Shown: in pieces, positions 1 to 64,000 of the stretch
How the letters are laid out: each line of letters begins with the position of its first letter
How positions within the stretch are numbered: the first letter of the stretch is position 1
Origin: a virus
Lineage: Duplodnaviria > Heunggongvirae > Uroviricota > Caudoviricetes
DNA: 64,000 bases
Direction: 5' to 3' (one strand)
IMG/VR virus record: IMGVR_UViG_3300042346_001601
Program-made: the position numbers and the translations under genes
Notes under the pieces: generated by a model
Databases searched by the model: none
What the model was told of the DNA's origin: nothing
The model's input: only the letters and a program-made list of their open reading frames with translations

Positions 1-123
1 GTCGGGACTTAATCCCAATTTAGACTGGAGTTTTTTCACGTCCTCTCCTTTGGACCCAATTTTTAGTAACATAGAGTTTTTACTTTATATATCAGAAATT
101 CGTCTCAACGCTGGGAAAAAAAC

Positions 124-134
124 GATATATAAAG
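124..134 (+). promoter_or_regulatory. putative promoter -10-like element TATATAAAG 13 nt upstream of the plus-strand gene
   Basis: Sequence gaTATATAAAg at 126-134 immediately precedes the ATG at 147; resembles AT-rich phage late-type -10 boxes. Not verified. Confidence 0.25.
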
Positions 135-146
135 AAAAAAAATTTC

Positions 147-455
147 ATGGCTTACCGTATAGTTCTCCGTCAGGACACCTCAACCAACTGGACCTCCAAT
201 AACCCAACTCTGTTGAGTGGAGAATTTGGGTTTGAAACCAACACTTATAATCTTAAATTAGGCAACGGGGTTTCAACCTGGACATCTTTACCTTATTGGA
301 ACTCGATTGTAGCTGGTCCTGCTGGGGCTCCTGCCACCGGAGGATCTACTGGAGCAACTGGACAAATGGCTTTCACTGGTAGTTCTACCGGAGGGTATCT
401 TTATGTCTGTGTTGCAGGTTCTACCTGGTTGAGAACAGAATTGACTAGTTTTTAA
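147..455 (+). CDS. phage tail-fibre-like small protein (conserved fibre-type N-terminal domain plus Gly-rich stretch)
   Basis: N-terminus MAYRIVLRQDTSTNWTSNNPTLLSGEFGFETNTYNLKLGNGVSTWTSLPYW matches the widespread phage tail-fibre N-terminal motif (RxDTxxNWTxxNP..GExGxETdT..KiGdG.t.W..LPY), followed by Gly/Ala/Thr-rich collagen-like segment. Only plus-strand gene in the first 57 kb. Confidence 0.5.
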   Translation: MAYRIVLRQDTSTNWTSNNPTLLSGEFGFETNTYNLKLGNGVSTWTSLPYWNSIVAGPAGAPATGGSTGATGQMAFTGSSTGGYLYVCVAGSTWLRTELTSF

Positions 456-649
456 ATTCGGTTTTTGACTTCCTGCTTTTTCCACCAAAGGCGGGCTAAA
501 TCCCTTTTCAGATTACTACAGCTAAAAAGCTGCCCAACCCCTAGTAATAAAGTCACTATTGCCCAGATTTTTGGCAAAAAGATGAGGCACAGAAGCCACA
601 CAAAAAAACCCAGAGCATAGGCTGGGAAATTTTCTTTAAGATTTTTCAT
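452..649 (-). CDS. hypothetical small membrane protein
   Basis: ORF in minus-strand tiling, hydrophobic stretch; no motif recognised. Confidence 0.3.
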   Translation of the reverse strand: MKNLKENFPAYALGFFVWLLCLIFLPKIWAIVTLLLGVGQLFSCSNLKRDLARLWWKKQEVKNRI

Positions 650-839
650 GTTTGGAGGAAAGATATTGTTGTGCTGCTCTGCCCATCCACTGTAAGGGAT
701 CTTCTAGCTTGGGCTCGCCCTTCACGGATCCGGAATGAAATCCTGAATTGGGAGTGGCATTTGGACTGCCGGTGGAGGCCAGATTGAGTCTTTCCAATTT
801 GGAAACAATCTGTTTTAAATATTCTGGATTTGAATACAT
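636..839 (-). CDS. hypothetical protein
   Basis: minus-strand tiled ORF; no motif recognised. Confidence 0.3.
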   Translation of the reverse strand: MYSNPEYLKQIVSKLERLNLASTGSPNATPNSGFHSGSVKGEPKLEDPLQWMGRAAQQYLSSKHEKS

Positions 840-882
840 AGGCCTTGAATTGGCTTATATATCTTTCATCAACTCTGGTTTT

Positions 883-1140
883 TTATTCCCTCCCCTGTGA
901 TTCCACCAGTGAAATCACCTGGTCCAGAGTTTTAAAGATCATCATAGATGGATCCTGGTCGTCCTGGATACCCAACAGCATCTCTCCAGATTCTGATCTA
1001 CCCACTCCCAGGGTGCCTAGACCCTCGCAGATCAAAGGATAGAATTCATTCGGCTGAAGTTTTTCCCAGATTTCTGCGTAGTCGAAATCATGCCAATCAA
1101 AGTTAAATGCTTCTTCGTATTGCTTGCTAAATTCTGCCAT
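883..1140 (-). CDS. hypothetical protein
   Basis: minus-strand tiled ORF, acidic; no motif recognised. Confidence 0.4.
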   Translation of the reverse strand: MAEFSKQYEEAFNFDWHDFDYAEIWEKLQPNEFYPLICEGLGTLGVGRSESGEMLLGIQDDQDPSMMIFKTLDQVISLVESQGRE

Positions 1141-1256
1141 TTGAGGAGAGGTGGGTTAATTTTTTGTAATTTCGGATGAATGTGAGTGGATAAGTTAAGA
1201 AGAAATCCCGTGTTTAAAATACAAGATCCCTTGTAAGAGTTTTTGGGTTTAGATCT

Positions 1257-1439
1257 CTAGTCCTCGTAGAAAGAAAAAGCACCATCGGTGTCCGTGTAGT
1301 CCAGAAAGTATTCCGTTTCGGATTCAAAAAGGTCTGTTTTTAAAGGGATAGCGGAAACTTCTGACTGCTGCTGGTGAGAGTCAGCAGAAGATGATTTTTG
1401 GGGTCCGTTCTGTAGAGGTGGAAGAGAATCAAGAGACAC
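1257..1439 (-). CDS. hypothetical protein
   Basis: minus-strand tiled ORF abutting next ORF (shared coordinate 1439). Confidence 0.35.
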   Translation of the reverse strand: MSLDSLPPLQNGPQKSSSADSHQQQSEVSAIPLKTDLFESETEYFLDYTDTDGAFSFYED

Positions 1440-1639
1440 TAGTTGTCAGATGATTTTTGGGTCTGCTCTTTTTGGACTTGATTCAATAAAGTCACAAGGA
1501 TCTCCCCTAATTCATAGTAGTTGGGACAGCTAGAGGTTAACTTTTGGGCTACCTGAATAAAGTCACCGGGTCCGAACAGAGGGGAGTTGTTGATAATTTC
1601 TTTGCATTCGGCTAAGACAAGATCTTTTTCTGGTTTCAT
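1439..1639 (-). CDS. hypothetical protein
   Basis: minus-strand tiled ORF. Confidence 0.4.
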   Translation of the reverse strand: MKPEKDLVLAECKEIINNSPLFGPGDFIQVAQKLTSSCPNYYELGEILVTLLNQVQKEQTQKSSDN

Positions 1640-1651
1640 ATGATTGTGGAA

Positions 1652-1915
1652 TTAAGAAGTGATGTATTCTAAGATGTCTGACATCTTTGCTCTTCCCGAT
1701 TCCTCTGGGAAGAACCAGGATTTTCCTCGACTATCTATGATAGCAAAATTTCCTTCTAGCCATTCTCCTAATGCGGTGGGGGTAAGCGTATAACATTTTT
1801 CATCCCACTGATCGTACACGTCGAAATAATTCTTAGTGCCTGGAGATTTAACAATTCTTAAATTATCTCCTTCGTAGTTGATGAGGGGAGTGCCTTTGGC
1901 GGAAGAATGCTTCAT
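1652..1915 (-). CDS. hypothetical protein
   Basis: minus-strand tiled ORF. Confidence 0.45.
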   Translation of the reverse strand: MKHSSAKGTPLINYEGDNLRIVKSPGTKNYFDVYDQWDEKCYTLTPTALGEWLEGNFAIIDSRGKSWFFPEESGRAKMSDILEYITS

Positions 1916-1973
1916 TCTTATGTTTTTTTTTATATATTTATTTTTAAAAAGAAGTTTCGGATTTTTTGGCAGT

Positions 1974-2210
1974 TCATGAAACTATTTTCACCTCCGAGTC
2001 GGTTTCTATGACGACTCTGGCCCCACAAGAAATGAGGGGCTTGGTCTCGGTGCCCGATCCGCAGTAGGTAATCTTACTTGGCCCTAAAATCTCAACCTCA
2101 TTACAGTAGGTATTTTTTTTACCTTGTTTCACTGTAATAACTGGTAAATCCGTTCCTTTTGTTTTGTTGGAACGAATGTGATGTTGGTTGACGTGGATTT
2201 TAGTTTTCAA
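1974..2210 (-). CDS. hypothetical protein
   Basis: minus-strand tiled ORF. Confidence 0.4.
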   Translation of the reverse strand: MKTKIHVNQHHIRSNKTKGTDLPVITVKQGKKNTYCNEVEILGPSKITYCGSGTETKPLISCGARVVIETDSEVKIVS

Positions 2211-2222
2211 AATTCAAAAGAT

Positions 2223-2396
2223 TTAATTGTTGGGTGTGATTGATTTTTTAATCTCTTCTAATAAAAAATCTACTTGTTCATCTAACATACTTATACCATG
2301 TATTTCTTTTATTGATTGGTATTCATTTACACTAATTATTGCTTTAGCTTCTTTTTCACCATCTGTGATTGTAATTTTAATTTGTAAATTTTTCAT
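2223..2396 (-). CDS. hypothetical small protein (57 aa, below ORF-track cutoff)
   Basis: ATG (cat at 2394-2396) to TAA (tta 2223-2225) fills the 2211-2480 gap: MKNLQIKITITDGEKEAKAIISVNEYQSIKEIHGISMLDEQVDFLLEEIKKSITPNN. Confidence 0.25.
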   Translation of the reverse strand: MKNLQIKITITDGEKEAKAIISVNEYQSIKEIHGISMLDEQVDFLLEEIKKSITPNN

Positions 2397-2480
2397 AATT
2401 TAAATTTTTAATTTGATAAAGGTATTGTTATTTTTTAATATCTTTCTTATAAATCTGCTTTAAATATTGTTTTTCATTAT

Positions 2481-2738
2481 CTAATAAATATGTACAAGTT
2501 CAGTATTTATATCATCGAGTTTTATCCCTTTTTCTAACACATTTTGAATGAAATTAAGAGCATCATCATAATTATAAAATCTAGTAAGGCCGGTATATTC
2601 CCCACCATCATAATGTCTTATAGACTTCCAATAAGGTATTCCTATAAAGGTTTTCCTTTTTTTAATCCAAAAAAATGGTGTACCTTCTTTACCATACTCA
2701 TCTACATACACACTTTTAAATATTTTGTAGTTGCTCAT
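2481..2738 (-). CDS. hypothetical protein, paralog of 25296..25565
   Basis: C-terminal ...YDDALNFIQNVLEKG resembles ...LKDAIDFVENVHSG of ORF 25296..25565. Confidence 0.45.
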   Translation of the reverse strand: MSNYKIFKSVYVDEYGKEGTPFFWIKKRKTFIGIPYWKSIRHYDGGEYTGLTRFYNYDDALNFIQNVLEKGIKLDDINTELVHIY

Positions 2739-3304
2739 AAAAAATCAGGTTTTTTGTAATACTCCCATACTTCATCCAATTGTTTTGGGTCTTTTACCCA
2801 CATAATCCAATCATCTTTTTTAATTTCTTCCTCCAACACATCAATGTAAAATGTTTTTGGTGTAAATGGAAATCCTTTAATTTCCAAAGAACTATGAAAT
2901 CGGTTTGTATTGTTGATAGCATCCTCTCGAGTCATGTAAATAGGTCCTGACCAAGTTGTTCCATTAGGACATCTTTTGATAATAGCGTCATTATATGTAA
3001 CCCTACCATCCTTATCCTTAAACAATCCACCCTCTCTTTTGTTTTGATACCAAGGTTTACCTGCTAAATCACTAACATTTCCCCACTCTTCATCTTTACC
3101 TGTAATAGGCCCCAGTGGTTTGTAGTTAGCTAATTTGTGAAATAAAGAGGCTACAATCGGTGCTGAACCACCTGAGTGTCCTTGTTTTTCAAATACCTCC
3201 ATTAGTTCCATAACTGCCTCTCCGATGGCTCCTCCATAGTCAGAATCTTCTCCAAAGAAGCCTGCTAATTCTAATTCAAATTTTGCGTGTGATGTTGTGC
3301 TCAT
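2735..3304 (-). CDS. hypothetical protein
   Basis: 189-aa ORF, ATGA start/stop overlap with downstream gene; no motif recognised. Confidence 0.5.
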   Translation of the reverse strand: MSTTSHAKFELELAGFFGEDSDYGGAIGEAVMELMEVFEKQGHSGGSAPIVASLFHKLANYKPLGPITGKDEEWGNVSDLAGKPWYQNKREGGLFKDKDGRVTYNDAIIKRCPNGTTWSGPIYMTREDAINNTNRFHSSLEIKGFPFTPKTFYIDVLEEEIKKDDWIMWVKDPKQLDEVWEYYKKPDFL

Positions 3305-3334
3305 AACTTATATTTTTTTAATTGCTGGATGTGA

Positions 3335-3898
3335 TTATAGTACCGCATATCGTAATGTACACCCAGTATATCCCATAGGTCTATACTCTTCAGGATTATC
3401 TAATACTCTTTCTAACATATTACGAATCATTTGTTTATCATCTTCATATGTTCTTTTAGGCGCGTCAATATCTTGAGGAAACTCAGGTGACCAAGTTAAT
3501 GTTATACTTTGTTTTGGTTCAAAGGTTTCTGGGTTAAATGTTATAGGTGCAAACACACACCCATCTTTTACTGGCTTATACATCTCTTCTGGTTCGTATA
3601 TTTTTGGAGTAAATGATATAGTATAAACATATCCTACTTTATGTTTATAAGTTGGATTTTCGGAATCTGATATTTTAATAGATTTCGCAACAATGGGAGT
3701 TGTCTTGTCTTCAGTAAGACCTGAAGGTAATTCCATCCATATAATCTTATCAAACTCAAAATGTTTAATTAGTTCTGCTTCTACTTGAATACGTTGTTCT
3801 TCTGATAGTTTAGTTATCGATTCAATATCATTATAACCATAAGTTTTATCTGCACTTCCGCAGATTGATAGTAGTTTTTCTGTTAAATTTGATTTCAT
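3335..3898 (-). CDS. hypothetical protein
   Basis: 187-aa ORF; no motif recognised. Confidence 0.5.
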   Translation of the reverse strand: MKSNLTEKLLSICGSADKTYGYNDIESITKLSEEQRIQVEAELIKHFEFDKIIWMELPSGLTEDKTTPIVAKSIKISDSENPTYKHKVGYVYTISFTPKIYEPEEMYKPVKDGCVFAPITFNPETFEPKQSITLTWSPEFPQDIDAPKRTYEDDKQMIRNMLERVLDNPEEYRPMGYTGCTLRYAVL

Positions 3899-4003
3899 AA
3901 ATTATATTTTTAATTTCATAAATGTTTCTTTTTGTGTTGTACTAGATTACCATACCCACCAATTTGTTTGCTACAAATATCACAAACAAATTTTTCTAAA
4001 GTT

Positions 4004-4573
4004 TTACCTTTGTTCCATGTAGGTTTTCCCTTTTTTGGTTTCACTTATTTTGTTACTATGTTCTTTTGTTCTTGGTGGTTTTGGTTTCCTTAATTTTTCT
4101 CTATTCTCTCCTTTTTTCATTGGATTATTATCACCTGATAATGCAATGCTCATTTTATATCTATACTCATCAGATTTATGAAATCCATGTGATATTCTTT
4201 TTTGTATTGTTTCTTCGGATTGCGTTACCCCAATTTGATATTCTCTTAATTTTTGTTTTTGCTCTTCTGTTCTTGCGTATCTTAACTTTTCTCTAACTTC
4301 ATCTGATGGATTGAATAACCCCTCACCCCCATCTGTCATATTTGTCAACATATCTCTACCATATTTTTGAATTAAATATTTTTCAGTGTCACATGCACCT
4401 TCCCATTCAATATCCGATTCAATAATTTCAACATCATATCCATATTTAGCAACAACGTTTTTCCAATGTATGTTTCTATTTCTATAAGAATAAGCTCTTT
4501 CTTCATAAAGGCCAATCCCAACATAAAAAACTTCATTAGTATTTTTCTTTTTGTGTAAATAAACAACTGCCAT
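4004..4573 (-). CDS. GIY-YIG family homing endonuclease (freestanding, I-TevI/Seg-like) with C-terminal NUMOD-like basic tail
   Basis: N-terminal VVYLHKKKNTNEVFYVGIG...YSYRNRNIHWKNV...KYG fits the GIY-(x10)-YIG..R..H..N motif; lysine-rich DNA-binding C-terminus. Sits 71 nt downstream of thyA C-fragment, like I-TevI and td in T4. Confidence 0.8.
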   Translation of the reverse strand: MAVVYLHKKKNTNEVFYVGIGLYEERAYSYRNRNIHWKNVVAKYGYDVEIIESDIEWEGACDTEKYLIQKYGRDMLTNMTDGGEGLFNPSDEVREKLRYARTEEQKQKLREYQIGVTQSEETIQKRISHGFHKSDEYRYKMSIALSGDNNPMKKGENREKLRKPKPPRTKEHSNKISETKKGKTYMEQR

Positions 4574-4587
4574 ATATTATTTCTTTT

Positions 4588-4601
4588 GGTATAAATATAT
4601 G
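4588..4601 (-). promoter_or_regulatory. putative promoter element (sense strand CATATATTTATACC) upstream of GIY-YIG gene
   Basis: Plus-strand GGTATAAATATATG; near-identical 14-mer GGTATAAATATACG recurs at 28877-28890 upstream of another gene; member of recurrent CGTATATTT(G/A) family. Confidence 0.3.
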
Positions 4602-4644
4602 AAAGTTGTGAAAAAGGTGTTTTAATTGTAGGTTATTTTTCATG

Positions 4645-5445
4645 TCAATTGGACAGGGGCGCTTTAATTGTTGGATGTGATACATAATTTTCTAAAATAA
4701 TATCTCCTGGCATAAATGATTCGATACCATCTCTAACGTGAACATTTGGTAGTCTAAATGGTTCTCTTTTTATTTGCTCTTTTGCTTGTTCAATATGATT
4801 TAAATACAAATGTGTATCTCCTAAATTACCAATCAATTCATCAGGTATCATTTGTACTTCATCTGCAATCATTTCCAATAATAATCCATAAGAAGCAATG
4901 TTGAATGGTAAACCCAAGAATGTATCTACTGAGCGTTGATTCCACATTAGAGAGATTGCTCTGGTTGGAACTTCGGCTTCATTCATTATTTTAATATTTA
5001 ACTCTTTAATATGTTCTCGGGTTTCCATTTTAAATCTTTCTGTTGATTGAAATATATTACACCGTTCTTCATAACTTAACTCTCTTGTATAAACTTGAAA
5101 TCCATAATGACAAGGTGGGAGAACCATTTGGTCTAATTCACCTACATTCCAAGCCGAAACCATTAATCTCCTACTATCAGGATTTGTTTTAAGGTCGTTG
5201 ATTAGGTTTTGGATTTGGTCAATATACTGTGTTCCTTTTACATATAAGGGTTCAATATCATCACCATCATCAATTTTTAATGTTGTTGGAATAGCAACTT
5301 CGGTTTTCCATTTTCTCCACTGTTTACCATAAATTGGTCCCAAATCACCCCACTTCTTAGCAAACTCATCATCTGTTTTGATTTTGTTGATGAATTCTTC
5401 TTGGGTGTATGGTCTTCCATCTGGGTGTAAGTGTTCTTTATTCAT
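4645..5445 (-). CDS. thyA: thymidylate synthase ThyA, C-terminal fragment (from GDLGPIYGKQWR to C-terminus) with own ATG and 30-aa N-extension
   Basis: Contains canonical TS motifs DLGPIYGKQWR, DSRRLMVSAWN, LPPCH (catalytic Cys), QRSVDTFLGLPFNIASY, GDTHLY. Lacks first ~85 residues of TS, which are encoded by ORF 6454..6771. Confidence 0.9.
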   Translation of the reverse strand: MNKEHLHPDGRPYTQEEFINKIKTDDEFAKKWGDLGPIYGKQWRKWKTEVAIPTTLKIDDGDDIEPLYVKGTQYIDQIQNLINDLKTNPDSRRLMVSAWNVGELDQMVLPPCHYGFQVYTRELSYEERCNIFQSTERFKMETREHIKELNIKIMNEAEVPTRAISLMWNQRSVDTFLGLPFNIASYGLLLEMIADEVQMIPDELIGNLGDTHLYLNHIEQAKEQIKREPFRLPNVHVRDGIESFMPGDIILENYVSHPTIKAPLSN

Positions 5446-6409
5446 AACTTTTTATTTCATTTTTTAATTGTTCTAAATCAATATCACATCTTTTACTTTT
5501 AGTTCTATTACTACTCCATTCTATCATTTGTAGATTACAGTGATGACTAATAATTTCAGGTTCTACATTATTCAAAAATCCTTCAATTATTGAGTATTTG
5601 TGGTCTAATTGGAACCCAATTTTTCCATTTGTTACTCTTTCTAAATTATTTGGGTTTATAATGTTTTTATACATTTTATATGTTGTTTCAGTTAATCGTT
5701 TAACTTTTTTTCTATAAATTTGGTAATCCGACAAAAACTCATCAGGTATTATCCATCCTCTTTCGATTTTTGTTTTAATACCATTACCAATTCTATTTTC
5801 CGAGTTAATATTAGCGGAATTATTAACCCCGTATTTATCTTTTAATACTTGCTTTATTTTCTCTTTTATACTGTGAGATTTAAACGGGTTGTCAACACCA
5901 TACTTTTTAATCCAAGTATTTAACGCTTTTTGTTTTATTGCATCACTATGAAAAGAATGTTCAACACCATATTTTTTAATCATAGTTGATTTAATTTTCT
6001 TTTTTAGTTCAGGACTTTGTAAAGTATAACCACCGTATTTTTCATTAACAGTTTTACGTCTTTTATTATTTCTTATGATTTTATCTGTTTCCGATAAACT
6101 ATTATATCTTTCTCTAAATTTATTTTTAGTTAGTTCCGAATTGTTATTACACTTTGCAGAACAAAATTTTCTATTCAAATCAATAATTGGGTTACCACAA
6201 TGGAAGCAAGTATTAACGGAGTTTCTATCTTTCAAGATATACCTTATCCTATCAACCAATTTAGGATTGTAAATAGTTAGATATTGAGTACTATCAATAA
6301 TATCCTGTTTAAGTGATGATTCAATTACTCTTAATTTTTGAGACAATATTTTATACTCATTATTTTTTATAACACACAAGGTTGTTTCAATTTTAGTTTT
6401 TAGACACAT
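5438..6409 (-). CDS. HNH homing endonuclease with NUMOD-like KYG repeats, inserted between the two thyA fragments
   Basis: C-terminal QLDHKYSIIEGFLNNVEPEIISHHCNLQMIEWSSNRTK = HNH motif (DH..N..HH.NL); repeated KYGV.NPF/KYGVEHSF modules; Cys cluster CFHCGNP..CSAKC. Stop overlaps thyA-C start (TATGAATAA). Confidence 0.8.
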   Translation of the reverse strand: MCLKTKIETTLCVIKNNEYKILSQKLRVIESSLKQDIIDSTQYLTIYNPKLVDRIRYILKDRNSVNTCFHCGNPIIDLNRKFCSAKCNNNSELTKNKFRERYNSLSETDKIIRNNKRRKTVNEKYGGYTLQSPELKKKIKSTMIKKYGVEHSFHSDAIKQKALNTWIKKYGVDNPFKSHSIKEKIKQVLKDKYGVNNSANINSENRIGNGIKTKIERGWIIPDEFLSDYQIYRKKVKRLTETTYKMYKNIINPNNLERVTNGKIGFQLDHKYSIIEGFLNNVEPEIISHHCNLQMIEWSSNRTKSKRCDIDLEQLKNEIKSYE

Positions 6410-6453
6410 TTTGGTTTCTTTTATAATAAATATCTAAAAACCAACAAAAGTCA

Positions 6454-6771
6454 TTATTTTTCCTCATCTTTCTTTAACTTCTCACATTCTTTTAGGTATG
6501 CTTGATAAGCATCCCCCGTCCAAATGTTACAGTCATTTTTAAGAAGATACTCTATTGATGTATCGCCTCTTAAAAACCAAAGTAATTCTGTACATATTGA
6601 CTTCCACGCCATTTTCTTGGTTGTAAGAAGTGAAAACCCTTCACTCATTTTATGACGGATTTGTCTACCAAATACTGAAATAGTACCAGTACCTGTTCTA
6701 TCTTTCTTTTCCACTCCATTATCTAATATATCTTGGAGTAGTGATTGATACTGTTTATCGAGGTTGTTCAT
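6454..6771 (-). CDS. thyA: thymidylate synthase ThyA, N-terminal fragment (residues ~1-85) ending in its own stop codon
   Basis: [84 protein letters not shown] aligns to E. coli ThyA 1-85 (KNDRTGTGTLSIFG...FPLVTTKR...ELLWFLQGDTNIAYL...NVTIWD). Confidence 0.9.
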
Positions 6772-6943
6772 AATGTTCTAATTGTTGTTCGTTAAAAATG
6801 TGTAATAATCCATATTCATCCATTTCGGCTACTAATCTAATTTCACCTTTTATTGTTGTGAATACGGATACAATTGTGCAAGGAAATTTATATCCTTTCG
6901 GTTTCCACGCTTTATCTCCTACTTTAAATTTTGTGTTATTCAT
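6755..6943 (-). CDS. hypothetical protein
   Basis: minus-strand tiled ORF. Confidence 0.4.
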
Positions 6944-6947
6944 ATAT

Positions 6948-7241
6948 TTAATAATTTATTCCATTTTCATATTTGTTAATTGTATCTTCCATCTGATGGA
7001 ACATTTGTTTAATTCTCATCCCAAGTTCATATGGGTCGGCATGCTTAACACCTTCTAATGTTATTCTATGGTTGGCTTTAAACCATTGTGGTGTTTTAGA
7101 CCATTTTTCTTCGCCTAAAAATCCTTCATATTTTCTGTATGCCACATCATGCATTGTAACCAAACAATCAAATCTGATTTCACATACTCGTTGTGTATTT
7201 GCAACAATTTCAGGTACAGGTGTTATTTCTATTTTATTCAT
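6948..7241 (-). CDS. hypothetical protein
   Basis: minus-strand tiled ORF. Confidence 0.45.
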   Translation of the reverse strand: MNKIEITPVPEIVANTQRVCEIRFDCLVTMHDVAYRKYEGFLGEEKWSKTPQWFKANHRITLEGVKHADPYELGMRIKQMFHQMEDTINKYENGINY

Positions 7242-7268
7242 GACTTTCTATAGTTTTGTTGTTGTATG

Positions 7269-7724
7269 TTAAGATAACTGGAGTAAAATTCTATCTTCTT
7301 TTTTAAAACATTCCCCATTTATTATCATATCGCCACTTTCATTTTTTTCAGTTTCAACGGTACAATAAATCCATCTGAGTTGTTGAAGGTGAGATACAAC
7401 GCTAGATATTTTACACCATTTAGGTTTAAACATATCACTTGCCGTGTCGATATCATCTAACAACTTAAACATAAATTCAAGTTTATGTGTTAATGTTGCA
7501 ATATTAATACCTCTACGTTGTGATAAATCAATAGCATAAGTGTCTTCAGTCATTTTAACTAATTCATCATCAACAGAGTGAGCTTCTTTTGCTTTGTTAT
7601 AGCAATACTTCACATAATTTTTATTACCTTCTATCCCTTCATACCCTTCGAGAATATCTTCAATTGATGATAACACATCTCTTAATTTGTTTGCTGAATA
7701 TAGCATTTTGTGTTTGTCGTTCAT
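7269..7724 (-). CDS. hypothetical protein
   Basis: 151-aa ORF; no motif recognised. Confidence 0.5.
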   Translation of the reverse strand: MNDKHKMLYSANKLRDVLSSIEDILEGYEGIEGNKNYVKYCYNKAKEAHSVDDELVKMTEDTYAIDLSQRRGINIATLTHKLEFMFKLLDDIDTASDMFKPKWCKISSVVSHLQQLRWIYCTVETEKNESGDMIINGECFKKEDRILLQLS

Positions 7725-7827
7725 AACTTTCTAGTGTTTTAGATGTTTTTTCCAAATGTTTACTACCGCTTCTGCTCTTGGGCCTTTTAGTTTTGACCAA
7801 CGATTAATCCAGTGTTGTATTTCTTCT

Positions 7828-8589
7828 TTATTCATCATCTTTTTTTTCATGTCTAAACCAATTAATCATTCCATCATAAAAAACACTACCATGATTTATC
7901 GAACCATAATCTTTATGTTCTGCAAAATGTTCAGCATCCAGCAAATCATCTTCGTTTTGTGTTGAGTTTGGTGGTTTCACATTTGATTTTCTTTTTTCCA
8001 ACTCATTCCACCATTCATCCGATGTCATATAACTCAAATCGGGATTAATCCTAATTTCTCCGGGTTCATATCCCAATAAGATTGTGGCCGGTAATCCATA
8101 ATACCATATTTTTCTTCCAATCTCTTTTTCTGGGTTTATGAAATTAAAAGGATGTTCTGATATTTTACTTATCAAAGAATGTGCTTCAGCCAATGCCCCT
8201 CCTAAATCTCTCCAATGAAATTTATAAACTTCCTTACCATTTGCTTTAATTGTACATATCCCACCATTTCTGATGCTCCACTCATCCCACTTATATTTGG
8301 TTGAATTAAATTGTCTATAATTTATTTCCCAGCAAACTCTATGAACACCCGTATCGATGTATGGGATAAGCTCTCTCATGGTTGGTACTTCATCATCATT
8401 ATCCGAATGATAAACTGAGTAGTCTAACCACCATGTATCAGGACACCCATTCCATTTACCTAAATTGTGTTCATATCCATCAATTGAGTAAACTGGATAA
8501 AGTCTATCTCCTATTTGAATATCAAATATTTTATGCGGTTTTCCAAATTTTTCGGCGGCCTGTTCTAATGTGTAATTTTGTTGTTCCAT
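7828..8589 (-). CDS. hypothetical protein
   Basis: 253-aa ORF, Trp-rich; no motif recognised. Confidence 0.5.
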   Translation of the reverse strand: MEQQNYTLEQAAEKFGKPHKIFDIQIGDRLYPVYSIDGYEHNLGKWNGCPDTWWLDYSVYHSDNDDEVPTMRELIPYIDTGVHRVCWEINYRQFNSTKYKWDEWSIRNGGICTIKANGKEVYKFHWRDLGGALAEAHSLISKISEHPFNFINPEKEIGRKIWYYGLPATILLGYEPGEIRINPDLSYMTSDEWWNELEKRKSNVKPPNSTQNEDDLLDAEHFAEHKDYGSINHGSVFYDGMINWFRHEKKDDE

Positions 8590-8592
8590 AAC

Positions 8593-8811
8593 TTATTTTT
8601 CAAATTTTTTTAATTCATCGTATAAATCTTGATTTAACTCTTTGAGTTTATTTCCCAACTCTAAAAGAGCATGTTCGTTCCAATACCCTTTTTCATCTTC
8701 GGGTCTAAAATAGTAAAATCCATCAATATCAGGCACAAAATAACCTATCAATTTTCCACCATGTGTGGTGGTAATTTTATAACTATGTTCTACTAATTCG
8801 TAATTTAACAT
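8593..8811 (-). CDS. hypothetical protein
   Basis: minus-strand tiled ORF. Confidence 0.4.
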   Translation of the reverse strand: MLNYELVEHSYKITTTHGGKLIGYFVPDIDGFYYFRPEDEKGYWNEHALLELGNKLKELNQDLYDELKKFEK

Positions 8812-8867
8812 TGAGTTTAATTTTGGTTTTCAAAATAGGTAGTCTTGTGTGTGAATTAGTTTGTGTG

Positions 8868-9140
8868 TCATAACAAGTTTTTTAAAGTATATTCAATAGC
8901 TGCTTCATATGCTTCTGTTGGTGAATCATAGTGTGTGTCTGTAGGTTTAAATTCAGCATTCCTCTTCTCTTTCAAATTAAAATGCTCAAAATACCAAGAC
9001 CCCATAATGTTCACATTCACTACAGTCCAAATCCCATGCTTCTCATACAACCACATTACTACGTCTGATATAGTTGACAATAATACTCCATGTTTTTTAA
9101 ACAGAATTTCAGCAATTTCAAATTTTACTGGTGTGTTCAT
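8868..9140 (-). CDS. paralog-family protein (MNTPV.FEIA...TPTEAYEAAIEYTLNNL family), short form
   Basis: Shares N-terminus MNTPVKFEIAEIL and C-terminus SPTEAYEAAIEYTLKNLL with ORFs 9137..9571, 9568..9954, 12323..12688. Confidence 0.55.
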   Translation of the reverse strand: MNTPVKFEIAEILFKKHGVLLSTISDVVMWLYEKHGIWTVVNVNIMGSWYFEHFNLKEKRNAEFKPTDTHYDSPTEAYEAAIEYTLKNLL

Positions 9141-9571
9141 ATTAAATTATTTAGCGTGTACTCAATAGCTGCTTCGTATGCTTCTGTTGGTGTTTTGAAA
9201 TTTTCTCCTGATGTAAACTCTTTTTTATCAGTATCAATAGACCAATAAAATTCTTTTTGGTCTATCCTATGTGCATAAATCCAAATCCCATGTTTCTCAT
9301 ACAACCACATCACAACTTCTGCAATGGTTGGTGCTGAGTAGTAGATTGCATTATCATCATTCGGGTATGGAATTTTTTTTAAAAGCATACCTGATTTACC
9401 ACCATTCAAGTTCCAATCCCAAATACAATCTTTATCGGATTCATATTCTGTACCTGTTGTTAAATAAAATTCTTTATCGTACTTACTTTTGCGATAAAAG
9501 TGACGACATTCCCAAGAAAATCCTTTTTCTTTTAGGAGTTTTGCAATTTCAAAATTTACTTCAGTGTTCAT
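9137..9571 (-). CDS. paralog-family protein (same family), long form
   Basis: MNTEVNFEIAKLLKEKGF...YYSAPTIAEVVMWLYEKHGIW...TPTEAYEAAIEYTLNNLI. Confidence 0.55.
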   Translation of the reverse strand: MNTEVNFEIAKLLKEKGFSWECRHFYRKSKYDKEFYLTTGTEYESDKDCIWDWNLNGGKSGMLLKKIPYPNDDNAIYYSAPTIAEVVMWLYEKHGIWIYAHRIDQKEFYWSIDTDKKEFTSGENFKTPTEAYEAAIEYTLNNLI

Positions 9572-9954
9572 ATTAAATTATTTAGCGTGTATTCAATAGC
9601 CGCTTCGTGTGCTTCTGTTGGTGAATTATAGTGTGTATCTGTAGGTTTAAATTCAGCATTCCTTTTCTTTTTCAAATCAAAATGTTCAAAATACCAAGAC
9701 CCCATAATGTTCACATTCACTACAGTCCAAATCCCATGTTTCTCATACAACCACATCACAACTTCTGCAATGGTTGGTGCTGAGTAATATCCAGCATTTC
9801 TTTTATGCATAGATGTATCTCCAATAGTATGATTATTCCAATCTCCAAGTTCAAAAGTATAAAGATTTAAAGATGAATAATAACTCCAACATGGTATATC
9901 AAACCCTTTCTCTTTTAGCAACTTTGCTATCTCAAAACTTACTGGCGTGTTCAT
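9568..9954 (-). CDS. paralog-family protein (same family)
   Basis: MNTPVSFEIAKLLKEKGF...YYSAPTIAEVVMWLYEKHGIW...SPTEAHEAAIEYTLNNLI; ~40 nt at 5' end identical to ORF 12323..12688. Confidence 0.55.
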   Translation of the reverse strand: MNTPVSFEIAKLLKEKGFDIPCWSYYSSLNLYTFELGDWNNHTIGDTSMHKRNAGYYSAPTIAEVVMWLYEKHGIWTVVNVNIMGSWYFEHFDLKKKRNAEFKPTDTHYNSPTEAHEAAIEYTLNNLI

Positions 9955-10306
9955 TGGTTAGTGCTTTAATTAGTGCATCCGCTTTCATTACTTTAATTTT
10001 TGCCTCTACAAGCATCCACCATTTCATTCTTTCTAAATCAGGAGAACGCGGAATATCTGAATCCATTAACGGCCTAACCGTGTCATAGGTATAATCATCC
10101 ACCGGCATAATAGAAGCAAAGTACTCGCGCTTGGTTAATTTGCCATGAATAAAATCGTCTGGGTGTGTTTCGTTATTGCTCATAGTGGGCAATTCAATAG
10201 GGGTTACATACTCGTCAATGTATTGCATGATGTGTTTTGCGTCTATCATTGACACCTCGCATTTTTCAGCGGCAGTTAAAAACATCTCTTTTGTGTATAG
10301 TTTCAT
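9932..10306 (-). CDS. hypothetical protein, MKLYTKE-family
   Basis: Starts MKLYTKE with conserved nucleotide leader (plus strand ttttgtgtatagtttcat) shared with 10330..10662 and 15212..15475. Confidence 0.5.
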   Translation of the reverse strand: MKLYTKEMFLTAAEKCEVSMIDAKHIMQYIDEYVTPIELPTMSNNETHPDDFIHGKLTKREYFASIMPVDDYTYDTVRPLMDSDIPRSPDLERMKWWMLVEAKIKVMKADALIKALTNEHASKF

Positions 10307-10329
10307 AGTTTGGTTTGGTTTAGGTTGGG

Positions 10330-10662
10330 TTACACGATTCTACCCTTAATCGCACCTGCATAATGTTTGACAAATTTTTCGACTTCAACTTTTAATTCGT
10401 CAAGAGTATCGGTTTTAAACTCTTTCCTCAAAATTTCATCATCAAGGAAATACACTTGGACTGTTCCTTCCCAAAAATTACCAATGTTTTTATGTGGTGG
10501 ATAAAACCTGCTGCTAATTGACAGCAAGGAGCCATCAAAGTCCAATTTAAATCCACAGTCCCATTTCCATTTTGGTTCATTGTGTATTTCCTTTTTTTCG
10601 TTTGCTTTGGCTTCCCAGAGCATTGCAAAATCCCAATCCAATTCTTTTGTGTATAGTTTCAT
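10330..10662 (-). CDS. hypothetical protein, MKLYTKE-family
   Basis: Starts MKLYTKE; identical 18-nt start region as 9932..10306. Confidence 0.5.
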   Translation of the reverse strand: MKLYTKELDWDFAMLWEAKANEKKEIHNEPKWKWDCGFKLDFDGSLLSISSRFYPPHKNIGNFWEGTVQVYFLDDEILRKEFKTDTLDELKVEVEKFVKHYAGAIKGRIV

Positions 10663-10675
10663 AGGTTAGTTTGGT

Positions 10676-10936
10676 TTAGGTTGGCATGTAATCTTCAAAG
10701 TCCTTTTTTGCTTTTTCCATTTTTTCTTTCAATCGGTTTTTTTCATCCACGATAATTGCAGACGCTTGCTCTCTTGAGATTTTAAATTCATAAATTTTCG
10801 TTCCATGGTTATAAAGCGTAATTTGAGGAGTAGTGTATTGTTGGTTTACTCCTGCAGCAAAGGATTCGTAATCAGCGACAGCCCTGTTGAGCTTATCCAT
10901 AAGCTCTCTTGCGTGGTTTAATTGATGGTGATTCAT
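10676..10936 (-). CDS. hypothetical protein
   Basis: minus-strand tiled ORF. Confidence 0.45.
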   Translation of the reverse strand: MNHHQLNHARELMDKLNRAVADYESFAAGVNQQYTTPQITLYNHGTKIYEFKISREQASAIIVDEKNRLKEKMEKAKKDFEDYMPT

Positions 10937-10949
10937 GGTTTAGTTTGGT

Positions 10950-11690
10950 TTAGTAAATGTATTTCCCTACCCATTGGGTATGACCTTCGGGGGTTGTTGT
11001 TTCCTTATGTACTTTTTTCAAAGGACAGGTAGGTATTTCTTTTCTGATAGATTCATATTGAGACTCATCAAACTTAACCCAACCGGCTTCTGTGCCATAA
11101 TAATATTCACTTGACATATAAAAATATTGTATCTCACATTCAAACGCAGTAGGTAATTCGGGTTGTGATAAAGATTCAACATAATTATCAAACCACTTAG
11201 TATATTTTGAAATAGCTTGAATCATATCCCACGCCGTAACATCTCCTGTTGGAAGTAGAGTAACTAAATTGTTTCTAATTGTAAGCATATCCTCATTGGT
11301 GTACTTGTACTTCTCTTTGGCCTTGTTGTAGCCATTTATAAAGCCAGCCTTTAAGTAACCAGTATAATTAAAAAATTCGTTTGGATCATCATCACATGAT
11401 TGACTCTGCTCGCTGTATTCTCTTTCCGCTAACTCTTCAACTTCATCTTCAAGCGGTGGTAGCAAATCCACACCTTCAAGGATTGGAAAGTCATTAAGTG
11501 GTAGATGAGCAATGATTTTTTTGAAATTAAGTCCATTTTTCCCATTATCTGAGATTACATTTTTGTTGACTCTACCGATTTTAGCATTAAACAGAGAAGT
11601 CTCACCAAGAAAACACCAATCACCCTCTTTAATCTCTGAATCATCAACCACCAACAGGTAGTCTTTTGTGTGAATTAGGTTGTGTGGCAT
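10950..11690 (-). CDS. hypothetical protein
   Basis: 246-aa ORF; no motif recognised. Confidence 0.5.
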   Translation of the reverse strand: MPHNLIHTKDYLLVVDDSEIKEGDWCFLGETSLFNAKIGRVNKNVISDNGKNGLNFKKIIAHLPLNDFPILEGVDLLPPLEDEVEELAEREYSEQSQSCDDDPNEFFNYTGYLKAGFINGYNKAKEKYKYTNEDMLTIRNNLVTLLPTGDVTAWDMIQAISKYTKWFDNYVESLSQPELPTAFECEIQYFYMSSEYYYGTEAGWVKFDESQYESIRKEIPTCPLKKVHKETTTPEGHTQWVGKYIY

Positions 11691-11714
11691 AACTTTTATT
11701 TTTTTATTTATGAT

Positions 11715-11725
11715 GTAAATATACG
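11715..11725 (-). promoter_or_regulatory. putative promoter element (sense CGTATATTTAC) ~25 nt upstream of ORF 10950..11690
   Basis: member of recurrent CGTATATTT(G/A) motif family, Bacteroidetes -7 like (TAnnTTTG). Confidence 0.3.
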
Positions 11726-11738
11726 AAAATTATTTCAA

Positions 11739-12326
11739 TCATCCAAATTGTTTGAAACAACTTATCAAATTTTCTGTTAATCCATCCCAATCTCTTTCCT
11801 CAATTATTTTATAATCAAATTCATTCCTTTCGATAGATTGGTTCTCTAAAACACCCAAAATACGTTCTTTAAGGGAAATTGAAGGAAGTACTTTGAACTC
11901 ATGCTCAAATTTTTGATAAAATGGTTCGGAGGGTATGATTACTTCTATCGTTAATATTTGTTTCTCTTTTACAATTTCAATTAACTTCCTAAGACAAGCA
12001 AGTTCTGCTTCTTCGTGACTTTGGAAACCAAAACCTTTTGTCCAATTTATTTGGTAATAATAGAATGCAAACTCTTTGTCTTCGTCATCTTTAAATCCGA
12101 CATGAGAATTTATTTTATACTTCTCTCTAATCCACCTAAATGCTTGTGAGAATGTTGGTGCGGGGTAATAATATTCTCTATTGAATTGTTCTCCATCATT
12201 CAAATACCCAATCCATAATTTTAATGTTTCCATATCATAACTACCAAAACAAGGTTCATCAAACCCAAGTTCTTTAAGTGCTAATGCTTCTTCGTAGGGG
12301 ACAAATTCTTTTTTTAATGTGTTCAT
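11739..12326 (-). CDS. hypothetical protein, distant relative of the MNTPV paralog family
   Basis: Contains YYYPAPTFSQAFRWIREKYKI resembling YYSAPTIAEVVMWLYEKHGIW of the family. Confidence 0.5.
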   Translation of the reverse strand: MNTLKKEFVPYEEALALKELGFDEPCFGSYDMETLKLWIGYLNDGEQFNREYYYPAPTFSQAFRWIREKYKINSHVGFKDDEDKEFAFYYYQINWTKGFGFQSHEEAELACLRKLIEIVKEKQILTIEVIIPSEPFYQKFEHEFKVLPSISLKERILGVLENQSIERNEFDYKIIEERDWDGLTENLISCFKQFG

Positions 12327-12688
12327 AACAAGTTTTTTAAAGTGTATTCAATAGCTGCTTCGTATGCTTCTGCTGGTGAATTAAATGGATTGATATTGAG
12401 TTGTACTATTGAATTTGTTGATCTGGATTTTTGACTTTGGATTGTAAATTGAAATTTTGAAACATTACCTAAATGTGAATACAATCCTCCATTAATCCAA
12501 ATCCCATGCTTCTCATACAACCACATCACTACTTCTACAATGGTTGGTGCTGGATAATTATTACCTCTATGATTTTCAGTCAATTCTCTTGTGTCTGGGA
12601 AATAAAATTTTTGATTATCGCCAAAATCTAATTTATATCCCTTTTCTTTTAGCAACTTTGCTATCTCAAAACTTACTGGCGTGTTCAT
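12323..12688 (-). CDS. paralog-family protein (MNTPV...AYEAAIEYTL family)
   Basis: MNTPVSFEIAKLLKEKGY...NYPAPTIVEVVMWLYEKHGIW...SPAEAYEAAIEYTLKNLL. Confidence 0.55.
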   Translation of the reverse strand: MNTPVSFEIAKLLKEKGYKLDFGDNQKFYFPDTRELTENHRGNNYPAPTIVEVVMWLYEKHGIWINGGLYSHLGNVSKFQFTIQSQKSRSTNSIVQLNINPFNSPAEAYEAAIEYTLKNLL

Positions 12689-12912
12689 TTTATATTTGTT
12701 AATGGATAAGCGTTTAAAACGGCCTCTTCAACTTCATCATAAGTTGCAATATCAGTACTAGAACCTAAACAGGGTATACTTTCAAGAGAAGCTTTTAAAG
12801 CGGCTTCAACATGAAGTTTGGCAAATTCAATCATTGCTGTTTTAACATCTTTATGATTGATAATACAACCTGTTACTTTAGTGTATGTTTCTTCTGCTGT
12901 TGGTATTTTCAT
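12685..12912 (-). CDS. hypothetical protein
   Basis: minus-strand tiled ORF preceded by conserved leader motif. Confidence 0.45.
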   Translation of the reverse strand: MKIPTAEETYTKVTGCIINHKDVKTAMIEFAKLHVEAALKASLESIPCLGSSTDIATYDEVEEAVLNAYPLTNIK

Positions 12913-12914
12913 TT

Positions 12915-13199
12915 TTATTTGGTGTTAAAGGTTTCGTTTTTTATTGTGTCTAAAACTGCTAAGACACCATCCAAGTAGATTATGTCTCTAAAAGATGATG
13001 AATTGGTTTTTGCTTCTTCAAATTTGTCAATTGCTTTTTGGATTTTAACATTCATCTCATTATTATGCATCTCTTTTGCTTGATTAAATAAGTCAACACG
13101 GGTAACACCATATTGGCCAAGTGTTATTTCCTTGTTTTCAAATCGAATTAGCAGGTCCCAGACTTGGCGTTCATACCACTCTATACTACTTTGTTTCAT
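12915..13199 (-). CDS. hypothetical protein
   Basis: minus-strand tiled ORF. Confidence 0.45.
   Translation of the reverse strand: MKQSSIEWYERQVWDLLIRFENKEITLGQYGVTRVDLFNQAKEMHNNEMNVKIQKAIDKFEEAKTNSSSFRDIIYLDGVLAVLDTIKNETFNTK
12917..12932 (-). promoter_or_regulatory. conserved leader motif (sense CCTTTAACACCAAAT) directly upstream of start codon
   Basis: plus-strand atttggtgttaaagg immediately 3' of cat(12910-12912); repeated at 13444-13459, 13670-13684, 13888-13901. Confidence 0.35.
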
Positions 13200-13438
13200 T
13201 TACTGTCAATTTTAAGATTTTCAATTTCGTGCTTTACTTGCATAAGATATGGGCTTAGTGTTAATTCGGCAATATCTTTTGCAATACCCATAGAGTGAAG
13301 TGCTGAAGCATATACCTCCATCATCTCATCAATTGCAATTAATGAACATTTTTTAGCATTATCTTCGGGATATGGTCCATCTGCGACCAGCTGATAATAT
13401 TTGTAGTAAAGTTCTTCTGATTTTTCTTTAGGTGTCAT
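13196..13438 (-). CDS. hypothetical protein
   Basis: minus-strand tiled ORF preceded by conserved leader motif. Confidence 0.45.
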   Translation of the reverse strand: MTPKEKSEELYYKYYQLVADGPYPEDNAKKCSLIAIDEMMEVYASALHSMGIAKDIAELTLSPYLMQVKHEIENLKIDSK

Positions 13439-13665
13439 TTCTCTTTGGTGTTAAATGGTTGATTTCTGATTTCAGACTCAAGTTTCATCATATCAATAAA
13501 ACATTGTCTTAGATGTGAATACATTCGTCCAAGTTCAAACCCATATACAATATCGTCCCTTTCACCACTACATAAGTCTAGAACTAATTGGGCATTGAAT
13601 TCAAACATTTTCTTGAAGTGTTCAAGTTTTTCTATTTGTTCTTGAGTAATAAGATATTCTTTCAT
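13435..13665 (-). CDS. hypothetical protein
   Basis: minus-strand tiled ORF preceded by conserved leader motif. Confidence 0.45.
   Translation of the reverse strand: MKEYLITQEQIEKLEHFKKMFEFNAQLVLDLCSGERDDIVYGFELGRMYSHLRQCFIDMMKLESEIRNQPFNTKEK
13444..13459 (-). promoter_or_regulatory. conserved leader motif copy 2
   Basis: plus-strand ctttggtgttaaatgg right after start codon of 13196..13438. Confidence 0.35.
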
Positions 13666-13669
13666 GTTT

Positions 13670-13684
13670 ATTTGGTGTTAAAGG
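13670..13684 (-). promoter_or_regulatory. conserved leader motif copy 3
   Basis: plus-strand atttggtgttaaagg right after start codon of 13435..13665. Confidence 0.35.
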
Positions 13685-13690
13685 TTTGAT

Positions 13691-13882
13691 TTATCCCCAT
13701 CCTATTAGTTTGCTAACTTCGCTGGGATTGGGGTGTTTATGCTTCTTTTCACGCATCACTTCGAGATAGTATTTTCCACATTCTCCCATAAACATAGGGT
13801 CTCCAGCTGAAGCAAATCTATATGTGCTAAGAAGTTGTTCATAGTTAGCAGAATCAATCCACTCTTTTTGTTCTTGTGTCAT
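13691..13882 (-). CDS. hypothetical protein
   Basis: minus-strand tiled ORF preceded by conserved leader motif. Confidence 0.4.
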   Translation of the reverse strand: MTQEQKEWIDSANYEQLLSTYRFASAGDPMFMGECGKYYLEVMREKKHKHPNPSEVSKLIGWG

Positions 13883-13887
13883 TTCTA

Positions 13888-13901
13888 TTTGGTGTTAAAA
13901 T
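13888..13901 (-). promoter_or_regulatory. conserved leader motif copy 4
   Basis: plus-strand atttggtgttaaaa right after start codon of 13691..13882. Confidence 0.35.
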
Positions 13902-14540
13902 TTAGTAAGCTTCAGCGTAGATTTCCATATTTCGAAAGTCTGAATAATAACCATCAGTCCAACTTACTCTACGATTGCCACATTGGCACCGGTGGTATTG
14001 TGGATTCCAACCATCACATTCATCTTCACAGTTCTGACCTGAAAAGCCAATGTAACCATCGCCGATTTCAACTTTACGTTTCTCAACTTCTTTTTGGAAT
14101 GCAATATCGTTGGCGATTGAGATTGCAGTTTCTACCGAAAGACCATCACCAAAGGTTCGTCCATTGACCAAACAAAAGGCGATAGCTTCATTGACCAAAT
14201 TAGATTTTTCAGCTTCTCGTTGTTTTAGGAGCTCTGCTTGTTTCTCTTTCTCTTCCTTTTCTTTCACCATTCTCTCACGCATTTCGTAAGTGGATTTGGT
14301 GTTGTAGTAGGAACGAGCCGCTGATTGCAGACGGTCATAAACCTCATTTGGAGTTTTCAACTTTTCCAACTTAGCTTTACTTAAACCAAAGGTACGGCCC
14401 GGAAATTCTTTATTAGCGTTCTTCAATAGTTCGTTGAATTGATTTAGATATTCCTTAGCTTTATCTTCATAAGCTTTAGACAATTCCAAATTTTCTTCTT
14501 TAGTTAGGGTTTCTTTAATTTGATAATACATAACTCTCAT
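13902..14540 (-). CDS. hypothetical protein with coiled-coil middle and Cys-rich C-terminus
   Basis: 212 aa; KEKEEKEKQAELLKQREAEK charged helix; C-terminal CEDECDGWNPQYHRCQCGNRR. Confidence 0.5.
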   Translation of the reverse strand: MRVMYYQIKETLTKEENLELSKAYEDKAKEYLNQFNELLKNANKEFPGRTFGLSKAKLEKLKTPNEVYDRLQSAARSYYNTKSTYEMRERMVKEKEEKEKQAELLKQREAEKSNLVNEAIAFCLVNGRTFGDGLSVETAISIANDIAFQKEVEKRKVEIGDGYIGFSGQNCEDECDGWNPQYHRCQCGNRRVSWTDGYYSDFRNMEIYAEAY

Positions 14541-14745
14541 TTTTTAATTACAAAGTAAAGATAAGTTATTTTTTAATTCCACCCAAACTTTCTATATTAA
14601 TTTTGTGTTAAATTTTTCTATTTTAATTGCTCTTCCACCACAGGATGTAATCATTTTATCACACCAAAATGGTAAAGTAACCCAATTGTAAATAAGATAA
14701 TAAGTCCCACCTTTCCATTTACGATACCATCTATACTGCATTAAT

Positions 14746-14979
14746 TCAAATTTCATTTGCTATACAATTAAAAGTTTCGTTGTAATATTGCTCGTAGGAT
14801 TCCCATTTTTCTTTTTGAACTGCATCAATAGCGCTGTTCCAAGTTTCAGCGTGTTCCTCTTTGTGCATCTCATGGGACTGTACAAATATCCCAATTGTTT
14901 GCATGATTTGCTGGTGTGTTAATATGGTCTCTAATGCCTGTTGTAACCATAAAATACTACTTTGTTTGGTGTTGTTCAT
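14746..14979 (-). CDS. hypothetical protein
   Basis: minus-strand tiled ORF. Confidence 0.4.
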   Translation of the reverse strand: MNNTKQSSILWLQQALETILTHQQIMQTIGIFVQSHEMHKEEHAETWNSAIDAVQKEKWESYEQYYNETFNCIANEI

Positions 14980-15215
14980 TGTTGTTTTAATTTCATTTTA
15001 TGCCCGAAATAAATAAATTCCGTTATGTTATTATCGGGACTAAATATATTCACACCGTCAAATGGTGGTTGTAAATAATGATTAGCTAATTCGTTGAAAA
15101 AAATTTGTAACTCTTGGCTATCAAATTCAAATGTTAAATTTTCCGGAATATCAATTCCAGCCGACTTTAATTGATTGATGAATTTTATCAATGCACTTTC
15201 CGAATCAACCCTCAT
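14976..15215 (-). CDS. hypothetical protein
   Basis: minus-strand tiled ORF, ATGA overlap. Confidence 0.4.
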   Translation of the reverse strand: MRVDSESALIKFINQLKSAGIDIPENLTFEFDSQELQIFFNELANHYLQPPFDGVNIFSPDNNITEFIYFGHKMKLKQQ

Positions 15216-15475
15216 TTGTTACCTCCTTGTATTTGATCACGCATCCATTTCGCTCCCTCAATAAAACTACCAAGGTTATCTCCTGCTGTATCATCATTGT
15301 TTGACCATTTCATTGAGTTTTTATCAAATACCCAATTACTTGCATTGTGATATATCTCATCCTCATTTGGTAGTTCGATGGGTTTAAGTGTAACCATTAA
15401 TAAATATGCTAGCTCAGGGTTAGCTTTTGCTTGAGCAATTGCAATACTCATTTGTTCTTCTGTGTATAGTTTCAT
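15212..15475 (-). CDS. hypothetical protein, MKLYTKE-family (start moved to internal Met)
   Basis: Internal MKLYTEEQ with the same conserved nucleotide leader as 9932..10306; the start at 15475 creates an ATGA overlap with the stop of upstream ORF 15472..15753. Confidence 0.45.
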   Translation of the reverse strand: MKLYTEEQMSIAIAQAKANPELAYLLMVTLKPIELPNEDEIYHNASNWVFDKNSMKWSNNDDTAGDNLGSFIEGAKWMRDQIQGGNK

Positions 15476-15753
15476 AGATTTTGTTTTATCTTTTGATCCC
15501 AAAAAAATCTTAAACATCCCCAGTAAATAAGCACCAAACATTGCCACTTGGGTACCCATCCGGCCATGGGGGATTCAGTTTTCCACAAAAAATAGGTGTG
15601 GATGTTTTCAGAGTCATTCCAATGTCTCTCAGAGGGTGCAAATTCAATGAGAACAGTGGACCACCTTGCTCTAAAATAAAAATAGTGGTTTAAAAATTCT
15701 CCCTCTGCCTGGATAGGACACTGACCGGAGGGTTTGTAGAGCCATTTTATCAT
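15472..15753 (-). CDS. hypothetical protein
   Basis: minus-strand tiled ORF. Confidence 0.4.
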   Translation of the reverse strand: MIKWLYKPSGQCPIQAEGEFLNHYFYFRARWSTVLIEFAPSERHWNDSENIHTYFLWKTESPMAGWVPKWQCLVLIYWGCLRFFWDQKIKQNL

Positions 15754-15818
15754 TTTTTTTGGATATGCCGGACGTAGTTAAGATTTCCAAATTATTCGCA
15801 GTACTTTGACAAGATCTA

Positions 15819-16178
15819 TCAAATCTTTTTCCTCCGTGATAGACATATCTTCTCCTTCAAAAGGAAATCCGGATTTTTAGCAACGCACTCCCAGAATTCT
15901 TGCTCGGTCATCAGACGAGTGCAATTGTTGACTGGATCATCGACGTGGAGTGAATAGTCTACCTCTTCCATCCCTCCGGCCACGCGAACATACTCTTGAT
16001 ACAGGTTTTCGGAGGGTGTAACGGGCTCGTGGTCATTTAATAGATCTACTTCTAGACCTTCACTGAATAGATCTAGACCTTTATAATCAGGGTTGTTCTC
16101 GTGCATGTAGGTTATGCCTTTTACCCAGAGTAGGGTAATCACCACGGCAGCAATAAAAATTATCAGAAAAGGAGACAT
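15819..16178 (-). CDS. hypothetical membrane-anchored protein
   Basis: N-terminal TM helix MSPFLIIFIAAVVITLLWV. Confidence 0.45.
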   Translation of the reverse strand: MSPFLIIFIAAVVITLLWVKGITYMHENNPDYKGLDLFSEGLEVDLLNDHEPVTPSENLYQEYVRVAGGMEEVDYSLHVDDPVNNCTRLMTEQEFWECVAKNPDFLLKEKICLSRRKKI

Positions 16179-16197
16179 GAAAAAATGTTTTAATTTG

Positions 16198-16437
16198 TTA
16201 TAAACTGTCAGGAGGGATAAATTTATTTTTCTTCAAATGTATTAAATAATTTTCAGATTCCTCCAAAGAACTTAAAGAAGTCAAGTAAATTTTTATATCA
16301 TCTCTTAAAAGAGAACACCTGTACTCTTTTTCAAAATGAGTGCTGGTAGAATTGTGGTAGGTGTCGGTAAGAATTAGAATCTCTCCCATGACTCCATCTT
16401 CTAAATCAAGATATCTAACGTTTTCTTCTTTCTCCAC
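16198..16437 (-). CDS. hypothetical protein
   Basis: minus-strand tiled ORF. Confidence 0.4.
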   Translation of the reverse strand: MEKEENVRYLDLEDGVMGEILILTDTYHNSTSTHFEKEYRCSLLRDDIKIYLTSLSSLEESENYLIHLKKNKFIPPDSL

Positions 16438-16438
16438 T

Positions 16439-16723
16439 TTAGGAATTTAGAGCAATGTAGGTGGGTCCTTGACCAGGATAAGTTTGGGCCGGAGCATCTT
16501 CCACAACCTCGACTATTTTCCAATTTTTGTTCATCTCTTCTAAAAGTGATCTGTGAAATTTTTTCGTTTCCGGGGGTGAATCTAGATCTTCTAACAGAAT
16601 AGAACACTTGGTGATTTCTGCAACCCTTATCTTCTTTAAATTAGAAGGAAATCCGGCAGCGTCTTTCAGATCCACCAATCTGCCGATAATGTAGATCTTG
16701 TTGAGATTGAACTGATTAGTCAT
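16439..16723 (-). CDS. hypothetical protein
   Basis: minus-strand tiled ORF, 8-nt overlap with rpiB stop. Confidence 0.4.
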   Translation of the reverse strand: MTNQFNLNKIYIIGRLVDLKDAAGFPSNLKKIRVAEITKCSILLEDLDSPPETKKFHRSLLEEMNKNWKIVEVVEDAPAQTYPGQGPTYIALNS

Positions 16724-17156
16724 TGAAAATAGGAATTAAATTAACTCTTTGTTCGTGTCTTCCCCCTTCGAAGGGAGTTTCTAAGAAGGTCTTTACTATT
16801 TTCCAGGCCTCGCTGGAGGAGATAAACCTGGCAGGTAGACATAAAATGTTGGCGTCGTTGTGGCTTCTGGCCAGTCTAGAAACTTCCTCGTTCCAACACA
16901 AAGCTGCTCTGGACCTATTCCACTTATTAGCAGCCATGGTCATTCCGTTGCCCGAACCACAAATTAGAATTCCAATGTTGTTATAAAGGGTTCCTGACAG
17001 TGAATGAGCGATGTTTGGATAGTCTACTGACTCTTCAGAATGGGTACCGAAATCTCTGACCGTGAATTCGTTTTCTTGAAGCTTGTCGATGATAAAACTT
17101 TTGAGCTCATAGCCTGCATGATCCGAGCCAATGTAAATTGTTTTTTTATTTGTCAC
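16716..17156 (-). CDS. rpiB: ribose-5-phosphate isomerase B (RpiB/LacAB family)
   Basis: IYIGSDHAGYELK...DFGTHSEESVDYPNIA...GILICGSGNGMTMAANK...RAALCWN...ARSHNDANILCL...PFEGGRHEQRV closely matches RpiB family signature. Confidence 0.85.
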   Translation of the reverse strand: MTNKKTIYIGSDHAGYELKSFIIDKLQENEFTVRDFGTHSEESVDYPNIAHSLSGTLYNNIGILICGSGNGMTMAANKWNRSRAALCWNEEVSRLARSHNDANILCLPARFISSSEAWKIVKTFLETPFEGGRHEQRVNLIPIFND

Positions 17157-17227
17157 GTGGGATTTATTTTTTATGAATTTGAATAAGGTATTTATCTTAT
17201 AGGAGAAATATTCTGATTATTTCTTAC

Positions 17228-17479
17228 TTAGTCCTCTGTCCTGCAATTTTTTCTGAATAAATGAACTAATTGGATCAATTCATCGTCAAATTCAATTCTT
17301 AAATGAGAAGAAAAAGTAGAAATAACAAACCAGGAATTGGAATCGTCTGTGAAAGGCAGGCCCTGCAAGGTAAAATCTGGAAAATTGAGCACATAGTGGG
17401 GACAGCACGTTTCCCCGGTCTCGTCATCGATCATGTAATCTTTGTCAAATCCCAGGGAGATGAGGGTTGATTCTAGCAT
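17228..17479 (-). CDS. hypothetical protein
   Basis: minus-strand tiled ORF. Confidence 0.4.
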   Translation of the reverse strand: MLESTLISLGFDKDYMIDDETGETCCPHYVLNFPDFTLQGLPFTDDSNSWFVISTFSSHLRIEFDDELIQLVHLFRKNCRTED

Positions 17480-17481
17480 GT

Positions 17482-17694
17482 TTATTCGGGATTTAGGGCT
17501 TGTTTTTGACCTTCGGAAATACCCATCTCGTAGGCTTTTTGGAGATCTGATAAAGTCTGTTCGTATAATTCCCTGTAAATAGACAGGATTTCATTTTTCT
17601 TGTCGTCCGGAATTTCTCGGAGGGCTTTGAAAATCAACTTCGTGATCGGGATTCCCGTCAGGGAAAGATCCTCTAGATAAACTAATTTTTTCAT
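17482..17694 (-). CDS. hypothetical protein
   Basis: minus-strand tiled ORF. Confidence 0.4.
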   Translation of the reverse strand: MKKLVYLEDLSLTGIPITKLIFKALREIPDDKKNEILSIYRELYEQTLSDLQKAYEMGISEGQKQALNPE

Positions 17695-17713
17695 TTTTTT
17701 TATTTTTTTAATA

Positions 17714-18247
17714 TTAATCCCACCAAGATTTCAACCCAGTGTTTGTATCCTTTAATATTTCAAATAGTTCATCCCATTCATCGTTTTCTATTTTAAGTGA
17801 ACACTCAGATACTTTAGAATTATGTTCACTCTCTTCTTTAGTTAGGTTATCTTTCAATGTAAATAATTCAGAATTATCGGTTAGTGGAACAAACTTAAAT
17901 TCTCTATGAACTAATTTACCACACTCTTTTTCGGCCAATTCAATATAAGAATCATCTAAGTGATTAGACAAAATTTGGATAGCCCTTCGCATTTTGGTAA
18001 TTTTTACAAGCCGTGTCTCATTAACCTCCGAACCTTTGGTTTCTATACCATTTGCCATATCACTAATTCCTATTTTCATAAAATGTAATAAACTATGATT
18101 ATCCCACCATTTAAACTCATATAGGGGTTTTCTGAACATCCAAATGTTCTTAAAGAAGTTGATACACATTTTAATAGGGTATATAAAATCGTTATAGTAA
18201 TACTTAACCATATAGCTGTTTAAATATTTGCATTCGTTCTTCCTCAC
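17714..18247 (-). CDS. hypothetical protein
   Basis: 177-aa ORF. Confidence 0.45.
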   Translation of the reverse strand: MRKNECKYLNSYMVKYYYNDFIYPIKMCINFFKNIWMFRKPLYEFKWWDNHSLLHFMKIGISDMANGIETKGSEVNETRLVKITKMRRAIQILSNHLDDSYIELAEKECGKLVHREFKFVPLTDNSELFTLKDNLTKEESEHNSKVSECSLKIENDEWDELFEILKDTNTGLKSWWD

Positions 18248-18581
18248 TCATTGCTCGGGGTAACTCATAATCATCAGTTCGATTTTCTTCCAAGTATTGG
18301 TGTAGTTCTTCTACCGTTCGACATAATTCGTCCCCATCTTTATCTGTCATTTTCAAATCCATTCGTTCTCCCCATTCTTTTTCCCAACACCACCAATCAA
18401 ATGTTTCTTTACCTTCTTTGCCATAGATTGAACCAATTAACATAGAGATAGCACTTTCTAATGGGTCAACAAAATTTATAAGGTCAACACCTGATTTATA
18501 CGCTTTATCTAAGCTTTCTTGTTGTTCTTTAAGTTTAGAAACAATTTCTTTGAACACTTCTAGTTTTATGCTGTAATCCAT
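18204..18581 (-). CDS. hypothetical protein
   Basis: 125-aa ORF. Confidence 0.45.
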   Translation of the reverse strand: MDYSIKLEVFKEIVSKLKEQQESLDKAYKSGVDLINFVDPLESAISMLIGSIYGKEGKETFDWWCWEKEWGERMDLKMTDKDGDELCRTVEELHQYLEENRTDDYELPRAMSEEERMQIFKQLYG

Positions 18582-18871
18582 TCTGTTTTACTTTTAAGTT
18601 GGATACTTTCACTTCCATCATATTCATTGATAATAAAATCTTCTCCTTCATCTACCCACACTACGACTAAATCTTCAACCCCACCGATGTACGTGTCCAT
18701 ATAGGTATTTCTAGCATACTCGTTTGCACCATCAAAATCTTCTGATCCAACCAACTCTACTAACTTTGGATCAAATATTGCCTCAATGGGCGCTCCCCAA
18801 GTGTAGAACCCAGCTCCGTATCCACGGGAAATAAGAACTGCTACTTTACCATCTTTAATTAATTTATTCAT
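18566..18871 (-). CDS. hypothetical protein
   Basis: 101-aa ORF. Confidence 0.45.
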   Translation of the reverse strand: MNKLIKDGKVAVLISRGYGAGFYTWGAPIEAIFDPKLVELVGSEDFDGANEYARNTYMDTYIGGVEDLVVVWVDEGEDFIINEYDGSESIQLKSKTEWITA

Positions 18872-18875
18872 AGTT

Positions 18876-19193
18876 TTACATATTTTTAATTTCTTTTTCT
18901 ACCTCCACCCAGAATGTTGTTTTGGGATGGTTTGCCCAATAACAGGTTTCCGATTCTTCGTCATCATCTTTCATAAACTGGAATATTTCACCAACAACAG
19001 CAAGAGCTGATTCTTTCCATTTTGGATTTGAATAGAAACTTTTGTATTCACCGGTTGTTACTTCATAAACTTTATTAGTTGAAAATCCAACCGACCCGAC
19101 TATTTGAAGTGCCTTTTCTTTTGGTGTAATTGTGATTGGTTTGTATTTAGACATAGAATTTTTTTGAGTTAAAGAGCTTATTTTCAAGCTCAC
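18876..19193 (-). CDS. hypothetical protein
   Basis: 105-aa ORF. Confidence 0.45.
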   Translation of the reverse strand: MSLKISSLTQKNSMSKYKPITITPKEKALQIVGSVGFSTNKVYEVTTGEYKSFYSNPKWKESALAVVGEIFQFMKDDDEESETCYWANHPKTTFWVEVEKEIKNM

Positions 19194-19573
19194 AGAACAA
19201 TTTCGAATCTTTCCTTCATTTGGAGGATTCTTTCGTCAGGTACTCCGTGGACATTCTTTCCCCCGTGTCTGTTTTCAACAATCAATGAAAAAACGGTGAA
19301 TCCGTATTTTTCTGCAAGTTCATAATAGGCCGACATTTCCCATTTTCTGGTGAAAGTGTTGGACACGACTACCTTATCTTCTCCTCTACTCATAGCAGTT
19401 TCTGCAGTTTTTTTGCACCACTCGTGAGCTTCTTTGAGCAGAAGAGGATCAAATTTATATTCGTTGTCTTTCATGAAGAACATATCAGCCTCGACGTGAG
19501 AACCCCCGATTGCTTTGGCTAGGGTGGATTTTCCAGCCCCTGGGCAGCCTCTTAATAAAAATAAAGATTTCAT
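19190..19573 (-). CDS. P-loop polynucleotide kinase-like protein (T4 Pnk kinase-domain-like, stand-alone)
   Basis: Walker A LLRGCPGAGKSTLAK, compare T4 Pnk N-terminus LTIGCPGSGKSTWA; small (127 aa) kinase encoded directly downstream of the HAD phosphatase. Confidence 0.6.
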   Translation of the reverse strand: MKSLFLLRGCPGAGKSTLAKAIGGSHVEADMFFMKDNEYKFDPLLLKEAHEWCKKTAETAMSRGEDKVVVSNTFTRKWEMSAYYELAEKYGFTVFSLIVENRHGGKNVHGVPDERILQMKERFEIVL

Positions 19574-19591
19574 CCTTTTGTCGAATTTGTT

Positions 19592-20047
19592 TTAGAATGC
19601 TCCGTAGTTAACTTGAAAACAGGCAATACCTTGGTCCCTCCACATTTTTACTACTTTATCTCTATCATCATAAACGCACATTATTTCATTTCCCTCCGAG
19701 ATAAATTTATCCATCCATGCCTTCTTCAAGACCTCGTCCGGGGTGTAATCGTGATGTGATCTCATTTGGAGGAAATCAGGCACGATCCCTTGATCACCCA
19801 ACCACTGCTCGGTTTCTTTTCTGGAAATCTCATCTCTCCCCGAGAAAATCCCTACCTTTAATCCTGCCTGCTTTAAAAACTGAAAAGTTCGGATAACTGG
19901 TAAATTGGGCTCATCCAATTGGATGTTCTCAGGAGCAAAAAATTCTTTCCAGTTCAATTTGCCAGTTGGCAGAGTAGCCTTGGATCTTCTTTTTTCGATC
20001 AGAGCCAGGGTTCCATCCAGATCGAAAATAACCGATAATTTTTTCAT
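19592..20047 (-). CDS. HAD-superfamily phosphatase, polynucleotide 3'-phosphatase-like (Pnk phosphatase-domain-like, stand-alone)
   Basis: Motif I VIFDLDGTL (DxDxT), motif II FSGR, motif III K...YDDRD; same architecture as T4 Pnk C-terminal domain. Confidence 0.7.
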   Translation of the reverse strand: MKKLSVIFDLDGTLALIEKRRSKATLPTGKLNWKEFFAPENIQLDEPNLPVIRTFQFLKQAGLKVGIFSGRDEISRKETEQWLGDQGIVPDFLQMRSHHDYTPDEVLKKAWMDKFISEGNEIMCVYDDRDKVVKMWRDQGIACFQVNYGAF

Positions 20048-20054
20048 GATTTTA

Positions 20055-20747
20055 TTAATTTGATAAACTTAAAGGCAAAAAGAGAAGTGTGGGATTTTTC
20101 TTTTGAATGTCGACATCTGGATATTTTTTTCTAAATTCCATAACGTCAAACTTTTTGGTGATTAAATGGTGGCCGTTTTTGGTGGGGATAATAGCCTCTA
20201 TTTTCGGACCCACCTTGTGGCCGACAGGAAACCCAGCTTCATCAAAGTCGACTACGGTGATGGGTTGGCATCGATACTCCAAATAGGACATCATCATAGG
20301 ACTTGGAGTTTGTGACCCATCAACATCCACAATCCATCTTTTCTCGTGGGTTTGGATTTGGCCAACAACAGAATCGAAAAGATTTTTTTGGTTCGCTTGA
20401 CCATTTCGAATTCTTTCTGCCAAGGCAACCATCATGCTCAAAGAAACATCTTGGTGATTTTGCTTTTGAACATGAATATAAGCACGGGCTTTAAACAGCT
20501 CGCACAATTGTTTAATTTCATCGTATCTACGGTCTAAGTGGTCAACACTTTCGATACAGTAGGTTTTGATTGTTCTGACCGATTGGTGGTTGTCCCTTTC
20601 TTCTCCGGGCTGGTCCTTTTTTCTCTTTAACACATAGAGCATGTAAAAATCTCCAGTTTTCTCAAAATTGAGCAGAGGTTTTATTAGATGAAGGTTGTCG
20701 ATCATGGTGTTGTAATTTGTAGCAAATATACGAAAAAGATCCGACAA
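20055..20747 (-). CDS. hypothetical protein
   Basis: 230-aa ORF immediately downstream of kinase/phosphatase pair; no motif recognised. Confidence 0.5.
   Translation of the reverse strand: MSDLFRIFATNYNTMIDNLHLIKPLLNFEKTGDFYMLYVLKRKKDQPGEERDNHQSVRTIKTYCIESVDHLDRRYDEIKQLCELFKARAYIHVQKQNHQDVSLSMMVALAERIRNGQANQKNLFDSVVGQIQTHEKRWIVDVDGSQTPSPMMMSYLEYRCQPITVVDFDEAGFPVGHKVGPKIEAIIPTKNGHHLITKKFDVMEFRKKYPDVDIQKKNPTLLFLPLSLSN
20723..20732 (-). promoter_or_regulatory. putative promoter element (sense CGTATATTTG) upstream of ORF 20055..20747
   Basis: exact match to Bacteroidetes -7 consensus TAnnTTTG (TATATTTG). Confidence 0.3.
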
Positions 20748-20825
20748 AAAATAAAACCAAAAAAGGTTTAAATTTGGATCGGCAAAAATTATTCCATTTC
20801 AGAATTTACTTAAAGAGTCTTATTT

Positions 20826-21215
20826 TTAGTTTTGGTCTTTTTGAGACTCAGCGTTTTTGAAAATAAATATAAGATGCATTACTAACATTAAGAAGTTTAA
20901 TAATTTAAAAAATACATCTCCAACACCGATATTTTCAAATACCAGGACACACCCGATTACAACACTCACCCCGGTCCATAGATTAGCATTTTTAGAATCA
21001 ATAGCATTTGCTCTTTTATAAATGGTCGCAAAGGTATACCAATAAACTAAAAATAACATACCACATCCTAATAGTAACACTATTATATTTAACTCCCATC
21101 CCACACCACATGTGAACCCAGCTAGGTACTGCAAAATATTTGCAAGAATAGACCTTAAAAAATAAGTGGTACCGCCAATTCGACCAGAGAAGTCAAAATA
21201 TTTATTTTTAATCAT
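20826..21215 (-). CDS. hypothetical multi-pass membrane protein
   Basis: 3-4 predicted TM helices; start placed at internal Met (MIKNKYFDF) to avoid 98-nt overlap with upstream ORF. Confidence 0.45.
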   Translation of the reverse strand: MIKNKYFDFSGRIGGTTYFLRSILANILQYLAGFTCGVGWELNIIVLLLGCGMLFLVYWYTFATIYKRANAIDSKNANLWTGVSVVIGCVLVFENIGVGDVFFKLLNFLMLVMHLIFIFKNAESQKDQN

Positions 21216-21603
21216 CGTTTCTTTCTTTGATTGAATCTGATGAAGAATCAGGAGGAATTGCACCCCATATTTTCGCAAAATCCTTGTCTGATATTGAACG
21301 AGCAATAAAGTCGGATTTCGTGAGTGGATCGTTCAGAGTGTACATCCAGGCGTTGTAGTACTTTTGGTAGGCAGAATCCATTCTTGATATTTGTGAATTG
21401 GAGGTTGCCAAATCAATCCCGTGATGCACTCCCCTAATAAATTCTTCAATCTCCTGGTTTGAAATTAGGGGCAGGGATTTACCTAAAGCCAAGCCTACCT
21501 CGTTGCCTAAATCCGACACTTCACCATTAGGGTAGGAAACATTTTTTAAGTGGTCTGAAATTTCCTCTGTTATCCTTTTGAAGTCGAAGTTTTGGTAGGT
21601 CAT
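21208..21603 (-). CDS. hypothetical protein
   Basis: 131-aa ORF. Confidence 0.45.
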   Translation of the reverse strand: MTYQNFDFKRITEEISDHLKNVSYPNGEVSDLGNEVGLALGKSLPLISNQEIEEFIRGVHHGIDLATSNSQISRMDSAYQKYYNAWMYTLNDPLTKSDFIARSISDKDFAKIWGAIPPDSSSDSIKERNDD

Positions 21604-21620
21604 TTTTTATGATAACTTTC

Positions 21621-22261
21621 TTAATTTATTTTCTGAAATGTGGTAACCAGATCTGTTGTAAGTGGAGATGGACTGCACTGAACCTGCTGAACGATCTTAA
21701 AACCAAGTCGATGAAGTTCTTTGTTAAGTTCTTCATGATCTAGATTTGCTCTGCCACCCTTGTTTTTAAAGGACAGATCTTCACCTCCTCCAAACCAGGC
21801 GTGATGCAAAGTTGCCTTTCCCCCTATATTTAAAACTCGATGCATTTCCGGCAGATAATCTCGAATAATATCCCAGTGAATATGAACAAAAGAATCGAAG
21901 GAAACAATTGCATCGAAGGATGAACTTGGGAAGCAGGTCAAAGATTTTCCATCGTTCATGTGGTAACCGTGGATTCTATCTCCAAATCTATCTAAACAAA
22001 ATTTAAGAGGAACAGAGTTGTATTCAACCAAACTCAGGGAAGGACAGTGATTCAAGAAAAATTCTGTGATTCTACCACCTCCGGCGCTATTTCTAAATTT
22101 CTATTTCCCAGATGGGGAACATAAAGAGGATAAATTAGATCAGTCCAAAGCTGCTCAGGGGAAGAAAAATTAGTTGACCAGTATTTAAGATCGTTTTTAT
22201 TTTCCCAAATTGCAGGATCATTCCAGAATTTCTGCTCTTCTAAATTGATATGGACTTGCAC
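21621..22261 (-). pseudogene. class I SAM-dependent methyltransferase interrupted by a frameshift inside motif I
   Basis: ORF 22052..22261 ends ...NRNLEIAPEVV and alternate frame continues SAGGGRITEFFLNHCPS... into ORF 21621..22055 (..FDAIVSFDSFVHI..VLNIGGKATL). Joining them restores motif I (N)LEIGAGGG. Either sequencing error, programmed frameshift or decay. Confidence 0.5.
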
Positions 22262-22264
22262 TAG

Positions 22265-23335
22265 CTATTCGTTTTTAAGTAAAAATCTGTTGCTGATGAC
22301 CTTGAAAGAAATAGTTGTGTCCATGCTGCGAATGACCAATCCTTCCCTCTCGGCATTGGGGTTGAGAACAGATTTCCCTTCAGTCTGCTGTAAGAGTTCT
22401 TCGATGGTGTCTGGTAGAAGAAACTCAGTCCCGAGAATCGGTACGGTCTCAAATCCTAAGTCTTCCATAAGGGAGATAAAAGATCTGAGGTTGAATCTTT
22501 CCTGTTTATCAATGTCAAAAGCATTGTAGAAACGAACGGTATGACCTTTGAGCTTGTAAGGATTCTTCTGAATTCCTTCCCCGATCAATTCACCCTGAAT
22601 GCAAAGGTTAAGACCAGTATCCAGTAGCTTCTTCTTGATGTCCATTTCACGGGCCACTTTCCAGAAAGTGTTTTCCCGCTTAGGCCGTTCGATCCCATCA
22701 TCGCACAGTTCCGTTCCTGACACAAATTCACCTGGTTCTGCCAACTCGAGATTTCTAGAGCAAACCCCAAATTCACCGTCTTTGACATAAAATGATGCGG
22801 AACTGCCGTCCAACTTTTCGGTTGCATAGAACTGGTGTTTACTGGTGATCTTCCATTCTTCGTATTCTCTAGACAAATTTTGGACCCTTTCCTCATCGGT
22901 TCGGCGGAGAAAAGAAGGAAAGTAGCCTTTTACTTTGCCAGCCAGTTCGGCGGGAATGGGTGGTTCGTATTTAATCACCCCAAGAATTTCGGTTACATCC
23001 ATGCCAAGATATACATTTCCCCTAACGGGAAGCACATTCAGGGGCATGAGCAATCCCTGGGATAATTCTCCTTTCAAACGGATGGTCTTGAGTCTAAATC
23101 CCTCGACATCTCCCATTTTCTTGAAAGATGATTTTCGGAGAAACTCAAATTCATCCCGGACCGGAAGAAAAGAATCAATCTCAAAATAAACACAGGTATC
23201 TCCAGGTTTAAACTCTCCTTTCTTGGTTACCACCTGCCACCCATCAACAACAGCCAATTCGATGGCGTCTGCTCCTTTGATGGACTTGATCTCCTTGACC
23301 AATCTGATGGAAGCTAATTTTCTGGTTTGTTCCAT
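22265..23335 (-). CDS. ATP-dependent RNA ligase, DraRnl/NgrRnl (Rnl5)-like with N-terminal OB-like domain
   Basis: N-terminus LASIRLVKEIKSIKGADAIELAVVDGWQVVTKKGEFKPGDTCVYFEIDS typical of this ligase family; nucleotidyltransferase motif I ATEKLDGSSASFYV (KxDG). Confidence 0.8.
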   Translation of the reverse strand: MEQTRKLASIRLVKEIKSIKGADAIELAVVDGWQVVTKKGEFKPGDTCVYFEIDSFLPVRDEFEFLRKSSFKKMGDVEGFRLKTIRLKGELSQGLLMPLNVLPVRGNVYLGMDVTEILGVIKYEPPIPAELAGKVKGYFPSFLRRTDEERVQNLSREYEEWKITSKHQFYATEKLDGSSASFYVKDGEFGVCSRNLELAEPGEFVSGTELCDDGIERPKRENTFWKVAREMDIKKKLLDTGLNLCIQGELIGEGIQKNPYKLKGHTVRFYNAFDIDKQERFNLRSFISLMEDLGFETVPILGTEFLLPDTIEELLQQTEGKSVLNPNAEREGLVIRSMDTTISFKVISNRFLLKNE

Positions 23336-23348
23336 ATTATGTAATCAA

Positions 23349-23543
23349 TTAAGACTCGGTTGAAACGGAAGAATCACTTCCTGAAGGAGCAGAAGCCAAA
23401 ATCCACACAAAAAGAGAAATAAGCACCAGTCCAAATCTGTCGTCGTTACTCCAATTTGAAATCATCAGATCCCATCTGATAAATCCAATAATTAAATAGA
23501 GGGAAAATAAAGATTTTAGAGGAGTGATAAACCATTTTTTCAT
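23349..23543 (-). CDS. hypothetical small membrane protein
   Basis: two hydrophobic helices. Confidence 0.35.
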   Translation of the reverse strand: MKKWFITPLKSLFSLYLIIGFIRWDLMISNWSNDDRFGLVLISLFVWILASAPSGSDSSVSTES

Positions 23544-23618
23544 AAGACAATTTTTTTTTATTCTTCTAAACGATTTGAAAGGAGAAAAGTTCCGAATAAT
23601 CTTTCAGATCCTTTCTTT

Positions 23619-24068
23619 CTAAACGCTATGCGGGATGTTAACTCGAACACAGGATTGAGACTGTCCCTCATTCATCAAAAAATTGTTGATGTATCCCATG
23701 ATGTTAGCAGAGCCAATTGGATTGGCCGAATGGGTGTAAACTAAGGGGAAAATAATGCCCGATGATTTTTTCCCTACCCTGCCCTCGAGGGTGTCGTATT
23801 TATTCAGGTAGTAATCGACCAACCATTTTGCACAGTCCATCTCAGTCTTTTCAAGGATGTTTGAGTAGTTGAGCTCGTAATTAGGTTTAACATTGTTGAA
23901 ATATTCCTCCATGACAGTATCACCCAGATCGTGGTCCAGTGAAATGATCTCAATGTTTTCTAATCCTATATCAGTGACAACTTTTACAAACTGCTCGTAA
24001 TTTCGAACAACTATCCAGTTTTCATCGTTTGGGGTTCGAATATCATCTAAGTAAATTCTTTTTTTCAT
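23619..24068 (-). CDS. hypothetical protein, copy A of duplicated gene (paralog of 27968..28417)
   Basis: ~75% aa identity and ~80% nt identity to ORF 27968..28417 (MKKRIYLDDIRTP...ISLDHDLGDT...YTHSANPIGSANIMGYINNF). Confidence 0.55.
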   Translation of the reverse strand: MKKRIYLDDIRTPNDENWIVVRNYEQFVKVVTDIGLENIEIISLDHDLGDTVMEEYFNNVKPNYELNYSNILEKTEMDCAKWLVDYYLNKYDTLEGRVGKKSSGIIFPLVYTHSANPIGSANIMGYINNFLMNEGQSQSCVRVNIPHSV

Positions 24069-24098
24069 TTTTTGTGAGCTATTTTTTGCATTCTTGTG

Positions 24099-24230
24099 TA
24101 GTCAGGACAGGATTCGAACCTGTACGTGGGTTGAGTCCTTTGAGAATAACACCTTTCGGTCTCTTGAGTCTCTCCTGCAACATCCCCCACAGCTTTAGCT
24201 TACTTGCTTCTACCATTCCGCCACCTGACT
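24099..24230 (-). tRNA. tRNA-like element, 132 nt: canonical acceptor stem and T-arm, noncanonical/expanded centre
   Basis: Minus-strand RNA 5'-AGUCAGG UG GCGGAAUGGUAGAAGC...ACAGG UUCGAAU CCUGU CCUGACU A-3': 7-bp acceptor stem, U8, tRNA-Leu-like D-loop GGAAUGGUAGA, perfect T-arm GGUUCGAAUCC; but ~80 nt between D- and T-arms (possible intron or long extra arm closed by GUGGG/CCCAC). No anticodon arm could be assigned by eye. Confidence 0.45.
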
Positions 24231-24310
24231 ATAATTCACCTGCCTTTTATCTCCTCATATATTCCGCCCAAAATTATTATTATAATTATAAGTAAAAACG
24301 TCTGCATATT

Positions 24311-24601
24311 CTAAAAATGCTCCCCGAAGCCGTGTTGAGTGGCTACCAACTGTGGGTTTTCCAAGTAGCGACCAATCTCTTTGTATCCAGCCTCGATGCT
24401 TGTAAATGCAATACTCTTACATCCAACCTTGACGATACATCCTCTGTCTAGCGCGTGAATGCCAATCTCCCAGCGTTTAAGGTTTTCAATCCTTCTGCGT
24501 TGCTCTCCTTGTTCTTTGCTTTCGCATTGCTCTGTTGACTTTTCAAAGCACTGTGGCATTTCTCCGACAGGTTCTACTCTTAATGTTTGTTCTTCGTTCA
24601 T
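24311..24601 (-). CDS. hypothetical protein flanked by the two tRNA-like elements
   Basis: 96-aa ORF. Confidence 0.4.
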   Translation of the reverse strand: MNEEQTLRVEPVGEMPQCFEKSTEQCESKEQGEQRRRIENLKRWEIGIHALDRGCIVKVGCKSIAFTSIEAGYKEIGRYLENPQLVATQHGFGEHF

Positions 24602-24635
24602 TTTGATTGGGTTTAAATTGTTTTTATATTTTTAG

Positions 24636-24715
24636 TAGTCAGGACAGGTACTGCCCCTGTTGCTTGTTCTTTTGCTTTTATGCTCACACATGAGTTACTT
24701 TTACTCCACCTGACT
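24636..24715 (-). ncRNA. degenerate tRNA-like element (80 nt) sharing acceptor-stem and T-stem sequence with element at 24099..24230
   Basis: 5'-AGUCAGGUGG...ACAGG GGCAGUA CCUGU CCUGACU A-3': identical 5' 10 nt and 3' 13 nt to the first element; internal region does not fold into D/anticodon arms. Confidence 0.3.
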
Positions 24716-24720
24716 GTTTG

Positions 24721-25284
24721 TTAATCTAATTTACATTTTATTTTATCAAAATCCTTTGTTCCCAAATGAACTGAACTATCTACAGTCATATTAGAACGGG
24801 TTTCATCTTGTTTCCAAAATTCATGGCGAATAACTTGAACAATATCATAAGTTACTCTTGCACTTTCATCTACTACATCGGGATTGTAAATACCAAAACT
24901 TCCGCCATTAGCAAAGTTTTCTTGTAAAAGCATGTTAGCAGCATTATGTAATATTTTATCTGCTTCATCTCTAATACTGTGGTATTTTTCATAATCAATA
25001 GATAATTTTACATCCCCAACATCAGTCCAAGTACGAATTTCTTCTCCATTACCCCAATGACCTTTGGTTTTAATGTAACCATCTCCAATTTCTATCACCT
25101 CACCACGTTCGGTACTATCACCAACTTCTATTTCTTTTTTAGGTCGGAGTTTATCCCGTAGAACATTGTAATATGTTGGATGGTCTTTAATTACCCATAA
25201 TTGGCCGATACCGATACGGGAGTACATATCTAACGCCTGTTGAATTAGTCTAAGTTGTTCGTTTGTAACTTCTAATGTTGCCAT
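24721..25284 (-). CDS. hypothetical protein
   Basis: 187-aa ORF. Confidence 0.5.
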   Translation of the reverse strand: MATLEVTNEQLRLIQQALDMYSRIGIGQLWVIKDHPTYYNVLRDKLRPKKEIEVGDSTERGEVIEIGDGYIKTKGHWGNGEEIRTWTDVGDVKLSIDYEKYHSIRDEADKILHNAANMLLQENFANGGSFGIYNPDVVDESARVTYDIVQVIRHEFWKQDETRSNMTVDSSVHLGTKDFDKIKCKLD

Positions 25285-25295
25285 AATTTTTATTT

Positions 25296-25565
25296 TTAAG
25301 ATTTTGCGTAAATTATTTTATTTTGAAAATTTCCACTATGGACGTTTTCAACAAAATCAATTGCGTCTTTTAAAGTATTAAAAGTGTTTATCCCATTCCT
25401 AAAGTTCATTTGAGCCCAAAAAGGCCACCACCATCTCCATACTTGACATTCATAACCATGATAGCTGTCGTCTACAATTCTATATTTAATAGTTTTGTAA
25501 CCTAAAAAAGATTTTGAAGGCAATTTTTTCATAATAGTATTTTTAAAATCCCAAACGATATCCAA
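25296..25565 (-). CDS. hypothetical protein, paralog of 2481..2738
   Basis: Trp-rich; shared C-terminal motif. Confidence 0.45.
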   Translation of the reverse strand: MDIVWDFKNTIMKKLPSKSFLGYKTIKYRIVDDSYHGYECQVWRWWWPFWAQMNFRNGINTFNTLKDAIDFVENVHSGNFQNKIIYAKS

Positions 25566-25632
25566 AATAATATAACAATGAATGCAAATGCTACCGTAAA
25601 ATAATAGAATTTATCTTCCGATTTTAGATTTT

Positions 25633-25818
25633 TCATTTATTAAATAGTCTTGAAAAAAATTCAATTGTAAAAGCCACACAAAAAGGAATCCAAAGTGGAG
25701 ACGTTACCCACCACCAAGACCAATTGGCAACTACCCCGGCATCTGATAGTTTTAGAATTAAAAATATCAGAAAAATTATCCCTGCAATACCTAAACTCTT
25801 GTTTGTTTTCTTTTCCAT
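25633..25818 (-). CDS. hypothetical small membrane protein
   Basis: two TM helices. Confidence 0.35.
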   Translation of the reverse strand: MEKKTNKSLGIAGIIFLIFLILKLSDAGVVANWSWWWVTSPLWIPFCVAFTIEFFSRLFNK

Positions 25819-25846
25819 AACTTTTATTTTTATAGCGTAAATATAC

Positions 25847-25857
25847 TAGAAATTTTC
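25847..25857 (-). promoter_or_regulatory. putative promoter element (sense AGTATATTTAC) upstream of ORF 25633..25818
   Basis: member of recurrent motif family. Confidence 0.25.
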
Positions 25858-26262
25858 TTACTTTTCATCAATTTTAAAATTTTCGAAAAAAAATTTCACC
25901 TCCCTTCCTGTTTCTTCAATCAGCCCATATCTTTTTATGAATTTGTATTGTGTACTGTACTGGTTGAGCGAATTTAAAAAACCTTGAATATTGGATCTAA
26001 ATTGTTCTAACGTGAAAGAATTTTTTTGAATATTACAACTAGAGCAAGCTGGATTATAGTTTTCTAAAATCTCATTTTCTGGATACCTACATGTTCCACT
26101 ATTTACAAACTTACCTTTTTTTCTGTCCCATTTACTGTCCCTGACAATTGGCTGGATATGGTCCGCGTGCCAACTTTTTGTCAAATCACAGCCACAATAT
26201 GCACATTTTCCACCATACTTCTCAAAAATTTTAATCCTATCAGATTTTTTCATCTGTTTCAA
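25858..26262 (-). CDS. HNH endonuclease (small, freestanding)
   Basis: CAYCGCDL...WHADHIQP...NYNPACSSCNIQK = HNHc motif with zinc-binding Cys pairs. Confidence 0.7.
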   Translation of the reverse strand: MKQMKKSDRIKIFEKYGGKCAYCGCDLTKSWHADHIQPIVRDSKWDRKKGKFVNSGTCRYPENEILENYNPACSSCNIQKNSFTLEQFRSNIQGFLNSLNQYSTQYKFIKRYGLIEETGREVKFFFENFKIDEK

Positions 26263-26617
26263 TCTTTCTGATTTTCAGAATAGCCTCTATAGGCATTGTT
26301 TTCACACAATATTCAACGATATGTTTGAATTCTTCCAAAGGAAAAACTAGAAGTTCTAGGGAGAAGACTTTTGAATCTCGGTGTTCTTCTACCTGTAAAT
26401 GTTTATTGACCTTACCTACAATCTGCTCGGCCAATCGTTGGGTTATTTGTTTGAGAATAATACAATCGATATCTGGTGATAGGTAGTGTTCTAATATTTC
26501 TCGAGATAAGGTGTGTTGACATTTGTGATGGGAATTTTCTAACATTAACGCTTGTTTGGCGGTCTGTAGAGATCTGACGAGTTCTCTAGAAACATGATCG
26601 AAATCTTGTGTGTTCAT
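26240..26617 (-). CDS. hypothetical protein
   Basis: 125-aa ORF. Confidence 0.45.
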   Translation of the reverse strand: MNTQDFDHVSRELVRSLQTAKQALMLENSHHKCQHTLSREILEHYLSPDIDCIILKQITQRLAEQIVGKVNKHLQVEEHRDSKVFSLELLVFPLEEFKHIVEYCVKTMPIEAILKIRKIETDEKI

Positions 26618-26621
26618 TGAT

Positions 26622-26996
26622 TTATGTTTTTGGGTTTGATCTTTCCAATCTGAAACAAAATTCAGTATGAAAAAAACTTTTAGTGCTCGACAGAGAGTTT
26701 TTCCAATCTACAAATGCTCTAGTAAATGCCTCGAAATCCATTTTGTCATAATGGTTCAATTCGGCCAGACGAACTAACTCATTGTAGTCCATGTCTCTTA
26801 AATATCCTTTTAGTGGCATTACTCTACCCACACAAGTGCTCCAACGAAAATCTCTACCATTAAAAGTAATATAGTAGTAATCTTCGCCATCGTCTCCTAT
26901 TGCAACTAATCTTTCTATCTCGCTATATGATATAATCACAAATTGTCCCTTGAGTAGTTCAAATTCTTTTAAAATTTTCTCTAAGTTACTGTCCAT
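26622..26996 (-). CDS. hypothetical protein
   Basis: 124-aa ORF. Confidence 0.45.
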   Translation of the reverse strand: MDSNLEKILKEFELLKGQFVIISYSEIERLVAIGDDGEDYYYITFNGRDFRWSTCVGRVMPLKGYLRDMDYNELVRLAELNHYDKMDFEAFTRAFVDWKNSLSSTKSFFHTEFCFRLERSNPKT

Positions 26997-27228
26997 TTTT
27001 TGCTTGGTTTTTAATATTTTGATTATGTAGTGCTACAATATGCTCTACTATTTCTTTGCTTAGCTCTCCACCTACTAGAATATGATATTCCTCTTGAAAG
27101 TCTCCATCTTTAAATAAAATAGGTTCAACTGGACTGATAGTACGGCACCAACATTGCTCTCCCTGAGAGCAAGTGCCAATCTTCCACTCGACTAGGAGTG
27201 ATTTTTCTTTAGCTTGAGAGTAGTCCAT
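26986..27228 (-). CDS. hypothetical protein
   Basis: 80-aa ORF. Confidence 0.4.
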   Translation of the reverse strand: MDYSQAKEKSLLVEWKIGTCSQGEQCWCRTISPVEPILFKDGDFQEEYHILVGGELSKEIVEHIVALHNQNIKNQAKNGQ

Positions 27229-27239
27229 TGTGTTAAACT

Positions 27240-27938
27240 TTAGGAATGTATTTGAACTTCAAATATCTGACTTTCGTGTGCATCCGATACATAACAACCC
27301 ATAACGAGCAAAAATGTTTTTTCTCCGGGTATTCCAAAAAAACACCTATAATCGTTGGTGGAAAAGATTTCCAATTCAGATATTCCAACGAACAAAAGAT
27401 TATCAATCAATTCCCTTGTAGTCTTCATAGACAAGTAAACTCCATCCACATTAAAGTAATGATTTTCTGGTAAGTGGTAATGTCCAGTTTCCTCCGTGCC
27501 TGAGGGTATTTCACCTTCGCCATCACATTTTTCACAATCAGATTCTGAACCACAACAGTCACACTCTATAGTTCCAAATCCATCACACTCAGAGCATTCT
27601 ATGTATTTTTCCGAAAATTCTGGAATTAATTTGATTTTCTCAAAAACTTCTTCAAAATCCTTGATTTTGATTCTACCGATAGGTCGAGGCACACCCTCGT
27701 AAAATTCGGAGAATTTCTCAACAACTGGAAGTGCCTTGATCCCCTCTGTATCCGAATAAATGTATCTGTTTTCAAAATTTTTATAATCAGGATCGTACGT
27801 CCAAATTAATTTGTAGGTGTCCGTAGCGCAGACCCATCCATCGTCAAAACAAGTTGGTTTCAACATTTGTGTTCTATATGAATCCTTAGAACACCAGGAT
27901 TCAATGAACGTTTGATATTTTGGATTTTCTCTAATCAT
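27240..27938 (-). CDS. hypothetical protein with Cys-rich CxxCxGxG zinc-finger-like segment (start moved to internal Met)
   Basis: CSECDGFGTIECDCCGSESDCEKCDGEGEI; the start is placed at MIRENP (27938) so that the promoter-like motif at 27949-27960 lies upstream and the overlap with 27968..28417 is removed. Confidence 0.45.
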   Translation of the reverse strand: MIRENPKYQTFIESWCSKDSYRTQMLKPTCFDDGWVCATDTYKLIWTYDPDYKNFENRYIYSDTEGIKALPVVEKFSEFYEGVPRPIGRIKIKDFEEVFEKIKLIPEFSEKYIECSECDGFGTIECDCCGSESDCEKCDGEGEIPSGTEETGHYHLPENHYFNVDGVYLSMKTTRELIDNLLFVGISELEIFSTNDYRCFFGIPGEKTFLLVMGCYVSDAHESQIFEVQIHS

Positions 27939-27948
27939 TATTTTTTTT

Positions 27949-27960
27949 ACAAATATACGG
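27949..27960 (-). promoter_or_regulatory. putative promoter element (sense CCGTATATTTGT)
   Basis: exact TAnnTTTG match (TATATTTG) 11 nt upstream of ATG at 27938. Confidence 0.3.
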
Positions 27961-27967
27961 AAAAATC

Positions 27968-28417
27968 TCAAACAAAGTGTGGAATGTTCACACGAACACA
28001 AGATTGAGGTTGACCCTCATTCATCCAAAAATTATTAATGTATCCCATAATGTTGGCAGATCCGATTGGATTTGCCGAATGGGTATACACTTGTGGAAAA
28101 ACGATACCAGATGATTTTTTTTCTGACCTACTTTTCTGAGTAAGGTAATTGTCAAGATAGTGATTGACCAACCACTTAGCACAATCCATTCCCGTCTTTT
28201 CAAGGATGTTATTGTAATCCAATTTGTAGTTTGGACTCACGTTATTGAAATATTCATTCATCGCTGTATCACCCAAATCGTGATCCAAGGAAATTACATC
28301 TATGTTTTCTAATCCTATATTTGTTACCGCTTCCACGAACTCGTCATAATTCCTCACAACCACCCAAATATCTTCTTTGGGGGTTCTAACATCATCTAAG
28401 TAAATTTGTTTTTTCAT
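27968..28417 (-). CDS. hypothetical protein, copy B of duplicated gene (paralog of 23619..24068)
   Basis: MKKQIYLDDVRTP...ISLDHDLGDT...YTHSANPIGSANIMGYINNF. Confidence 0.55.
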   Translation of the reverse strand: MKKQIYLDDVRTPKEDIWVVVRNYDEFVEAVTNIGLENIDVISLDHDLGDTAMNEYFNNVSPNYKLDYNNILEKTGMDCAKWLVNHYLDNYLTQKSRSEKKSSGIVFPQVYTHSANPIGSANIMGYINNFWMNEGQPQSCVRVNIPHFV

Positions 28418-28418
28418 T

Positions 28419-28856
28419 TTAAAGTTTGTTTATGACTTCACCCTTTGAGTTTTCATAGTAAGTTTCATATCCTTTGGAGTTATACTCTATTCTTTCCCAC
28501 ATCCCATTGGAATCCTCTGTTCGACAACCATTATTTGAATATGTAGTTTGTTTCCAATACCCTGTCGAATCTTCATACAAAGTTATATCCCGTTCAGAAT
28601 TGTATTCATACCTTGCCCAAAACCCATTTGACGTAGTTTCTTTAATCCGATTATCATTAGAATCATATTCATATCGTTCCCAACGGTTCTTTGAATTTTC
28701 CCAATAAATTTGGTTACCTCTATCATCTCGTTCACTACTTTCCCAATAACCGGTGGCATCTTCGCTATAAGCAACCTGCCCGTCTTTAGTTTCAATTACC
28801 AAGTCGCCATCTATTTCAAAGTTCCATTTAAGCAACTGTCCAATTGTTTGTGTCAT
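28419..28856 (-). CDS. MORN/YwqK-like repeat protein
   Basis: Repeated units GYWE..ER...G..IYWENS...WERYEYDSN..., ~6 tandem ~22-aa Tyr/Trp/Glu repeats typical of MORN_2 (YwqK) proteins. Confidence 0.5.
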   Translation of the reverse strand: MTQTIGQLLKWNFEIDGDLVIETKDGQVAYSEDATGYWESSERDDRGNQIYWENSKNRWERYEYDSNDNRIKETTSNGFWARYEYNSERDITLYEDSTGYWKQTTYSNNGCRTEDSNGMWERIEYNSKGYETYYENSKGEVINKL

Positions 28857-28876
28857 ATTTTTTATTTTTATTTATG

Positions 28877-28890
28877 GTATAAATATACGA
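28877..28890 (-). promoter_or_regulatory. putative promoter element (sense CGTATATTTATACC) upstream of ORF 28419..28856
   Basis: near-identical to 14-mer at 4588-4601. Confidence 0.3.
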
Positions 28891-28931
28891 ACGAATTTTC
28901 GTGTCTCCAAATGACGGAGTTATAACCAATG

Positions 28932-29279
28932 CTAAACAAGCACTGCATATTCATAGCCAAAATTAGTTGCCCCATCAGTTACGACATACTTCCAATCAAC
29001 TTCGAATTGTTCAAGTTCACATACAGGCTTGTTGAATTTTTGGACAAGTAGTAAATCTGCAATTTGCTCGCTTTCTTTTTCAAGTTCATAAATTGGTAAG
29101 CAGTGATGCCAGTTGTTTTCTCCAGCAGGTTCAGTAATGTAATCAACAAACCATTTTCCATTTGCTTTGGTTAGTTTTCCTTTGTTTATTTCGGTTGTAA
29201 TGTTTGACATAAATTCCATATTTGTATTATTTAAGTTTAAAAATTCGTAAAAGCACTGGTTATAACAGCACATAAGCAA
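28932..29279 (-). CDS. hypothetical protein
   Basis: 115-aa ORF. Confidence 0.4.
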   Translation of the reverse strand: MLMCCYNQCFYEFLNLNNTNMEFMSNITTEINKGKLTKANGKWFVDYITEPAGENNWHHCLPIYELEKESEQIADLLLVQKFNKPVCELEQFEVDWKYVVTDGATNFGYEYAVLV

Positions 29280-29339
29280 AAGCCCAAATCCAACAGCACA
29301 ATGCCCACGCTATTTGTGCCTTCGCTTATCTGCAAAACG

Positions 29340-30059
29340 TTATGACATATTACCAACTTTAAGTTCACCATCATAAATCAAATATTGCTTTGATGGTAAA
29401 GCATCTATCATATAATATCTACCACCCATGTGTTTATTCATACCATTCAAATCTATTTCTTTAATTTGAGTATGTCCAAATATTTGAATAAAACGTTTTT
29501 TGATTGCGTTTTCATTTCTTCGTTTGTTAGACATTAACAATGAAGTAGGTCTTATCCACACAGGAGTTTGAGTTACATTATCCCCATAAGCATTAAATCC
29601 ATTAAAAGCAAAAGCATGAGGCCTGTGTTTAAATAGCTCATTGATTTCATCAACCAAAGTATCTACATTACAACGACCAAAAGTTTCTACAACCCAATAA
29701 TGGCTTACTCCTGCGTGAGTGCAAAGAAAATCATCAAATGAGTATGCCATTTGCAACAGGTCCATATTCTCTGATAAAACATGGCTGATATCAAACTGAA
29801 GAGCGGGTTGAAAACCTGAATAAGTTTCGTTGATATGCATATAGTGTAGGTCATGATTACCTGTCAATAGAATCACTTCCTTGTCGGAGTTTCGTTTAAA
29901 CTCACATATCTCCTTAAAGTTATGTATTTGGTCAACACCGGGTATATCAAAAGAATCAAAGTAATCTCCAACAAAGATTATTCTATCTGCGTTTTCTTTT
30001 GCTACAATGTCCTTCCAAATTGGACGGCCGTGGATATCTCCAATGAATATTGTTTTCAT
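29340..30059 (-). CDS. calcineurin-like Ser/Thr phosphatase (PPP family, lambda-phosphatase/PrpE-like)
   Basis: GDIHG, VGDYFD, LLTGNHD, ...THAG motifs of PPP metallophosphatases. Confidence 0.75.
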   Translation of the reverse strand: MKTIFIGDIHGRPIWKDIVAKENADRIIFVGDYFDSFDIPGVDQIHNFKEICEFKRNSDKEVILLTGNHDLHYMHINETYSGFQPALQFDISHVLSENMDLLQMAYSFDDFLCTHAGVSHYWVVETFGRCNVDTLVDEINELFKHRPHAFAFNGFNAYGDNVTQTPVWIRPTSLLMSNKRRNENAIKKRFIQIFGHTQIKEIDLNGMNKHMGGRYYMIDALPSKQYLIYDGELKVGNMS

Positions 30060-30475
30060 TTGTTAGTAAAGTTTATATCTCCATTAGTCATACCAACAGC
30101 GGTGTTAGTGGTAGTAGTACCGATTACTCCAGTTCCATATTTTTTTGGGTTAGGGACCATCTTATTACCCATAATACAACCACATAAACCACTTCCACCA
30201 TTTTTTGGATTACAAGAGCAAATACTTGCATAAGGAACTTCATCAGGTTCTGAACTTGTTAAACTTATACTGAACCCACCGGGATGACTTTTGTCCCAAG
30301 TTGGGATATTTGGAATATTTTCATCGTGTGGAATAGATTTATCATATTGAATTGTTTCAAGAGCATCCAACTGCTTTTTGAATGCTTTTCTTTCAGTTTC
30401 TAAAACTAAAATATCCCTATCAAGTGATTTGATATGTGATTTGATATCACTAATTGCTCTTTCAATCTTGTTCAT
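30056..30475 (-). CDS. hypothetical protein (N-terminal coiled coil, Gly/Thr-rich C-terminus)
   Basis: 139-aa ORF. Confidence 0.4.
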   Translation of the reverse strand: MNKIERAISDIKSHIKSLDRDILVLETERKAFKKQLDALETIQYDKSIPHDENIPNIPTWDKSHPGGFSISLTSSEPDEVPYASICSCNPKNGGSGLCGCIMGNKMVPNPKKYGTGVIGTTTTNTAVGMTNGDINFTNK

Positions 30476-30728
30476 AGTTTTTATGTGTTTTTAATCCCAA
30501 TAATAATAATATTTGATAATTACAATAATCAAAATAATCAACTAATTCTTTATGCCTTTCAGTTGTAAGTTCAGGATTAAGAATTAATCTTGCCGCTTCT
30601 GCTCTGTGTGAAAGAAGATTGAATAATGAGGGTTTAATTGAATTATCCCACATATCTCTATTAAAATGGGATGACTGTACAATTCTATGTTGAGTGCCCA
30701 GCGTCTCTAATGTGTTTGATTTAATCAT
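30462..30728 (-). CDS. hypothetical protein
   Basis: 88-aa ORF. Confidence 0.4.
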   Translation of the reverse strand: MIKSNTLETLGTQHRIVQSSHFNRDMWDNSIKPSLFNLLSHRAEAARLILNPELTTERHKELVDYFDYCNYQILLLLGLKTHKNYEQD

Positions 30729-31078
30729 ATTGTATTTTTGCTATCTTCCATTAACTTTTTAAGTTCTTTATTAAAATCTAAATAATCTAATTCCATATCA
30801 CACACATTTTCAACCAAAACCTCATATCCAAATACTATTCGCATATGAATATGAGATATATTTTTTTGATAATAATCCATATAGTATTCCCAGCTAAACT
30901 TGTCAGTATCTTCGCAGTGCTCTATAATCCCCATAAATTTTTCATCACCTTCCCAATCAGATTTGAAAGATTTCCATTCGTTTTTGTTGGTAGGATCAAT
31001 TGTACATAGTTCATCGTTGAATTTCATCCAATGCATTAAACAATTAATATGTTCCTGCGGTGCTCTTGCCATTCTCAT
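30725..31078 (-). CDS. hypothetical protein
   Basis: 117-aa ORF. Confidence 0.4.
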   Translation of the reverse strand: MRMARAPQEHINCLMHWMKFNDELCTIDPTNKNEWKSFKSDWEGDEKFMGIIEHCEDTDKFSWEYYMDYYQKNISHIHMRIVFGYEVLVENVCDMELDYLDFNKELKKLMEDSKNTI

Positions 31079-31088
31079 AACTGTAAAA

Positions 31089-31307
31089 TTAATGTTTCCA
31101 TCCCATTCTCATTTTGCTTATGGGAGTTAAAGCAGATGTGTAATTCATAAAGTTATCCCAATCTCCCCCACAACTATATACAACCCGTACTTCAGTATTT
31201 GTATGATCGGGGATTTCTTTTACCATTCCGTTTTCGCAGTCATCACATCCTTCGAATGGTATGTAATGAACCTTGTCTCCGATTTTCAATTTAGCAATAT
31301 CTATCAT
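31089..31307 (-). CDS. hypothetical protein
   Basis: 72-aa ORF. Confidence 0.35.
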   Translation of the reverse strand: MIDIAKLKIGDKVHYIPFEGCDDCENGMVKEIPDHTNTEVRVVYSCGGDWDNFMNYTSALTPISKMRMGWKH

Positions 31308-31316
31308 TTTTTTGTT

Positions 31317-31526
31317 TTAAAGGTCATACCAATACATTCCTAAACATACTTTCATAAAAGTACGATGAATCCAATTAGGTCTATAAGTTAAGTTTAATTG
31401 TACATAATGGGTGGATTGATTGCCAAATCTATACCCACCCACACATTTTGGTATTTCAGGACTTAGTACCGATATATTAGACTTTTCAAAATCCTTTGGG
31501 TGTAGGTTAAATGTTTCTCGTTTCAT
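31317..31526 (-). CDS. hypothetical protein
   Basis: 69-aa ORF. Confidence 0.35.
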   Translation of the reverse strand: MKRETFNLHPKDFEKSNISVLSPEIPKCVGGYRFGNQSTHYVQLNLTYRPNWIHRTFMKVCLGMYWYDL

Positions 31527-31547
31527 TAGTAAATCCTTTTTTCATAA

Positions 31548-32408
31548 TTATTTTCCTAAATTATACATCATATTAGTTCCACTACCCAATTGAGTAGTGG
31601 GTAAAACTCCATTCCATTTATTGATATACTCAAGTTGTAATAGTAATGGTGTTAAGGTTTGTTGTTTCATCCTGTTAGCTTCTGCTTCAGCTTTGGCTGA
31701 TGTTAGCATTGCTTGAGCATTACCTTCAGCTTGTGCGATTTTGATTTTGGCTTCAGCTTCAGCTTGCTTTACCCTATTTTCGGCTGTAAGTGCGGATTGA
31801 ACTGCGTTATTTTTAGCTTCAATGGCTTTCTTAAATGTTTCAGGATATACAAGATTTGATGTAAATTGAGCCAACATGAATCCTTCAGGTAGTAAGTGTG
31901 ATTCTAATACCTTTCTAACTTTCACTTCAAATTGTTCACGATTTGAAATAAGTTCATCGGCAGTATATGAGTTAGCAACCACACGAAACGCATCATATAC
32001 CGCAGTTTTTAAGAAACCTGATTCAATCTCATCCAATGTAACTCGGTATTTACTAAAAATATAGGGTACTCGTTCTCGTTTAACTGAATAGTTTAATAAT
32101 GGTGAAACGTGAAATTCTGAACCATCTTTTGAGTTTACCACAAATGATTCATCGGGATTATCTTCGCCATTGTTTTTATATTCTTTGTGCTGAACAAATG
32201 TTGGGAACTCAATGATTTTTGTGGTAAATGGATTGTAAAATACCCAACCAGTTACCTCAGTAATATCATCTACACCTTTACCATCTCCATAGAGATTTAC
32301 TTTAACACCAACGTGACCCGCATCAATGCGTTCACAACTTGATAGACTGAAAATGATTAATCCTAATGCTAGCAATGCTACTGATACAATTTTAAAAGGG
32401 TTTTCCAT
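31548..32408 (-). CDS. SPFH/Band-7 (prohibitin/HflC-like) domain lipoprotein
   Basis: Signal peptide + lipobox FSLSSC; SPFH-like core followed by Ala/Glu-rich coiled coil (AENRVKQAEAEAKIKIAQAEGNAQAMLTSAKAEAEAN). Confidence 0.7.
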   Translation of the reverse strand: MENPFKIVSVALLALGLIIFSLSSCERIDAGHVGVKVNLYGDGKGVDDITEVTGWVFYNPFTTKIIEFPTFVQHKEYKNNGEDNPDESFVVNSKDGSEFHVSPLLNYSVKRERVPYIFSKYRVTLDEIESGFLKTAVYDAFRVVANSYTADELISNREQFEVKVRKVLESHLLPEGFMLAQFTSNLVYPETFKKAIEAKNNAVQSALTAENRVKQAEAEAKIKIAQAEGNAQAMLTSAKAEAEANRMKQQTLTPLLLQLEYINKWNGVLPTTQLGSGTNMMYNLGK

Positions 32409-32422
32409 AGTTTTTTGTTTTT

Positions 32423-32629
32423 TTAGTTTTGTTTTGTTGTGGTTTTTGGTTTAAAAATGAATTGTAAGGTTAAAAATAAAAAATAAATACCAATAAATAA
32501 GGTTATTACTCCGAAGAAAAAAGCAATGGTAGATGGCATATTCATTAACGAGAAACTAAACTTCATTAGTTCTGAAAATGCTAATCCAAGTAGGATGCAG
32601 GAGAATGTTTTAATTAAAATGTTTTTCAT
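32423..32629 (-). CDS. hypothetical small membrane protein (possibly NfeD-like partner of SPFH protein)
   Basis: two TM helices, directly upstream of SPFH gene. Confidence 0.35.
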   Translation of the reverse strand: MKNILIKTFSCILLGLAFSELMKFSFSLMNMPSTIAFFFGVITLFIGIYFLFLTLQFIFKPKTTTKQN

Positions 32630-33257
32630 AGTTTATATTTTGTAAAGTTCTATTCAATTTTCCATAGTTTGTTTTACCATCAAATGCTCTACCAATACGA
32701 TACAAATGATTAGGTGATAATCCAAAGTAACCATCGCAATGATAAAATTTATCCATTTGTTCTGGAAGCATATCTGAGTCATCATCTAAAATTGCATAAT
32801 CCTCAACTTCAGGTCTTTTATCTAGCCATTCCTTTATTTCTTCTCCTCTCATACCAAACCCACCTCCTGTGATACCAACAAAAGTTCCCTCATTAAATCC
32901 AAAATGAACCAATGCGCGTTCCCACCACTGGGGAATTACGTTTTTCTCCGTTCCAAAATGGCGTTTCCAAACAGATGAAATACAAATTTTAGTTCCAGTC
33001 CTATTACAAAAATCAGAAAGCCACTGCCATTTTTGGGGGCAAGTCTCTTCAATCAACCTTTTAAGTTGGTATTCATAAGTGTAATGGCTATCGGGTGTTT
33101 TGTAATTTGCTAAACTCACAGGTTTTGATTTAATACCTAAAAACTTTCTGATTAGGTAGTAGTAAGTCCTGGGTTTCAACCACCTTTTTTTGTGTCGGTT
33201 CTCGTAAAAAATATGGGAGTTCATAACTCCATCAATATCTAAAAATATAACTTTCAT
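32610..33257 (-). CDS. HAD-like phosphatase-fold protein (RNA-repair-associated HAD type)
   Basis: N-terminal MKVIFLDIDGVMN (DxDGV motif I) typical of HAD domains found in RNA-repair loci. Confidence 0.5.
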   Translation of the reverse strand: MKVIFLDIDGVMNSHIFYENRHKKRWLKPRTYYYLIRKFLGIKSKPVSLANYKTPDSHYTYEYQLKRLIEETCPQKWQWLSDFCNRTGTKICISSVWKRHFGTEKNVIPQWWERALVHFGFNEGTFVGITGGGFGMRGEEIKEWLDKRPEVEDYAILDDDSDMLPEQMDKFYHCDGYFGLSPNHLYRIGRAFDGKTNYGKLNRTLQNINYEKHFN

Positions 33258-33266
33258 ATCAAAGGT

Positions 33267-33983
33267 TTATTTTGTAAGTAATTCTTTAAATCTTTTTCTT
33301 AACATTCTAACATATACATCATTGGATAGTCCGTAATTTCCGATAGCCCACATATCATTGTATTCAATAACTACGTTCTGACCCCCACTCAAAACACCTA
33401 TATCAATTGTGTAGGCCGATGGAAAAGTATTTCTATTGTTTTGGATTATTTTTTCTAAATACGAACTATCAATCGAAACATAAAGATTACCAGAGTAGTT
33501 TGCTAGATATTCAATGCGGTGATCGTTGATATAGCATCTCCATTCACTCTCAATTGGTTGATCAAAAACATCATAAACCATAACTCGTGTTTCTTCAGGA
33601 ACATTAGAAATTGATGTGTTCTGCATTTGATCAATCACAAAACCAGTGAATAATTTTATGTCAAATGGTTTTATGAAAAACTTTTGACCTAGTTGTGCTA
33701 ATCTCTTAATTTCCCCTAAGGTTTGTATGCTGTGTTTTCTATCGGAATTCATAGGTAGTCTAGGATCTTCAACACCAGCGATTTGAAACACAACTCTCAT
33801 GAACTCAACAGAACCAACAAATAAATTGTTAGATGTTACTAATTTATTAAACTTGCCGGAAATTAAATCATCATAAGTAATAAGTCTAAAGTCCTGTCCA
33901 GTATCCATAGCACCATACATAGCACAAGAAACATCAAAGTGATGTGGTAACTCTCGGTTGCTGTCTTTTTGTAAATAAATCAT
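33267..33983 (-). CDS. possible ATP-grasp-fold protein
   Basis: C-terminal VVIEYNDMWAIGNYGL resembles the ATP-grasp C-terminal strand; weak, by eye only. Confidence 0.35.
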   Translation of the reverse strand: MIYLQKDSNRELPHHFDVSCAMYGAMDTGQDFRLITYDDLISGKFNKLVTSNNLFVGSVEFMRVVFQIAGVEDPRLPMNSDRKHSIQTLGEIKRLAQLGQKFFIKPFDIKLFTGFVIDQMQNTSISNVPEETRVMVYDVFDQPIESEWRCYINDHRIEYLANYSGNLYVSIDSSYLEKIIQNNRNTFPSAYTIDIGVLSGGQNVVIEYNDMWAIGNYGLSNDVYVRMLRKRFKELLTK

Positions 33984-33990
33984 AATGGTG

Positions 33991-34000
33991 CAAATATATA
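33991..34000 (-). promoter_or_regulatory. putative promoter element (sense TATATATTTG) upstream of ORF 33267..33983
   Basis: TAnnTTTG match. Confidence 0.25.
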
Positions 34001-34079
34001 CATTTTGTAACTAAAAACAAAATTTTTTAGAAAAATTACCAACCTCAACTATTTTGAATATCTAAGAGTATAACTTTCA

Positions 34080-35156
34080 TTAAATTTTATAAAATTGGGG
34101 TTTTATTATTTTCCAAATTAATGAGGAGTATTCCTTACGATCGTACATTTTAAATAAAAGGGAAGGATTTTTGTATTTTTTTGCTTCTTCGGCAAAACTA
34201 GCTCTCCACTTGAAATCTTTTATGCTCTTGAGGGTGTCGAAGATAGCCAAATACTCCTTCTCTACCTCCTGGTATTGACTTATCAGCTCGTTGGCATATC
34301 CTGTCACCTTTCCATAAAACTCATCGGGGGTGTCGACAAGGATGGCTGACATGTCACCTCCGGTAGACAAGACCTCCCAGATCGAAGTGGAAGTAACATT
34401 TGTCATTATTCTGTGCAACCTGAGATACTCCTCAAATTTAATTTTCATCCGAAAGTTACCAGGTTGAAATCTAAGAACGAAACCCTCCTTGTTAACATCG
34501 TTCTGTGCCTTCAAACTACGGTATAACTGATCGGAAAAGTTAAAATGCTGCTTTGTTTGGGTGATGTCTTTATCAGAGACACCGTTGAACTTAAAGACAT
34601 CACAGGCCATAGACCAATGTAATTCTTCTTCGTTGGTTTGTTTGTAAAAATTATTGGGGACCGCAGATAAAAATATGACTTTTTCTTCCCCGTAATTTAC
34701 AACGATACGATTTTCCGGGTAGATGATCTCAACCAAGTACGCGTATTCTTTTATCCAACTATCCAACTTGTATTTGGATTGAACCATCTCTAATCCCTTT
34801 ATTGCCTGGTCTGAGGTAAAAGAACCCCGGGTAGCCATAATCCATTCACCCTCGTAGTAAAACAGTATGCCTAAAGAGCCATCCGCCTTTTCCTGCACAT
34901 ACACACAGTCTCCTTGGGTTGGAATTTGTCCTTTGTTCACAATTTCTTCGTAGTTGAAAAACTTTGGAAAGGGTTTAACAAGGATCCCGCCGGTAACATC
35001 ATCGGTAATAAGACCTCTACACATAAGGGTCACATCGTCCCATAATCCATCGTATTGAACCTTTTCGCTGTAGTTCCAAATTGTCAGCGGAAAGCGAGGA
35101 TGGGACTGGGAGTGGAGCAGGCCCCTTTCCTTATAATCTTCTAGTACGTTTCTCAT
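34080..35156 (-). CDS. RNA ligase, T4 Rnl1-like
   Basis: MCRGLITD / PFPKFFNYEE / VQEKADGSLGILF align with T4 Rnl1 ECRGIMFE / PMEKFFNLNE / LTKEDGSLVSTY (motif I lysine KxDGSL). Confidence 0.8.
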   Translation of the reverse strand: MRNVLEDYKERGLLHSQSHPRFPLTIWNYSEKVQYDGLWDDVTLMCRGLITDDVTGGILVKPFPKFFNYEEIVNKGQIPTQGDCVYVQEKADGSLGILFYYEGEWIMATRGSFTSDQAIKGLEMVQSKYKLDSWIKEYAYLVEIIYPENRIVVNYGEEKVIFLSAVPNNFYKQTNEEELHWSMACDVFKFNGVSDKDITQTKQHFNFSDQLYRSLKAQNDVNKEGFVLRFQPGNFRMKIKFEEYLRLHRIMTNVTSTSIWEVLSTGGDMSAILVDTPDEFYGKVTGYANELISQYQEVEKEYLAIFDTLKSIKDFKWRASFAEEAKKYKNPSLLFKMYDRKEYSSLIWKIIKPQFYKI

Positions 35157-35205
35157 TCCCCAAATATAAGAATAAATTCTAAAATTAATTCACAAAAAAT
35201 CGAAC

Positions 35206-35433
35206 CTATCCATTAAAAAAAGTTTCCCTCTGAATCTTCTCCACAAAAGACAGAAAATATTCAGAAGGCAAAACTTTTTCCAAATCAGACACAAGAACCA
35301 CATCCCGGCCAGAAACCGATTGGATTTGAAGAGATTCCCCGCATTTCTCTAACAACTGGCCGTCAAAGAAATTTGAAACCAATCCCACGGGAACTAACTC
35401 AGGAATGTTCAGTGCTTCCATTAATTTGGTCAT
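35206..35433 (-). CDS. hypothetical protein
   Basis: 75-aa ORF. Confidence 0.35.
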   Translation of the reverse strand: MTKLMEALNIPELVPVGLVSNFFDGQLLEKCGESLQIQSVSGRDVVLVSDLEKVLPSEYFLSFVEKIQRETFFNG

Positions 35434-36055
35434 TAATTCTTTTTATTTTATTCATCTTATGAATTTCTAGATATTTTGCCAAATCCTCATTACTCATCCA
35501 CTTATTGAAATCCGGTTCAATTTTTTTGATTTGTTCGGTTAAATCTTTTTTGTAACCTTTTCGATAGTAATAATCTTCAATGGAATCAGCAAGGTCCTGA
35601 ATGTATTGAGGTGCAGCAACTGAGATTCTTAAATCATACCATTCCCACTTTGTTTTATAATCTACAAATGTAATTCCTTTGGTTAGTTTTCTATGTAAAT
35701 TATGTAGTGCCCTATTACGAACCCTTACAATAGATTTATCGTTACCAAACACATCGAGAAATCTAAGAAACCAACGAGGACACCACCAAGGTTTTGCTTC
35801 ATAGTCCATAGCCAAAACTAATGGGACCATAGCTTTATTACAGTTATTGTAATCAGGTACAGAACCTAAATACCCATACTTTTCAGAAAAATCTTTAGGA
35901 AAGAAAATATAACGAATATCATCCCACTCCAAATCACGAGTATGTACTATACCTTTCTTTCTACCCTTCCAAAATAGGAGAGATTGTCCAAAGTCTTTAG
36001 CTTTTGCACTAAATGGGCGATTGTCCTTAAAAGGACCAAATTTACTTTTTTTCAT
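35399..36055 (-). CDS. hypothetical protein
   Basis: 218-aa ORF. Confidence 0.45.
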   Translation of the reverse strand: MKKSKFGPFKDNRPFSAKAKDFGQSLLFWKGRKKGIVHTRDLEWDDIRYIFFPKDFSEKYGYLGSVPDYNNCNKAMVPLVLAMDYEAKPWWCPRWFLRFLDVFGNDKSIVRVRNRALHNLHRKLTKGITFVDYKTKWEWYDLRISVAAPQYIQDLADSIEDYYYRKGYKKDLTEQIKKIEPDFNKWMSNEDLAKYLEIHKMNKIKRINDQINGSTEHS

Positions 36056-36180
36056 ACTATTTGGTTAACAAATCATAAAGGATAATTCCAAGTCCTATCA
36101 ATAAAATCGTGGAGGTTACGAAAGAAATTACTGAAGAAAGGAGGAGCAAATAAAATTTTTTGTGTTTTAGTTTCATGAGT

Positions 36181-36501
36181 TTATGGTTTTAGTGAATCCT
36201 GGATTGAGCTTTTCTCTATTGTTGTGTCCATGTGCTGACAATGTATTTTTCCACATTTTTCAGTCACCAATTTGGTAATGTAAATAGTATCTGTTGTTTT
36301 TATAGGGGGTTCTTCCTTTTTTATTTCATGAATTACTGTTCCTTCTATATCCTGTGTGGAGCTGGATCTAAAAAAATCAGAGGTGGCAACTTTATAAATA
36401 AAATAAATGCTGAAGAAACAAAAAATAAAGAAAAGCAAAAAACCCAGGCTTAGAAAAAGGGTAAAATTGTGATTTTTAGTGTTTTTGGGTGATTTCATCA
36501 A
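36181..36501 (-). CDS. hypothetical membrane-anchored protein
   Basis: N-terminal TM helix. Confidence 0.4.
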   Translation of the reverse strand: MMKSPKNTKNHNFTLFLSLGFLLFFIFCFFSIYFIYKVATSDFFRSSSTQDIEGTVIHEIKKEEPPIKTTDTIYITKLVTEKCGKIHCQHMDTTIEKSSIQDSLKP

Positions 36502-36901
36502 GGAGATTTTTAAGTGAATAACGGATATTAGCGGTGATGTCAGCCTCTAGAGAATGCCTTCTTTCTTCAATTTCCAAATTATAAGAATGAATTAATCTCT
36601 GCCAAGCTCTTTCCCGAAGGGTAACGGAGTAGCTGTGGATATTGTCTATAATTTGGACCTGGTTGGAGTCCATAATAACATAAATCTTTAACCTCTCGTT
36701 TTTTAAAAATCTTTTGTCGGTCAAAGGTGTCATTAAGAGAATAGAGTCTGACATTTTAGCCAGCTTTTTACACAGCATGACACACTGCGCCTCGTGGGGC
36801 AAAGGTGATTCTTTGCGGTCGCTGGTGGAGTCTAGACGCCTGAGCAAATAGATAGACAATTTTTGCATTCTACGTCTGAAGTTGTGAGTAATTAGTTGCA
36901 T
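36476..36901 (-). CDS. hypothetical protein
   Basis: 141-aa ORF. Confidence 0.4.
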   Translation of the reverse strand: MQLITHNFRRRMQKLSIYLLRRLDSTSDRKESPLPHEAQCVMLCKKLAKMSDSILLMTPLTDKRFLKNERLKIYVIMDSNQVQIIDNIHSYSVTLRERAWQRLIHSYNLEIEERRHSLEADITANIRYSLKNLLDEITQKH

Positions 36902-36968
36902 GGAGAATTTGGTTTAGACCCCAAATATAGAAAAATTCCTCCAATAGTTGATACTTCGAATAAAAAAA

Positions 36969-37886
36969 TTAGGCGGTAGTAGATAAGTCTTTGACCTCAA
37001 TGTTTTGGGCAAAATCTAGAGCTTTTCTGGTACCCTCTCCGATAATTCCGGCATCTACATTATTTCCTGGACCCGCATTGGCATTGTTAACTGCTCTAAC
37101 TGCAGTTTTTAAATCTTGAAAATCGTTCTCGTTGGAGTTGGAATACTTCTCCTTGATAGTTGGGTTGTTCAAAGTGATCTTAAAGAAGAGGGCTGCTACT
37201 TCGGCGGCAATTTTTGAATTCTTTTCTAAAGTTTCAGGATTAGCTACTAGATCAACATTAGTTCCAGCTTTTTTGAGTAAGTCTGTGTATACTCGGTAGT
37301 TTGCTTTCCCTGTGAGCCCGTTGTATCCTCTACCTCGATATTTCCAGCCGTCACCTGGCTGATCGTTGCCTAGATCCTTACCCGTACTAGTTGGACAATC
37401 TACGCCGTATACTCTATCCCAGAATTTAGCATCATCCTTTCTTAATTCTTCAATCTGAGCATCTGTTAGATCCTTGACCCTCCGTCCGAAAACATCTCTA
37501 ATCCTACTAGCCGGTGTGTTTCTATAAGAAATTTCAGCAACGCTGGGGTTGAACCCGCTTTCTTTATTCACAACTCCCAAGACCGCTCTTTGGACGTAAG
37601 GGTTTGTGAGACCGTGTTTATTGAGAGCTTCTACGAGCTCTTGCATTGCCTGCTTTTGATTAGCAGGGGCACTGGGCAGAATTAATTCTCCCGATACAGG
37701 AGATTCAGTATCAGAAGCTTTAGAAGCTGAAACTAATCCCGAATCGGAAGTGATGGTGGATCCAAAAGAGCTTCTAATTTCGGAATCCATCCATTTGTCA
37801 AAAGATTCCTTCCCCCTCTCTGAGTTCGATTTTGGTGTATTTTCATACAAGTCCCTAAAAGATTTGAGATATTTCATTTTTTTCAT
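36969..37886 (-). CDS. peptidoglycan hydrolase, GH19/lysozyme-like (putative endolysin or virion lysin)
   Basis: ...GVVNKESGFNPS...YRN...RDVFGRR...DGWKYRGRGYNGLTGKANY resembles GH19 catalytic region (YYGRGPIQL.WNYNY). Confidence 0.5.
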   Translation of the reverse strand: MKKMKYLKSFRDLYENTPKSNSERGKESFDKWMDSEIRSSFGSTITSDSGLVSASKASDTESPVSGELILPSAPANQKQAMQELVEALNKHGLTNPYVQRAVLGVVNKESGFNPSVAEISYRNTPASRIRDVFGRRVKDLTDAQIEELRKDDAKFWDRVYGVDCPTSTGKDLGNDQPGDGWKYRGRGYNGLTGKANYRVYTDLLKKAGTNVDLVANPETLEKNSKIAAEVAALFFKITLNNPTIKEKYSNSNENDFQDLKTAVRAVNNANAGPGNNVDAGIIGEGTRKALDFAQNIEVKDLSTTA

Positions 37887-37990
37887 TCTTTTGTTCTAAC
37901 TTTGAGATTTCTGTTGAAAGCCCTTGTTTTAATGTATAACGAGGGGGTCGGTCTATATATCCACAAGATAGTGCACACTTTTCATGTAGA

Positions 37991-38794
37991 CTACCAGTTT
38001 TCTAGACTGGGGTAGTACGTATCGCTATCAATGAACTGGTAAAGAAATGCATTTTCTCTAATTCTTGCTTCCATGTTTCTAACTTTCTGGTGATGATCCG
38101 ACATTGACAGAAATTCCCGGGTTACCATGGGCCAAATGGTGTAATTGTGAATATTTGTTTCAGGTGATGTAACGAAATGGTCAAAATCTTTTATACCAAC
38201 AACTGTGTCCCTCTTCTCGATATTCGCTTCTATCTTGTCAACAATGGTTCTTCTGAATATCCCAAAATTCAGGGTCGAGGCTGTGCCCAATGGTTTTGCT
38301 AGATGGTCTGTTAAGATCTCGATCCTGCCTATAAAATAGTGGTTCCCGATAAGACAATCCCAATCCTCAGGCAGGTCTTCAAAAGCTAAACGAATTTTAT
38401 CCATAGCTCCTGCAACGAGATACGAATCATCTTCCATAATAATAATGGTTTCTTCATCCTTTAGATGCTCAGTCAGACAAGTTGAGAAGGAGGCAAAAAT
38501 TCCATCTACTGGGGATTTTTTTTCTAGGGCAGAAAATCTGGTGATCTGAAAATTGGCCAAAGAGTTCTGATTCAATTTCATGAAATTCTCCCATCTATCC
38601 TCTCTTCTGTCAAGGTTGATCACATAAACTGAAGTTGGGAATTGACAGGGATTTTTCTTGAATTCTTGGGAACTTAGACGGGAGTTTTGAATTTTTTGTA
38701 GATCCGATAACCTGTTTTTATTGGACATGATTCTGAAATACCCTTTGGAGGGTCCTGAAGAAAGAGGATTGTCCATGCCTAATCCTCGGTCCAA
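37991..38794 (-). CDS. glycosyltransferase family 25-like protein
   Basis: VYVINLDRREDRWENF matches GT25 (LPS glycosyltransferase) N-terminal signature. Confidence 0.45.
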   Translation of the reverse strand: MDRGLGMDNPLSSGPSKGYFRIMSNKNRLSDLQKIQNSRLSSQEFKKNPCQFPTSVYVINLDRREDRWENFMKLNQNSLANFQITRFSALEKKSPVDGIFASFSTCLTEHLKDEETIIIMEDDSYLVAGAMDKIRLAFEDLPEDWDCLIGNHYFIGRIEILTDHLAKPLGTASTLNFGIFRRTIVDKIEANIEKRDTVVGIKDFDHFVTSPETNIHNYTIWPMVTREFLSMSDHHQKVRNMEARIRENAFLYQFIDSDTYYPSLENW

Positions 38795-39180
38795 ATGTTC
38801 AGATCCATGTCCTCGTAGAAATCGTCTTTCTCCTCAAATTGAATTTCCCATTCGTATTTATTTTTTTTCCATCCTTTGGAATAGAATGGAAAATTGTAAG
38901 TCCAAATGATTTTAGAATGGTCTGCAAATTCGCACAGTTCTTTTTCCACCTTTGTGACACACTCAAAAAACTCCTCTGCATTGGACATCTCGATTTCACC
39001 TTCATCAATGTAGATCTCCAATTTACCAGACTTACCAATAACAGAGGACTCGGAAACAGCTTCTTTCATCTCAGGGGGAATGTCTAATTTTTTCAATTTT
39101 TGTAAGAACCTCGCCAAAGATTCGGGGTTGACCTGACAGGTACTGATCAGATCCAGATGATAAATTCCAGTTTCTTCCAC
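38779..39180 (-). CDS. hypothetical acidic protein
   Basis: 133-aa ORF. Confidence 0.4.
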   Translation of the reverse strand: MEETGIYHLDLISTCQVNPESLARFLQKLKKLDIPPEMKEAVSESSVIGKSGKLEIYIDEGEIEMSNAEEFFECVTKVEKELCEFADHSKIIWTYNFPFYSKGWKKNKYEWEIQFEEKDDFYEDMDLNIWTED

Positions 39181-39194
39181 TTGTTTATTTTTTT

Positions 39195-40730
39195 TTAAAC
39201 TGAGGCAACAAAAGTTATTTTCATGCCTTCGGAGGGATGAATCAGATAGGCTTGAAGAGCTCTATTGGATCCTTCAAACCCGTGTTGGTGATGCCATCTA
39301 TCAGAACCAGACAGACTCGGCATTTGATAAACCTTCACCCCATTGAAGTCCTTCACCATCTCATGATGCAGGTGTCCAGTAAAGAAGAATCTGTGTTTGG
39401 TTCTGGACCAAAAATCAGGAGCTTCTCTGGCCATAAGGTAAGGAAGCTCTGAAAGTTTGGTTCCGTCACCGTGCGTGAATCCCATGAGATTTTCACCGTA
39501 TTCGTAGTACTGACGGAATTTATGACATTTAATCACCTCTACATCTTCACAGCTCCTATAATAGGCTCCCAAATACTCCAAAAGAACATGAGAAAGTTTG
39601 AAGTCGTGATTGCCCGCAGTTAATAAAATCTCAACGGGAGCCACCCCTCTCAGGATATCGATGAATTCTACCATCAGTTGCTGGCCCTCCACCATGATCT
39701 GGATAAAAGTACCATCGCAGTCCTGAGGTGTGCCTTTGGTCGTGGTTCCACCGAGGGTATCAACATGAAAAAAATCGGATCCTACAGGAATAATAATTTT
39801 CTCAATCTGATACTTAACAACATCGGACAAGATGGAGGCAGTTTTTCCGAGTAATAAATCCCGGGCCATTTGACGGTTGTATTCATCCCTCACCTCTCCT
39901 GACCAGGCATATTTCCCGTAGTGCAGATCAAAGGGAGAAATAACGAGGGAATGAGGTTCTCCGGGAGGCAGGGTCAATTTAGGAACCTCGTACTGGGCAA
40001 AAACCTGGGATAATTTTTCGGCCAAAGGATTGATAACCAGACCCTTAAAAGCCCACCAATTTGAGGCTGCCTCTTTGATCATTTTTTCCTCTTGCCGGGT
40101 GTATTTCTGGAAGAATGAAAATTTTCTTTTTTGTAGAGCATCTGAAACCATCTCTTCCTCGTCTCGGACGAACATTTCTTCGTCGGTATAGGGTTCGGAG
40201 TCGTGGGTCCAGCCCAGAATAGATTTAAGGGCGGTAAATATGTTTCTAGGTATTTCGAAATTCCGACAGATTTCGTTGATGGTTTCTGCACTGCCGGTCA
40301 GAGAAGAATAACGGGATTTCATGTCCCTAATGATGGTGCCGGTAAATCGATAGGCTTTGTTCTTGATGTACACTATATAGAGATCTTTTGCCTCATCATA
40401 GTAGTAGTTGGTGTTGTGCTTGTATTTTTTGTAGGCAGACCGGGCTATTTTTTCCTCCTCTTTGTCGATTTCTAATTCCATAGAAGGAGGAATTTCCTCC
40501 TGCCTGAATTTTTCCTCGATCGATTGTCTTAGAACATCTTCCGGTAATTCTTCTGACAGCTTGGCAGAGATTGCTCTTCTAAAAGAATCAATGGCCGAAG
40601 TGCCCAGATTTAGAAATTTTTCGGAAACCAATTTTTTGGCTATCTCAGTATGAGAAAAACCTTGACCGTGTAAAGACCAGATTTCCTCTGAGAATTTTTC
40701 GGCTAGGTCCTTGAGTGAAATTTGACTCAT
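39195..40730 (-). CDS. large metallophosphoesterase (calcineurin-like/Mre11-SbcD-like motifs in C-terminal half) with N-terminal HTH-like region
   Basis: ISPFDLHYG, VGSDFFHVD, TAGNHDF, GHLHHE motif series; N-terminal GFSHTEIAKKL helix-turn-helix-like. Confidence 0.6.
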   Translation of the reverse strand: MSQISLKDLAEKFSEEIWSLHGQGFSHTEIAKKLVSEKFLNLGTSAIDSFRRAISAKLSEELPEDVLRQSIEEKFRQEEIPPSMELEIDKEEEKIARSAYKKYKHNTNYYYDEAKDLYIVYIKNKAYRFTGTIIRDMKSRYSSLTGSAETINEICRNFEIPRNIFTALKSILGWTHDSEPYTDEEMFVRDEEEMVSDALQKRKFSFFQKYTRQEEKMIKEAASNWWAFKGLVINPLAEKLSQVFAQYEVPKLTLPPGEPHSLVISPFDLHYGKYAWSGEVRDEYNRQMARDLLLGKTASILSDVVKYQIEKIIIPVGSDFFHVDTLGGTTTKGTPQDCDGTFIQIMVEGQQLMVEFIDILRGVAPVEILLTAGNHDFKLSHVLLEYLGAYYRSCEDVEVIKCHKFRQYYEYGENLMGFTHGDGTKLSELPYLMAREAPDFWSRTKHRFFFTGHLHHEMVKDFNGVKVYQMPSLSGSDRWHHQHGFEGSNRALQAYLIHPSEGMKITFVASV

Positions 40731-40784
40731 GAATAAATTTTTTTACTGTAGTGTAAATCTTAAAACTGTTTCTATCCCGGCTAA

Positions 40785-41057
40785 TTATTTCTCGGTTTTT
40801 GATTCTTTGGTCAAGGTTAAAATTTGACTGAGTAGAATATCTTTCTCCAGCTTGGCGAAAAAGTTTGTGATGTACTGACATTTTTCATACTCCTCTGTCG
40901 ACTCATAGTATCTCAACAAACTAGCTTTAATGTCTTCTCTCTTTTCGAGAAGATGAGGATGGTTAATGGCGCTGCTGCCCATTTTTTCCATTCTAGATAA
41001 GGCTTTTTCGTACACCTTACGCTCTATCCTCGGTTCGGTTTTCAAATTCTGAATCAT
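40785..41057 (-). CDS. hypothetical protein
   Basis: 90-aa ORF. Confidence 0.35.
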   Translation of the reverse strand: MIQNLKTEPRIERKVYEKALSRMEKMGSSAINHPHLLEKREDIKASLLRYYESTEEYEKCQYITNFFAKLEKDILLSQILTLTKESKTEK

Positions 41058-41259
41058 TTTTTTTCAGTTTAGACTGGGTGCGCTCTACTGGGTGGATCTG
41101 ATGAAGATCCATACATTTTTCATATTCCTCGAAATCTTCTAAAACTTTAATACATTCTTCCCGCTGGGAAAAGGCAAGACTTTTCTCGCCAAATTTTACG
41201 ATGTCACTATAGACTTCTAAAGCCCTATTCAATCGGTCTATATTCTGATGATTTTTCAT
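41017..41259 (-). CDS. hypothetical protein
   Basis: 80-aa ORF. Confidence 0.35.
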   Translation of the reverse strand: MKNHQNIDRLNRALEVYSDIVKFGEKSLAFSQREECIKVLEDFEEYEKCMDLHQIHPVERTQSKLKKNDSEFENRTEDRA

Positions 41260-41554
41260 TTCTGATTCAGAAGTATATATGTTTTGACCAGAATGAATTT
41301 TCTGAGTTTAAAGTGCAAAAGACAATTTACAGCAATCTTTCTTGCCAGAATTTTTTAGGTCAGAAATTGAAAGCTATCCGGCGATTTTTGAAAGGGCACT
41401 CCAAAAGAGCCTGGAGCATTATATTCCACCAGTAACTCCACTTTCCCTTCATTATTTTTAAGTACATTCAATACCTTGACAGTTTTTTGGGAAGATTTCT
41501 CTCTTAAGATGTCACCCTTTTCTATTCTCATATCGTTCAAGTAGTGTGAACTGA

Positions 41555-41866
41555 TTAGTCTAAATCCTGAGTTTTCCATTTTTTTAGAAGTTGTAAAGTT
41601 TTTTTTATTTGCCCACACGCCTCGTAATTTTCAGTCCTTTCGTTCCAGAGTTGGCAGTTGACAAGGAATTTTTCATAGTCTTTTTTCTCAATGATTACGG
41701 AATAGCTGGGACCATCCGTGTTGAAATCTTGACCCATCGTAAAAAGAACTGCGAAATTATACCTTTGTTCTACAGCTTCGGTAATCTTTTCACGGAAGAG
41801 TTCCCAAAATCTGTCTTTATCTTTGAACTGAAGTGCTTCTTTGAACGGCGGGTGGGAATCGTACAT
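41555..41866 (-). CDS. hypothetical protein
   Basis: 103-aa ORF. Confidence 0.4.
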   Translation of the reverse strand: MYDSHPPFKEALQFKDKDRFWELFREKITEAVEQRYNFAVLFTMGQDFNTDGPSYSVIIEKKDYEKFLVNCQLWNERTENYEACGQIKKTLQLLKKWKTQDLD

Positions 41867-41875
41867 GAATTTAGT

Positions 41876-42928
41876 TTATTCTAATTCCTCGAGAGAGTTG
41901 GAGAGATATTTGGTGATTTTATAAGGATCCGCATTTGATCCTGGTCTCCTGTCTTCAAGATAACCCAACCACTTATCAGAGGTAGAAATGGGTATTCTGA
42001 TTGATGCTCCTCTATCACTTACACCCCAACTGAATTTCGAAATGCTTTGGGTTTCGTGCTTGCCGGTAAGTCTCAGATGATTGTCCGATCCATAGAGGGA
42101 AATAGCAACATCGTGGGTTTTTTCCAGCACTTGACAAATGCTGTTAAAAAATTCTTCCCCTCCTGTTTCTCTCATTCTATTATTTGAAAAATTGGTGTGC
42201 ATTCCTGATCCGTTCCAATCTTCCTCTGCTCCCATGGGCTTGGGGTGAAAGTCAACTTTGATCTGGTAATTTTCTGCAATTCTCATGAGCAAAAATCTAG
42301 ATATCCAAAGATCATCTGCGGCCGTCTGTTCTCCCTGGCCAAAAACCTGATATTCCCACTGACCGAGCATCACTTCGGCATTGGTGCCTGTGATCTGAAT
42401 GCCACAAGAAAGACAGGCATCCAAATGTTCCTCTGAAATATTTCTGCCAGCGGAATAAGGATGACCGACTGAACAATAATACTTGCCCTGAGACTCGGGT
42501 GGGTTGAAATTTTCAAATCCTACCGGCCGATTACTATTTTTATTGAACCACCTGAGCACATACTCTTGCTCAAACCCAAACCAAAGAGCATGAGAATCCT
42601 TTCCGATCAAGGCTCTAGTATTGGAAGAATGTGGGGTGCGGTCTGGATTTAGAACCTCACACATTACGAGATAGCAAAAGCCCATTCTGAGAGGATCTGC
42701 ATAAACCCTCACTGGTTTTAGAATCAAATCTGAGAAATTACCTTCAGCCTGCCGGGTGGAACTTCCATCAAAAGACCATTCTGGAAGTTCTTCTGGTCTA
42801 GGTTTTGCGTGTTGGGGCGAAAGAGTGTTCAGATTTGACGGGGTATAATCGAAAATCTTTACTTTTGATCTCAAATTTGGTTCGGGTTGATATCCATCTA
42901 ACCAAACATACTCCAATTTTAATTTCAT
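41876..42928 (-). CDS. glnII: glutamine synthetase, type II (eukaryote-like GSII)
   Basis: Near-collinear with eukaryotic GSII: YVWLDG, LPEWSFDGSST, FGFEQEY, YYCSVG, ITGTNAEVMLGQWEYQ, KPMGAEEDWNGSGMHTNFS, SIRIP, YLEDRRPGSNADPY. Confidence 0.9.
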   Translation of the reverse strand: MKLKLEYVWLDGYQPEPNLRSKVKIFDYTPSNLNTLSPQHAKPRPEELPEWSFDGSSTRQAEGNFSDLILKPVRVYADPLRMGFCYLVMCEVLNPDRTPHSSNTRALIGKDSHALWFGFEQEYVLRWFNKNSNRPVGFENFNPPESQGKYYCSVGHPYSAGRNISEEHLDACLSCGIQITGTNAEVMLGQWEYQVFGQGEQTAADDLWISRFLLMRIAENYQIKVDFHPKPMGAEEDWNGSGMHTNFSNNRMRETGGEEFFNSICQVLEKTHDVAISLYGSDNHLRLTGKHETQSISKFSWGVSDRGASIRIPISTSDKWLGYLEDRRPGSNADPYKITKYLSNSLEELE

Positions 42929-43020
42929 GTTAAATTTGTTTTAATGAACTCCTGTTTATAGCCCAAAAATTCAAAAAATTTCAATTTTTCAAGGGTATTG
43001 AAAGAAATTGTAAAGAAAAA

Positions 43021-43206
43021 TTATTTAGATTGGAGGCTCGAGAAAGTCTTTTTGAACTCTTCAAACTTCATGAGCTTACCAACCGTGGCCTGCTTCATAC
43101 CCAGAGAGCCAACTTTCGAACTGTAAGCCCTTTGATCGTACCACTTGACGAAATTATCGTCGGTGGTGTGTTTAGGGTCTGGAGCAACTGTTTGTGGATT
43201 TGACAT
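43021..43206 (-). CDS. hypothetical protein
   Basis: 61-aa ORF. Confidence 0.35.
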   Translation of the reverse strand: MSNPQTVAPDPKHTTDDNFVKWYDQRAYSSKVGSLGMKQATVGKLMKFEEFKKTFSSLQSK

Positions 43207-43215
43207 GGTGTTTTT

Positions 43216-43617
43216 TTAATTTGTATCAGATAGGAAAAAGATTTTTGCTAAAATCCCAACCAAAGTGGTGAAAAAGATCCACATAGCTTTGGTGATCCCC
43301 CCTTTCCACTTCATGAGGTCAGAGTGTTCTAGTAAGAGGTTCCGGTATTCAACCTCATCTTTCTCCTTCTGTCTCTGTTGTTCTAGTCTGAATTTGGTGT
43401 TTTCGTTTACTTTGACGATCACACCATCATCTGGATCCAGAAGTTTTTTCTTTAGCTCCGAGAGATCTTTTTTCATTTCAGACTGAGCTGCTTTGAGTTC
43501 CTCCATGCTGATCTGGATGATCCTTAGATCGTGGCCTGGAGATCTTTCCCTCATAGAGTTTAATTCATCCTGTAAAACCTCCCTGATGATCTCTGAAATC
43601 GGTTTTTGAGTTTCCAT
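43216..43617 (-). CDS. hypothetical coiled-coil protein with C-terminal TM helix
   Basis: 133 aa; C-terminal MWIFFTTLVGILAKIFFL. Confidence 0.45.
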   Translation of the reverse strand: METQKPISEIIREVLQDELNSMRERSPGHDLRIIQISMEELKAAQSEMKKDLSELKKKLLDPDDGVIVKVNENTKFRLEQQRQKEKDEVEYRNLLLEHSDLMKWKGGITKAMWIFFTTLVGILAKIFFLSDTN

Positions 43618-43652
43618 AACTGAGATTATATATCTGCATCAGGACTCATTTT

Positions 43653-43859
43653 TTACTGGATTTCCTTGTTCCAGTGAACTTTTATGTCGGGAATTAGAAT
43701 AAAATCATCAACGTAGATAGGTAGACTTTCTAGTAAAAAAAAACTATAAAATCCTTCTTCATCAAATTTGTTTTCTAAGATTTCAACCTTATGAAGATTA
43801 ATAAGGGAACAAACTTCCAGATGTGTTCTGGGCGAGGTGGTAAGAATCTTAATCTTCAA
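43653..43859 (-). CDS. hypothetical protein
   Basis: 68-aa ORF. Confidence 0.35.
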   Translation of the reverse strand: MKIKILTTSPRTHLEVCSLINLHKVEILENKFDEEGFYSFFLLESLPIYVDDFILIPDIKVHWNKEIQ

Positions 43860-44130
43860 CTTCTGGCTCTCCTAAAATTGATTTTGTAACGGGATCAATG
43901 GACATGATAAAGTATTCGGAGGTGGATTTTTTTTCAACCACAACTTGAACGGGACTGGTACTACCCCGAAGACAGTATTTTTCACCTTCCAATAGAAATT
44001 CTTGATCTAAGTGTTCTGGCAAGAGTTTGGATCTTCGAATCCACTTGTTTTGATTTCTGACGTATTGTTCCTGATAATGTTTCATCAGAGAATCCTCTGG
44101 CTTTCTGATTCTTTTAGGGGGGATTTGCAT
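43849..44130 (-). CDS. hypothetical protein
   Basis: 93-aa ORF. Confidence 0.4.
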   Translation of the reverse strand: MQIPPKRIRKPEDSLMKHYQEQYVRNQNKWIRRSKLLPEHLDQEFLLEGEKYCLRGSTSPVQVVVEKKSTSEYFIMSIDPVTKSILGEPEVED

Positions 44131-44141
44131 GCTGTTTATTT

Positions 44142-44876
44142 TTAAAATTTTTCGGACGATAATTTCATGCTCATTAGGTCATCTAAAATAGGACCCATAA
44201 GGTAATACTCTGCTGAAGGTTGGCCCTTATCACAAACTCCAGGCTGGGAATACCAGTGGACGTTATAGTGATAATGATTGTGAACTTTGCTGCTCATTCT
44301 TTTAGACCCTTCAACCTCGTTTGTCCAGGGATCTTCTCCATCAACAATGTTTTGGATTAAGTACTCTCTATTCCAGATAGTTGCATTATGAGAGTGGAGA
44401 TAATTTTCTCCTTGACTGTGCTTCATGATCCTAACCTTGTTAATGACGTAAGGGGTAGGATCTAGGCGGTAGGCATCGTAATAGTGTAATTTGGTGTGAA
44501 TCTTGATGGATTCCGCCTTTTGGACTTCTGCGAACAGCAAAAGTTGTTCTAAAACGGGATAGGGAAAAGAAGATTTTAGCCACATATCTTCCTGGAGATA
44601 AATGATCCATTTTGAGGTAATTTCGGATAAGGTTTTTTTCATTCTGGTGGAAAATCCATTTTTATCCGTCTTTCCGGTCAAAATGCTTTGCATCGCGGAG
44701 TTAGGCTTGAAGAGGTGACCCCTGCACGAAAGTTCAAAATCCTTGACATTCCGTTCTTCGGATGCCCAATAAACAGGGATTTTTTCAAAATCCCAGTACA
44801 GGTCTAAGGAATACAACATACCAAACCAAAACTGATGGTACGAATCACACGTGTGAACAACCAAAGAAAGATCCAT
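44142..44876 (-). CDS. hypothetical protein (first gene of glycan cluster)
   Basis: 244-aa ORF. Confidence 0.45.
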   Translation of the reverse strand: MDLSLVVHTCDSYHQFWFGMLYSLDLYWDFEKIPVYWASEERNVKDFELSCRGHLFKPNSAMQSILTGKTDKNGFSTRMKKTLSEITSKWIIYLQEDMWLKSSFPYPVLEQLLLFAEVQKAESIKIHTKLHYYDAYRLDPTPYVINKVRIMKHSQGENYLHSHNATIWNREYLIQNIVDGEDPWTNEVEGSKRMSSKVHNHYHYNVHWYSQPGVCDKGQPSAEYYLMGPILDDLMSMKLSSEKF

Positions 44877-44877
44877 G

Positions 44878-45879
44878 TTATAAAGTGTTAAAATAATTAG
44901 ATTGCTGGAGATGTTTCAAATAATCTAAAATTTTCAGAAATTCTTCCGGTCTTTTCTCGCCGTGGAGAACCTTGATGTCCCTTTTAGAAGGAGGAATTCT
45001 ATAAAAATTAAGAGAATAGTCCTTATTTTCCTCCGACATCCAGGTGGAAAATCCTGGATGTCCCTCTTCATAAAAATGACAAACCGTGTTGATCCCATCT
45101 CTTAAATTTATATAGCATAGTGGAAATCCTTCGTTGGTTTTTTTCCACGATAAAACGTTGTAGATTGTCTCTTCGTGAAAAGCGGCAACCCTAGATAAAC
45201 TAATTTTCAATTTGGGAAGCAGAAAACAGAATTCCCTCCATGTTTTAACAAAATTCAAACAAGATGAATTACAGAGTATAACGTTGGTTGTTCTGTAGGT
45301 TCCCCTAGATTCCGCAGGCATTTCTAAAAATTGCATTAAAGGCCATTCTAGGGTTTTGGTTAAATCGGCCTTTGGCCAGCACCCTTCAAATGGATTTCCT
45401 CTTTCAAACCCATTTGGCTCGACTATGATCATATATTGATGAATGCCCTCCGTGCAAACTGGGTAGTCTTTTACGATGGGCATCCAATCGAACATTTCGT
45501 CGATTATAGGAGAAGCTATACAATCCGAATCTAAGTAGCAGAGCTCTTCGAAACCTTCTTCTAAAGCCAGCTGCATAGCCATAGTCTTAGCACATAAAAT
45601 TTTATAAATTTTTGGATTTTCTCTGGTAACGTAAAAATTACCATTAGCTTGATGAGTAAAATTATCTAGGTAGTCTTCATCCAGTTCTAGATCTAAATTT
45701 CTAAAGATAACTTTTTCCAGTCCTTTAAAGAAAAGGGACGCATCAGGAGAGCAATTTACACCGCAAACAATAATAGGAAATTTAGAGAAGAGTTCTATAC
45801 TTGTAGCTAAATTTTTGGCTATGTCTAGATAATTTTCAGTGGCATGTGTAATAAAAGCTCTTTTCATACAAATTCCCAT
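44878..45879 (-). CDS. possible GT-A fold glycosyltransferase
   Basis: N-terminal Rossmann-like FITHATENYLDIA... and DxD-like YLDSDCIA. Confidence 0.4.
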   Translation of the reverse strand: MGICMKRAFITHATENYLDIAKNLATSIELFSKFPIIVCGVNCSPDASLFFKGLEKVIFRNLDLELDEDYLDNFTHQANGNFYVTRENPKIYKILCAKTMAMQLALEEGFEELCYLDSDCIASPIIDEMFDWMPIVKDYPVCTEGIHQYMIIVEPNGFERGNPFEGCWPKADLTKTLEWPLMQFLEMPAESRGTYRTTNVILCNSSCLNFVKTWREFCFLLPKLKISLSRVAAFHEETIYNVLSWKKTNEGFPLCYINLRDGINTVCHFYEEGHPGFSTWMSEENKDYSLNFYRIPPSKRDIKVLHGEKRPEEFLKILDYLKHLQQSNYFNTL

Positions 45880-46790
45880 CCTCCTCCTGGAAACTTTTCG
45901 GCTTGATCCAAAACGTCAAAAATTTTACCATTTCTCCAAAACTCGAATTTTTGTAAACTAGGATCAATCTCAAATTGTTGGAACTCTGATATTGTCATCT
46001 TTTGGATATCGTTATCCTTTCTTATAAAGATTTCCAAGGGTTGTTTCACATCGTAAACCAAACAGTGTTGGGGATCTGCGGTGCCAACATTTTTGGAGAA
46101 ATAAATTTTGAATTCCTGCCAGGGAGAATAATTGTAAAAATCTTCGTGCCAATTACGAAAAGTGTAAATATGATCTTCGATAATAAAATCCCTGTTAATT
46201 GAAACATTAATTTTTTGGGCAAGATCTGCCCAAAAGTGTTCCGCACAATCAAACTCCAAACATCTTTCCCAAATAAATTCAGATTCTAGATTTTCTAATT
46301 TTGATTGTGAGACGGAAAAAAATTGGGAAGCACAATCATTAATTAATTTTTTTCCATTTTCGGTTGTTCTAAAAGCAAAAAAAGATTCTTGGTTTTTGTA
46401 TTTGATGAAATTTAAAATTTGATTATCGATGACCAAATCATATAGCATAAAATAATTCATGTCATAATTTAGAATCCTTGCAAGTTGAACTAATTTCAGA
46501 ACCTGAGAAAACCCAGCAAAACGGTTATTTCTCCAAAATCTGTAAAATTTAATTTTTTTCGCTCCAAAAAATTCTTCTTTCCAAAAAAGGTTAGAAGAAT
46601 CCTCTTTTAATGGGTTATTTGGGTTGAAAAAATAAAAATCAACTAAGTTTAGAATGTCTCTTTCCAGATGAATAGACGAATAAAGCAAAATAGATGTGTC
46701 TATTTGCCTTAAAAGTTCCAAATTAATTTTTAGAACTTTTCTTTTTTCTTCTGAATCACAATGAGAACTAATTAAAACTAATTTTTTCAT
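45864..46790 (-). CDS. uncharacterised family protein (paralog 1 of 3 in cluster)
   Basis: N-terminus KKLVLISSHCDSEEKRKVLKINLELL...SIHLERDILNLVDFYFFNPNN aligns with N-termini of 49799..50920 and 56003..56983. Confidence 0.45.
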   Translation of the reverse strand: MKKLVLISSHCDSEEKRKVLKINLELLRQIDTSILLYSSIHLERDILNLVDFYFFNPNNPLKEDSSNLFWKEEFFGAKKIKFYRFWRNNRFAGFSQVLKLVQLARILNYDMNYFMLYDLVIDNQILNFIKYKNQESFFAFRTTENGKKLINDCASQFFSVSQSKLENLESEFIWERCLEFDCAEHFWADLAQKINVSINRDFIIEDHIYTFRNWHEDFYNYSPWQEFKIYFSKNVGTADPQHCLVYDVKQPLEIFIRKDNDIQKMTISEFQQFEIDPSLQKFEFWRNGKIFDVLDQAEKFPGGGWEFV

Positions 46791-46797
46791 AATTCTT

Positions 46798-47439
46798 TTA
46801 AAAATTAATTTTTTTTAAATATCCATTTGGATTAAAAGTGACATTGTAACCATAAAAATCACACCATTTTCTATCTATTTCGAATTGTGGATTTTGTGGT
46901 AAAAATTCTTCTATCGCTCTAAGAGGACCTCCGTCATAGTTTTTTTCGATGCCCATCCAATTCACAGTTCCGTCTTCAACGATCATATAGGAATCTTCGC
47001 TGATTAAATCTTTGAATTTATTCATCACAGACAAAACATCGTTATAGTTGTGTGACCCATCTTCAATCAACATAATTTTTTTAAATGAGGATGCATAATC
47101 CAAGTTGTATTCTTGATAACCTCCCAAGAATCTCTGAATTCTTGGATGTCGATTAATCAAACCCCTCTTTTCTTCGGAATTTGATAAAAAAGTTTCATCC
47201 TGAATATCCACAGTATGAACCATACCTTTACCTATATTATTTAAAATATCACCCAAATACAGACACGATCCTCCATAATTAGTCCCTATTTCTATTATCA
47301 AATCGGGTCTTATTTCATTAATTATCATTTGATACATTACGTAATCAAATGGGGATTTTTCAGTTATAATTCCTCTATATAAAGTTTTTAGATGTCCATC
47401 CATGATACCATCTAAATTTAAGTTGTATGAATTGTTCAT
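46798..47439 (-). CDS. class I SAM-dependent methyltransferase, CmcI/rhamnosyl-O-methyltransferase-like
   Basis: DLIIEIGTNYGGSCLYL motif I; MVHTVDIQDE; family architecture of CmcI-type sugar O-MTases. Confidence 0.55.
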   Translation of the reverse strand: MNNSYNLNLDGIMDGHLKTLYRGIITEKSPFDYVMYQMIINEIRPDLIIEIGTNYGGSCLYLGDILNNIGKGMVHTVDIQDETFLSNSEEKRGLINRHPRIQRFLGGYQEYNLDYASSFKKIMLIEDGSHNYNDVLSVMNKFKDLISEDSYMIVEDGTVNWMGIEKNYDGGPLRAIEEFLPQNPQFEIDRKWCDFYGYNVTFNPNGYLKKINF

Positions 47440-47449
47440 TTTTTTTATT

Positions 47450-47854
47450 TTAAAGATCCACTCTCATAGTATTGCACTCCCTGAAAAATCCACATCTTTC
47501 ATAGAAATTAATTCTCTCATCGAAACAGGATAGAATAACCTTATAACATCCAAGATCCCTGGCTTTTTCCAAAGCTTTTTGAACCAATAAAAAACCAATT
47601 TTATTACCTCTAAATTTTTCTTTCACCGCCACATCTTCAATGAATCCTGCTAACCCGCCATTTCGGATTAATTTTCTTTGGAGATGGAGTGTAATTGTTC
47701 CTATGATTTCTTGTTCTTCAACCGCAACAAAATTGTAATTATTTGTCATCCATTCAGATAAAACGTTTTCTTGTATTTCTGTGATGTACCAGGTCTCCTT
47801 CAAGATTTCCAGTAATCCAGCTTCATCTCCCTTCTGAAATTCGCGAATGGTCAT
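47450..47854 (-). CDS. GNAT family N-acetyltransferase
   Basis: motif A VAVKEKFRGNKIGFLLVQKALEKA (Q/R-x-x-G-x-G/A). Confidence 0.8.
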   Translation of the reverse strand: MTIREFQKGDEAGLLEILKETWYITEIQENVLSEWMTNNYNFVAVEEQEIIGTITLHLQRKLIRNGGLAGFIEDVAVKEKFRGNKIGFLLVQKALEKARDLGCYKVILSCFDERINFYERCGFFRECNTMRVDL

Positions 47855-47859
47855 AAATG

Positions 47860-49020
47860 TTATTTTTGTGATTCGATAACGTTTTGAATCACAAATTCAA
47901 TATCATCATCGGTTAAAAATAAATGTAAAGGTAAACTAATAATTTTCTCGCTCAGGTTCAATGAATTCGGATTCAACCCAAATTGTGATTTGTACATATC
48001 ATAATGGGTATTATCACGATAATGAACTCCTGGATATATCCCACGAATATTTAAAAATTCCATAGTTTTGTTTCTTTCTTCCACAACAATTTGATACAAA
48101 TGCCTAGAAGAAAGTTCTGTGTACGGAGAAACTTTAACTGACTGGATGCCTGCAGATTGAAATGACTTTTCATACATTTGGCAGATTTCTCTTCTTCTGG
48201 TGTTATCCTCTTCAAGATATTTCAAACCAACTAAAGCCATCGAAGCCATCATAGAATTACCATGATATTTGAAACCAACATCAACGAGATCATATTCCCA
48301 TTTATAACTTCCTTTGTCGTGTGATCTTTGGTAAGTGTCTTTAGAAATTCCAAGCCAAGATAATTTTCTGGCTAATACGTCATAATCTTCATTCTTGAAA
48401 CAGATCATTCCCGAATCTGCGGTCGGAAGATTTTTGACCGCCTGAAAACTAAAAATAGAAACATCAGCATCTAAACCAACATGATCTTTCGAGTAACCAA
48501 CACCAACCTCTGTTTTGTTTTTTATCCAGGTTCCAGCCATATGTGCGGCATCTAAAATAATTTTAAGGCCTTTGCGTTGGCAAAAATTTACTATTTCATC
48601 GAACCTCCCGGCATTACCCCCAATTCCCACAAATAAAACAGCTTTGGTTTTTTTGGTGATTTTTGATTCTACTGATTTTGGATCCAGACATAGAAATTCA
48701 TCTACGTCTGCAAAGATTGGTCTCAGTCTTTCGTACATTATTGCGTGATTTGAAGACACAAAAGTTAAGGGGGACGTGATAATCTCGTCTCCTTCTTTCC
48801 ATTTATTGGCGTCTTTTAAAATTTTTAAGGCAAGATGCAAACCAGAGGTGTTCGAATTTAGAAAATGCGCATGCTTAAATCCGGTGTATTTTTTCCATTC
48901 TTCTTCAATCTGCTGAGTTTTAAAACCTAAACCTGTCCATCCTATTTCCATACACTCTTGCATATGTTCCCAGATTTCTGATGTTCTGAACTTAGGTTTG
49001 AATAATTGAATATTTTTCAT
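47860..49020 (-). CDS. DegT/DnrJ/EryC1/StrS-family PLP-dependent sugar aminotransferase
   Basis: 386 aa; DAAHMAG...; PLP-lysine context SIFSFQAVKNL; overall collinearity with ArnB/FdtB-type enzymes. Confidence 0.85.
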   Translation of the reverse strand: MKNIQLFKPKFRTSEIWEHMQECMEIGWTGLGFKTQQIEEEWKKYTGFKHAHFLNSNTSGLHLALKILKDANKWKEGDEIITSPLTFVSSNHAIMYERLRPIFADVDEFLCLDPKSVESKITKKTKAVLFVGIGGNAGRFDEIVNFCQRKGLKIILDAAHMAGTWIKNKTEVGVGYSKDHVGLDADVSIFSFQAVKNLPTADSGMICFKNEDYDVLARKLSWLGISKDTYQRSHDKGSYKWEYDLVDVGFKYHGNSMMASMALVGLKYLEEDNTRRREICQMYEKSFQSAGIQSVKVSPYTELSSRHLYQIVVEERNKTMEFLNIRGIYPGVHYRDNTHYDMYKSQFGLNPNSLNLSEKIISLPLHLFLTDDDIEFVIQNVIESQK

Positions 49021-49031
49021 TCTTAAAAAAT

Positions 49032-49802
49032 TTAAAAATTATGAAATTTTTGATTGAAAATCGATTTAATTTCATCTAAATCTTTTTCTGTTATTTCAGT
49101 TTGAGCTTTAGATGACATTGAATCTTCTTTTTTTTCATAAACAAATGATGGATAATCAAGATATCCTATTCTACCGCGAAGAGATAATTCAAAATTGGTA
49201 GCCCAATCTATGAAATGCTTATTTTTAACATAACTTAAATCAATGTCAGTGAAATTTCTAAAAAATCTTGATGATGAGTAGCACAAGTTACTATGATGTA
49301 AAAGTTTTTTGTCAATTTCTCCGTCACTAATTGGATGTAAAACGGAGTTATACTCTGTCATAGCAGCAATCCAAAAGCTCCCATCCGCCGAGGGAACCAA
49401 TTTTCTTCCTTCACTAATCAAATATCCAGTGCTAACGAGAGAAAAATCAGGATTATTTTCTAAAAAATCAAATTGTTTTTTTAGTTTATATGGATCTATC
49501 CAATAATCATCTGGGTCTATATAAGCAACATAAGAAGTTGAACAATTTTTGAGAAGAAAAATAACGGTTTCTATAAATCCTTTGTTTTCTTTATTGGAAA
49601 ATATCGAAATTTTAAAATTTTCGTTTTCAAAATTTTTTAATCTGTGTAAAATAGCCAGACTTTGATCTGTAGAACAGTCATCGCAGGCTATAAAATGAAT
49701 ATTGCAGTCGATTTTTTGCACGTAAACGGAAAAAAAAGCACGATCTAAAAAATAAGCATAATTGTAGACCGGCATTATAACACTTATTTCTTTTCTTTTC
49801 AT
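49032..49802 (-). CDS. glycosyltransferase family 2
   Basis: ISVIMPVYNYAYFLDRAFFSV...IACDDCSTDQS...YIDPDDYW (DxD). Confidence 0.8.
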   Translation of the reverse strand: MKRKEISVIMPVYNYAYFLDRAFFSVYVQKIDCNIHFIACDDCSTDQSLAILHRLKNFENENFKISIFSNKENKGFIETVIFLLKNCSTSYVAYIDPDDYWIDPYKLKKQFDFLENNPDFSLVSTGYLISEGRKLVPSADGSFWIAAMTEYNSVLHPISDGEIDKKLLHHSNLCYSSSRFFRNFTDIDLSYVKNKHFIDWATNFELSLRGRIGYLDYPSFVYEKKEDSMSSKAQTEITEKDLDEIKSIFNQKFHNF

Positions 49803-50920
49803 TCGATTTTATAGTAATTTTTTACCAAAGCATATTTAGACAAGTTTTCTCTTTTAATTTTTATAGAATCTGTGAATTGACATGTTTCATCTTCTATATT
49901 ATGTAATTTTTTTGTGAAAACTACAGAGTCCCCATCTACAAACAAATCATTCAATTTTTCTTTGTACCACCCTCCCTTTCCTAGAATTATTTCGCGATGG
50001 AAAATTTCTTCTGAATTTTCAGTAATAATCTTAATGGAGAAGCTGACTTCATTACAAGGGCAACCTGGTTCAACATTTAAAAGTAAATAACAATCCGATA
50101 GATCTTCCTTCCAGAATAGTGAAGAAGTTGTGGTGAAATGTAAAGCGCTTGGCCCAGGTTTTATGATCGAACTTACTGTATTCCAATTTCCGAATCCGAA
50201 AAATTTATCCATCTCGGAATGTTCATCAACTAGATTATTATCCCCGCCAAAAAGTTTTAGCATCACATCTTCAAGACCACAATTGGGAAAAATCTTTTGA
50301 AAATTGGAATTATCCGAAAAATCGAGATTTGGAATTTTTTGAATCAAACTTTCGTCCAAAGTAAACCCAAAAAGGTGTGGGCAATACCAGCTACTAAAAT
50401 TTGGATTATTTTTTATAAAGTAATTTTTGTGCTCCCCTAAATTCGAAAAAATTTCAGAGAATTTTTGTTGAATATTATCCGGACATTTGAAATCTCCAAC
50501 AAAATAAAAGGCAAATTCATATCCCTTTGACCACAAAAATTTAATCGAATTAACAAATTGGGAGACAATGGAAACCGACCAACCGGTAACAACCAAATGG
50601 TCTCTAAACATTTCATTTCCTATTTGAATGTATTTCAGGTAAACTGGATTTTGTATTCCCTCTAGATTGTAATTTAGAATGTCTGAATCAAGGAAATGAT
50701 AATTGTTTTTCCTTTCAAAAATAAAATAAGTAGTGTTTTCAATAATCTCGGGAGTACATGGATGGTGGCTAGTTAAAAGAACGTCTATCTCATTTTGTTG
50801 AAAAATTTTTAGATTGGCCAGAAGAATTTCTTGTTCCTCCGTGGTTTGGGGATATGCATCTATGATGACACAGAACTTTTTATCTGATATTTTTTCTCCT
50901 ATTAAATTATCAGAATTCAT
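49799..50920 (-). CDS. uncharacterised family protein (paralog 2 of 3)
   Basis: N-terminus KKFCVIIDAYPQTTEEQEILLANLKIF...TSHHPCTPEIIENTTYFIFERKNN. Confidence 0.45.
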   Translation of the reverse strand: MNSDNLIGEKISDKKFCVIIDAYPQTTEEQEILLANLKIFQQNEIDVLLTSHHPCTPEIIENTTYFIFERKNNYHFLDSDILNYNLEGIQNPVYLKYIQIGNEMFRDHLVVTGWSVSIVSQFVNSIKFLWSKGYEFAFYFVGDFKCPDNIQQKFSEIFSNLGEHKNYFIKNNPNFSSWYCPHLFGFTLDESLIQKIPNLDFSDNSNFQKIFPNCGLEDVMLKLFGGDNNLVDEHSEMDKFFGFGNWNTVSSIIKPGPSALHFTTTSSLFWKEDLSDCYLLLNVEPGCPCNEVSFSIKIITENSEEIFHREIILGKGGWYKEKLNDLFVDGDSVVFTKKLHNIEDETCQFTDSIKIKRENLSKYALVKNYYKIE

Positions 50921-50921
50921 G

Positions 50922-51851
50922 CTAAGACAAGATCTTTTTATTCTGCCAAGCCCAGATCATATTTCCAGTGTGGTGTGTTTGAAATCCATTTTCTGAAAAG
51001 ATAAGCAATAATTGATCCGGAGGATGAATATGATATTCCAAAACTATCTTTGGTATAGACTTTAAAAATTCAGAGCTCATGTTTGGAAAAATTTCCCATT
51101 CACCTCCCTCGCAGTCTATTTTTAAAAAATCTATTTTTACCTCATTTTCTTTTGCCCATTCTTCCAGGACAACTCCTTGACAAAAAACACTTTCATCGGT
51201 GTGATCGAACGAAACAGAAACTGAATTCAAAACACTTGACTCATGAATATTTAGTTTCAAATCCTTTTTTTCCGACCACACAGCTAAATTGTGGACATGA
51301 ATTGGCAAATCACCGAAGTTTGTTTGAATAAAACTTGATAGCTTGGGGTCTGGTTCAAACGAGTGAACTTGTGCAGCTCCTTTTGTAATCGAAAAAAAGG
51401 AAAAGAAACCGATGTTTGCCCCAATATCAACAACAACATCTCCAGGTTCCACTTTACAATGTTCGTGGTTGTATTCCCCACTTAAAAAAATCTCCCAAAG
51501 TACAAGCCCTGTTACTAAGTCTTTTTTTGAAAGATTACTTCCTATATTTTTCAACCTGTTCTTTGGGTCCAAATTTCTTATATCATGCCTAAAAGTATCT
51601 GAGTAATCACAAACTTCGAGTAGGATTTCTCCAGTTTGCAAATCCTCTACTACAAAAGTGATAAATTTTGTGATTCTACCGCTATATGCTACCCAGTATG
51701 AACATTTGGGAAAAACATTAATTATGTCACCCCAATAACACAATCTTGTGTGAGAATCTATAAACTTAATTACAATTTCCCTTTCCTCGTCAAAATGACT
51801 GGTAAAGTCTATCCCGTTTCTATCCGGTAAAATGTGATTTAGAGAGATCAT
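50922..51851 (-). CDS. FkbM-family methyltransferase
   Basis: VVDIGANIGFFSFFSITKGAAQVHSFEPDPK matches FkbM (Methyltransf_21) signature. Confidence 0.7.
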   Translation of the reverse strand: MISLNHILPDRNGIDFTSHFDEEREIVIKFIDSHTRLCYWGDIINVFPKCSYWVAYSGRITKFITFVVEDLQTGEILLEVCDYSDTFRHDIRNLDPKNRLKNIGSNLSKKDLVTGLVLWEIFLSGEYNHEHCKVEPGDVVVDIGANIGFFSFFSITKGAAQVHSFEPDPKLSSFIQTNFGDLPIHVHNLAVWSEKKDLKLNIHESSVLNSVSVSFDHTDESVFCQGVVLEEWAKENEVKIDFLKIDCEGGEWEIFPNMSSEFLKSIPKIVLEYHIHPPDQLLLIFSENGFQTHHTGNMIWAWQNKKILS

Positions 51852-51858
51852 AATTTTT

Positions 51859-52635
51859 TTATTTATTATTTTGTCTTAGAACTTCTTTCTCCTTATTGAA
51901 ACAATGCAAAGAAGTGATGTGCATGGTAAAAAATCCAGGTTTAACCTCGCCCCAGGATTCGGGATTTCTTTCCCTCAATTTTTCTAGAACCCAAAAAACT
52001 TTCCGACAAGCCATATAGATATCGTCTCTAAAGTGGCGGAGATAGTCACAGGACCTGATGTAATACACGATGTGTAGATAATCCGCTCTTCTCATAAAAT
52101 GATAGCCGATTGTACAAGGAACTCGTTCCCCGTGGACAGATCCAGTGTCTTCCGGGAACCACAGGGGCAGAAAAGCCTGTCTAGTGAAAGGTTCTCTTGC
52201 CAACAAATCAATCACATCACCAAAGTCACCGTAGTTGTACCTAATGCCAAACATGGTCGAATTGGGTTCTTCTGATGCAAATTTAGGCCAGAGTCTTTCT
52301 GGATAAGTGTGAGAAAATTTCTCCTCTGTTTTGAATTGGGAATTCTTCTTTTGGTTGAAAGGCCACCATTCGTTAGAAGGAGGTGGATTCAGCGGCTGGC
52401 CCCCGATTCTTTCTTCAAAATGATCGTCCGCCCAGGGAAGATTAGGTCTGACCTCATCACGTAGTTCTTCGAGTGTGTGGGGGACAAACATAGAGAAAGA
52501 AGTATTTAAGGTTTCCCACATGTCGTCAGGGGAAGGTATACCCTGCCATCTCTCGGTCTGTACGACATATCCGTGATCGATCAATTTTTCCTTAGCCCAC
52601 TTGATGGCTTGTGAGGGCTTTTGAAATGTTTTCAA
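51859..52635 (-). CDS. thymidylate synthase-fold paralog: putative pyrimidine (dCMP-type) 5-hydroxymethylase/methylase
   Basis: C-terminal 120 aa collinear with ThyA: REPFTRQAFLPLWF~NDPDSRRIIVSAWN; ERVPCTIGYHFM~MALAPCHAFFQFY (catalytic Cys kept); YYIRSCDYLRHFRDDIYMA~LYQRSCDVFLGLPFNIASY with Asp replacing the ThyA Asn177 (the dCMP-hydroxymethylase-type switch); GFFTMHITSLHCF~GDFVWTGGDTHLY. Long divergent N-terminus. Confidence 0.7.
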   Translation of the reverse strand: MKTFQKPSQAIKWAKEKLIDHGYVVQTERWQGIPSPDDMWETLNTSFSMFVPHTLEELRDEVRPNLPWADDHFEERIGGQPLNPPPSNEWWPFNQKKNSQFKTEEKFSHTYPERLWPKFASEEPNSTMFGIRYNYGDFGDVIDLLAREPFTRQAFLPLWFPEDTGSVHGERVPCTIGYHFMRRADYLHIVYYIRSCDYLRHFRDDIYMACRKVFWVLEKLRERNPESWGEVKPGFFTMHITSLHCFNKEKEVLRQNNK

Positions 52636-52695
52636 TGGGATGAATTTTCAAATTATACGGCCTAATCTGAATTAGTTTTCGATGGATTTTAAGTT

Positions 52696-53328
52696 TCAAT
52701 CTAAAATCCAGGAAGATATTTTTTCAGGGGAAATTAAATTCAAATCTCTGGTTCTATTTTGCTGGAAAATTTTATACTCAAAATATGGGTTATCGAAAGG
52801 AACGAGCTCTTGGCTTTCCCTTTTGATCAGTCCAACACCTTCGTCGGTATTAACAGTACAAATATTCAGATCTGGCCTGGTTGCCTTTAACTTATAGATA
52901 GTTTTCCAAACTGTTCCATTCCATGCTACTCCAAGATAATCTTCGATGACCCGAATGTAATTTACTTCATACATAAAAGGATCACAATCATGAAGAACTA
53001 TAACTCCCTCTTCTGTCAAGTGATTCAAAGAATTTAAGATGTCTTTTTCTACCTGGTAAGAAAGGTGTAATCCGTCGATAAAAATAAGATCCCACTCATA
53101 ATCAGGAGGTAAATCCAACAGATTATTTTCTAGCCTGGAAAAAAATTCATCAGAGGTAAACGGATACTTGACCGGATTTTCAGGATTTTCTAGACCTGGA
53201 TCGACCCCAGATTTCTCTTCGCATTGAATTAAATCGTAACAATCCTCAGGCCATCTTACTCCTATCTCCAAGTAGGTGCTAAATTTTTTGGTACTGATAA
53301 TCTGATTGATCACTTCTGATCTATGCAT
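52696..53328 (-). CDS. class I SAM-dependent methyltransferase (Methyltransf_24/CmcI-like)
   Basis: STYLEIGV motif I; DLIFIDGLH; VIVLHDCDP. Confidence 0.55.
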   Translation of the reverse strand: MHRSEVINQIISTKKFSTYLEIGVRWPEDCYDLIQCEEKSGVDPGLENPENPVKYPFTSDEFFSRLENNLLDLPPDYEWDLIFIDGLHLSYQVEKDILNSLNHLTEEGVIVLHDCDPFMYEVNYIRVIEDYLGVAWNGTVWKTIYKLKATRPDLNICTVNTDEGVGLIKRESQELVPFDNPYFEYKIFQQNRTRDLNLISPEKISSWILD

Positions 53329-53353
53329 AAGTTCAAATTTGTAAATTAATCAC

Positions 53354-53379
53354 AAAAAACCCAGCCGAAGCTGGGTTGA
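53354..53379 (-). terminator. rho-independent terminator after small lipoprotein gene
   Basis: minus-strand AACCCAGC-UUCG-GCUGGGUU followed by UUUUUUG. Confidence 0.6.
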
Positions 53380-53392
53380 AGAGAAGAAATCT

Positions 53393-53553
53393 TATTGAGC
53401 TGAAACTGTATCAACAGGGGCGGTAGCTTCTGTTGTAGTGTCAACTGGAGTGGTTTCTTCAACTACTGCCGGTTCATCAGTTGTAGTTTCTACTACAGGA
53501 CCGCAGGAGCTTAGGATGGAAATGAGAGCGAGCGTAAGCAGGGATTTTGTCAT
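53393..53553 (-). CDS. small lipoprotein (53 aa, below ORF-track cutoff)
   Basis: MTKSLLTLALISILSSCGPVVETTTDEPAVVEETTPVDTTTEATAPVDTVSAQ: signal peptide + lipobox LSSC, Thr/Pro-rich; followed by terminator. Confidence 0.4.
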
Positions 53554-53618
53554 TGTTTTTTTTGTTTTTTGTTTTAACTTTCTTTATATATTGAATCACC
53601 AACAAGGTTTCAAATTTT

Positions 53619-54206
53619 TTAATTTGCTATTTGAAATTTTTTAGGATCTGTAAAGGCCGGCTTACGATTTGGAAAATAATAAGTTATTTTTTCTTTCTTG
53701 TCGATGGTTAGGATTTTCCAAAAACCAGTTGGAACTGTTGCTCCCGTACTTAATTTTTCAGGAGACCCTGAAAAATCTAGTTTAATGAGAACGTCGACCT
53801 GATGAAATTCTGCTACCAATTGTCTCTCTTTGGCCTCTAAAATTCTCCAAACCCCCCGATTTAAATCTTGGTGTTGGAGAGCACAGTTGAGGTAGGAGAA
53901 AGTTCTTACTAGTGACTCCTTAGAACAACTGAAAGTAGCCGCCGGGGCTAGGTGCCCTTTGTCCCAGATATTCTTTTCGTAATCCGCATGATCAGAGGTA
54001 ATGATGGAATCAACCCGGTAAAAATCCAATCCTTGTCTGCTCTCCTTTGCCGCAGTACATCTGACCGAGTATGATAATTCTAGAGGTTGCTGATATATTT
54101 CAGAGTAAACGAGAGAGTATTCCCCCGCATTAACCGCTACAGATGCTCTTTGTGAATATGTACAAAAAGGAAAAAAAAGGACAAAAAGTAAAATTCTTGA
54201 TAGCAT
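53619..54206 (-). CDS. secreted non-specific DNA/RNA endonuclease (Serratia NucA/EndoG family)
   Basis: N-terminal signal peptide MLSRILLFVLFFPFCTYSQ; active-site motif DKGHLAPAA (DRGH motif). Confidence 0.7.
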   Translation of the reverse strand: MLSRILLFVLFFPFCTYSQRASVAVNAGEYSLVYSEIYQQPLELSYSVRCTAAKESRQGLDFYRVDSIITSDHADYEKNIWDKGHLAPAATFSCSKESLVRTFSYLNCALQHQDLNRGVWRILEAKERQLVAEFHQVDVLIKLDFSGSPEKLSTGATVPTGFWKILTIDKKEKITYYFPNRKPAFTDPKKFQIAN

Positions 54207-54249
54207 TGGATATTTTTTCCTTTATATATCCAATCTGGGTGTCGTGAAC

Positions 54250-54498
54250 CTATCTAGAGGCTAAAGATTCGTACTCTTGCTCCAAGAAAGACATCTCAAT
54301 CTCGGCGGATCTCTGATCCAAGCCCATTTCAGCCATAATTAAATTTACCCCAAAATCAGTCCATTCTTTTTTAACCGAGCCTTTTAAGGGATGGTTCAGC
54401 ACCCAGAGGTGATCTTTCTTAATTTGCTCATCGTGTAATCCAGTGTAAAGCTGATGCCTTTTTTTGAGAGAATTAATAATGTGATTTTTCGTCTCCAT
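54250..54498 (-). CDS. hypothetical protein
   Basis: 82-aa ORF. Confidence 0.4.
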   Translation of the reverse strand: METKNHIINSLKKRHQLYTGLHDEQIKKDHLWVLNHPLKGSVKKEWTDFGVNLIMAEMGLDQRSAEIEMSFLEQEYESLASR

Positions 54499-54503
54499 TG
54501 ATT

Positions 54504-55289
54504 CTATTGTTTATTCTGATTTTTCTGAAATTCTTCTTTTCTCCTGGTAAAAATCAGGGACTTTTGATCAAGCCATTCTTTTTCACTTGTTTCATCCACT
54601 TTTTCTATTTCTTTAGGATGAGTTAAAGAATTCGAATGTTTCCTATAAATGTAGCTAGGGTAATGATCGTAGTTAATCTTACCCCTTAAGCTTAATTCAT
54701 AATTCATGGGCCAATCTGAATACGGAAATTCGAAAAAGTAAGGCTGAAAAAGATCCTCATAATTTCTAAAAAAACGGGAGGATGCATATACACAGTTCCT
54801 GCCGGTAGAAATAAATTCAGGGGAGGTGAAATTTTTATCCATAAATTCTTCGGGAACTCCAAAAAATAAATCTCCTTCTGGATGTGGACAAAATCCATAC
54901 TCTCCTTCTAAAGTTAAATAACCGGTAGAAGACGCGGAAAATTCTGGATTACTCTCAAGAAAATCAAATTGTTTCTGTAATTTATAAGGATCTATCCAAT
55001 AGTCATCACCATCAAGATAGGCTATATAATTTCCTTTAGCTTTAGAAAGTAATCTTTTAACTGTTTCTACTTCTCCCTTATTTTCTGTGTTGATAAAAAA
55101 GTCGAATTTGTCCTGCCCGTAAAATTTTTTGAACCGTGTTAAAATACCAGCGCTCTGATCTTGAGAAGAATCATCCCCCACTAATACTTGCACGTCGAAA
55201 TTGGTGATCTGCGAAAAAACGGAAAAAAGAGTCGTATCAAGAAATTCAGAGAAGTTGTAATTTGGAATTATGACGGTAACGGAGCTCAT
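54504..55289 (-). CDS. glycosyltransferase family 2 (paralog of 49032..49802)
   Basis: VTVIIPNYNFSEFLDTTLFSV...VGDDSSQDQS...YLDGDDYWIDPYKLQKQFDFLESNPEF (cf. YIDPDDYWIDPYKLKKQFDFLENNPDF). Confidence 0.8.
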   Translation of the reverse strand: MSSVTVIIPNYNFSEFLDTTLFSVFSQITNFDVQVLVGDDSSQDQSAGILTRFKKFYGQDKFDFFINTENKGEVETVKRLLSKAKGNYIAYLDGDDYWIDPYKLQKQFDFLESNPEFSASSTGYLTLEGEYGFCPHPEGDLFFGVPEEFMDKNFTSPEFISTGRNCVYASSRFFRNYEDLFQPYFFEFPYSDWPMNYELSLRGKINYDHYPSYIYRKHSNSLTHPKEIEKVDETSEKEWLDQKSLIFTRRKEEFQKNQNKQ

Positions 55290-55306
55290 TTTTCTCTACT
55301 CAATTT

Positions 55307-55693
55307 CTATTTTTGTGAATCACCTTTCCAAACACGATAAGAATCCTCGTCAAAGTGTTGGGTGGAAACCTCGAAGATTATCCCATCCGTTATTGCTTCC
55401 AGTTGATGTGGTTGGCCGGGCATTTGTCTGACCGAATCACCTTCTATTAAATTTTTTTCAACCACTTCTGCGTTGCGGGTGTCTATATACCGATAAATAA
55501 AAGTGCCTTCCTTTACGTACCAAGTTTCATCTTTGATCAAATGATAGTGCATTGAAAATTTGGCTCCTCCCTTAAAACATAGAAGTTTTCCACAATACAG
55601 TTCGTTATTTTCGAAGACAACCTCATGACCCCATCCTTTAGGGATGTTGCACTCATCGCAGGAGGGTACATGATATATAATAGGTGGTTCCAA
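55307..55693 (-). CDS. cupin-fold sugar isomerase/epimerase-like protein (WxcM/FdtA-like)
   Basis: 128 aa; HYHLIKDETWYVKEGTF cupin motif; size and context (next to GT2, aminotransferase, acetyltransferase) as in Fdt-type pathways. Confidence 0.5.
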   Translation of the reverse strand: MEPPIIYHVPSCDECNIPKGWGHEVVFENNELYCGKLLCFKGGAKFSMHYHLIKDETWYVKEGTFIYRYIDTRNAEVVEKNLIEGDSVRQMPGQPHQLEAITDGIIFEVSTQHFDEDSYRVWKGDSQK

Positions 55694-55781
55694 GAGATTT
55701 GTCAGTCAAATTAAATATGGACCTTTTATGAAAAAGAAAGAAATGATTTCGAATTATTTCTTAAATTTGTAAAAAAAAACA

Positions 55782-55988
55782 ATGGAAGTTAACAAGTGGA
55801 CCAATCGGATCAAGAATTTAATTCTAGATCTGGAGCTGAACCAAGACCCTGAGAAAAAGAGTGAAATTCTCGGTCGGTTAAAAGCTCATGTAGAAGATCT
55901 AAATAAAGAGCTGGAAAAATTAGAAGAGCATCACACTTTGGTGGTTTCGCAGCTAAAACAGGAGATCTCCAGATTGAATGGCCTGTAA
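55782..55988 (+). CDS. hypothetical coiled-coil protein (plus strand, in intergenic gap of minus block)
   Basis: 68 aa helical; alternative to overlapping minus ORF 55810..56019 which looks like a frame shadow. Confidence 0.3.
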   Translation: MEVNKWTNRIKNLILDLELNQDPEKKSEILGRLKAHVEDLNKELEKLEEHHTLVVSQLKQEISRLNGL

Positions 55989-56002
55989 GAAGAGATATTA
56001 AA

Positions 56003-56983
56003 TTAATAGATAGAACCATATCCGCCGTTTAAATCTGCAAACTCATACAGTTCTAAAAATCCTTTGGCACTGTAAAACTTTTCGTTCTCTTCGGTCAATT
56101 CGAATCTTTTTTCTAAGGAATATTTGCCATCCACGATTCGAACTTCCATTTTTTCAGAGGCTGGGCAGTACCAATAACCCCCAAGTGTAAGAACAATTTG
56201 ATTCTCTCCGACGTAATATATTATTTCTCTTGAGGTGTTGTTCATTAAAAAAAGATAGTAGCCAGTTTGAGATGGGAGGACTTCACACACTATCCCAATA
56301 GCGGAAATTCTATTCATCTCGCTAGTTCTAAATCCTTCCATAGCACCATCTTCGTAACATTCCTTAATCAAAAAATCAGATTCATTTACACCCAAATGCT
56401 CATAAAAATCTCTTTCGAGAATACCAGTGATATTAAAGGCATGATAGGCATCATAATTTGTGGGTAATTTGATTTTCTGCACAAAATATTCAGCATTTCC
56501 TCCAAACAAGAGAGTGTGATAATTGTAACCCTCGTTAAATTGGTATCTATGAAAGATCATTTTTTTTTCGGCATGAATCATTTCTTGCAGAAAATTATCA
56601 AAAGTAGAAAGATCTTTTTCAGAAATTAAATTGTCACATTCCAAAAAATAGAAATACTCATAGCCCATTCGGTGGGCGGCAGAAATACTAGTGTCCATAT
56701 TTTTACAGATAGCAAGCATGTGACCTATGTTCCACAGAGTTGCCTTAATAAAAGAATTAGCAAACCAACTGAATGAATGGGATCCTAAGAGTGGATTTTC
56801 TGAATCATAAATAAAATAGTCTATTTCCTTCTGCACATCAAGGGGCAGAGGTAAATGTGAAACAACCATCAGTTTGTAGTCAAGCCCCTTGAGTCTGACA
56901 ATACATTCTTTCAGAATTTGTAAATGGTAGTCACTAGAAGGAAAACAATTTATAATGAAAATTTTTTTAAATGGATAATTCAT
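56003..56983 (-). CDS. uncharacterised family protein (paralog 3 of 3)
   Basis: N-terminus KKIFIINCFPSSDYHLQILKECIVRLKGLDYKLMVVSHLPLPLDVQKEIDYFIYDSENP. Confidence 0.45.
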   Translation of the reverse strand: MNYPFKKIFIINCFPSSDYHLQILKECIVRLKGLDYKLMVVSHLPLPLDVQKEIDYFIYDSENPLLGSHSFSWFANSFIKATLWNIGHMLAICKNMDTSISAAHRMGYEYFYFLECDNLISEKDLSTFDNFLQEMIHAEKKMIFHRYQFNEGYNYHTLLFGGNAEYFVQKIKLPTNYDAYHAFNITGILERDFYEHLGVNESDFLIKECYEDGAMEGFRTSEMNRISAIGIVCEVLPSQTGYYLFLMNNTSREIIYYVGENQIVLTLGGYWYCPASEKMEVRIVDGKYSLEKRFELTEENEKFYSAKGFLELYEFADLNGGYGSIY

Positions 56984-57014
56984 AATAAATAATTCAAGGC
57001 GTAGTTCTGCGATT

Positions 57015-57407
57015 TTATCCCTCTGTCTGGGAATTTTTTTTGTTTGAAATATCGTTGAACCTCATTTGGCTCAACTCGTAATTTGCATTCACCTGAGCCC
57101 AGAGCTTATCGCATCTGGAATCCAACTGCTTTTGTAGAGATTCAAATTGTTCTCTTCCCGATCTGATTCCGACTTCTTCTCGTTTATTGATTTCGTCGAG
57201 AACTTCATCGATCCGATTGTGGATGTAAGAATCATCGGAGTGTAAATTGTTCCTTGTAATTTCAATCTCTTTCATGACCGATTCGATGTGGTCGGAGATT
57301 TTGGTTCTGATTTTTCGGTCTAAATCCGAATTCATCTTAAACACACCCGCCACGGTGACCAAGACCACCACGGTAAGCGCACCTAAAAGAAAATAAAGTA
57401 TTGCCAT
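57015..57407 (-). CDS. hypothetical membrane-anchored coiled-coil protein
   Basis: N-terminal TM helix MAILYFLLGALTVVVLVTVAGV. Confidence 0.45.
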   Translation of the reverse strand: MAILYFLLGALTVVVLVTVAGVFKMNSDLDRKIRTKISDHIESVMKEIEITRNNLHSDDSYIHNRIDEVLDEINKREEVGIRSGREQFESLQKQLDSRCDKLWAQVNANYELSQMRFNDISNKKNSQTEG

Positions 57408-57471
57408 AATTTTTAATTTTTTTTGAAGCAGAACTACGCCTTTCGAATTTCTATAAGAAATTACACAAAAG

Positions 57472-57504
57472 TTTCAAAAAAAAGTTTGTCTTACGACAAA
57501 CTTT
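57472..57504 (-). terminator. rho-independent terminator downstream of tmRNA
   Basis: perfect 10-bp hairpin AAAGUUUGUC-GUAA-GACAAACUUU followed on minus strand by UUUUUUUUG. Confidence 0.65.
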
Positions 57505-57944
57505 TGGTGGAGCTGGGCGGATTCGAACCGCCGTCCTGCTAGGTAATTCCATGAAACTCGTTCACAGGCTTAGTCCATTTTTCTAAACAGACAAATCTTT
57601 ACCTCCTAGTTTTTGACTGTGATAGGAGATAATCCACATCATCGATCCCTACAGCGATCTGAAGGGTATTGGACCGGAGCCCGCAGGGTTACTGAGGATC
57701 GACGGATTGTGTGGTACTGTTAACCCTTTTTCCCACCCTCGTGACTTTCTGTTCCTGGGTGTCACCCCCCGAGGTTTAGGCTGCCAAGGCAACTTCAACC
57801 GGCTCCGCTGAACCTAGTCCAGCCAAAGCAAAAAATGGATTTTCGCCATTTAAGAAGTACTTAGGATATTTAGGTGCTTCCAAAGCTAGCACCGCCTGCA
57901 TCATGTCAAAGAACTTATGCCTCCAGTCGATTCCTTTCAGCCCC
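57505..57944 (-). ncRNA. ssrA: tmRNA (ssrA), ~440 nt
   Basis: 5' end GGGGCUGAAAGGAAUCGACUGGAGG (cf. E. coli GGGGCUGAUUCUGGAUUCGACGGG), 3' tRNA-like end GGUUCGAAUCCGCCCAGCUCCACCA, internal tag reading frame ...GSAEPVEVALAA-UAA ending in the canonical ALAA degron. Confidence 0.85.
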
Positions 57945-58048
57945 ATTTTTTATATATTTCATCATTCTAAAAAACCCCGAATTTTTCTCTGAGATGGAAC
58001 GGAACCGTTTACGAGAATGAATATATAGTGCAAATGTAAAAAAAATTT

Positions 58049-60514
58049 ATGAAAAGAATATCCAAGAATTACAAAAAATTAAGATTATTCGAATCTGAGG
58101 AAGAACTAAAAGTCCCAGATGATGAAAAGCTTTGGCAAGCATACGGTGAGGATATGACCAAAGCAGCGAAGGAGGGAGAGATAAATGAAGTAATTGGAAG
58201 GGATAAGGAATTGGAACAGTTGCTTCGCATTCTGGCCAGGAAAACCAAGGATAATCCAGTTTTGGTTGGAGAGCCGGGCGTTGGAAAAACCGCTATTGTG
58301 GATAAGCTTGCTCTTTTAATGGCAAGCGATAAATGTCCCGGTTTTTTAAAGGGGAAAAAGTTAATAGATTTGACCTGGGCATTTAAAAAAATAGTTAATG
58401 GAGGTTATTTACCCCTTTTGGCCCGTGAAATTGAGGAAGATAACTTGATTATTTTTGTGGACGAACTCCATTCTCTACCTAAAGCAAGTTACGATGAACT
58501 CAAACCCTTTTTGGCTAAAGCCAAACTTCATATGATCGGTGGTTCCACTTATAGTGAATATGGTCAAACTATTGAGAAAGACGGAGCCATGGAAAGAAGA
58601 TTTCAACCGATCAAAGTTGAAGAGCCTACCTACGAGGAATGCATGGAAATACTTAGAGAAATCCAAGAAAAATATGGGGATTGGCATCATGTTAATTATT
58701 CACCAGAAGCCTTAGAATCCTTTTATAAACTATCTAAGCAGTATATTAAAGACCGATTTTTGCCAGATAAAGCTATCGACTTGATGGACGAATCCGGTGC
58801 ACGAATTCGCATTAAAAATGCCCCGGATGCGGAGGTTGCGAATCTAGAAAAGAAAAATTTAGAACTCCTAGACCGGATCAGGCAAAAGACGGCAGAAGGT
58901 GACTATGATGCTGCTGCAGATCTATCAGATGAAAAAGAAAAGATAGAGAGTCGGCTTGAAAAAATGGCTGCGAAAGGTCAAATGGGACCTAAAATTACCG
59001 TCACTAAAGAAATGGTGGAAAAACTAGTGGCAGATAAAACAGGGATTCCTGTTGAAACGATGAAAAAGGGCAGTAAGGCAATCCTAAAAGGAATGTCAAG
59101 CAGACTGAAATCAAAAGTTATCGGTCAAGACGAGGCGGTAGAGACCGTTGTTAGAACAATTAAAAGAAACAGGTCGGGTCTTAAAGACCCTAATAGACCT
59201 GAAGGGGTATTTTTATTCGTGGGCCCTACTGGGACAGGTAAAACCTATTTGGTGAAAAAATTGGCTGAGGAGCTTTTTGGATCTAGGGAATCTAAATTGA
59301 TTAGGATTGATATGAATGAATATTCGGAGGCTCATACAGGATCTAAATTGTTTGGATCACCTCCCGGTTATGTAGGTTATTCGGAAGGAGGCAAACTAAC
59401 AGAGCAAGTCAGAAGAAACCCTTATTCGGTAATTTTGCTAGATGAGATCGAAAAAGCAAACCCTCAAGTTATACAATCCCTGCTAGGGGTGCTAGAAGAT
59501 GGAAGGATGACGGACGGGCAAGGGAGAACGGTTGACTTTACAAACTGTGTTATTATCATGACTTCTAATGTGGGATCAAAAACAGGATCTAAAAAGGTTA
59601 AATCAAAGGAACCCAGAAAAGCGATTGGTTTTTTGGTTAAAGATGAACCAGAAGATGAAACAAAACAGACTGGAGCAGAATCACCTGAGGAAATCAAAGC
59701 AAGAGTCGATGCAGCGATCAAAAAAGAGTTTTCGCCCGAATTTATTAATAGAATAGATGATATTGTTATTTTTCAGTCAATAGACCAAGAATCAATAAAA
59801 AAGATTGCAGAAAAAGAGCTCGAGAAGGTGGCAGATAGGATTAAAAATACCCAAGACATTAATCTGACTTGGGGAACTTCGGTTTACAAGTTGTTACTTA
59901 AACACGGATTTGACCCTGAATATGGGGCTAGACCCCTTAGAAGAGCAGTGGAGAAATATATCAAGGACCCTCTAGCCAATTTTATAATCGAGGAAGAGAT
60001 TGAGGAAGGATCCAACCTCAAAATTGATTACGATTCCTTGGCAGATGAGTTAGTCATTAACGGAAAGAAAATTTCAGAGTTATCTGAATCTAGACTCAGA
60101 AAAATCCACAAAAGTTTTTCTTTGTTCGAATCTACAAGTCCTAGAAGAATCAATAGTTTTTCAGAATTTAGCGATAGATTAGACGAGGCGGAAACAGAAA
60201 GGGAGAAAGAAGAGGAAAAGGGAAAACCAGCTCCTTTGCCTAAACCACTGCCTAAACCACTGCCTAAACCTACGCCTAAACCACAGCCTAAGCCTACTCC
60301 TAAACCTACACCCAGTGAGGATGAAGATGAGGATGAGGATTTTGATCCAGATGCAGAACCGGTCCGAAGAATAACTCCTCATCCGTCAATTGCACCACGA
60401 ATTAAAGTTCCTTCTCATGCTCCTGGACCCCAAGCAATAAAGAAAAAAGCTTCAGAGATGGATGTGATCAAAAGGTACATATCAGAACTCAAAAAAAGAA
60501 AACCATTTTACTAA
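58049..60514 (+). CDS. ClpC/ClpB-family two-ring AAA+ unfoldase lacking the N-domain, with short middle coiled coil and proline-rich acidic C-terminal tail
   Basis: D1: IGRDKELEQLLRILARKTKDNPVLVGEPGVGKTAIVDKLA; D2: VIGQDEAVETVVRTIKRNRSGL...FLFVGPTGTGKTYL...ILLDEIEKANPQV; sensor-2 GARPLRRAV; C-terminal PKPLPKPLPKPTPKPQPKPTPKPTPSEDEDEDEDFD. Confidence 0.85.
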   Translation: MKRISKNYKKLRLFESEEELKVPDDEKLWQAYGEDMTKAAKEGEINEVIGRDKELEQLLRILARKTKDNPVLVGEPGVGKTAIVDKLALLMASDKCPGFLKGKKLIDLTWAFKKIVNGGYLPLLAREIEEDNLIIFVDELHSLPKASYDELKPFLAKAKLHMIGGSTYSEYGQTIEKDGAMERRFQPIKVEEPTYEECMEILREIQEKYGDWHHVNYSPEALESFYKLSKQYIKDRFLPDKAIDLMDESGARIRIKNAPDAEVANLEKKNLELLDRIRQKTAEGDYDAAADLSDEKEKIESRLEKMAAKGQMGPKITVTKEMVEKLVADKTGIPVETMKKGSKAILKGMSSRLKSKVIGQDEAVETVVRTIKRNRSGLKDPNRPEGVFLFVGPTGTGKTYLVKKLAEELFGSRESKLIRIDMNEYSEAHTGSKLFGSPPGYVGYSEGGKLTEQVRRNPYSVILLDEIEKANPQVIQSLLGVLEDGRMTDGQGRTVDFTNCVIIMTSNVGSKTGSKKVKSKEPRKAIGFLVKDEPEDETKQTGAESPEEIKARVDAAIKKEFSPEFINRIDDIVIFQSIDQESIKKIAEKELEKVADRIKNTQDINLTWGTSVYKLLLKHGFDPEYGARPLRRAVEKYIKDPLANFIIEEEIEEGSNLKIDYDSLADELVINGKKISELSESRLRKIHKSFSLFESTSPRRINSFSEFSDRLDEAETEREKEEEKGKPAPLPKPLPKPLPKPTPKPQPKPTPKPTPSEDEDEDEDFDPDAEPVRRITPHPSIAPRIKVPSHAPGPQAIKKKASEMDVIKRYISELKKRKPFY
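60235..60312 (+). repeat. tandem ~12-nt repeats (cctaaaccactg-like) encoding (PKPx)n
   Basis: cctaaaccactgcctaaaccactgcctaaacctacgcctaaaccacagcctaagcctactcctaaacctacaccc. Confidence 0.7.
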
Positions 60515-60518
60515 GAAT

Positions 60519-61535
60519 ATGTCACTAAAAGCCAATTTCACAAAGAATTTTGCATCCTTTAATGAGGCTATTAGGGTTAAAGACATGGTGAGTATTCCCC
60601 CCGACTACCTAGAGGATGTCACGAGAAGAGCTAAAGAAAAACTCGGCATCGGGAAAACTCCCGAGGGATCCCCGCAAGGAATCAGCCAAGCCGTTAGCCA
60701 GTTGATGGGAAATTTTTCGAGATCCCAGCAACTTTCTAGAGGGTATGAAAAGGAGCTAGAAGATCTAGCAAGAGAAATAATTACAGATCTATACAAGCCC
60801 CTCATTGATTACTACGACATAAAGCTTGAAATTAAACTAGTACAGGGACCAGAAATAAGGAGGATGTTGGATGACAGCTTTAGAAAAACAAGACAAAAAA
60901 ACAGACCTCGACCGGATTCTAAACCAGTAATTAAAGCTTTAGGAGCGGATTTCAGCATGCTGATTCATGAGGCAGTCAAAGGAATTTGGAGGGTTATGTC
61001 AATGTCTGCAGTACCAGATGACCCTGAACTAGCCAAGGCTATTGAAGATCAATTCGGATTGATAGACGAACCGGACGAATGGAGATATGGTCCTCAAATG
61101 GCCGAAGATCTAAGAAAATTTATCTTTGAGAATCCCAAGGTCATCAAATATTCTAATTTGAGAGAGGAACTTTGGAAATATATGGTGGATCCAGAGAATT
61201 TACCCACGGCTGAATTTTTACCTCTGATGACAGGAATTTTTAGAAAAACTCCAGAAGCCAGAAAAAAAATCGATGAATTGATTGATGTAGTCATTGAGAG
61301 GGTGGAAGCCAGAGATGCCTGGCTGGAGCAGGATAGAGCCGATAAGGCTGAGTATGAAAGGAAATTAGCAGCATGGAAAGCCAGACAAGCTGCCAAATCC
61401 CCAAGTGGTTCAGAATCACAGATCACCAAAGATTACGCTAGTATGTCCCAAGAAGAACTAAAAAGGGAATACAGAAAGGCCGACGAGGAGGGAGATTTTG
61501 ATAAAATGATGGAAATCTCTGATTACATAAAATAA
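60519..61535 (+). CDS. hypothetical protein co-transcribed with ClpC-like gene
   Basis: 338 aa, starts 4 nt after clpC-like stop. Confidence 0.5.
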   Translation: MSLKANFTKNFASFNEAIRVKDMVSIPPDYLEDVTRRAKEKLGIGKTPEGSPQGISQAVSQLMGNFSRSQQLSRGYEKELEDLAREIITDLYKPLIDYYDIKLEIKLVQGPEIRRMLDDSFRKTRQKNRPRPDSKPVIKALGADFSMLIHEAVKGIWRVMSMSAVPDDPELAKAIEDQFGLIDEPDEWRYGPQMAEDLRKFIFENPKVIKYSNLREELWKYMVDPENLPTAEFLPLMTGIFRKTPEARKKIDELIDVVIERVEARDAWLEQDRADKAEYERKLAAWKARQAAKSPSGSESQITKDYASMSQEELKREYRKADEEGDFDKMMEISDYIK

Positions 61536-61543
61536 ATTTTACT

Positions 61544-61822
61544 ATGGATAAATTCATGTCAGAAACAGAGAAAAGGAAGATGCTGAATTTGATTGGCCAG
61601 GGAGAAGCAAAGAACACCAAAAAAATCTTGCAGTTACCCGAGATAAAAAACAAATTGAAAAAAATTATGGGGGATGAAAAAGGTCAGGAATTAGCTAATT
61701 GTCTATTGGAACTTGCCAATTCAGCAGATAGACTAGATTGGTTGGATTGGACAGAAAACAGAGGCAGACAGATGGAACACGGAACATCATTTGGCGGGGG
61801 TTATTATGTTGAATGGGAATGA
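61544..61822 (+). CDS. hypothetical protein
   Basis: 92-aa ORF. Confidence 0.4.
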   Translation: MDKFMSETEKRKMLNLIGQGEAKNTKKILQLPEIKNKLKKIMGDEKGQELANCLLELANSADRLDWLDWTENRGRQMEHGTSFGGGYYVEWE

Positions 61823-62139
61823 AAGATCTACAGAAATTTTTCGGCACAATTAGGGTCAAAATGTTTTGGCTCTGCCGAGAGCTAGTTTACATGTACAGTC
61901 CCAAGAAATCTTTTTTTTCAAAGAAAAGAATAGAATCTAGTTTGGCTTTTGTTATTGGGCAATGGGGCATGATCTTCTGGATGTTAGAAAAACACTCTGA
62001 ATTGTCTGCCTCTGATGTTGCCATCTGGGCGGGGATCGAATTTGCGATTGCCGGGTACATCATGACCGAAATCCAGAAAGAAAAAAAGGAGGTTTCTCGA
62101 AACGCTGATGATTTCGAAGAACCTCCTATTCACTCTTAA
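61813..62139 (+). CDS. hypothetical membrane protein
   Basis: 108 aa, two TM helices. Confidence 0.4.
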   Translation: MGMKDLQKFFGTIRVKMFWLCRELVYMYSPKKSFFSKKRIESSLAFVIGQWGMIFWMLEKHSELSASDVAIWAGIEFAIAGYIMTEIQKEKKEVSRNADDFEEPPIHS

Positions 62140-62146
62140 TATCCCT

Positions 62147-62707
62147 TTAAATCAGAGAACGGTTGACTGTTCGGTTACTCACCCCACCTACACCTGGGTA
62201 GGAAGAGTACATGTTTTTAGGATCTTTGATGGTGTTGTCCGTTGGAGAATGTGTATTTTCAGTCAGGTCCATGTGCTTTTTGATGAAACGATAAAGTCTT
62301 TGGCATTCATCATCGATATCCGCCAAATCCAATTCACTTCCTCCCCATCTGATGGAAGGGTCTTGTGGATCGCACATAACAGACAGATTTCTAGGTCCCA
62401 GATGGCAAATTAAAGCCGGATATTCTCCACTGATGTCTCTGACGTTGGAGATATAACCTTGATAGGGAGGATTTTCAATTTCTTTGTAAATTTGTCCTAA
62501 TCTTTCCCGATCCTTGCTTGATTCAATACCAAACAGGCTTTTTGTTTTTCTTTTCATGGTTTGTAACATGCCTGGGGGTTGGTACCTTTTGTAGCCATAG
62601 CCGGCATCTTTCCATCCCTCCTGTAAAGGATCAGAAGATTCTGGAGTAAAATTGTCGTAAGAGATAATATTTTTCATAAAGTCTTTTTTTTTAAGAATGA
62701 GTGTCAA
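62147..62707 (-). CDS. hypothetical protein
   Basis: 186-aa ORF. Confidence 0.45.
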   Translation of the reverse strand: MTLILKKKDFMKNIISYDNFTPESSDPLQEGWKDAGYGYKRYQPPGMLQTMKRKTKSLFGIESSKDRERLGQIYKEIENPPYQGYISNVRDISGEYPALICHLGPRNLSVMCDPQDPSIRWGGSELDLADIDDECQRLYRFIKKHMDLTENTHSPTDNTIKDPKNMYSSYPGVGGVSNRTVNRSLI

Positions 62708-63008
62708 TTAATTTTTGATAGAGGTCGAGGTTTTTTAAGCCCGTAGCTCTTTCTACTTCTTGACCGTCTTTGATGAGCAGTACGGTCGGGAGAGATCTAA
62801 CCCCAAATTCAATGGCAGTTTCTCTGTTCTCGTCTACGTTGATTTTGTGGATGACTAGGTCTGGATTTTTGGTCTTGATTTGGTCCAGAATAGGATGGAG
62901 CATTCTACAAGGGCCGCACCATTCAGCCCAAAAATCGAGCAGGGTTAATTCAGTAAAATCTTCGGAAGTAATAGTTGATAAGTTCATATAATTTATTTTA
63001 GTAAACAA
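62691..63008 (-). CDS. trxA: thioredoxin
   Basis: LLDFWAEWCGPCRML active site (WCGPC), ~105 aa thioredoxin fold length. Confidence 0.85.
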   Translation of the reverse strand: MFTKINYMNLSTITSEDFTELTLLDFWAEWCGPCRMLHPILDQIKTKNPDLVIHKINVDENRETAIEFGVRSLPTVLLIKDGQEVERATGLKNLDLYQKLIDTHS

Positions 63009-63354
63009 TTGTTTGGGTCATATCGGGATTGGTCCGGTAGATAATTTCAGGACCCGGGGACATAATAACTGACATACCATCAGACAGAGTTTGAAGACTC
63101 TGAATGAAATTCTGAACGTCTTCTTTTTTAGAAGAGGGAAAGTTAAAGTGGGTCATCACATCTTTAACTAATTCATCTAAAGAAGATTCAAAATCTCCCG
63201 TGTCATGAAAATTCATGTATTTTTCGTATTTTTTAACGAAATCTTTGATTTCTTCCTGTTGGACTTCACTGAGAGACAGATTTGAAACAAAATCGTCGAA
63301 TTCTAGAATTTTTTTCTTATACATAGTGAGATATATATCTGAATTAAAAACCAA
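62998..63354 (-). CDS. hypothetical protein
   Basis: 118-aa ORF. Confidence 0.45.
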   Translation of the reverse strand: MVFNSDIYLTMYKKKILEFDDFVSNLSLSEVQQEEIKDFVKKYEKYMNFHDTGDFESSLDELVKDVMTHFNFPSSKKEDVQNFIQSLQTLSDGMSVIMSPGPEIIYRTNPDMTQTIVY

Positions 63355-63359
63355 AAACT

Positions 63360-63854
63360 ATGCAAACTTCTTTAGCAGAAAAAGACAAAGATTTTTACCT
63401 TCAGGATTCAACTTCGGAATTTGAAATAGAAGAAGCTGAAGTGGAAATTTCTCCCGAAGAAATAGAAGATCCTTCTGAAGAACCAGAAGATCTGGGTACA
63501 ATCGATTTCCAAATTTCATCAGATGAGGAAGAGGATCCGGATGAAAGAGAAGAAGACAAAGGGGAAGAGGACGAAGAGGAGAGCGACGAAGAAGAAGAGG
63601 TCCAGAGTATAGAATATAGCGAAGTCGATGACGAGGATGATGATGAAGATGATGAAGATGATGAAGATGATGATGAAGATGAAACAGATTACGAAGAAGA
63701 GGAAATGCTAACTGAACCTTTTCTCGGAGATGAAGATTCCGAAGAAGAGGACGAAGAAGAGGACGAAGAAGATGAAGAGGACGAAGAATCTTCATCGGAT
63801 GAAAGAACCCCAATCCTAAGTTTCAAAGATTTTATTAAAAAAACTAGGAAATAA
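63360..63854 (+). CDS. highly acidic Asp/Glu-rich protein
   Basis: 164 aa, >50% D/E (DDEDDDEDDEDDEDDDEDETDYEEEE...); divergent from upstream minus gene; minus-strand mirror ORF (His/Leu-rich) judged a shadow. Confidence 0.4.
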   Translation: MQTSLAEKDKDFYLQDSTSEFEIEEAEVEISPEEIEDPSEEPEDLGTIDFQISSDEEEDPDEREEDKGEEDEEESDEEEEVQSIEYSEVDDEDDDEDDEDDEDDDEDETDYEEEEMLTEPFLGDEDSEEEDEEEDEEDEEDEESSSDERTPILSFKDFIKKTRK

Positions 63855-63862
63855 TCCTAGAA

Positions 63863-64000
63863 TCAATCGTCGGAGGTTGTGCTTCTGCCCAGGTCTCTCC
63901 GAATCAATTTTCTAACGTAGTGAGAAATAGAAACCGGAGGATCGCCCTTGGTTAGAGCTTGCTTTGAGATCTTTTTGCCAAGTTCTTCCAGATCTTCAGA
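63863..64000 (-). CDS. partial CDS (C-terminal fragment; gene continues beyond window end)
   Basis: ...ALTKGDPPVSISHYVRKLIRRDLGRSTTSDD then TGA at 63863-63865. Confidence 0.3.
   Translation of the reverse strand, partial: SEDLEELGKKISKQALTKGDPPVSISHYVRKLIRRDLGRSTTSDD

Follow-up and report, generated by a model that had tools for sequence, protein, structure and literature searches.

A phage-resident one-piece tmRNA gene with a conserved 23-residue tag beside genes for Clp components

Results

The locus and its features

The window, by which we mean the whole 64-kb stretch of viral DNA that was analyzed, carries on its minus strand a one-piece tmRNA gene of 440 nt. Downstream of it lies a gene for a protein of 130 aa, and on the other side, across a divergent intergenic region, lie genes for a ClpC-like unfoldase and two further proteins. 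The features are given below by window coordinate, strand, and basis; position p of the tmRNA is window coordinate 57945 - p.

57505-57944, minus strand: one-piece tmRNA (ssrA) gene, 440 nt (Rfam RF00023; identical and diverged copies)
57938-57944, minus strand: acceptor stem, 5' strand GGGGCUG, positions 1-7, with the G3 of G3·U (pairs with CAGCUCC at 430-436)
57894-57926, minus strand: helix 2, 5' strand, positions 19-51 (duplex prediction with 376-409)
57860-57893, minus strand: H-type pseudoknot PK1, stems 52-57/67-72 and 60-66/79-85 (covariation)
57776-57847, minus strand: tag frame, resume codon GGC at 57845-57847, 23 codons, stop UAA at 57776-57778, peptide GENPFFALAGLGSAEPVEVALAA (ARAGORN and alignment)
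57773-57800, minus strand: helix 5, positions 145-172, around the final tag codons and their stop (pairs 146-148/169-171 and 152-156/161-165)
57577-57772, minus strand: pseudoknot-rich 3' domain, positions 173-368, about 200 nt (two supported hairpins)
57536-57569, minus strand: helix 2, 3' strand, positions 376-409, including GACUAAGCCUGUG (Rfam, duplex prediction, and alignment)
57516-57532, minus strand: T arm GGCGG-UUCGAAU-CCGCC, positions 413-429, stem 413-417/425-429 (two compensatory pairs)
57505-57515, minus strand: acceptor stem, 3' strand CAGCUCC, with discriminator A and encoded CCA, positions 430-440 (direct reading)
57476-57504, minus strand: intrinsic-terminator-like hairpin AAAGUUUGUC-GUAA-GACAAACUUU and U-run, directly after the CCA (fold prediction)
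57015-57407, minus strand: gene for a 130-aa protein, a conserved neighbor downstream of the tmRNA (homologs P0121-P0142; found after the tmRNA in L035-L040)
57945-58048, no strand: 104-nt divergent intergenic region from the tmRNA 5' end to the start of the Clp ATPase gene, presumed to hold promoters (spacer diverged in L029)
58049-60514, plus strand: gene for a ClpC-like double-ring AAA+ unfoldase, 821 aa (Pfam AAA_2, AAA_lid_9, and ClpB_D2-small)
60519-61822, plus strand: two genes, for proteins of 338 aa and 92 aa, after the Clp ATPase gene (order kept in every relative examined)

Detection and identity of the tmRNA gene

The Rfam RF00023 covariance model matches positions 57505-57944 of the minus strand end to end (model positions 1-374) with a score of 72.1 bits, against a gathering score of 47, and an E value of 4.3e-26. 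The preliminary description of this DNA, made from its letters, had called a tmRNA at exactly these coordinates without giving a strand, and had named ARAGORN and Rfam as the means of checking the call. The Rfam half of that check stands, the model folding the sequence as a tmRNA over its full length, whereas ARAGORN at its default settings calls no tmRNA in the 64-kb window. The anatomy, which we checked by hand, and the covariation among relatives bear out the identification as well, and the gene has the features by which a one-piece tmRNA of RF00023 is judged, pseudoknots PK2-PK4 being only partly supported. To recover the window gene and its tag GENPFFALAGLGSAEPVEVALAA, ARAGORN needs a reduced threshold of 80-85%; at default settings it calls the same frame and 23-codon tag in the relatives L035 and L056. 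Across the family it finds three of six members at default settings, gives the correct tag in only two and a wrong tag in one, and misses the other three. ARAGORN is the usual tmRNA caller in phage annotation, and phage tmRNAs of this kind are probably under-counted.

An exact scan of IMG/VR with the 5' 19-mer of the tmRNA gave no match, and in GTDB species genomes the same 19-mer occurs in three unrelated metagenome-assembled genomes (Syntrophaceae, Fimbriimonas, and Zixiibacteriota) that have only those 19 nt in common with the window and so carry no information on the host. The exact 3' 32-mer matches six IMG/VR contigs; these were set aside, as ARAGORN calls permuted two-piece tmRNAs in four of the six and nothing in the other two; the permuted tmRNAs among them are otherwise unrelated to that of the window.

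RNA anatomy

Read on the minus strand, the gene begins GGGGCUGAAAGGAAUCGAC (opening letters GGGGCUGA) and ends GGACGGCGGUUCGAAUCCGCCCAGCUCCACCA (closing letters GGUUCGAAUCCGCCCAGCUCCACCA), a direct reading of the reverse complement that confirms the canonical termini noticed in the preliminary description. The tRNA-like domain comprises a 7-bp acceptor stem with a G3·U70-type wobble, a GUUCGAAUC-type T loop, a discriminator A, and a 3' CCA. The wobble, which is the third acceptor pair (G3·U434), is invariant in all seven sequences that cover the site, and the T arm stem, GGCGG/CCGCC in the window, is GUGGG/CCCAC in L045, L047, and L056. The relatives L044, L045, L047, and L056 terminate in ACAA, not ACCA, and would therefore need CCA to be added after transcription.

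The tRNA-like domain is joined to the mRNA-like domain by a long helix 2, whose segments 19-25/402-409 and 45-51/376-382 (H2d) are paired in 100% of cases and in which one pair (20/408, in H2a) changes from U-A to A-U in three relatives; its middle is irregular, with segment 30-35/395-400 only 81% paired. In PK1, stem 1 has three compensatory pairs and 100% of its alignment cells paired, and stem 2 has one such pair and 94% paired. Helix 5 carries the UAA stop of the tag in its 3' strand, and its pair 147/170 changes from U-A to C-G in three relatives. Most substitutions among close relatives fall in the 3' domain (173-368). Two hairpins are supported there: one at 180-184/200-204 (window 57741-57765) with compensatory changes at three pairs, and one of 10 bp at 313-322/337-346 (57599-57632) with seven compensatory pairs, which Rfam also aligns. 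The remaining PK2-PK4 region, with partners 186-189/210-213 and 327-333/350-356 and a helix at 242-250/296-304, is only partly supported and varies in length among relatives.

The hairpin and U-run that the preliminary description had placed after the gene are present, and the predicted fold has 11 pairs, a free energy of -12.3 kcal/mol, and a z score of -2.9, its outermost pair using the last A of the CCA (57505). An automated terminator scan of the window did not list this hairpin (57476-57504). It is kept in L035, L038, L040, and L044, with changes in the loop.

A tag of 23 codons

The tag frame reads GGC GAA AAU ... GUU GCC UUG GCA GCC UAA, with the resume codon at G98-G99-C100 and the stop at positions 167-169. 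It ends VALAA-UAA, which agrees with the ALAA-type tag described earlier, and the resume codon suggested at the same time, GGC GAA AAU, is upheld by its context, by a frame that is open in all relatives, and by stops in every member in the other two frames across the tag region. That context is UUAAAU|GGC, with a U at -5 and an A at -4, like U85 and A86 of Escherichia coli; the AAAU upstream of the resume codon is invariant in the family. Positions -6 to +1 are known to set the resume codon of tmRNA (PMC3985003). The tag had also been called unusually long if translation resumes near this codon, and it is: it has 23 codons, whereas tags of the GENNYALAA/GETNYALAA type have 9. A length of exactly 23 codons is kept in all eight family sequences that span the tag. 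Their peptides are as follows.

Window: GENPFFALAGLGSAEPVEVALAA
L035, L044, and L039: GENPFFALAGLGSVESVEVALAA
L038: GENPYFALAGLGSVESVEVALAA
L045 and L047: GENPFFVLAGLGSVETAEVALAA
L056: GENPFYILAGLAPVEEAEVALAA

In the eight-sequence alignment, codons 8, 9, 15, 20, and 21 vary synonymously only (Leu8, for example, is spelled UUG, CUU, or CUG), and amino acid replacements elsewhere in the tag are conservative.

Diverged relatives and covariation

Copies of the tmRNA gene that are 100% identical to that of the window occur in contigs from other samples, but those in L006-L009, being identical throughout, give no evolutionary information. Five diverged relatives, with identities of 75-94%, were found on other phage contigs, which are as long as 219 kb. 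Homologs of the neighboring 130-aa gene (P0121-P0142) led to one further identical copy (L040), to L035, L036, and L037, whose tmRNA is 94.1% identical, and to L038 and L039, which are partial and 90.6% identical. A second route, an IMG/VR scan for the pattern GGCGAAAAY followed by 30-60 nt and an ALAA-encoding sequence with a stop, added four members on viral contigs that are 91-219 kb long: L044, which is 91.8% identical, and L045, L047, and L056, which are 75-79% identical. The diverged homologs (75-94% identity) score 67-88 bits with RF00023. In L029, whose Clp ATPase is 92% identical to that of the window, the first 58 nt of the tmRNA are kept with a single change, whereas the adjoining spacer, corresponding to 57945-58048, has many substitutions.

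Covariation was assessed by placing a hand-drawn canonical structure on the eight-sequence family alignment. An RNAalifold consensus of close variants had given a noncanonical nested fold with no compensatory pairs, and was replaced by this structure on the diverged relatives. With it, 94.8% of alignment cells are paired and 19 pairs show compensatory double changes, compared with 0-4 when the 3' partners are slid by one to three columns; 0 of 500 shuffles matched the observed pairing or covariation. Because this structure is based on the sequence of the window, the slid control favors it, a bias that leaves untouched the double changes in the relatives of about 75% identity. The covariation lies in H2a, both stems of PK1, helix 5, the 180-204 and 313-346 hairpins, and the T arm.

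The overall rate of change proves nothing about constraint, because the tmRNA is better conserved than its flanks in one comparison (L035: tmRNA 94.1%, 130-aa gene 89.1%, spacer 84.5%) and less well conserved than the neighboring gene in another (L038: 90.6% against 94.7%); it is the pattern of change that is informative. On the strength of the conserved 23-codon frame, the codons that vary only synonymously, and the 19 compensatory pairs, we conclude that these sequences represent what appears to be a functional tmRNA lineage, long resident in phages, with a selected 23-residue tag.

The position of the gene varies. In the window, L029, and L040 its place is between the genes for the Clp ATPase and the 130-aa protein; in L035, L036, and L044 it follows genes for ClpP and an AAA_33 kinase-like protein; and in the phage contigs L045, L047, and L056 it heads a tRNA array. 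In the relatives L012 and L032-L034, which are syntenic, both flanking genes are present, but only 120 nt separate them and the tmRNA is missing at that place; in these genomes the tmRNA is either dispensable or located elsewhere.

The phage setting

Phage genes identified by PHROG and Pfam searches lie on both sides of the tmRNA, as the preliminary description had proposed in placing it in a phage-like gene block. Small minus-strand genes make up most of the window, and among those with matches are genes for T4-type RNA ligases 1 and 2, for a repair exonuclease that resembles gp47, for a homing endonuclease and an endolysin-like protein, and a cluster for sugar modification. Sequence identical to the window recurs in contigs from several samples. 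In longer contigs of this kind the Clp ATPase gene is followed by genes for thioredoxin, an enzyme of the ATP-grasp type, DNA polymerase B, and a topoisomerase, the last two lying just past the right end of the window. Among proteins of cultivated phages, the nearest matches come from Tunturiibacter phage Tunturi_5 (308 kb) and from phages of Flavobacterium and Cellulophaga. Neither megablast of 24 kb of the window nor sensitive blastn of the tmRNA found a match among 50,697 deposited phage records.

Pfam and PHROG searches found no integrase among the genes flanking the tmRNA, and the 25-nt 3' end of the tmRNA occurs once in the 64 kb at up to three mismatches (0 expected by chance) and is thus not repeated. 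With phage genes on both sides, no integrase among the flanking genes, and a 3' end that is unrepeated in the window, the tmRNA is embedded in a large T4-like phage and does not lie beside a prophage. A scan of the upstream region 57945-58048 for σ70-type promoters found none.

Clp and SmpB genes

The 821-aa protein aligns with residues 166-797 of Bacillus subtilis ClpC. It has two Walker sets, GEPGVGKT/FVDELH and GPTGTGKT/LLDEIEKA, a D2 pore loop, GYVG, and a degenerate D1 pore-loop motif; an AIGF sequence, an IGF-type ClpP-docking loop, lies opposite the VGF of B. subtilis ClpC, and the C-terminal tail is Pro/Lys-rich and acidic. Clp_N (PF02861) has no match in the protein, and the alignment begins only at ClpC residue 166. 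By its two AAA+ modules and docking loop it is predicted to be an unfoldase of the ClpC/ClpA class that is without the N domain. Its phage-type full-length homologs (P0001-P0016) all likewise have no Clp_N, are 45-92% identical, and form a clade of their own. The pair of genes that follows, for proteins of about 340 aa and 91 aa, is found in the same order in L010, L012, L014, L016, and L018. Their alignment A4 has a mean column identity of 66%, and the window proteins of 338 aa and 92 aa have no match among Pfam, PHROG, or PDB profiles.

In relatives, ClpP is encoded upstream, next to or near the tmRNA, in L035, L036, and L044, and 5.4 kb upstream in L056; it scores 189 bits with Pfam and is 70-75% identical among the phages. 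The gene that separates ClpP from the tmRNA in L035 is a polynucleotide-kinase-like AAA_33 gene. Two relatives at a greater distance have the ClpP gene directly followed by that for SmpB: the two abut in L014 and have a 4-nt overlap in L089, which is 328 kb long and codes for a Gp23-type capsid protein as well. In L010-L019 and L089, the roughly 20 kb surrounding the Clp or SmpB locus yielded no tmRNA.

The window is the smaller part of the genome, as contigs with the 130-aa gene reach 267 kb. In the 64 kb of the window, tblastn (with the SmpB of a related phage as the query for SmpB) found no homolog of SmpB, ClpP, or M28 peptidase, and the 6.5 kb past its right end contain neither SmpB nor ClpP, so the absence of these two covers 64 kb plus 6.5 kb. 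Among SmpB homologs, none had a longest contig that agreed in length with the contigs of this phage. The phage may depend entirely on rescue and protease factors of its host. The proximity of tmRNA and Clp genes is no more than suggestive, and it counts as one evolutionary association, because the phages share ancestry and synteny.

Discussion

We consider it likely, with a probability of roughly 0.8, that the window carries a functional one-piece tmRNA gene of a large T4-like phage, inherited within the phage lineage. This reading draws together the full Rfam match, the core elements and their covariation, the G3·U pair, the tag frame, the phage genes on either side, the relatives, and the associated Clp and SmpB genes. 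By analogy with the known function of tmRNA, it is reasonable to suppose that the phage may manipulate ribosome rescue during infection, and established tmRNA biology (PMC3985003, PMC3968760) provides the steps by which it would do so. The tmRNA would be transcribed during infection, with transcription ending at the hairpin and U-run, its 5' end would be matured by RNase P, and host alanyl-tRNA synthetase would charge it with alanine through the G3·U pair. Together with SmpB, supplied by the host or encoded by the phage as in related phages, it would enter ribosomes stalled on broken or stop-less mRNAs, where translation would resume at the GGC, adding an alanine and the 23-residue tag, and Clp-type proteases would recognize the ALAA-ended product. 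Infection by a phage that has nucleases and RNA-repair enzymes would leave many broken mRNAs in the cell, and extra tmRNA would then keep ribosomes available, while the truncated, tagged products would go to Clp proteolysis, for which the phage lineage supplies components beside the gene. Because Clp components adjoin the gene, freeing ribosomes and delivering truncated products to Clp is its likely role.

The long tag invites a more ambitious proposal, that this phage group encodes its own pathway of rescue and disposal in which the 23 residues form a private, two-part degron; we regard this as unlikely. The ALAA end would feed the Clp pore, and the conserved upstream part, PF[FY]xLAGL...E.EV, would be read by the ClpC-like unfoldase or by its two always-linked partner proteins. 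With phage ClpP and SmpB, products would thereby reach a phage-controlled protease, independently of host ClpX and its adaptors. A known counterpart is the ssrA tag of E. coli, which is degraded by ClpXP, aided by SspB, or by ClpAP. ClpX and ClpA recognize the C-terminal ALAA (PMC3985003), and reading of this end by a Clp unfoldase would be common to both systems. In E. coli the adaptor SspB also binds the tag, raising its affinity for ClpX, and the extra upstream residues of the phage tag could in principle be a second binding site resembling that of SspB. That the 14 additional residues bind a phage factor is speculation to which we give equally little weight. The phage differs from E. coli in that the nearby unfoldase is ClpC-like and has no N domain, and no SspB-like adaptor was identified.

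Another unlikely alternative keeps the same molecule and changes its main job, which would be counter-defense, the rescue of translation after attack by abortive-infection RNases or anticodon nucleases, with proteolysis incidental. The RNA ligases of T4 repair tRNAs cut by host nucleases. Genes for T4-type RNA ligase 1 and RNA ligase 2 in the window, and the polynucleotide-kinase-like gene between ClpP and tmRNA in L035, would suit such a function; however, no defense system or target was identified, and the conserved long tag and the Clp neighbors would be left unexplained. This alternative is in any case compatible with our favored explanation and not exclusive of it.

We think it improbable that only the tRNA-like domain works and the tag is never translated, the RNA being a decoy for SmpB, AlaRS, or RNase R, or else a captured host gene in decay. 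In favor of this, the tmRNA evolves about as fast as its flanks, falls below the default ARAGORN threshold, and is missing at this position from some relatives, and there are phage factors that make other use of tmRNA or tRNA fragments (AcrIIIA1, PMC11662646). However, neither decoy nor decay would account for five tag codons that vary synonymously only, for the strict retention of tag length, resume context, and ALAA end among members only 75% identical, or for compensatory changes in PK1 and helix 5, which are of use only to the mRNA function. Were the gene the chromosomal ssrA of a host, with the phage-like genes inserted at its 3' end as a prophage or island, it would recall E. coli K-12, where the cryptic prophage CP4-57 and its integrase begin right at the 3' end of ssrA, a classic integration site, and in the window a long minus-strand gene block does start just past the tmRNA 3' end. 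This explanation is largely refuted and very improbable, given the lack of an integrase among the flanking genes, a 3' end that is unrepeated in the window, the phage genes on the other side as well (those of the Clp cassette and those for thioredoxin, an ATP-grasp enzyme, a topoisomerase, and DNA polymerase B), a T4-like gene content that is lytic in style, members of the same tmRNA family that head tRNA arrays in other phage contigs, and a syntenic relative that has both flanking genes 120 nt apart.

Several known systems resemble this gene. Bacterial one-piece tmRNAs (RF00023) have the same tRNA-like domain with G3·U, helix 2, PK1, and helix 5 with the stop, a 3' pseudoknot domain, which is only partly supported in the window, and a GGC resume codon near positions 96-98, like that of the window. 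The tags of the GENNYALAA and GETNYALAA tmRNAs share their first two to three and last four residues with that of the window (GEN...ALAA). The GENNYALAA-type RNAs are, however, about 398 nt long with 9 tag codons, whereas the one described here is phage-encoded, with 440 nt and 23 codons. Phage tmRNAs are themselves already known: our literature search found them in several papers on jumbo-phage genomes, and huge phages are reported to carry tmRNA and SmpB (Al-Shayeb et al. 2020, PMC7162821). The present case resembles the latter in that a complete tmRNA is found in a very large, lytic-type phage with other translation genes and with relatives that carry SmpB. A survey found tmRNA in 402 of 18,146 phage genomes (about 2%), and two-piece permuted tmRNAs occur in marine myophages such as Melnitz and the pelagimyophages, where ssrA has been proposed either to maintain the hijacked translation machinery or to tag proteins for recycling (PMC9004378). 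Those genes, like that of the window, reside in T4-like phages; in contrast, they are circularly permuted and two-piece with short tags, some under a glutamine riboswitch, whereas that of the window is of the standard one-piece form. What appears to be new is a family of phage-resident tmRNAs whose long tag is conserved and retains the GEN...ALAA termini, together with its site beside Clp components, the ClpP-SmpB pairs of related phages, and its poor detection by ARAGORN. Our search of the literature found no report of a conserved 23-residue tag with a Clp neighborhood, or of such a site combined with ClpP-SmpB pairs in related phages.

Why some phages carry tmRNA is a question for which this family offers a handle. 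In its length and its sequence the phage tag is unlike the short GEN...ALAA tags that the presumed host group has, so phage-made and host-made tags could be separated by mass spectrometry in infected cells. The neighborhood, with its ClpC-like unfoldase, ClpP in close relatives, and overlapping ClpP-SmpB in distant ones, likewise points to a testable link between ribosome rescue and proteolysis in infection.

The host is plausibly a member of the Bacteroidota. GENNYALAA tags are typical of this phylum, and the phage tag opens with GGC GAA AAU, the first three codons of the GENNYALAA tag, and also ends like it, as judged by 31 GENNYALAA tmRNAs from IMG/VR. The native tag of Bacteroides is GETNYALAA (bioRxiv 10.1101/2025.03.18.644028). 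The SmpB of a related phage has its best named relative, at 50% identity, in Niabella (Chitinophagaceae). The RNA backbone was set aside as a guide to ancestry, its identity to the GENNYALAA set (median 61-65%, 5' part) being barely above that to E. coli ssrA (56-62%). Separately, the protein matches to Flavobacterium and Cellulophaga phages point to the Bacteroidota too.

tmRNA 3′ Ends, tRNA Content, and RNA Ligases

In four members of the tmRNA family (IMG/VR contigs L044, L045, L047, and L056) CUCCACAA replaces CUCCACCA as the tmRNA 3′ end; CCA is therefore only partly encoded in these phages, and it was because of such ends that the exact 3′-end scan missed all four. The exact 32-nt 3′ end of the window tmRNA was found in permuted two-piece tmRNAs on unrelated viral contigs (IMG/VR L020–L023), for which ARAGORN gave the tags ANDAVYELAA, ANDQVYALAA, and APPNLNGS. 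Thus, the tRNA-like half can match fully between very different tmRNAs.

Arrays of roughly 10–20 tRNA genes are present in related phages, and in the first three listed here the tmRNA is the first gene of the array.

tRNA arrays in related phages
L045, 280–6651
L047, 523–5412
L056, 10264–11999
L014, 15958–20620

The 64-kb window contains no standard tRNA genes; it does carry a tRNA-like element and two RNA ligases.

RNA-related features of the window
22265–23335 (−), Rnl2-like T4-type RNA ligase (PHROG 968, E = 5e-92)
24099–24230 (−), tRNA-like element of 132 nt (Rfam tRNA, 31.5 bits vs. a gathering score of 29)
34080–35156 (−), Rnl1-like T4-type RNA ligase (PHROG 562, E = 6e-63)

The presence of both T4-type ligases suggests that RNAs or tRNAs are repaired in the course of infection, as would suit a phage with an additional investment in ribosome rescue. 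The acceptor stem and T arm of the tRNA-like element are both good, but in place of the anticodon and variable arms it has a long central arm made up of ∼57 additional nucleotides. ARAGORN, with its intron options included, made no call at this site, and the fold z-score is just −0.8. T4 has small stable tRNA-like RNAs; the element may resemble these, or it may be a tRNA carrying an insertion.

The ClpC-Like ATPase and Its Downstream Genes

The phage ClpC-like ATPase, the divergently transcribed neighbor of the tmRNA, ends in a low-complexity tail and is followed by two further genes.

Features at the 3′ side of the ATPase locus
60179–60514 (+), low-complexity tail, last ∼110 residues of the ATPase
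60519–61535 (+), gene for a protein of ∼340 aa
61544–61822 (+), gene for a protein of ∼91 aa

The tail is composed first of KPAPLPKPLPKPLPKPTPKPQPKPTPKPTP and then of SEDEDEDEDFDPD, and peptide-pattern scans of public collections with the ATPase as query were overrun by matches to it. The gene pair lies behind the ATPase in all relatives seen, including L010, L012, L014, L016, and L018. In the ∼340-aa protein the motif MLIHE.VKG.W is invariant, and the C terminus is coiled-coil-like. This protein had no match in Pfam, PHROG, or the PDB, and could be a partner or adaptor of the unfoldase.

In two related jumbo phages, the gene directly after ClpP, and on its strand, encodes SmpB.

ClpP–SmpB pairs
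L014, 6806–7921, genes abutting
L089, 9312–10429, genes overlapping by 4 nt

Such an arrangement suggests that translation of the protease subunit is coupled to that of the ribosome-rescue factor.

Metabolic and Modification Genes

Two further features of the window concern metabolism and modification.

41876–42928 (−), glutamine synthetase-domain protein, 350 aa, with both Gln-synt_N and Gln-synt_C
44000–55700 (−), sugar/nucleotide-modification gene cluster

The former, which is shorter than a typical GlnA, is unusual for a phage. The cluster encodes a DegT-type aminotransferase, two family-2 glycosyltransferases, methyltransferases of the FkbM type and of other types, a cupin, and a protein resembling thymidylate synthase. 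Its gene content differs between the relatives L012, L038, and L040, and it may modify a surface glycan or DNA.

Follow-up and report, generated by a model that had tools for sequence, protein, structure and literature searches.

A tmRNA gene beside the gene for an N-domain-less ClpC-like ATPase in a variable slot of a large aquatic phage genome

The window, the 64,000-nucleotide stretch of phage DNA analysed here, encodes a tmRNA (ssrA) and, transcribed away from it, a ClpC-like AAA+ ATPase that lacks the N-domain. We read the locus as one variable slot for "translation damage control" genes within a minus-strand block of a large (>200 kb) aquatic phage, and we give about even odds (0.5) to this explanation as a whole, that is, to the slot reading together with the mechanism proposed for the tmRNA and the ATPase. 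In that mechanism, the host AlaRS would charge the tmRNA with alanine (via the G3.U identity element), and the partner protein SmpB would be provided by the host or by the unseen part of the phage genome. Ribosomes stalled during infection would be rescued by the tmRNA, with addition of a tag ending in ALAA. The ClpC-like ATPase hexamer would dock via its IGF loops on ClpP (the host's, or a phage copy encoded elsewhere) and would thread substrates by the D2 pore loops only. Substrate choice, normally a matter of the N-domain and adaptors of the MecA/ClpS type, may have been taken over by the C-terminal extension or by a different phage protein, and tmRNA-tagged chains are plausible, putative substrates of the ATPase.

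That phages can encode tmRNAs, SmpB and Clp proteins is established: tmRNA and SmpB genes are found in huge phages (Al-Shayeb et al. 2020, PMC7162821), and a tmRNA occurs along with ClpX and ClpP in phage G (PMC12484599), so the combination of a tmRNA and a Clp unfoldase in one virus, to which the first-pass annotation drew attention, is not unprecedented. Phage G, however, has these genes at widely separated positions and a ClpX as its unfoldase, whereas here a ClpC-type ATPase or ClpP adjoins the tmRNA. It is known that large phages encode parts of the machinery for translation and proteostasis. The locus and its relatives comprise a phage tmRNA family with a long tag under selection, a derived ClpC subfamily (no N-domain, no D1 pore loop, a new C-terminal extension), and closely related, co-occurring phages in which the position next to the tmRNA holds either ClpP or the ClpC cassette; in the wider phage group, ClpP and SmpB commonly form operons. 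This provides a concrete system for asking whether phages couple ribosome rescue to proteolysis, possibly against RNA-cutting defences, and how a ClpC-type motor without an N-domain selects substrates. If the coupling fails, the locus still clearly illustrates how a hypervariable slot in large phage genomes exchanges its cassettes.

The tmRNA gene and its tag

We identified a one-piece tmRNA gene with an encoded CCA at 57505..57944 on the minus strand. The match to Rfam RF00023 covers the full model (positions 1-374) with 72.1 bits (E 4e-26; the gathering score is 47). The interval highlighted in the first-pass annotation (57945-60514) corresponds to the spacer plus clp, and the tmRNA lies just to the left of it. 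Read directly, the acceptor stem has 7 bp with a G3.U pair (G3.U70), giving a tRNA-Ala-like domain, and the T arm is GGCGG-TTCGAAT-CCGCC. Across 16 members of the tmRNA family the G3.U is invariant and 20 pairs covary, with compensatory changes in the acceptor stem and the T arm. The central pseudoknot region aligns weakly to the Rfam model (accuracy 0.62), and several central helices covary in RNAalifold, a method that cannot model pseudoknots PK1-PK4. The window tmRNA sequence recurs, identical, in L195 and other independent assemblies from many samples. ARAGORN called no tmRNA and no tRNA in the window; for the tmRNA this is a false negative, contradicted by Rfam, by an acceptor/T-arm finder and by ARAGORN itself on near-identical relatives.

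The tag reading frame (57776..57847 on the minus strand, read from 57847 to 57776) opens with a GGC resume codon, has 23 codons and closes with TAA. The predicted peptide, GENPFFALAGLGSAEPVEVALAA*, is 23 residues long and ends in ALAA; the same tag was called by ARAGORN in L119 and L161, relatives that are 89% identical. The peptide of codons 7-23 is kept via synonymous changes in tmRNAs down to 70% identity (at tag position 8, for example, five different Leu codons specify the same residue), and across the phage family the tag is 23-24 residues long with a conserved peptide. In its Ala-type tRNA-like domain and its tag ending in ALAA, the gene resembles the tmRNA of the bacterial SsrA/SmpB-ClpXP/ClpAP pathway. 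An ALAA end is a classical C-terminal degron, and an alanine-charged tRNA-like domain is a feature of bacterial SsrA; the E. coli tag is less than half as long as that of the window. SsrA-tagged proteins are handled mainly by ClpXP and ClpAP, and by ClpC-type enzymes in some organisms only.

Directly 3' of the CCA is an A/T-rich hairpin with a T-run (57474..57504, minus strand), which on direct reading is a probable terminator. The hairpin reads AAAGTTTGTC-GTAA-GACAAACTTTTTTTT, and the same element occurs 3' of the tmRNA in L034. A consensus terminator scan was silent on it because the stem has too few G-C pairs. We conclude that the window tmRNA is an intact gene under selection, with its own promoter-like motif (described below) and probable terminator. 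BLAST searches with the locus and with the tmRNA found no close relative among GenBank phages. Matches of a 21-mer from the tag start on Mb-size bacterial contigs proved to be an unrelated protein-coding motif ("GENPFFK") and not tmRNAs.

The ATPase and its C-terminal extension

The clp ORF (58049..60514, plus strand) encodes an 821-aa protein that the ORF, Pfam matches and alignments place among the class-I AAA+ ATPases, as an N-domain-less ClpC-type member. It comprises D1 (~aa 45-257), the M-domain (~258-315), D2 (~345-575) and D2-small (579-662), with Pfam matches to AAA_lid_9, AAA_2 and ClpB_D2-small. Lacking from the Pfam matches is Clp_N (PF02861), and D1 starts at about residue 28; the room upstream of the ATG before the tmRNA is 104 bp. 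Its best relatives of solved structure are B. subtilis ClpC, M. tuberculosis ClpC1 and ClpE, which align over query residues 32-662 in a single stretch, whereas ClpB aligns in two pieces due to its long M-domain. The M-domain of ~55 aa aligns without a break to that of ClpC and is modelled by AF2 as two helices (261-282 and 286-308). The absence of Clp_N and the single-stretch alignment bear out the earlier description of an N-domain-less unfoldase with a short ClpC-like M-domain.

By sequence comparison, Walker A, Walker B, sensor-1 and the Arg fingers are intact in both rings. Only the window clade has lost the D1 pore-1 loop (KYRGEFE) and the loop that follows Walker B; the GYVG loop of D2 is retained. 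The ClpP-binding IGF/L loop, for which a check of D2 had been suggested, is present as A-I-G-F at aa 525-528 (59621..59632, plus strand), a putative ClpP-docking tripeptide in a flexible loop. This loop (aa 513-543) is disordered in the AF2 model, as expected, and its length is ClpC-like or longer. G527 and F528 are invariant in cellular ClpC and in 12/12 members of the phage clade, which has 50% overall divergence, and the tripeptide is found at the same position in all phage Clp ATPases compared.

Like ClpC, ClpC1 and ClpE (3J3S, 8A8U), to which it is 42-46% identical over residues 32-662, the protein has two AAA+ rings with catalytic motifs, a short coiled-coil M-domain, the D2 GYVG loop, a (V/L/I)GF docking loop and D2-small. 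Unlike them, it is without Clp_N, the D1 KYRGEFE loop and the post-Walker B loop, has no UVR Pfam match on record, and has both the ~160-aa extension and an IGF loop that is ~15 aa longer. It is also unlike ClpB/Hsp104, which have a long (~120-aa) M-domain and no ClpP loop, in that its M-domain is short and an IGF loop is present. The top NCBIfam model is ClpB, at 620 bits far below the cut-off of 1232. The protein is not a host-derived ClpB; the identity of its clade to cellular ClpC is at most 46%. As the ClpP-docking IGF loop is kept, we conclude that the ATPase is, as far as these comparisons predict, of the ClpC type and not a ClpB.

Other phage Clp ATPases without an N-domain (659-710 aa; from IMG/VR large-phage contigs and from the huge phages LR745206, LR756502 and LR756508) share with the window protein the missing N-domain, the ClpC-like M-domain and the xGF loop, and their genes are often 1-4 kb from a phage ClpP gene. 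They differ in that D1 KYRG is kept and there is no C-terminal extension, and they are 40-45% identical to the window protein.

The clade-specific C-terminal extension of ~160 aa (aa 663-821; 60036..60511, plus strand) has motifs that are conserved in 12/12 clade members. It combines an LVINGK strand with LFES and F-x-x-F motifs and a Pro-rich linker, and it closes with a conserved basic amphipathic helix (aa 803-817). AF2 confidence is low over aa 717-798 (pLDDT below 50) and higher in the terminal helix (~75). A phmmer search with the tail against 1.84 billion representative proteins returned one clade member and low-complexity matches only; the region thus has no homologs outside the clade in this set and, as was first noticed, is unlike known Clp proteins. 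Within the extension, an (L/T)PKP repeat is followed by an E/D block (60237..60340, plus strand). TRF resolves these into a 12-nt tandem array (x5.8, 60237-60306) and, for the acidic block, a 6-nt tandem array (x4.2, 60316-60340). The repeats occur only in the window protein, in P0001 and, in shorter form, in P0002; other clade members have a shorter Pro-rich linker instead. Both repeats, PKP and acidic, arose by tandem expansion that is recent.

Four states of the slot

The variable slot is bounded on the left by a conserved gene for a 130-aa protein (w130; 57015..57407, minus strand) and on the right by a gene for a 186-aa protein (w186; 62147..62707, minus strand). In sister phages with the same flanks (state A), it reads w186 - ClpP - AAA_33 kinase - tmRNA - w130 on one strand, and the order ClpP, AAA_33, tmRNA is found in at least 9 contigs. 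The state A ClpP has a Ser-His-Asp triad; identification as a prohead protease was rejected, as it scores as a true ClpP (NF011091, 249 bits). In state D (L280-L282), an inverted cassette of clpC and the genes for 338-aa, 92-aa and 108-aa proteins takes the place of ClpP only, and the kinase lies between the tmRNA and clpC. In the window (state B) the kinase is also missing, leaving the tmRNA 104 bp from clpC, with the remainder of the inverted cassette at 60519..62139 (plus strand; function not assigned). State C (L013/L014, L024/L025) is syntenic with the window and has no tmRNA and a 120-bp spacer. The protein encoded by w130 is 86-94% identical in states A and C, the gene being directly downstream of the tmRNA in A and abutting clp in C. 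The protein encoded by w186 shares its conserved C-terminal 35 aa with that of the gene immediately upstream of ClpP in state A loci (L034, L121, L161, L166, L182), and its full-length identity to the state D counterpart is 76%. The 4-gene clpC cassette thus occupies exactly the position of ClpP in sister phages.

The divergent pairing of a tmRNA gene with the N-domain-less ClpC-like ATPase is confirmed by the Rfam match, the ORF and Pfam; as a conserved linkage it does not stand, since state C has no tmRNA and in state D the kinase intervenes. Only two sub-lineages, those in states B and D, show the adjacency, and their Clp proteins share 78-100% identity. A tmRNA is nearby (within 10 kb) in 1 of the 80 best IMG/VR Clp-ATPase loci, and most tmRNA family members are in tRNA arrays with no Clp ATPase within reach. 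Given four slot states with shared flanks, the gene orders indicate that the adjacency is the product of recent cassette exchange and not an ancestral divergent operon. In each clade member, clp is followed by the genes for the 338-aa and 92-aa proteins, a pair also present without clp in L026-L033. The cassette proteins other than ClpC, the 108-aa one included, had no Pfam, NCBIfam or fold match. Considered as possible adaptors, the 338-aa and 92-aa proteins had no PDB or BFVD match either; an AF2 model from them is all-alpha with a long coiled coil.

The 104-bp divergent spacer between the tmRNA and the clp ATG (57945..58048) contains two ATATATA(R) promoter-like motifs, back to back (57950-57957, minus strand; 58021-58028, plus strand). 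The motif is 20-35 nt upstream of the clp ATG in 8/8 lineages and 6-12 nt upstream of the tmRNA +1 in states A, B and D, and it also precedes other genes. In the window, ATATATAR was observed 11 times versus 6.4 expected, a count reached by 6/100 shuffles, so that enrichment is not significant; the value of the motif is in its conserved position. A consensus promoter scan was uninformative for the spacer. Between the window and L012, spacer conservation is ~75% and the 5' end of the tmRNA matches at 57/58 positions. The spacer had been proposed as a shared control region; it is not conserved as such, and the tmRNA and clp each have their own copy of ATATATA. GC skew flips near 58 kb. A major strand switch or origin at the tmRNA-clp pair was rejected, as the plus-strand island extends only over 58049-62139, after which minus-strand genes resume.

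Partner genes and competing explanations

No gene for ClpP or SmpB was found from window coordinate -7.3 kb to +71.5 kb (79 kb of the >200-kb genome), and SmpB, ClpX, ClpA and SspB were not seen in the window. A self-contained tagging and degradation module is thus unproven; ClpP, sought in the 79 kb around the locus, is present in the same slot of sister phages. Related phages encode such partners. L008 has a ClpP-SmpB operon with a stop/start overlap, 2.5 kb from a clpC-like gene, ClpP adjoins a clpC-like gene in L008 and L010, and SmpB and a Clp ATPase are within 6 kb of each other in L057 and L060; SmpB is encoded by L008, L057 and L287-L292. Among 80 ClpP-centred IMG/VR loci, a two-ring Clp ATPase (27 loci), SmpB (13) and an AAA_33 kinase (30) occur within 10 kb, and SmpB is directly downstream of ClpP in 9 of the 13 SmpB-bearing loci; these contigs are related to each other and represent few independent linkage events, perhaps 4-6 arrangement types. 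Several 270-kb contigs have a phage ClpP and an N-domain-less Clp ATPase ~26 kb apart. The idea of rescue plus proteolysis thus has support at the level of the phage group, from recurrent clustering of Clp and trans-translation genes, and fails as a conserved tmRNA/clpC pairing. Other genes of the window specify Tad3 and a set for RNA repair (Pnkp-like kinase and phosphatase, Rnl1, Rnl2), which is consistent with a counter-defence role in keeping translation running.

It is a real possibility, although one we would not wager on, that the two genes are incidental neighbours. The w130-w186 slot would then be a recombination hotspot at which the tmRNA and the clpC cassette arrived independently, and the ATPase would work independently of the tmRNA, for instance to clear host defence or regulatory proteins or to remodel phage assemblies, together with the 338-aa and 92-aa proteins or ClpP. 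This would account for state C, where clpC is directly beside w130 with no tmRNA, for the single tmRNA near the 80 best IMG/VR Clp-ATPase loci and for the residence of most of the tmRNA family in tRNA arrays, and the ATATATA motif, being common to other genes, does not imply private co-regulation. Also in its favour, the Clp ATPase VOG02072 is in 24 freshwater large-phage genomes for which a tmRNA is not mentioned (PMC12619734). However, the slot is otherwise occupied by ClpP, the partner of ClpC-type enzymes, which is hard to credit to chance, several lineages have SmpB directly downstream of ClpP, and the 338/92 pair, as it occurs without clp, is not a dedicated cofactor. Unlikely is a chaperone or disaggregase (ClpB/ClpG-like) that acts without ClpP, or an assembly factor, in which the IGF-like tripeptide is a relic. 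The top NCBIfam score is to the ClpB model (but at 620 versus 1232 bits), no ClpP is seen in the 79 kb around the locus, the D1 pore loop is lost, and the long tail could tether the protein to a structure. Arguing against such a chaperone are the short ClpC-like M-domain, the rank of ClpC, ClpC1 and ClpE as best solved relatives, the invariance of G527 and F528 in 12/12 clade members despite 50% overall divergence, and relatives that encode ClpP with apparently intact catalytic residues in the same slot or beside the gene.

A decaying or non-functional tmRNA (a remnant of integration into host ssrA, or a tRNA-like decoy) that adds no tag is very improbable. The lack of an ARAGORN call on the window, the poor Rfam alignment of the central pseudoknot region (0.62) and the absence of SmpB from the window would fit it, but the full-length match is above the gathering score, the same sequence recurs without differences in independent assemblies from many samples, the codon changes in the tag are synonymous and preserve its peptide alongside 20 compensatory pairs, and the gene has its own promoter-like motif and terminator and is complete, whereas integration remnants consist of the 3' part of ssrA only. 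Counted against the reading we prefer, a slot for "translation damage control" genes, are that the partners are assumed, with no ClpP or SmpB in the 79 kb around the locus, that an ATPase without the D1 pore loop may do something other than processive unfolding, that adjacency is in states B and D only with most tmRNA relatives in tRNA arrays, and that SsrA-tagged proteins are mainly ClpXP/ClpAP substrates. A more speculative version, which we think improbable, is a private degradation code, with the 23-residue tag, unusual in its length and fully conserved, read by the phage's N-domain-less, D1-pore-less ClpC variant and not by host ClpX/SspB. The extension (a flexible Pro-rich rod plus the end helix) would be a built-in adaptor, and the ClpP and clpC cassettes that alternate next to the tmRNA would serve as interchangeable "halves", either one commandeering its counterpart from the host Clp machine. 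If so, the phage would control the clearance of rescue products and perhaps of host proteins that defence nucleases had truncated.

One genome match with a real tmRNA, L192, is a contig in a Saprospirales MAG. It is probably a binned phage contig, and is therefore a weak hint about the host. The "Moraphages", large freshwater phages with predicted Bacteroidota hosts, carry VOG02072 (annotated "ClpA") in 24 genomes, i.e., most of them, as well as glutamine synthetases and many glycosyltransferases, with linkage to a tmRNA or ClpP not mentioned (PMC12619734). The window encodes a glutamine-synthetase-like gene and a sugar-modification cluster, and in these features, its Clp ATPase and its freshwater setting it is like the Moraphages.

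The tmRNA gene and its family

The tmRNA gene and the divergent Clp ATPase gene described in the first-pass annotation are real, and their anatomy was rightly described (Rfam, domain search, alignments). The tmRNA gene (57505-57944, - strand) gives a full-length Rfam match that scores 72.1 bits (gathering score 47; E 4e-26). Read directly from the sequence, the acceptor stem has 7 bp (GGGGCUG/CAGCUCC) and includes a G3.U pair, the mark of alanine acceptors. The T arm is GGCGG-UUCGAAU-CCGCC, CCA is encoded, and an A/T-rich hairpin and a T-run lie directly 3' of it. The tag frame starts with a GGC codon at 57847, reads GENPFFALAGLGSAEPVEVALAA and ends in a stop. ARAGORN called no tmRNA in the window; it does call the same tag, GENPFFALAGLGSAEPVEVALAA, in loci L119 and L161, where the gene is 89% identical to the window copy. 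The program was also silent on several other family members (L117 and L195-L197 are listed with the window copy) and gave wrong tag frames for the tmRNAs of L019, L132, L154 and L182. Surveys using ARAGORN only will undercount or mis-tag phage tmRNAs.

Two independent pattern scans, one for the 5' end and one for the tag start, identified 31 distinct sequences of this family in IMG/VR and metagenome contigs. The peptide from tag codons 7-23 is nearly constant though tmRNA identity to the window copy drops to 70%, with synonymous variation in the tag (five Leu codons at position 8, CTT or TTG at position 21); codons 1-6 carry no weight because for most sequences the search pattern had already set them. 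Folded as a consensus, 16 members retain the acceptor stem and its invariant G.U; compensatory changes affect 20 pairs, located in the T arm and in several of the internal helices. The window tmRNA looks functional and belongs to a phage tmRNA family. One match in the genome collection falls on a contig that binning had assigned to a Saprospirales MAG, a weak hint of the host.

A ClpC-type ATPase with a clade-specific tail

The clp ORF (58049-60514, + strand, 2466 nt) encodes an 821-aa protein with AAA_lid_9, AAA_2 and ClpB_D2-small domains. Clp_N is absent from its domain matches, in agreement with the view that the protein is N-domain-less. The nearest solved relatives (B. subtilis ClpC, M. 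tuberculosis ClpC1, ClpE and S. aureus ClpC) each align in a single stretch with residues 32-662, whereas ClpB aligns in two pieces, and the alignments show the short, ClpC-like M-domain that had been proposed. Intact Walker A, Walker B, sensor-1 and Arg fingers are present in both AAA+ rings (D1 and D2), and the GYVG pore loop is kept in D2. The ClpP-binding IGF/L loop of D2 was also found: A-I-G-F at residues 525-528 is the docking tripeptide, with G527 and F528 invariant. Database homologs form two groups, the enzyme's own clade (755-826 aa, 45-92% identical, no Clp_N or UVR Pfam matches on record) versus ordinary cellular ClpC (42-46% identical to the window ATPase). Given the homolog search and the alignment features (ClpC-like M-domain, docking tripeptide), the protein is a derived ClpC-type enzyme, and not the ordinary host-derived ClpB raised as an alternative.

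The ATPase looks made for docking on ClpP. It has lost two loops, D1 pore-1 (KYRGEFE) and the one that follows Walker B, a deletion specific to the clade; other phage N-less Clp ATPases (659-710 aa, common in IMG/VR) retain both. We infer that substrate would be gripped with D2 only. AlphaFold2 gives the AAA+ core a pLDDT of 70-90 and leaves the IGF loop disordered.

A C-terminal extension with conserved motifs occurs in 12 of 12 clade members, comprising an LVINGK strand, LFES, F-x-x-F, a Pro-rich linker and the end motif P-G-P-x-A-x-K-K-K-x-x-E-x-D-V-x-K-R-x-L-x-x-L-K-x-R-K. The (L/T)PKP repeat (a 12-nt tandem unit x5.8 in the DNA) and the acidic block (a 6-nt unit x4.2) are found only in the window's nearest relatives, and both are recent tandem DNA expansions. 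Residues 717-798 are disordered in the AlphaFold2 model, and a terminal helix (803-817) has a pLDDT of about 75. A phmmer search with the tail against 1.84 billion representative proteins returned one clade member and low-complexity matches, nothing else. Our guess is a tethered adaptor or docking peptide.

Exchange at the ClpP slot

The window belongs to a 118-kb JGI contig, Ga0453949_0000005. The same phage turns up in over 50 blocks of the collection, where its contigs reach 0.2-1 Mb. Related phages display four states of the locus, all with common flanking genes: on the left w130, for a 130-aa protein (57015-57407), and on the right w186, for a 186-aa protein (62147-62707), after which thioredoxin comes next. 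State A has a w186-like gene, ClpP, an AAA_33 kinase, tmRNA and w130, on one strand throughout (L034/L019, L121, L129, L132, L154, L161, L166, L182, L183). State D has w130, tmRNA and AAA_33 on one strand and, after 139 bp, clpC and the genes for cassette proteins of 338, 92 and 108 aa on the opposite strand (L280-L282; their Clp is 78% identical). State B (the window, L012, L117, L195-L197) is like state D without the kinase. In state C (L013/L014, L024/L025) clpC adjoins w130 across a 120-bp spacer and tmRNA is absent. Because the flanks are shared across states, the inverted four-gene clpC cassette fills exactly ClpP's place. The contact between tmRNA and clpC is a by-product of cassette exchange at this slot.

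The divergent arrangement across a 104-bp spacer is confirmed (Rfam; 821-aa ORF with AAA+ domains). Conservation of the linkage in related genomes is refuted by states A, C and D and by the distant clade members L006, L008, L010 and L015, which have no tmRNA within 10 kb of clp. Among the best 80 IMG/VR Clp-ATPase loci, L223 is the only one with a nearby tmRNA. By these comparisons the pairing is recent, not a conserved unit. State A (L182, Ga0214923_10001832) and state D (L281, Ga0214923_10000193) occur in one metagenome; thus, locus variants co-circulate.

Nor does the spacer look like a shared control region, as had been suggested. A (G)ATATATA(R) motif keeps a constant, short spacing from the gene starts that it precedes: 20-35 nt 5' of the clp ATG in 8 of 8 lineages (L006, L008, L010, L013, L015, L024 and L280 besides the window) and, in states A, B and D, 6-12 nt 5' of where the tmRNA begins. 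Each gene has its own copy in the spacer (57950-57957, - strand; 58021-58028, + strand), and others precede further genes of the window (at 43626, 54222, 125 and elsewhere). The motif is probably a general phage promoter element rather than a private one.

The proposed tagging and degradation module stands in part. ClpP of state A carries a Ser-His-Asp triad, and its score is that of a genuine ClpP. In L008 a ClpP and SmpB operon lies 2.5 kb upstream of a clpC-like gene, and in L057 and L060 SmpB is at most 6 kb from a Clp ATPase. Within 10 kb of ClpP in 80 IMG/VR loci centred on it, we identified a two-ring Clp ATPase (27/80), an AAA_33 kinase (30/80) and SmpB (13/80, directly downstream of ClpP in 9 of the 13). 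ClpP of this phage type and an N-less Clp ATPase occur together on several 270-kb contigs. The linkage contigs are related to one another, which leaves a small number of independent events, perhaps four to six types of arrangement. Even so, chance would hardly account for the finding that this slot is otherwise filled by ClpP, the partner enzyme. Rescue plus degradation is a plausible function for these phages as a group. The "self-contained" claim is weakened, as neither ClpP nor SmpB was identified between -7.3 kb and +71.5 kb of the window.

IMG/VR contigs of 100-430 kb often carry ClpP->SmpB operons (ClpP about 10001-10654, SmpB about 10678-11091 in L287-L292, L329, L335 and L340) and pairs in the order Clp ATPase->ClpP (also L302-L364). 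An N-terminal extension (...SSLTPYILEERE) is conserved in this phage ClpP type, which has more than 530 IMG/VR relatives. The IMG/VR contig L223 encodes an M28 peptidase, tmRNA, ClpP and a Clp ATPase with N-domain inside 7 kb (5277-12022). Its tag differs (GNNSTHIFNQYPLVGNTQTQYAVAA) and its ClpP is 63% identical to that of E. coli; L223 represents either another, independent cluster of tmRNA and Clp genes or host DNA from the edge of a prophage.

tmRNAs and SmpB in huge phages are already known (PMC7162821). Phage G has tmRNA, ClpX and ClpP in genes that are not adjacent (PMC12484599), and in a lineage of large freshwater phages, for which Bacteroidota hosts are predicted, most genomes have a Clp ATPase (PMC12619734). 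A limited literature search found no published account of tmRNA-ClpP/ClpC linkage, this tag family or the ClpC subfamily.

Other genes of the window

An AAA_33 kinase lies next to a HAD_PNKP phosphatase (split Pnkp), with Rnl2/PHA02142-type and T4 Rnl1-type ligases (19190-20047, 22265-23335, 34080-35156; - strand). The kinase between ClpP and tmRNA in sister phages is a paralog (54% identical). This RNA-repair set and a homolog of the anti-Thoeris protein Tad3 (2735-3304, - strand) may form a toolkit that keeps translation going under host attack. Also encoded are a glutamine-synthetase-like protein, a sugar-modification cluster and an Mtd_N (major tropism determinant) domain protein (147-455, + strand), which adjoins a region of few ORFs and higher GC (456-2700). 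A tRNA-like gene (24099-24230, - strand) has normal acceptor and T arms and a mid insert of about 65 nt; it scores 31.5 bits with Rfam tRNA, just over the gathering score, ARAGORN is silent, and the gene may be a tRNA with an intron or a degenerate one. Thymidylate synthase is encoded by two ORFs (6454-6771 and 4645-5445) with a DUF7487 gene between them (5438-6409) and a NUMOD3-type gene beside them (4004-4573), all on the - strand; a mobile insertion seems to have split the gene. In this phage the DNA polymerase B fragment has 379-384 aa (L195 15497-16636, 7 kb beyond the right end of the window); that of the state D relative L280 (15539-17218) has 559 aa and an intein-splicing match.
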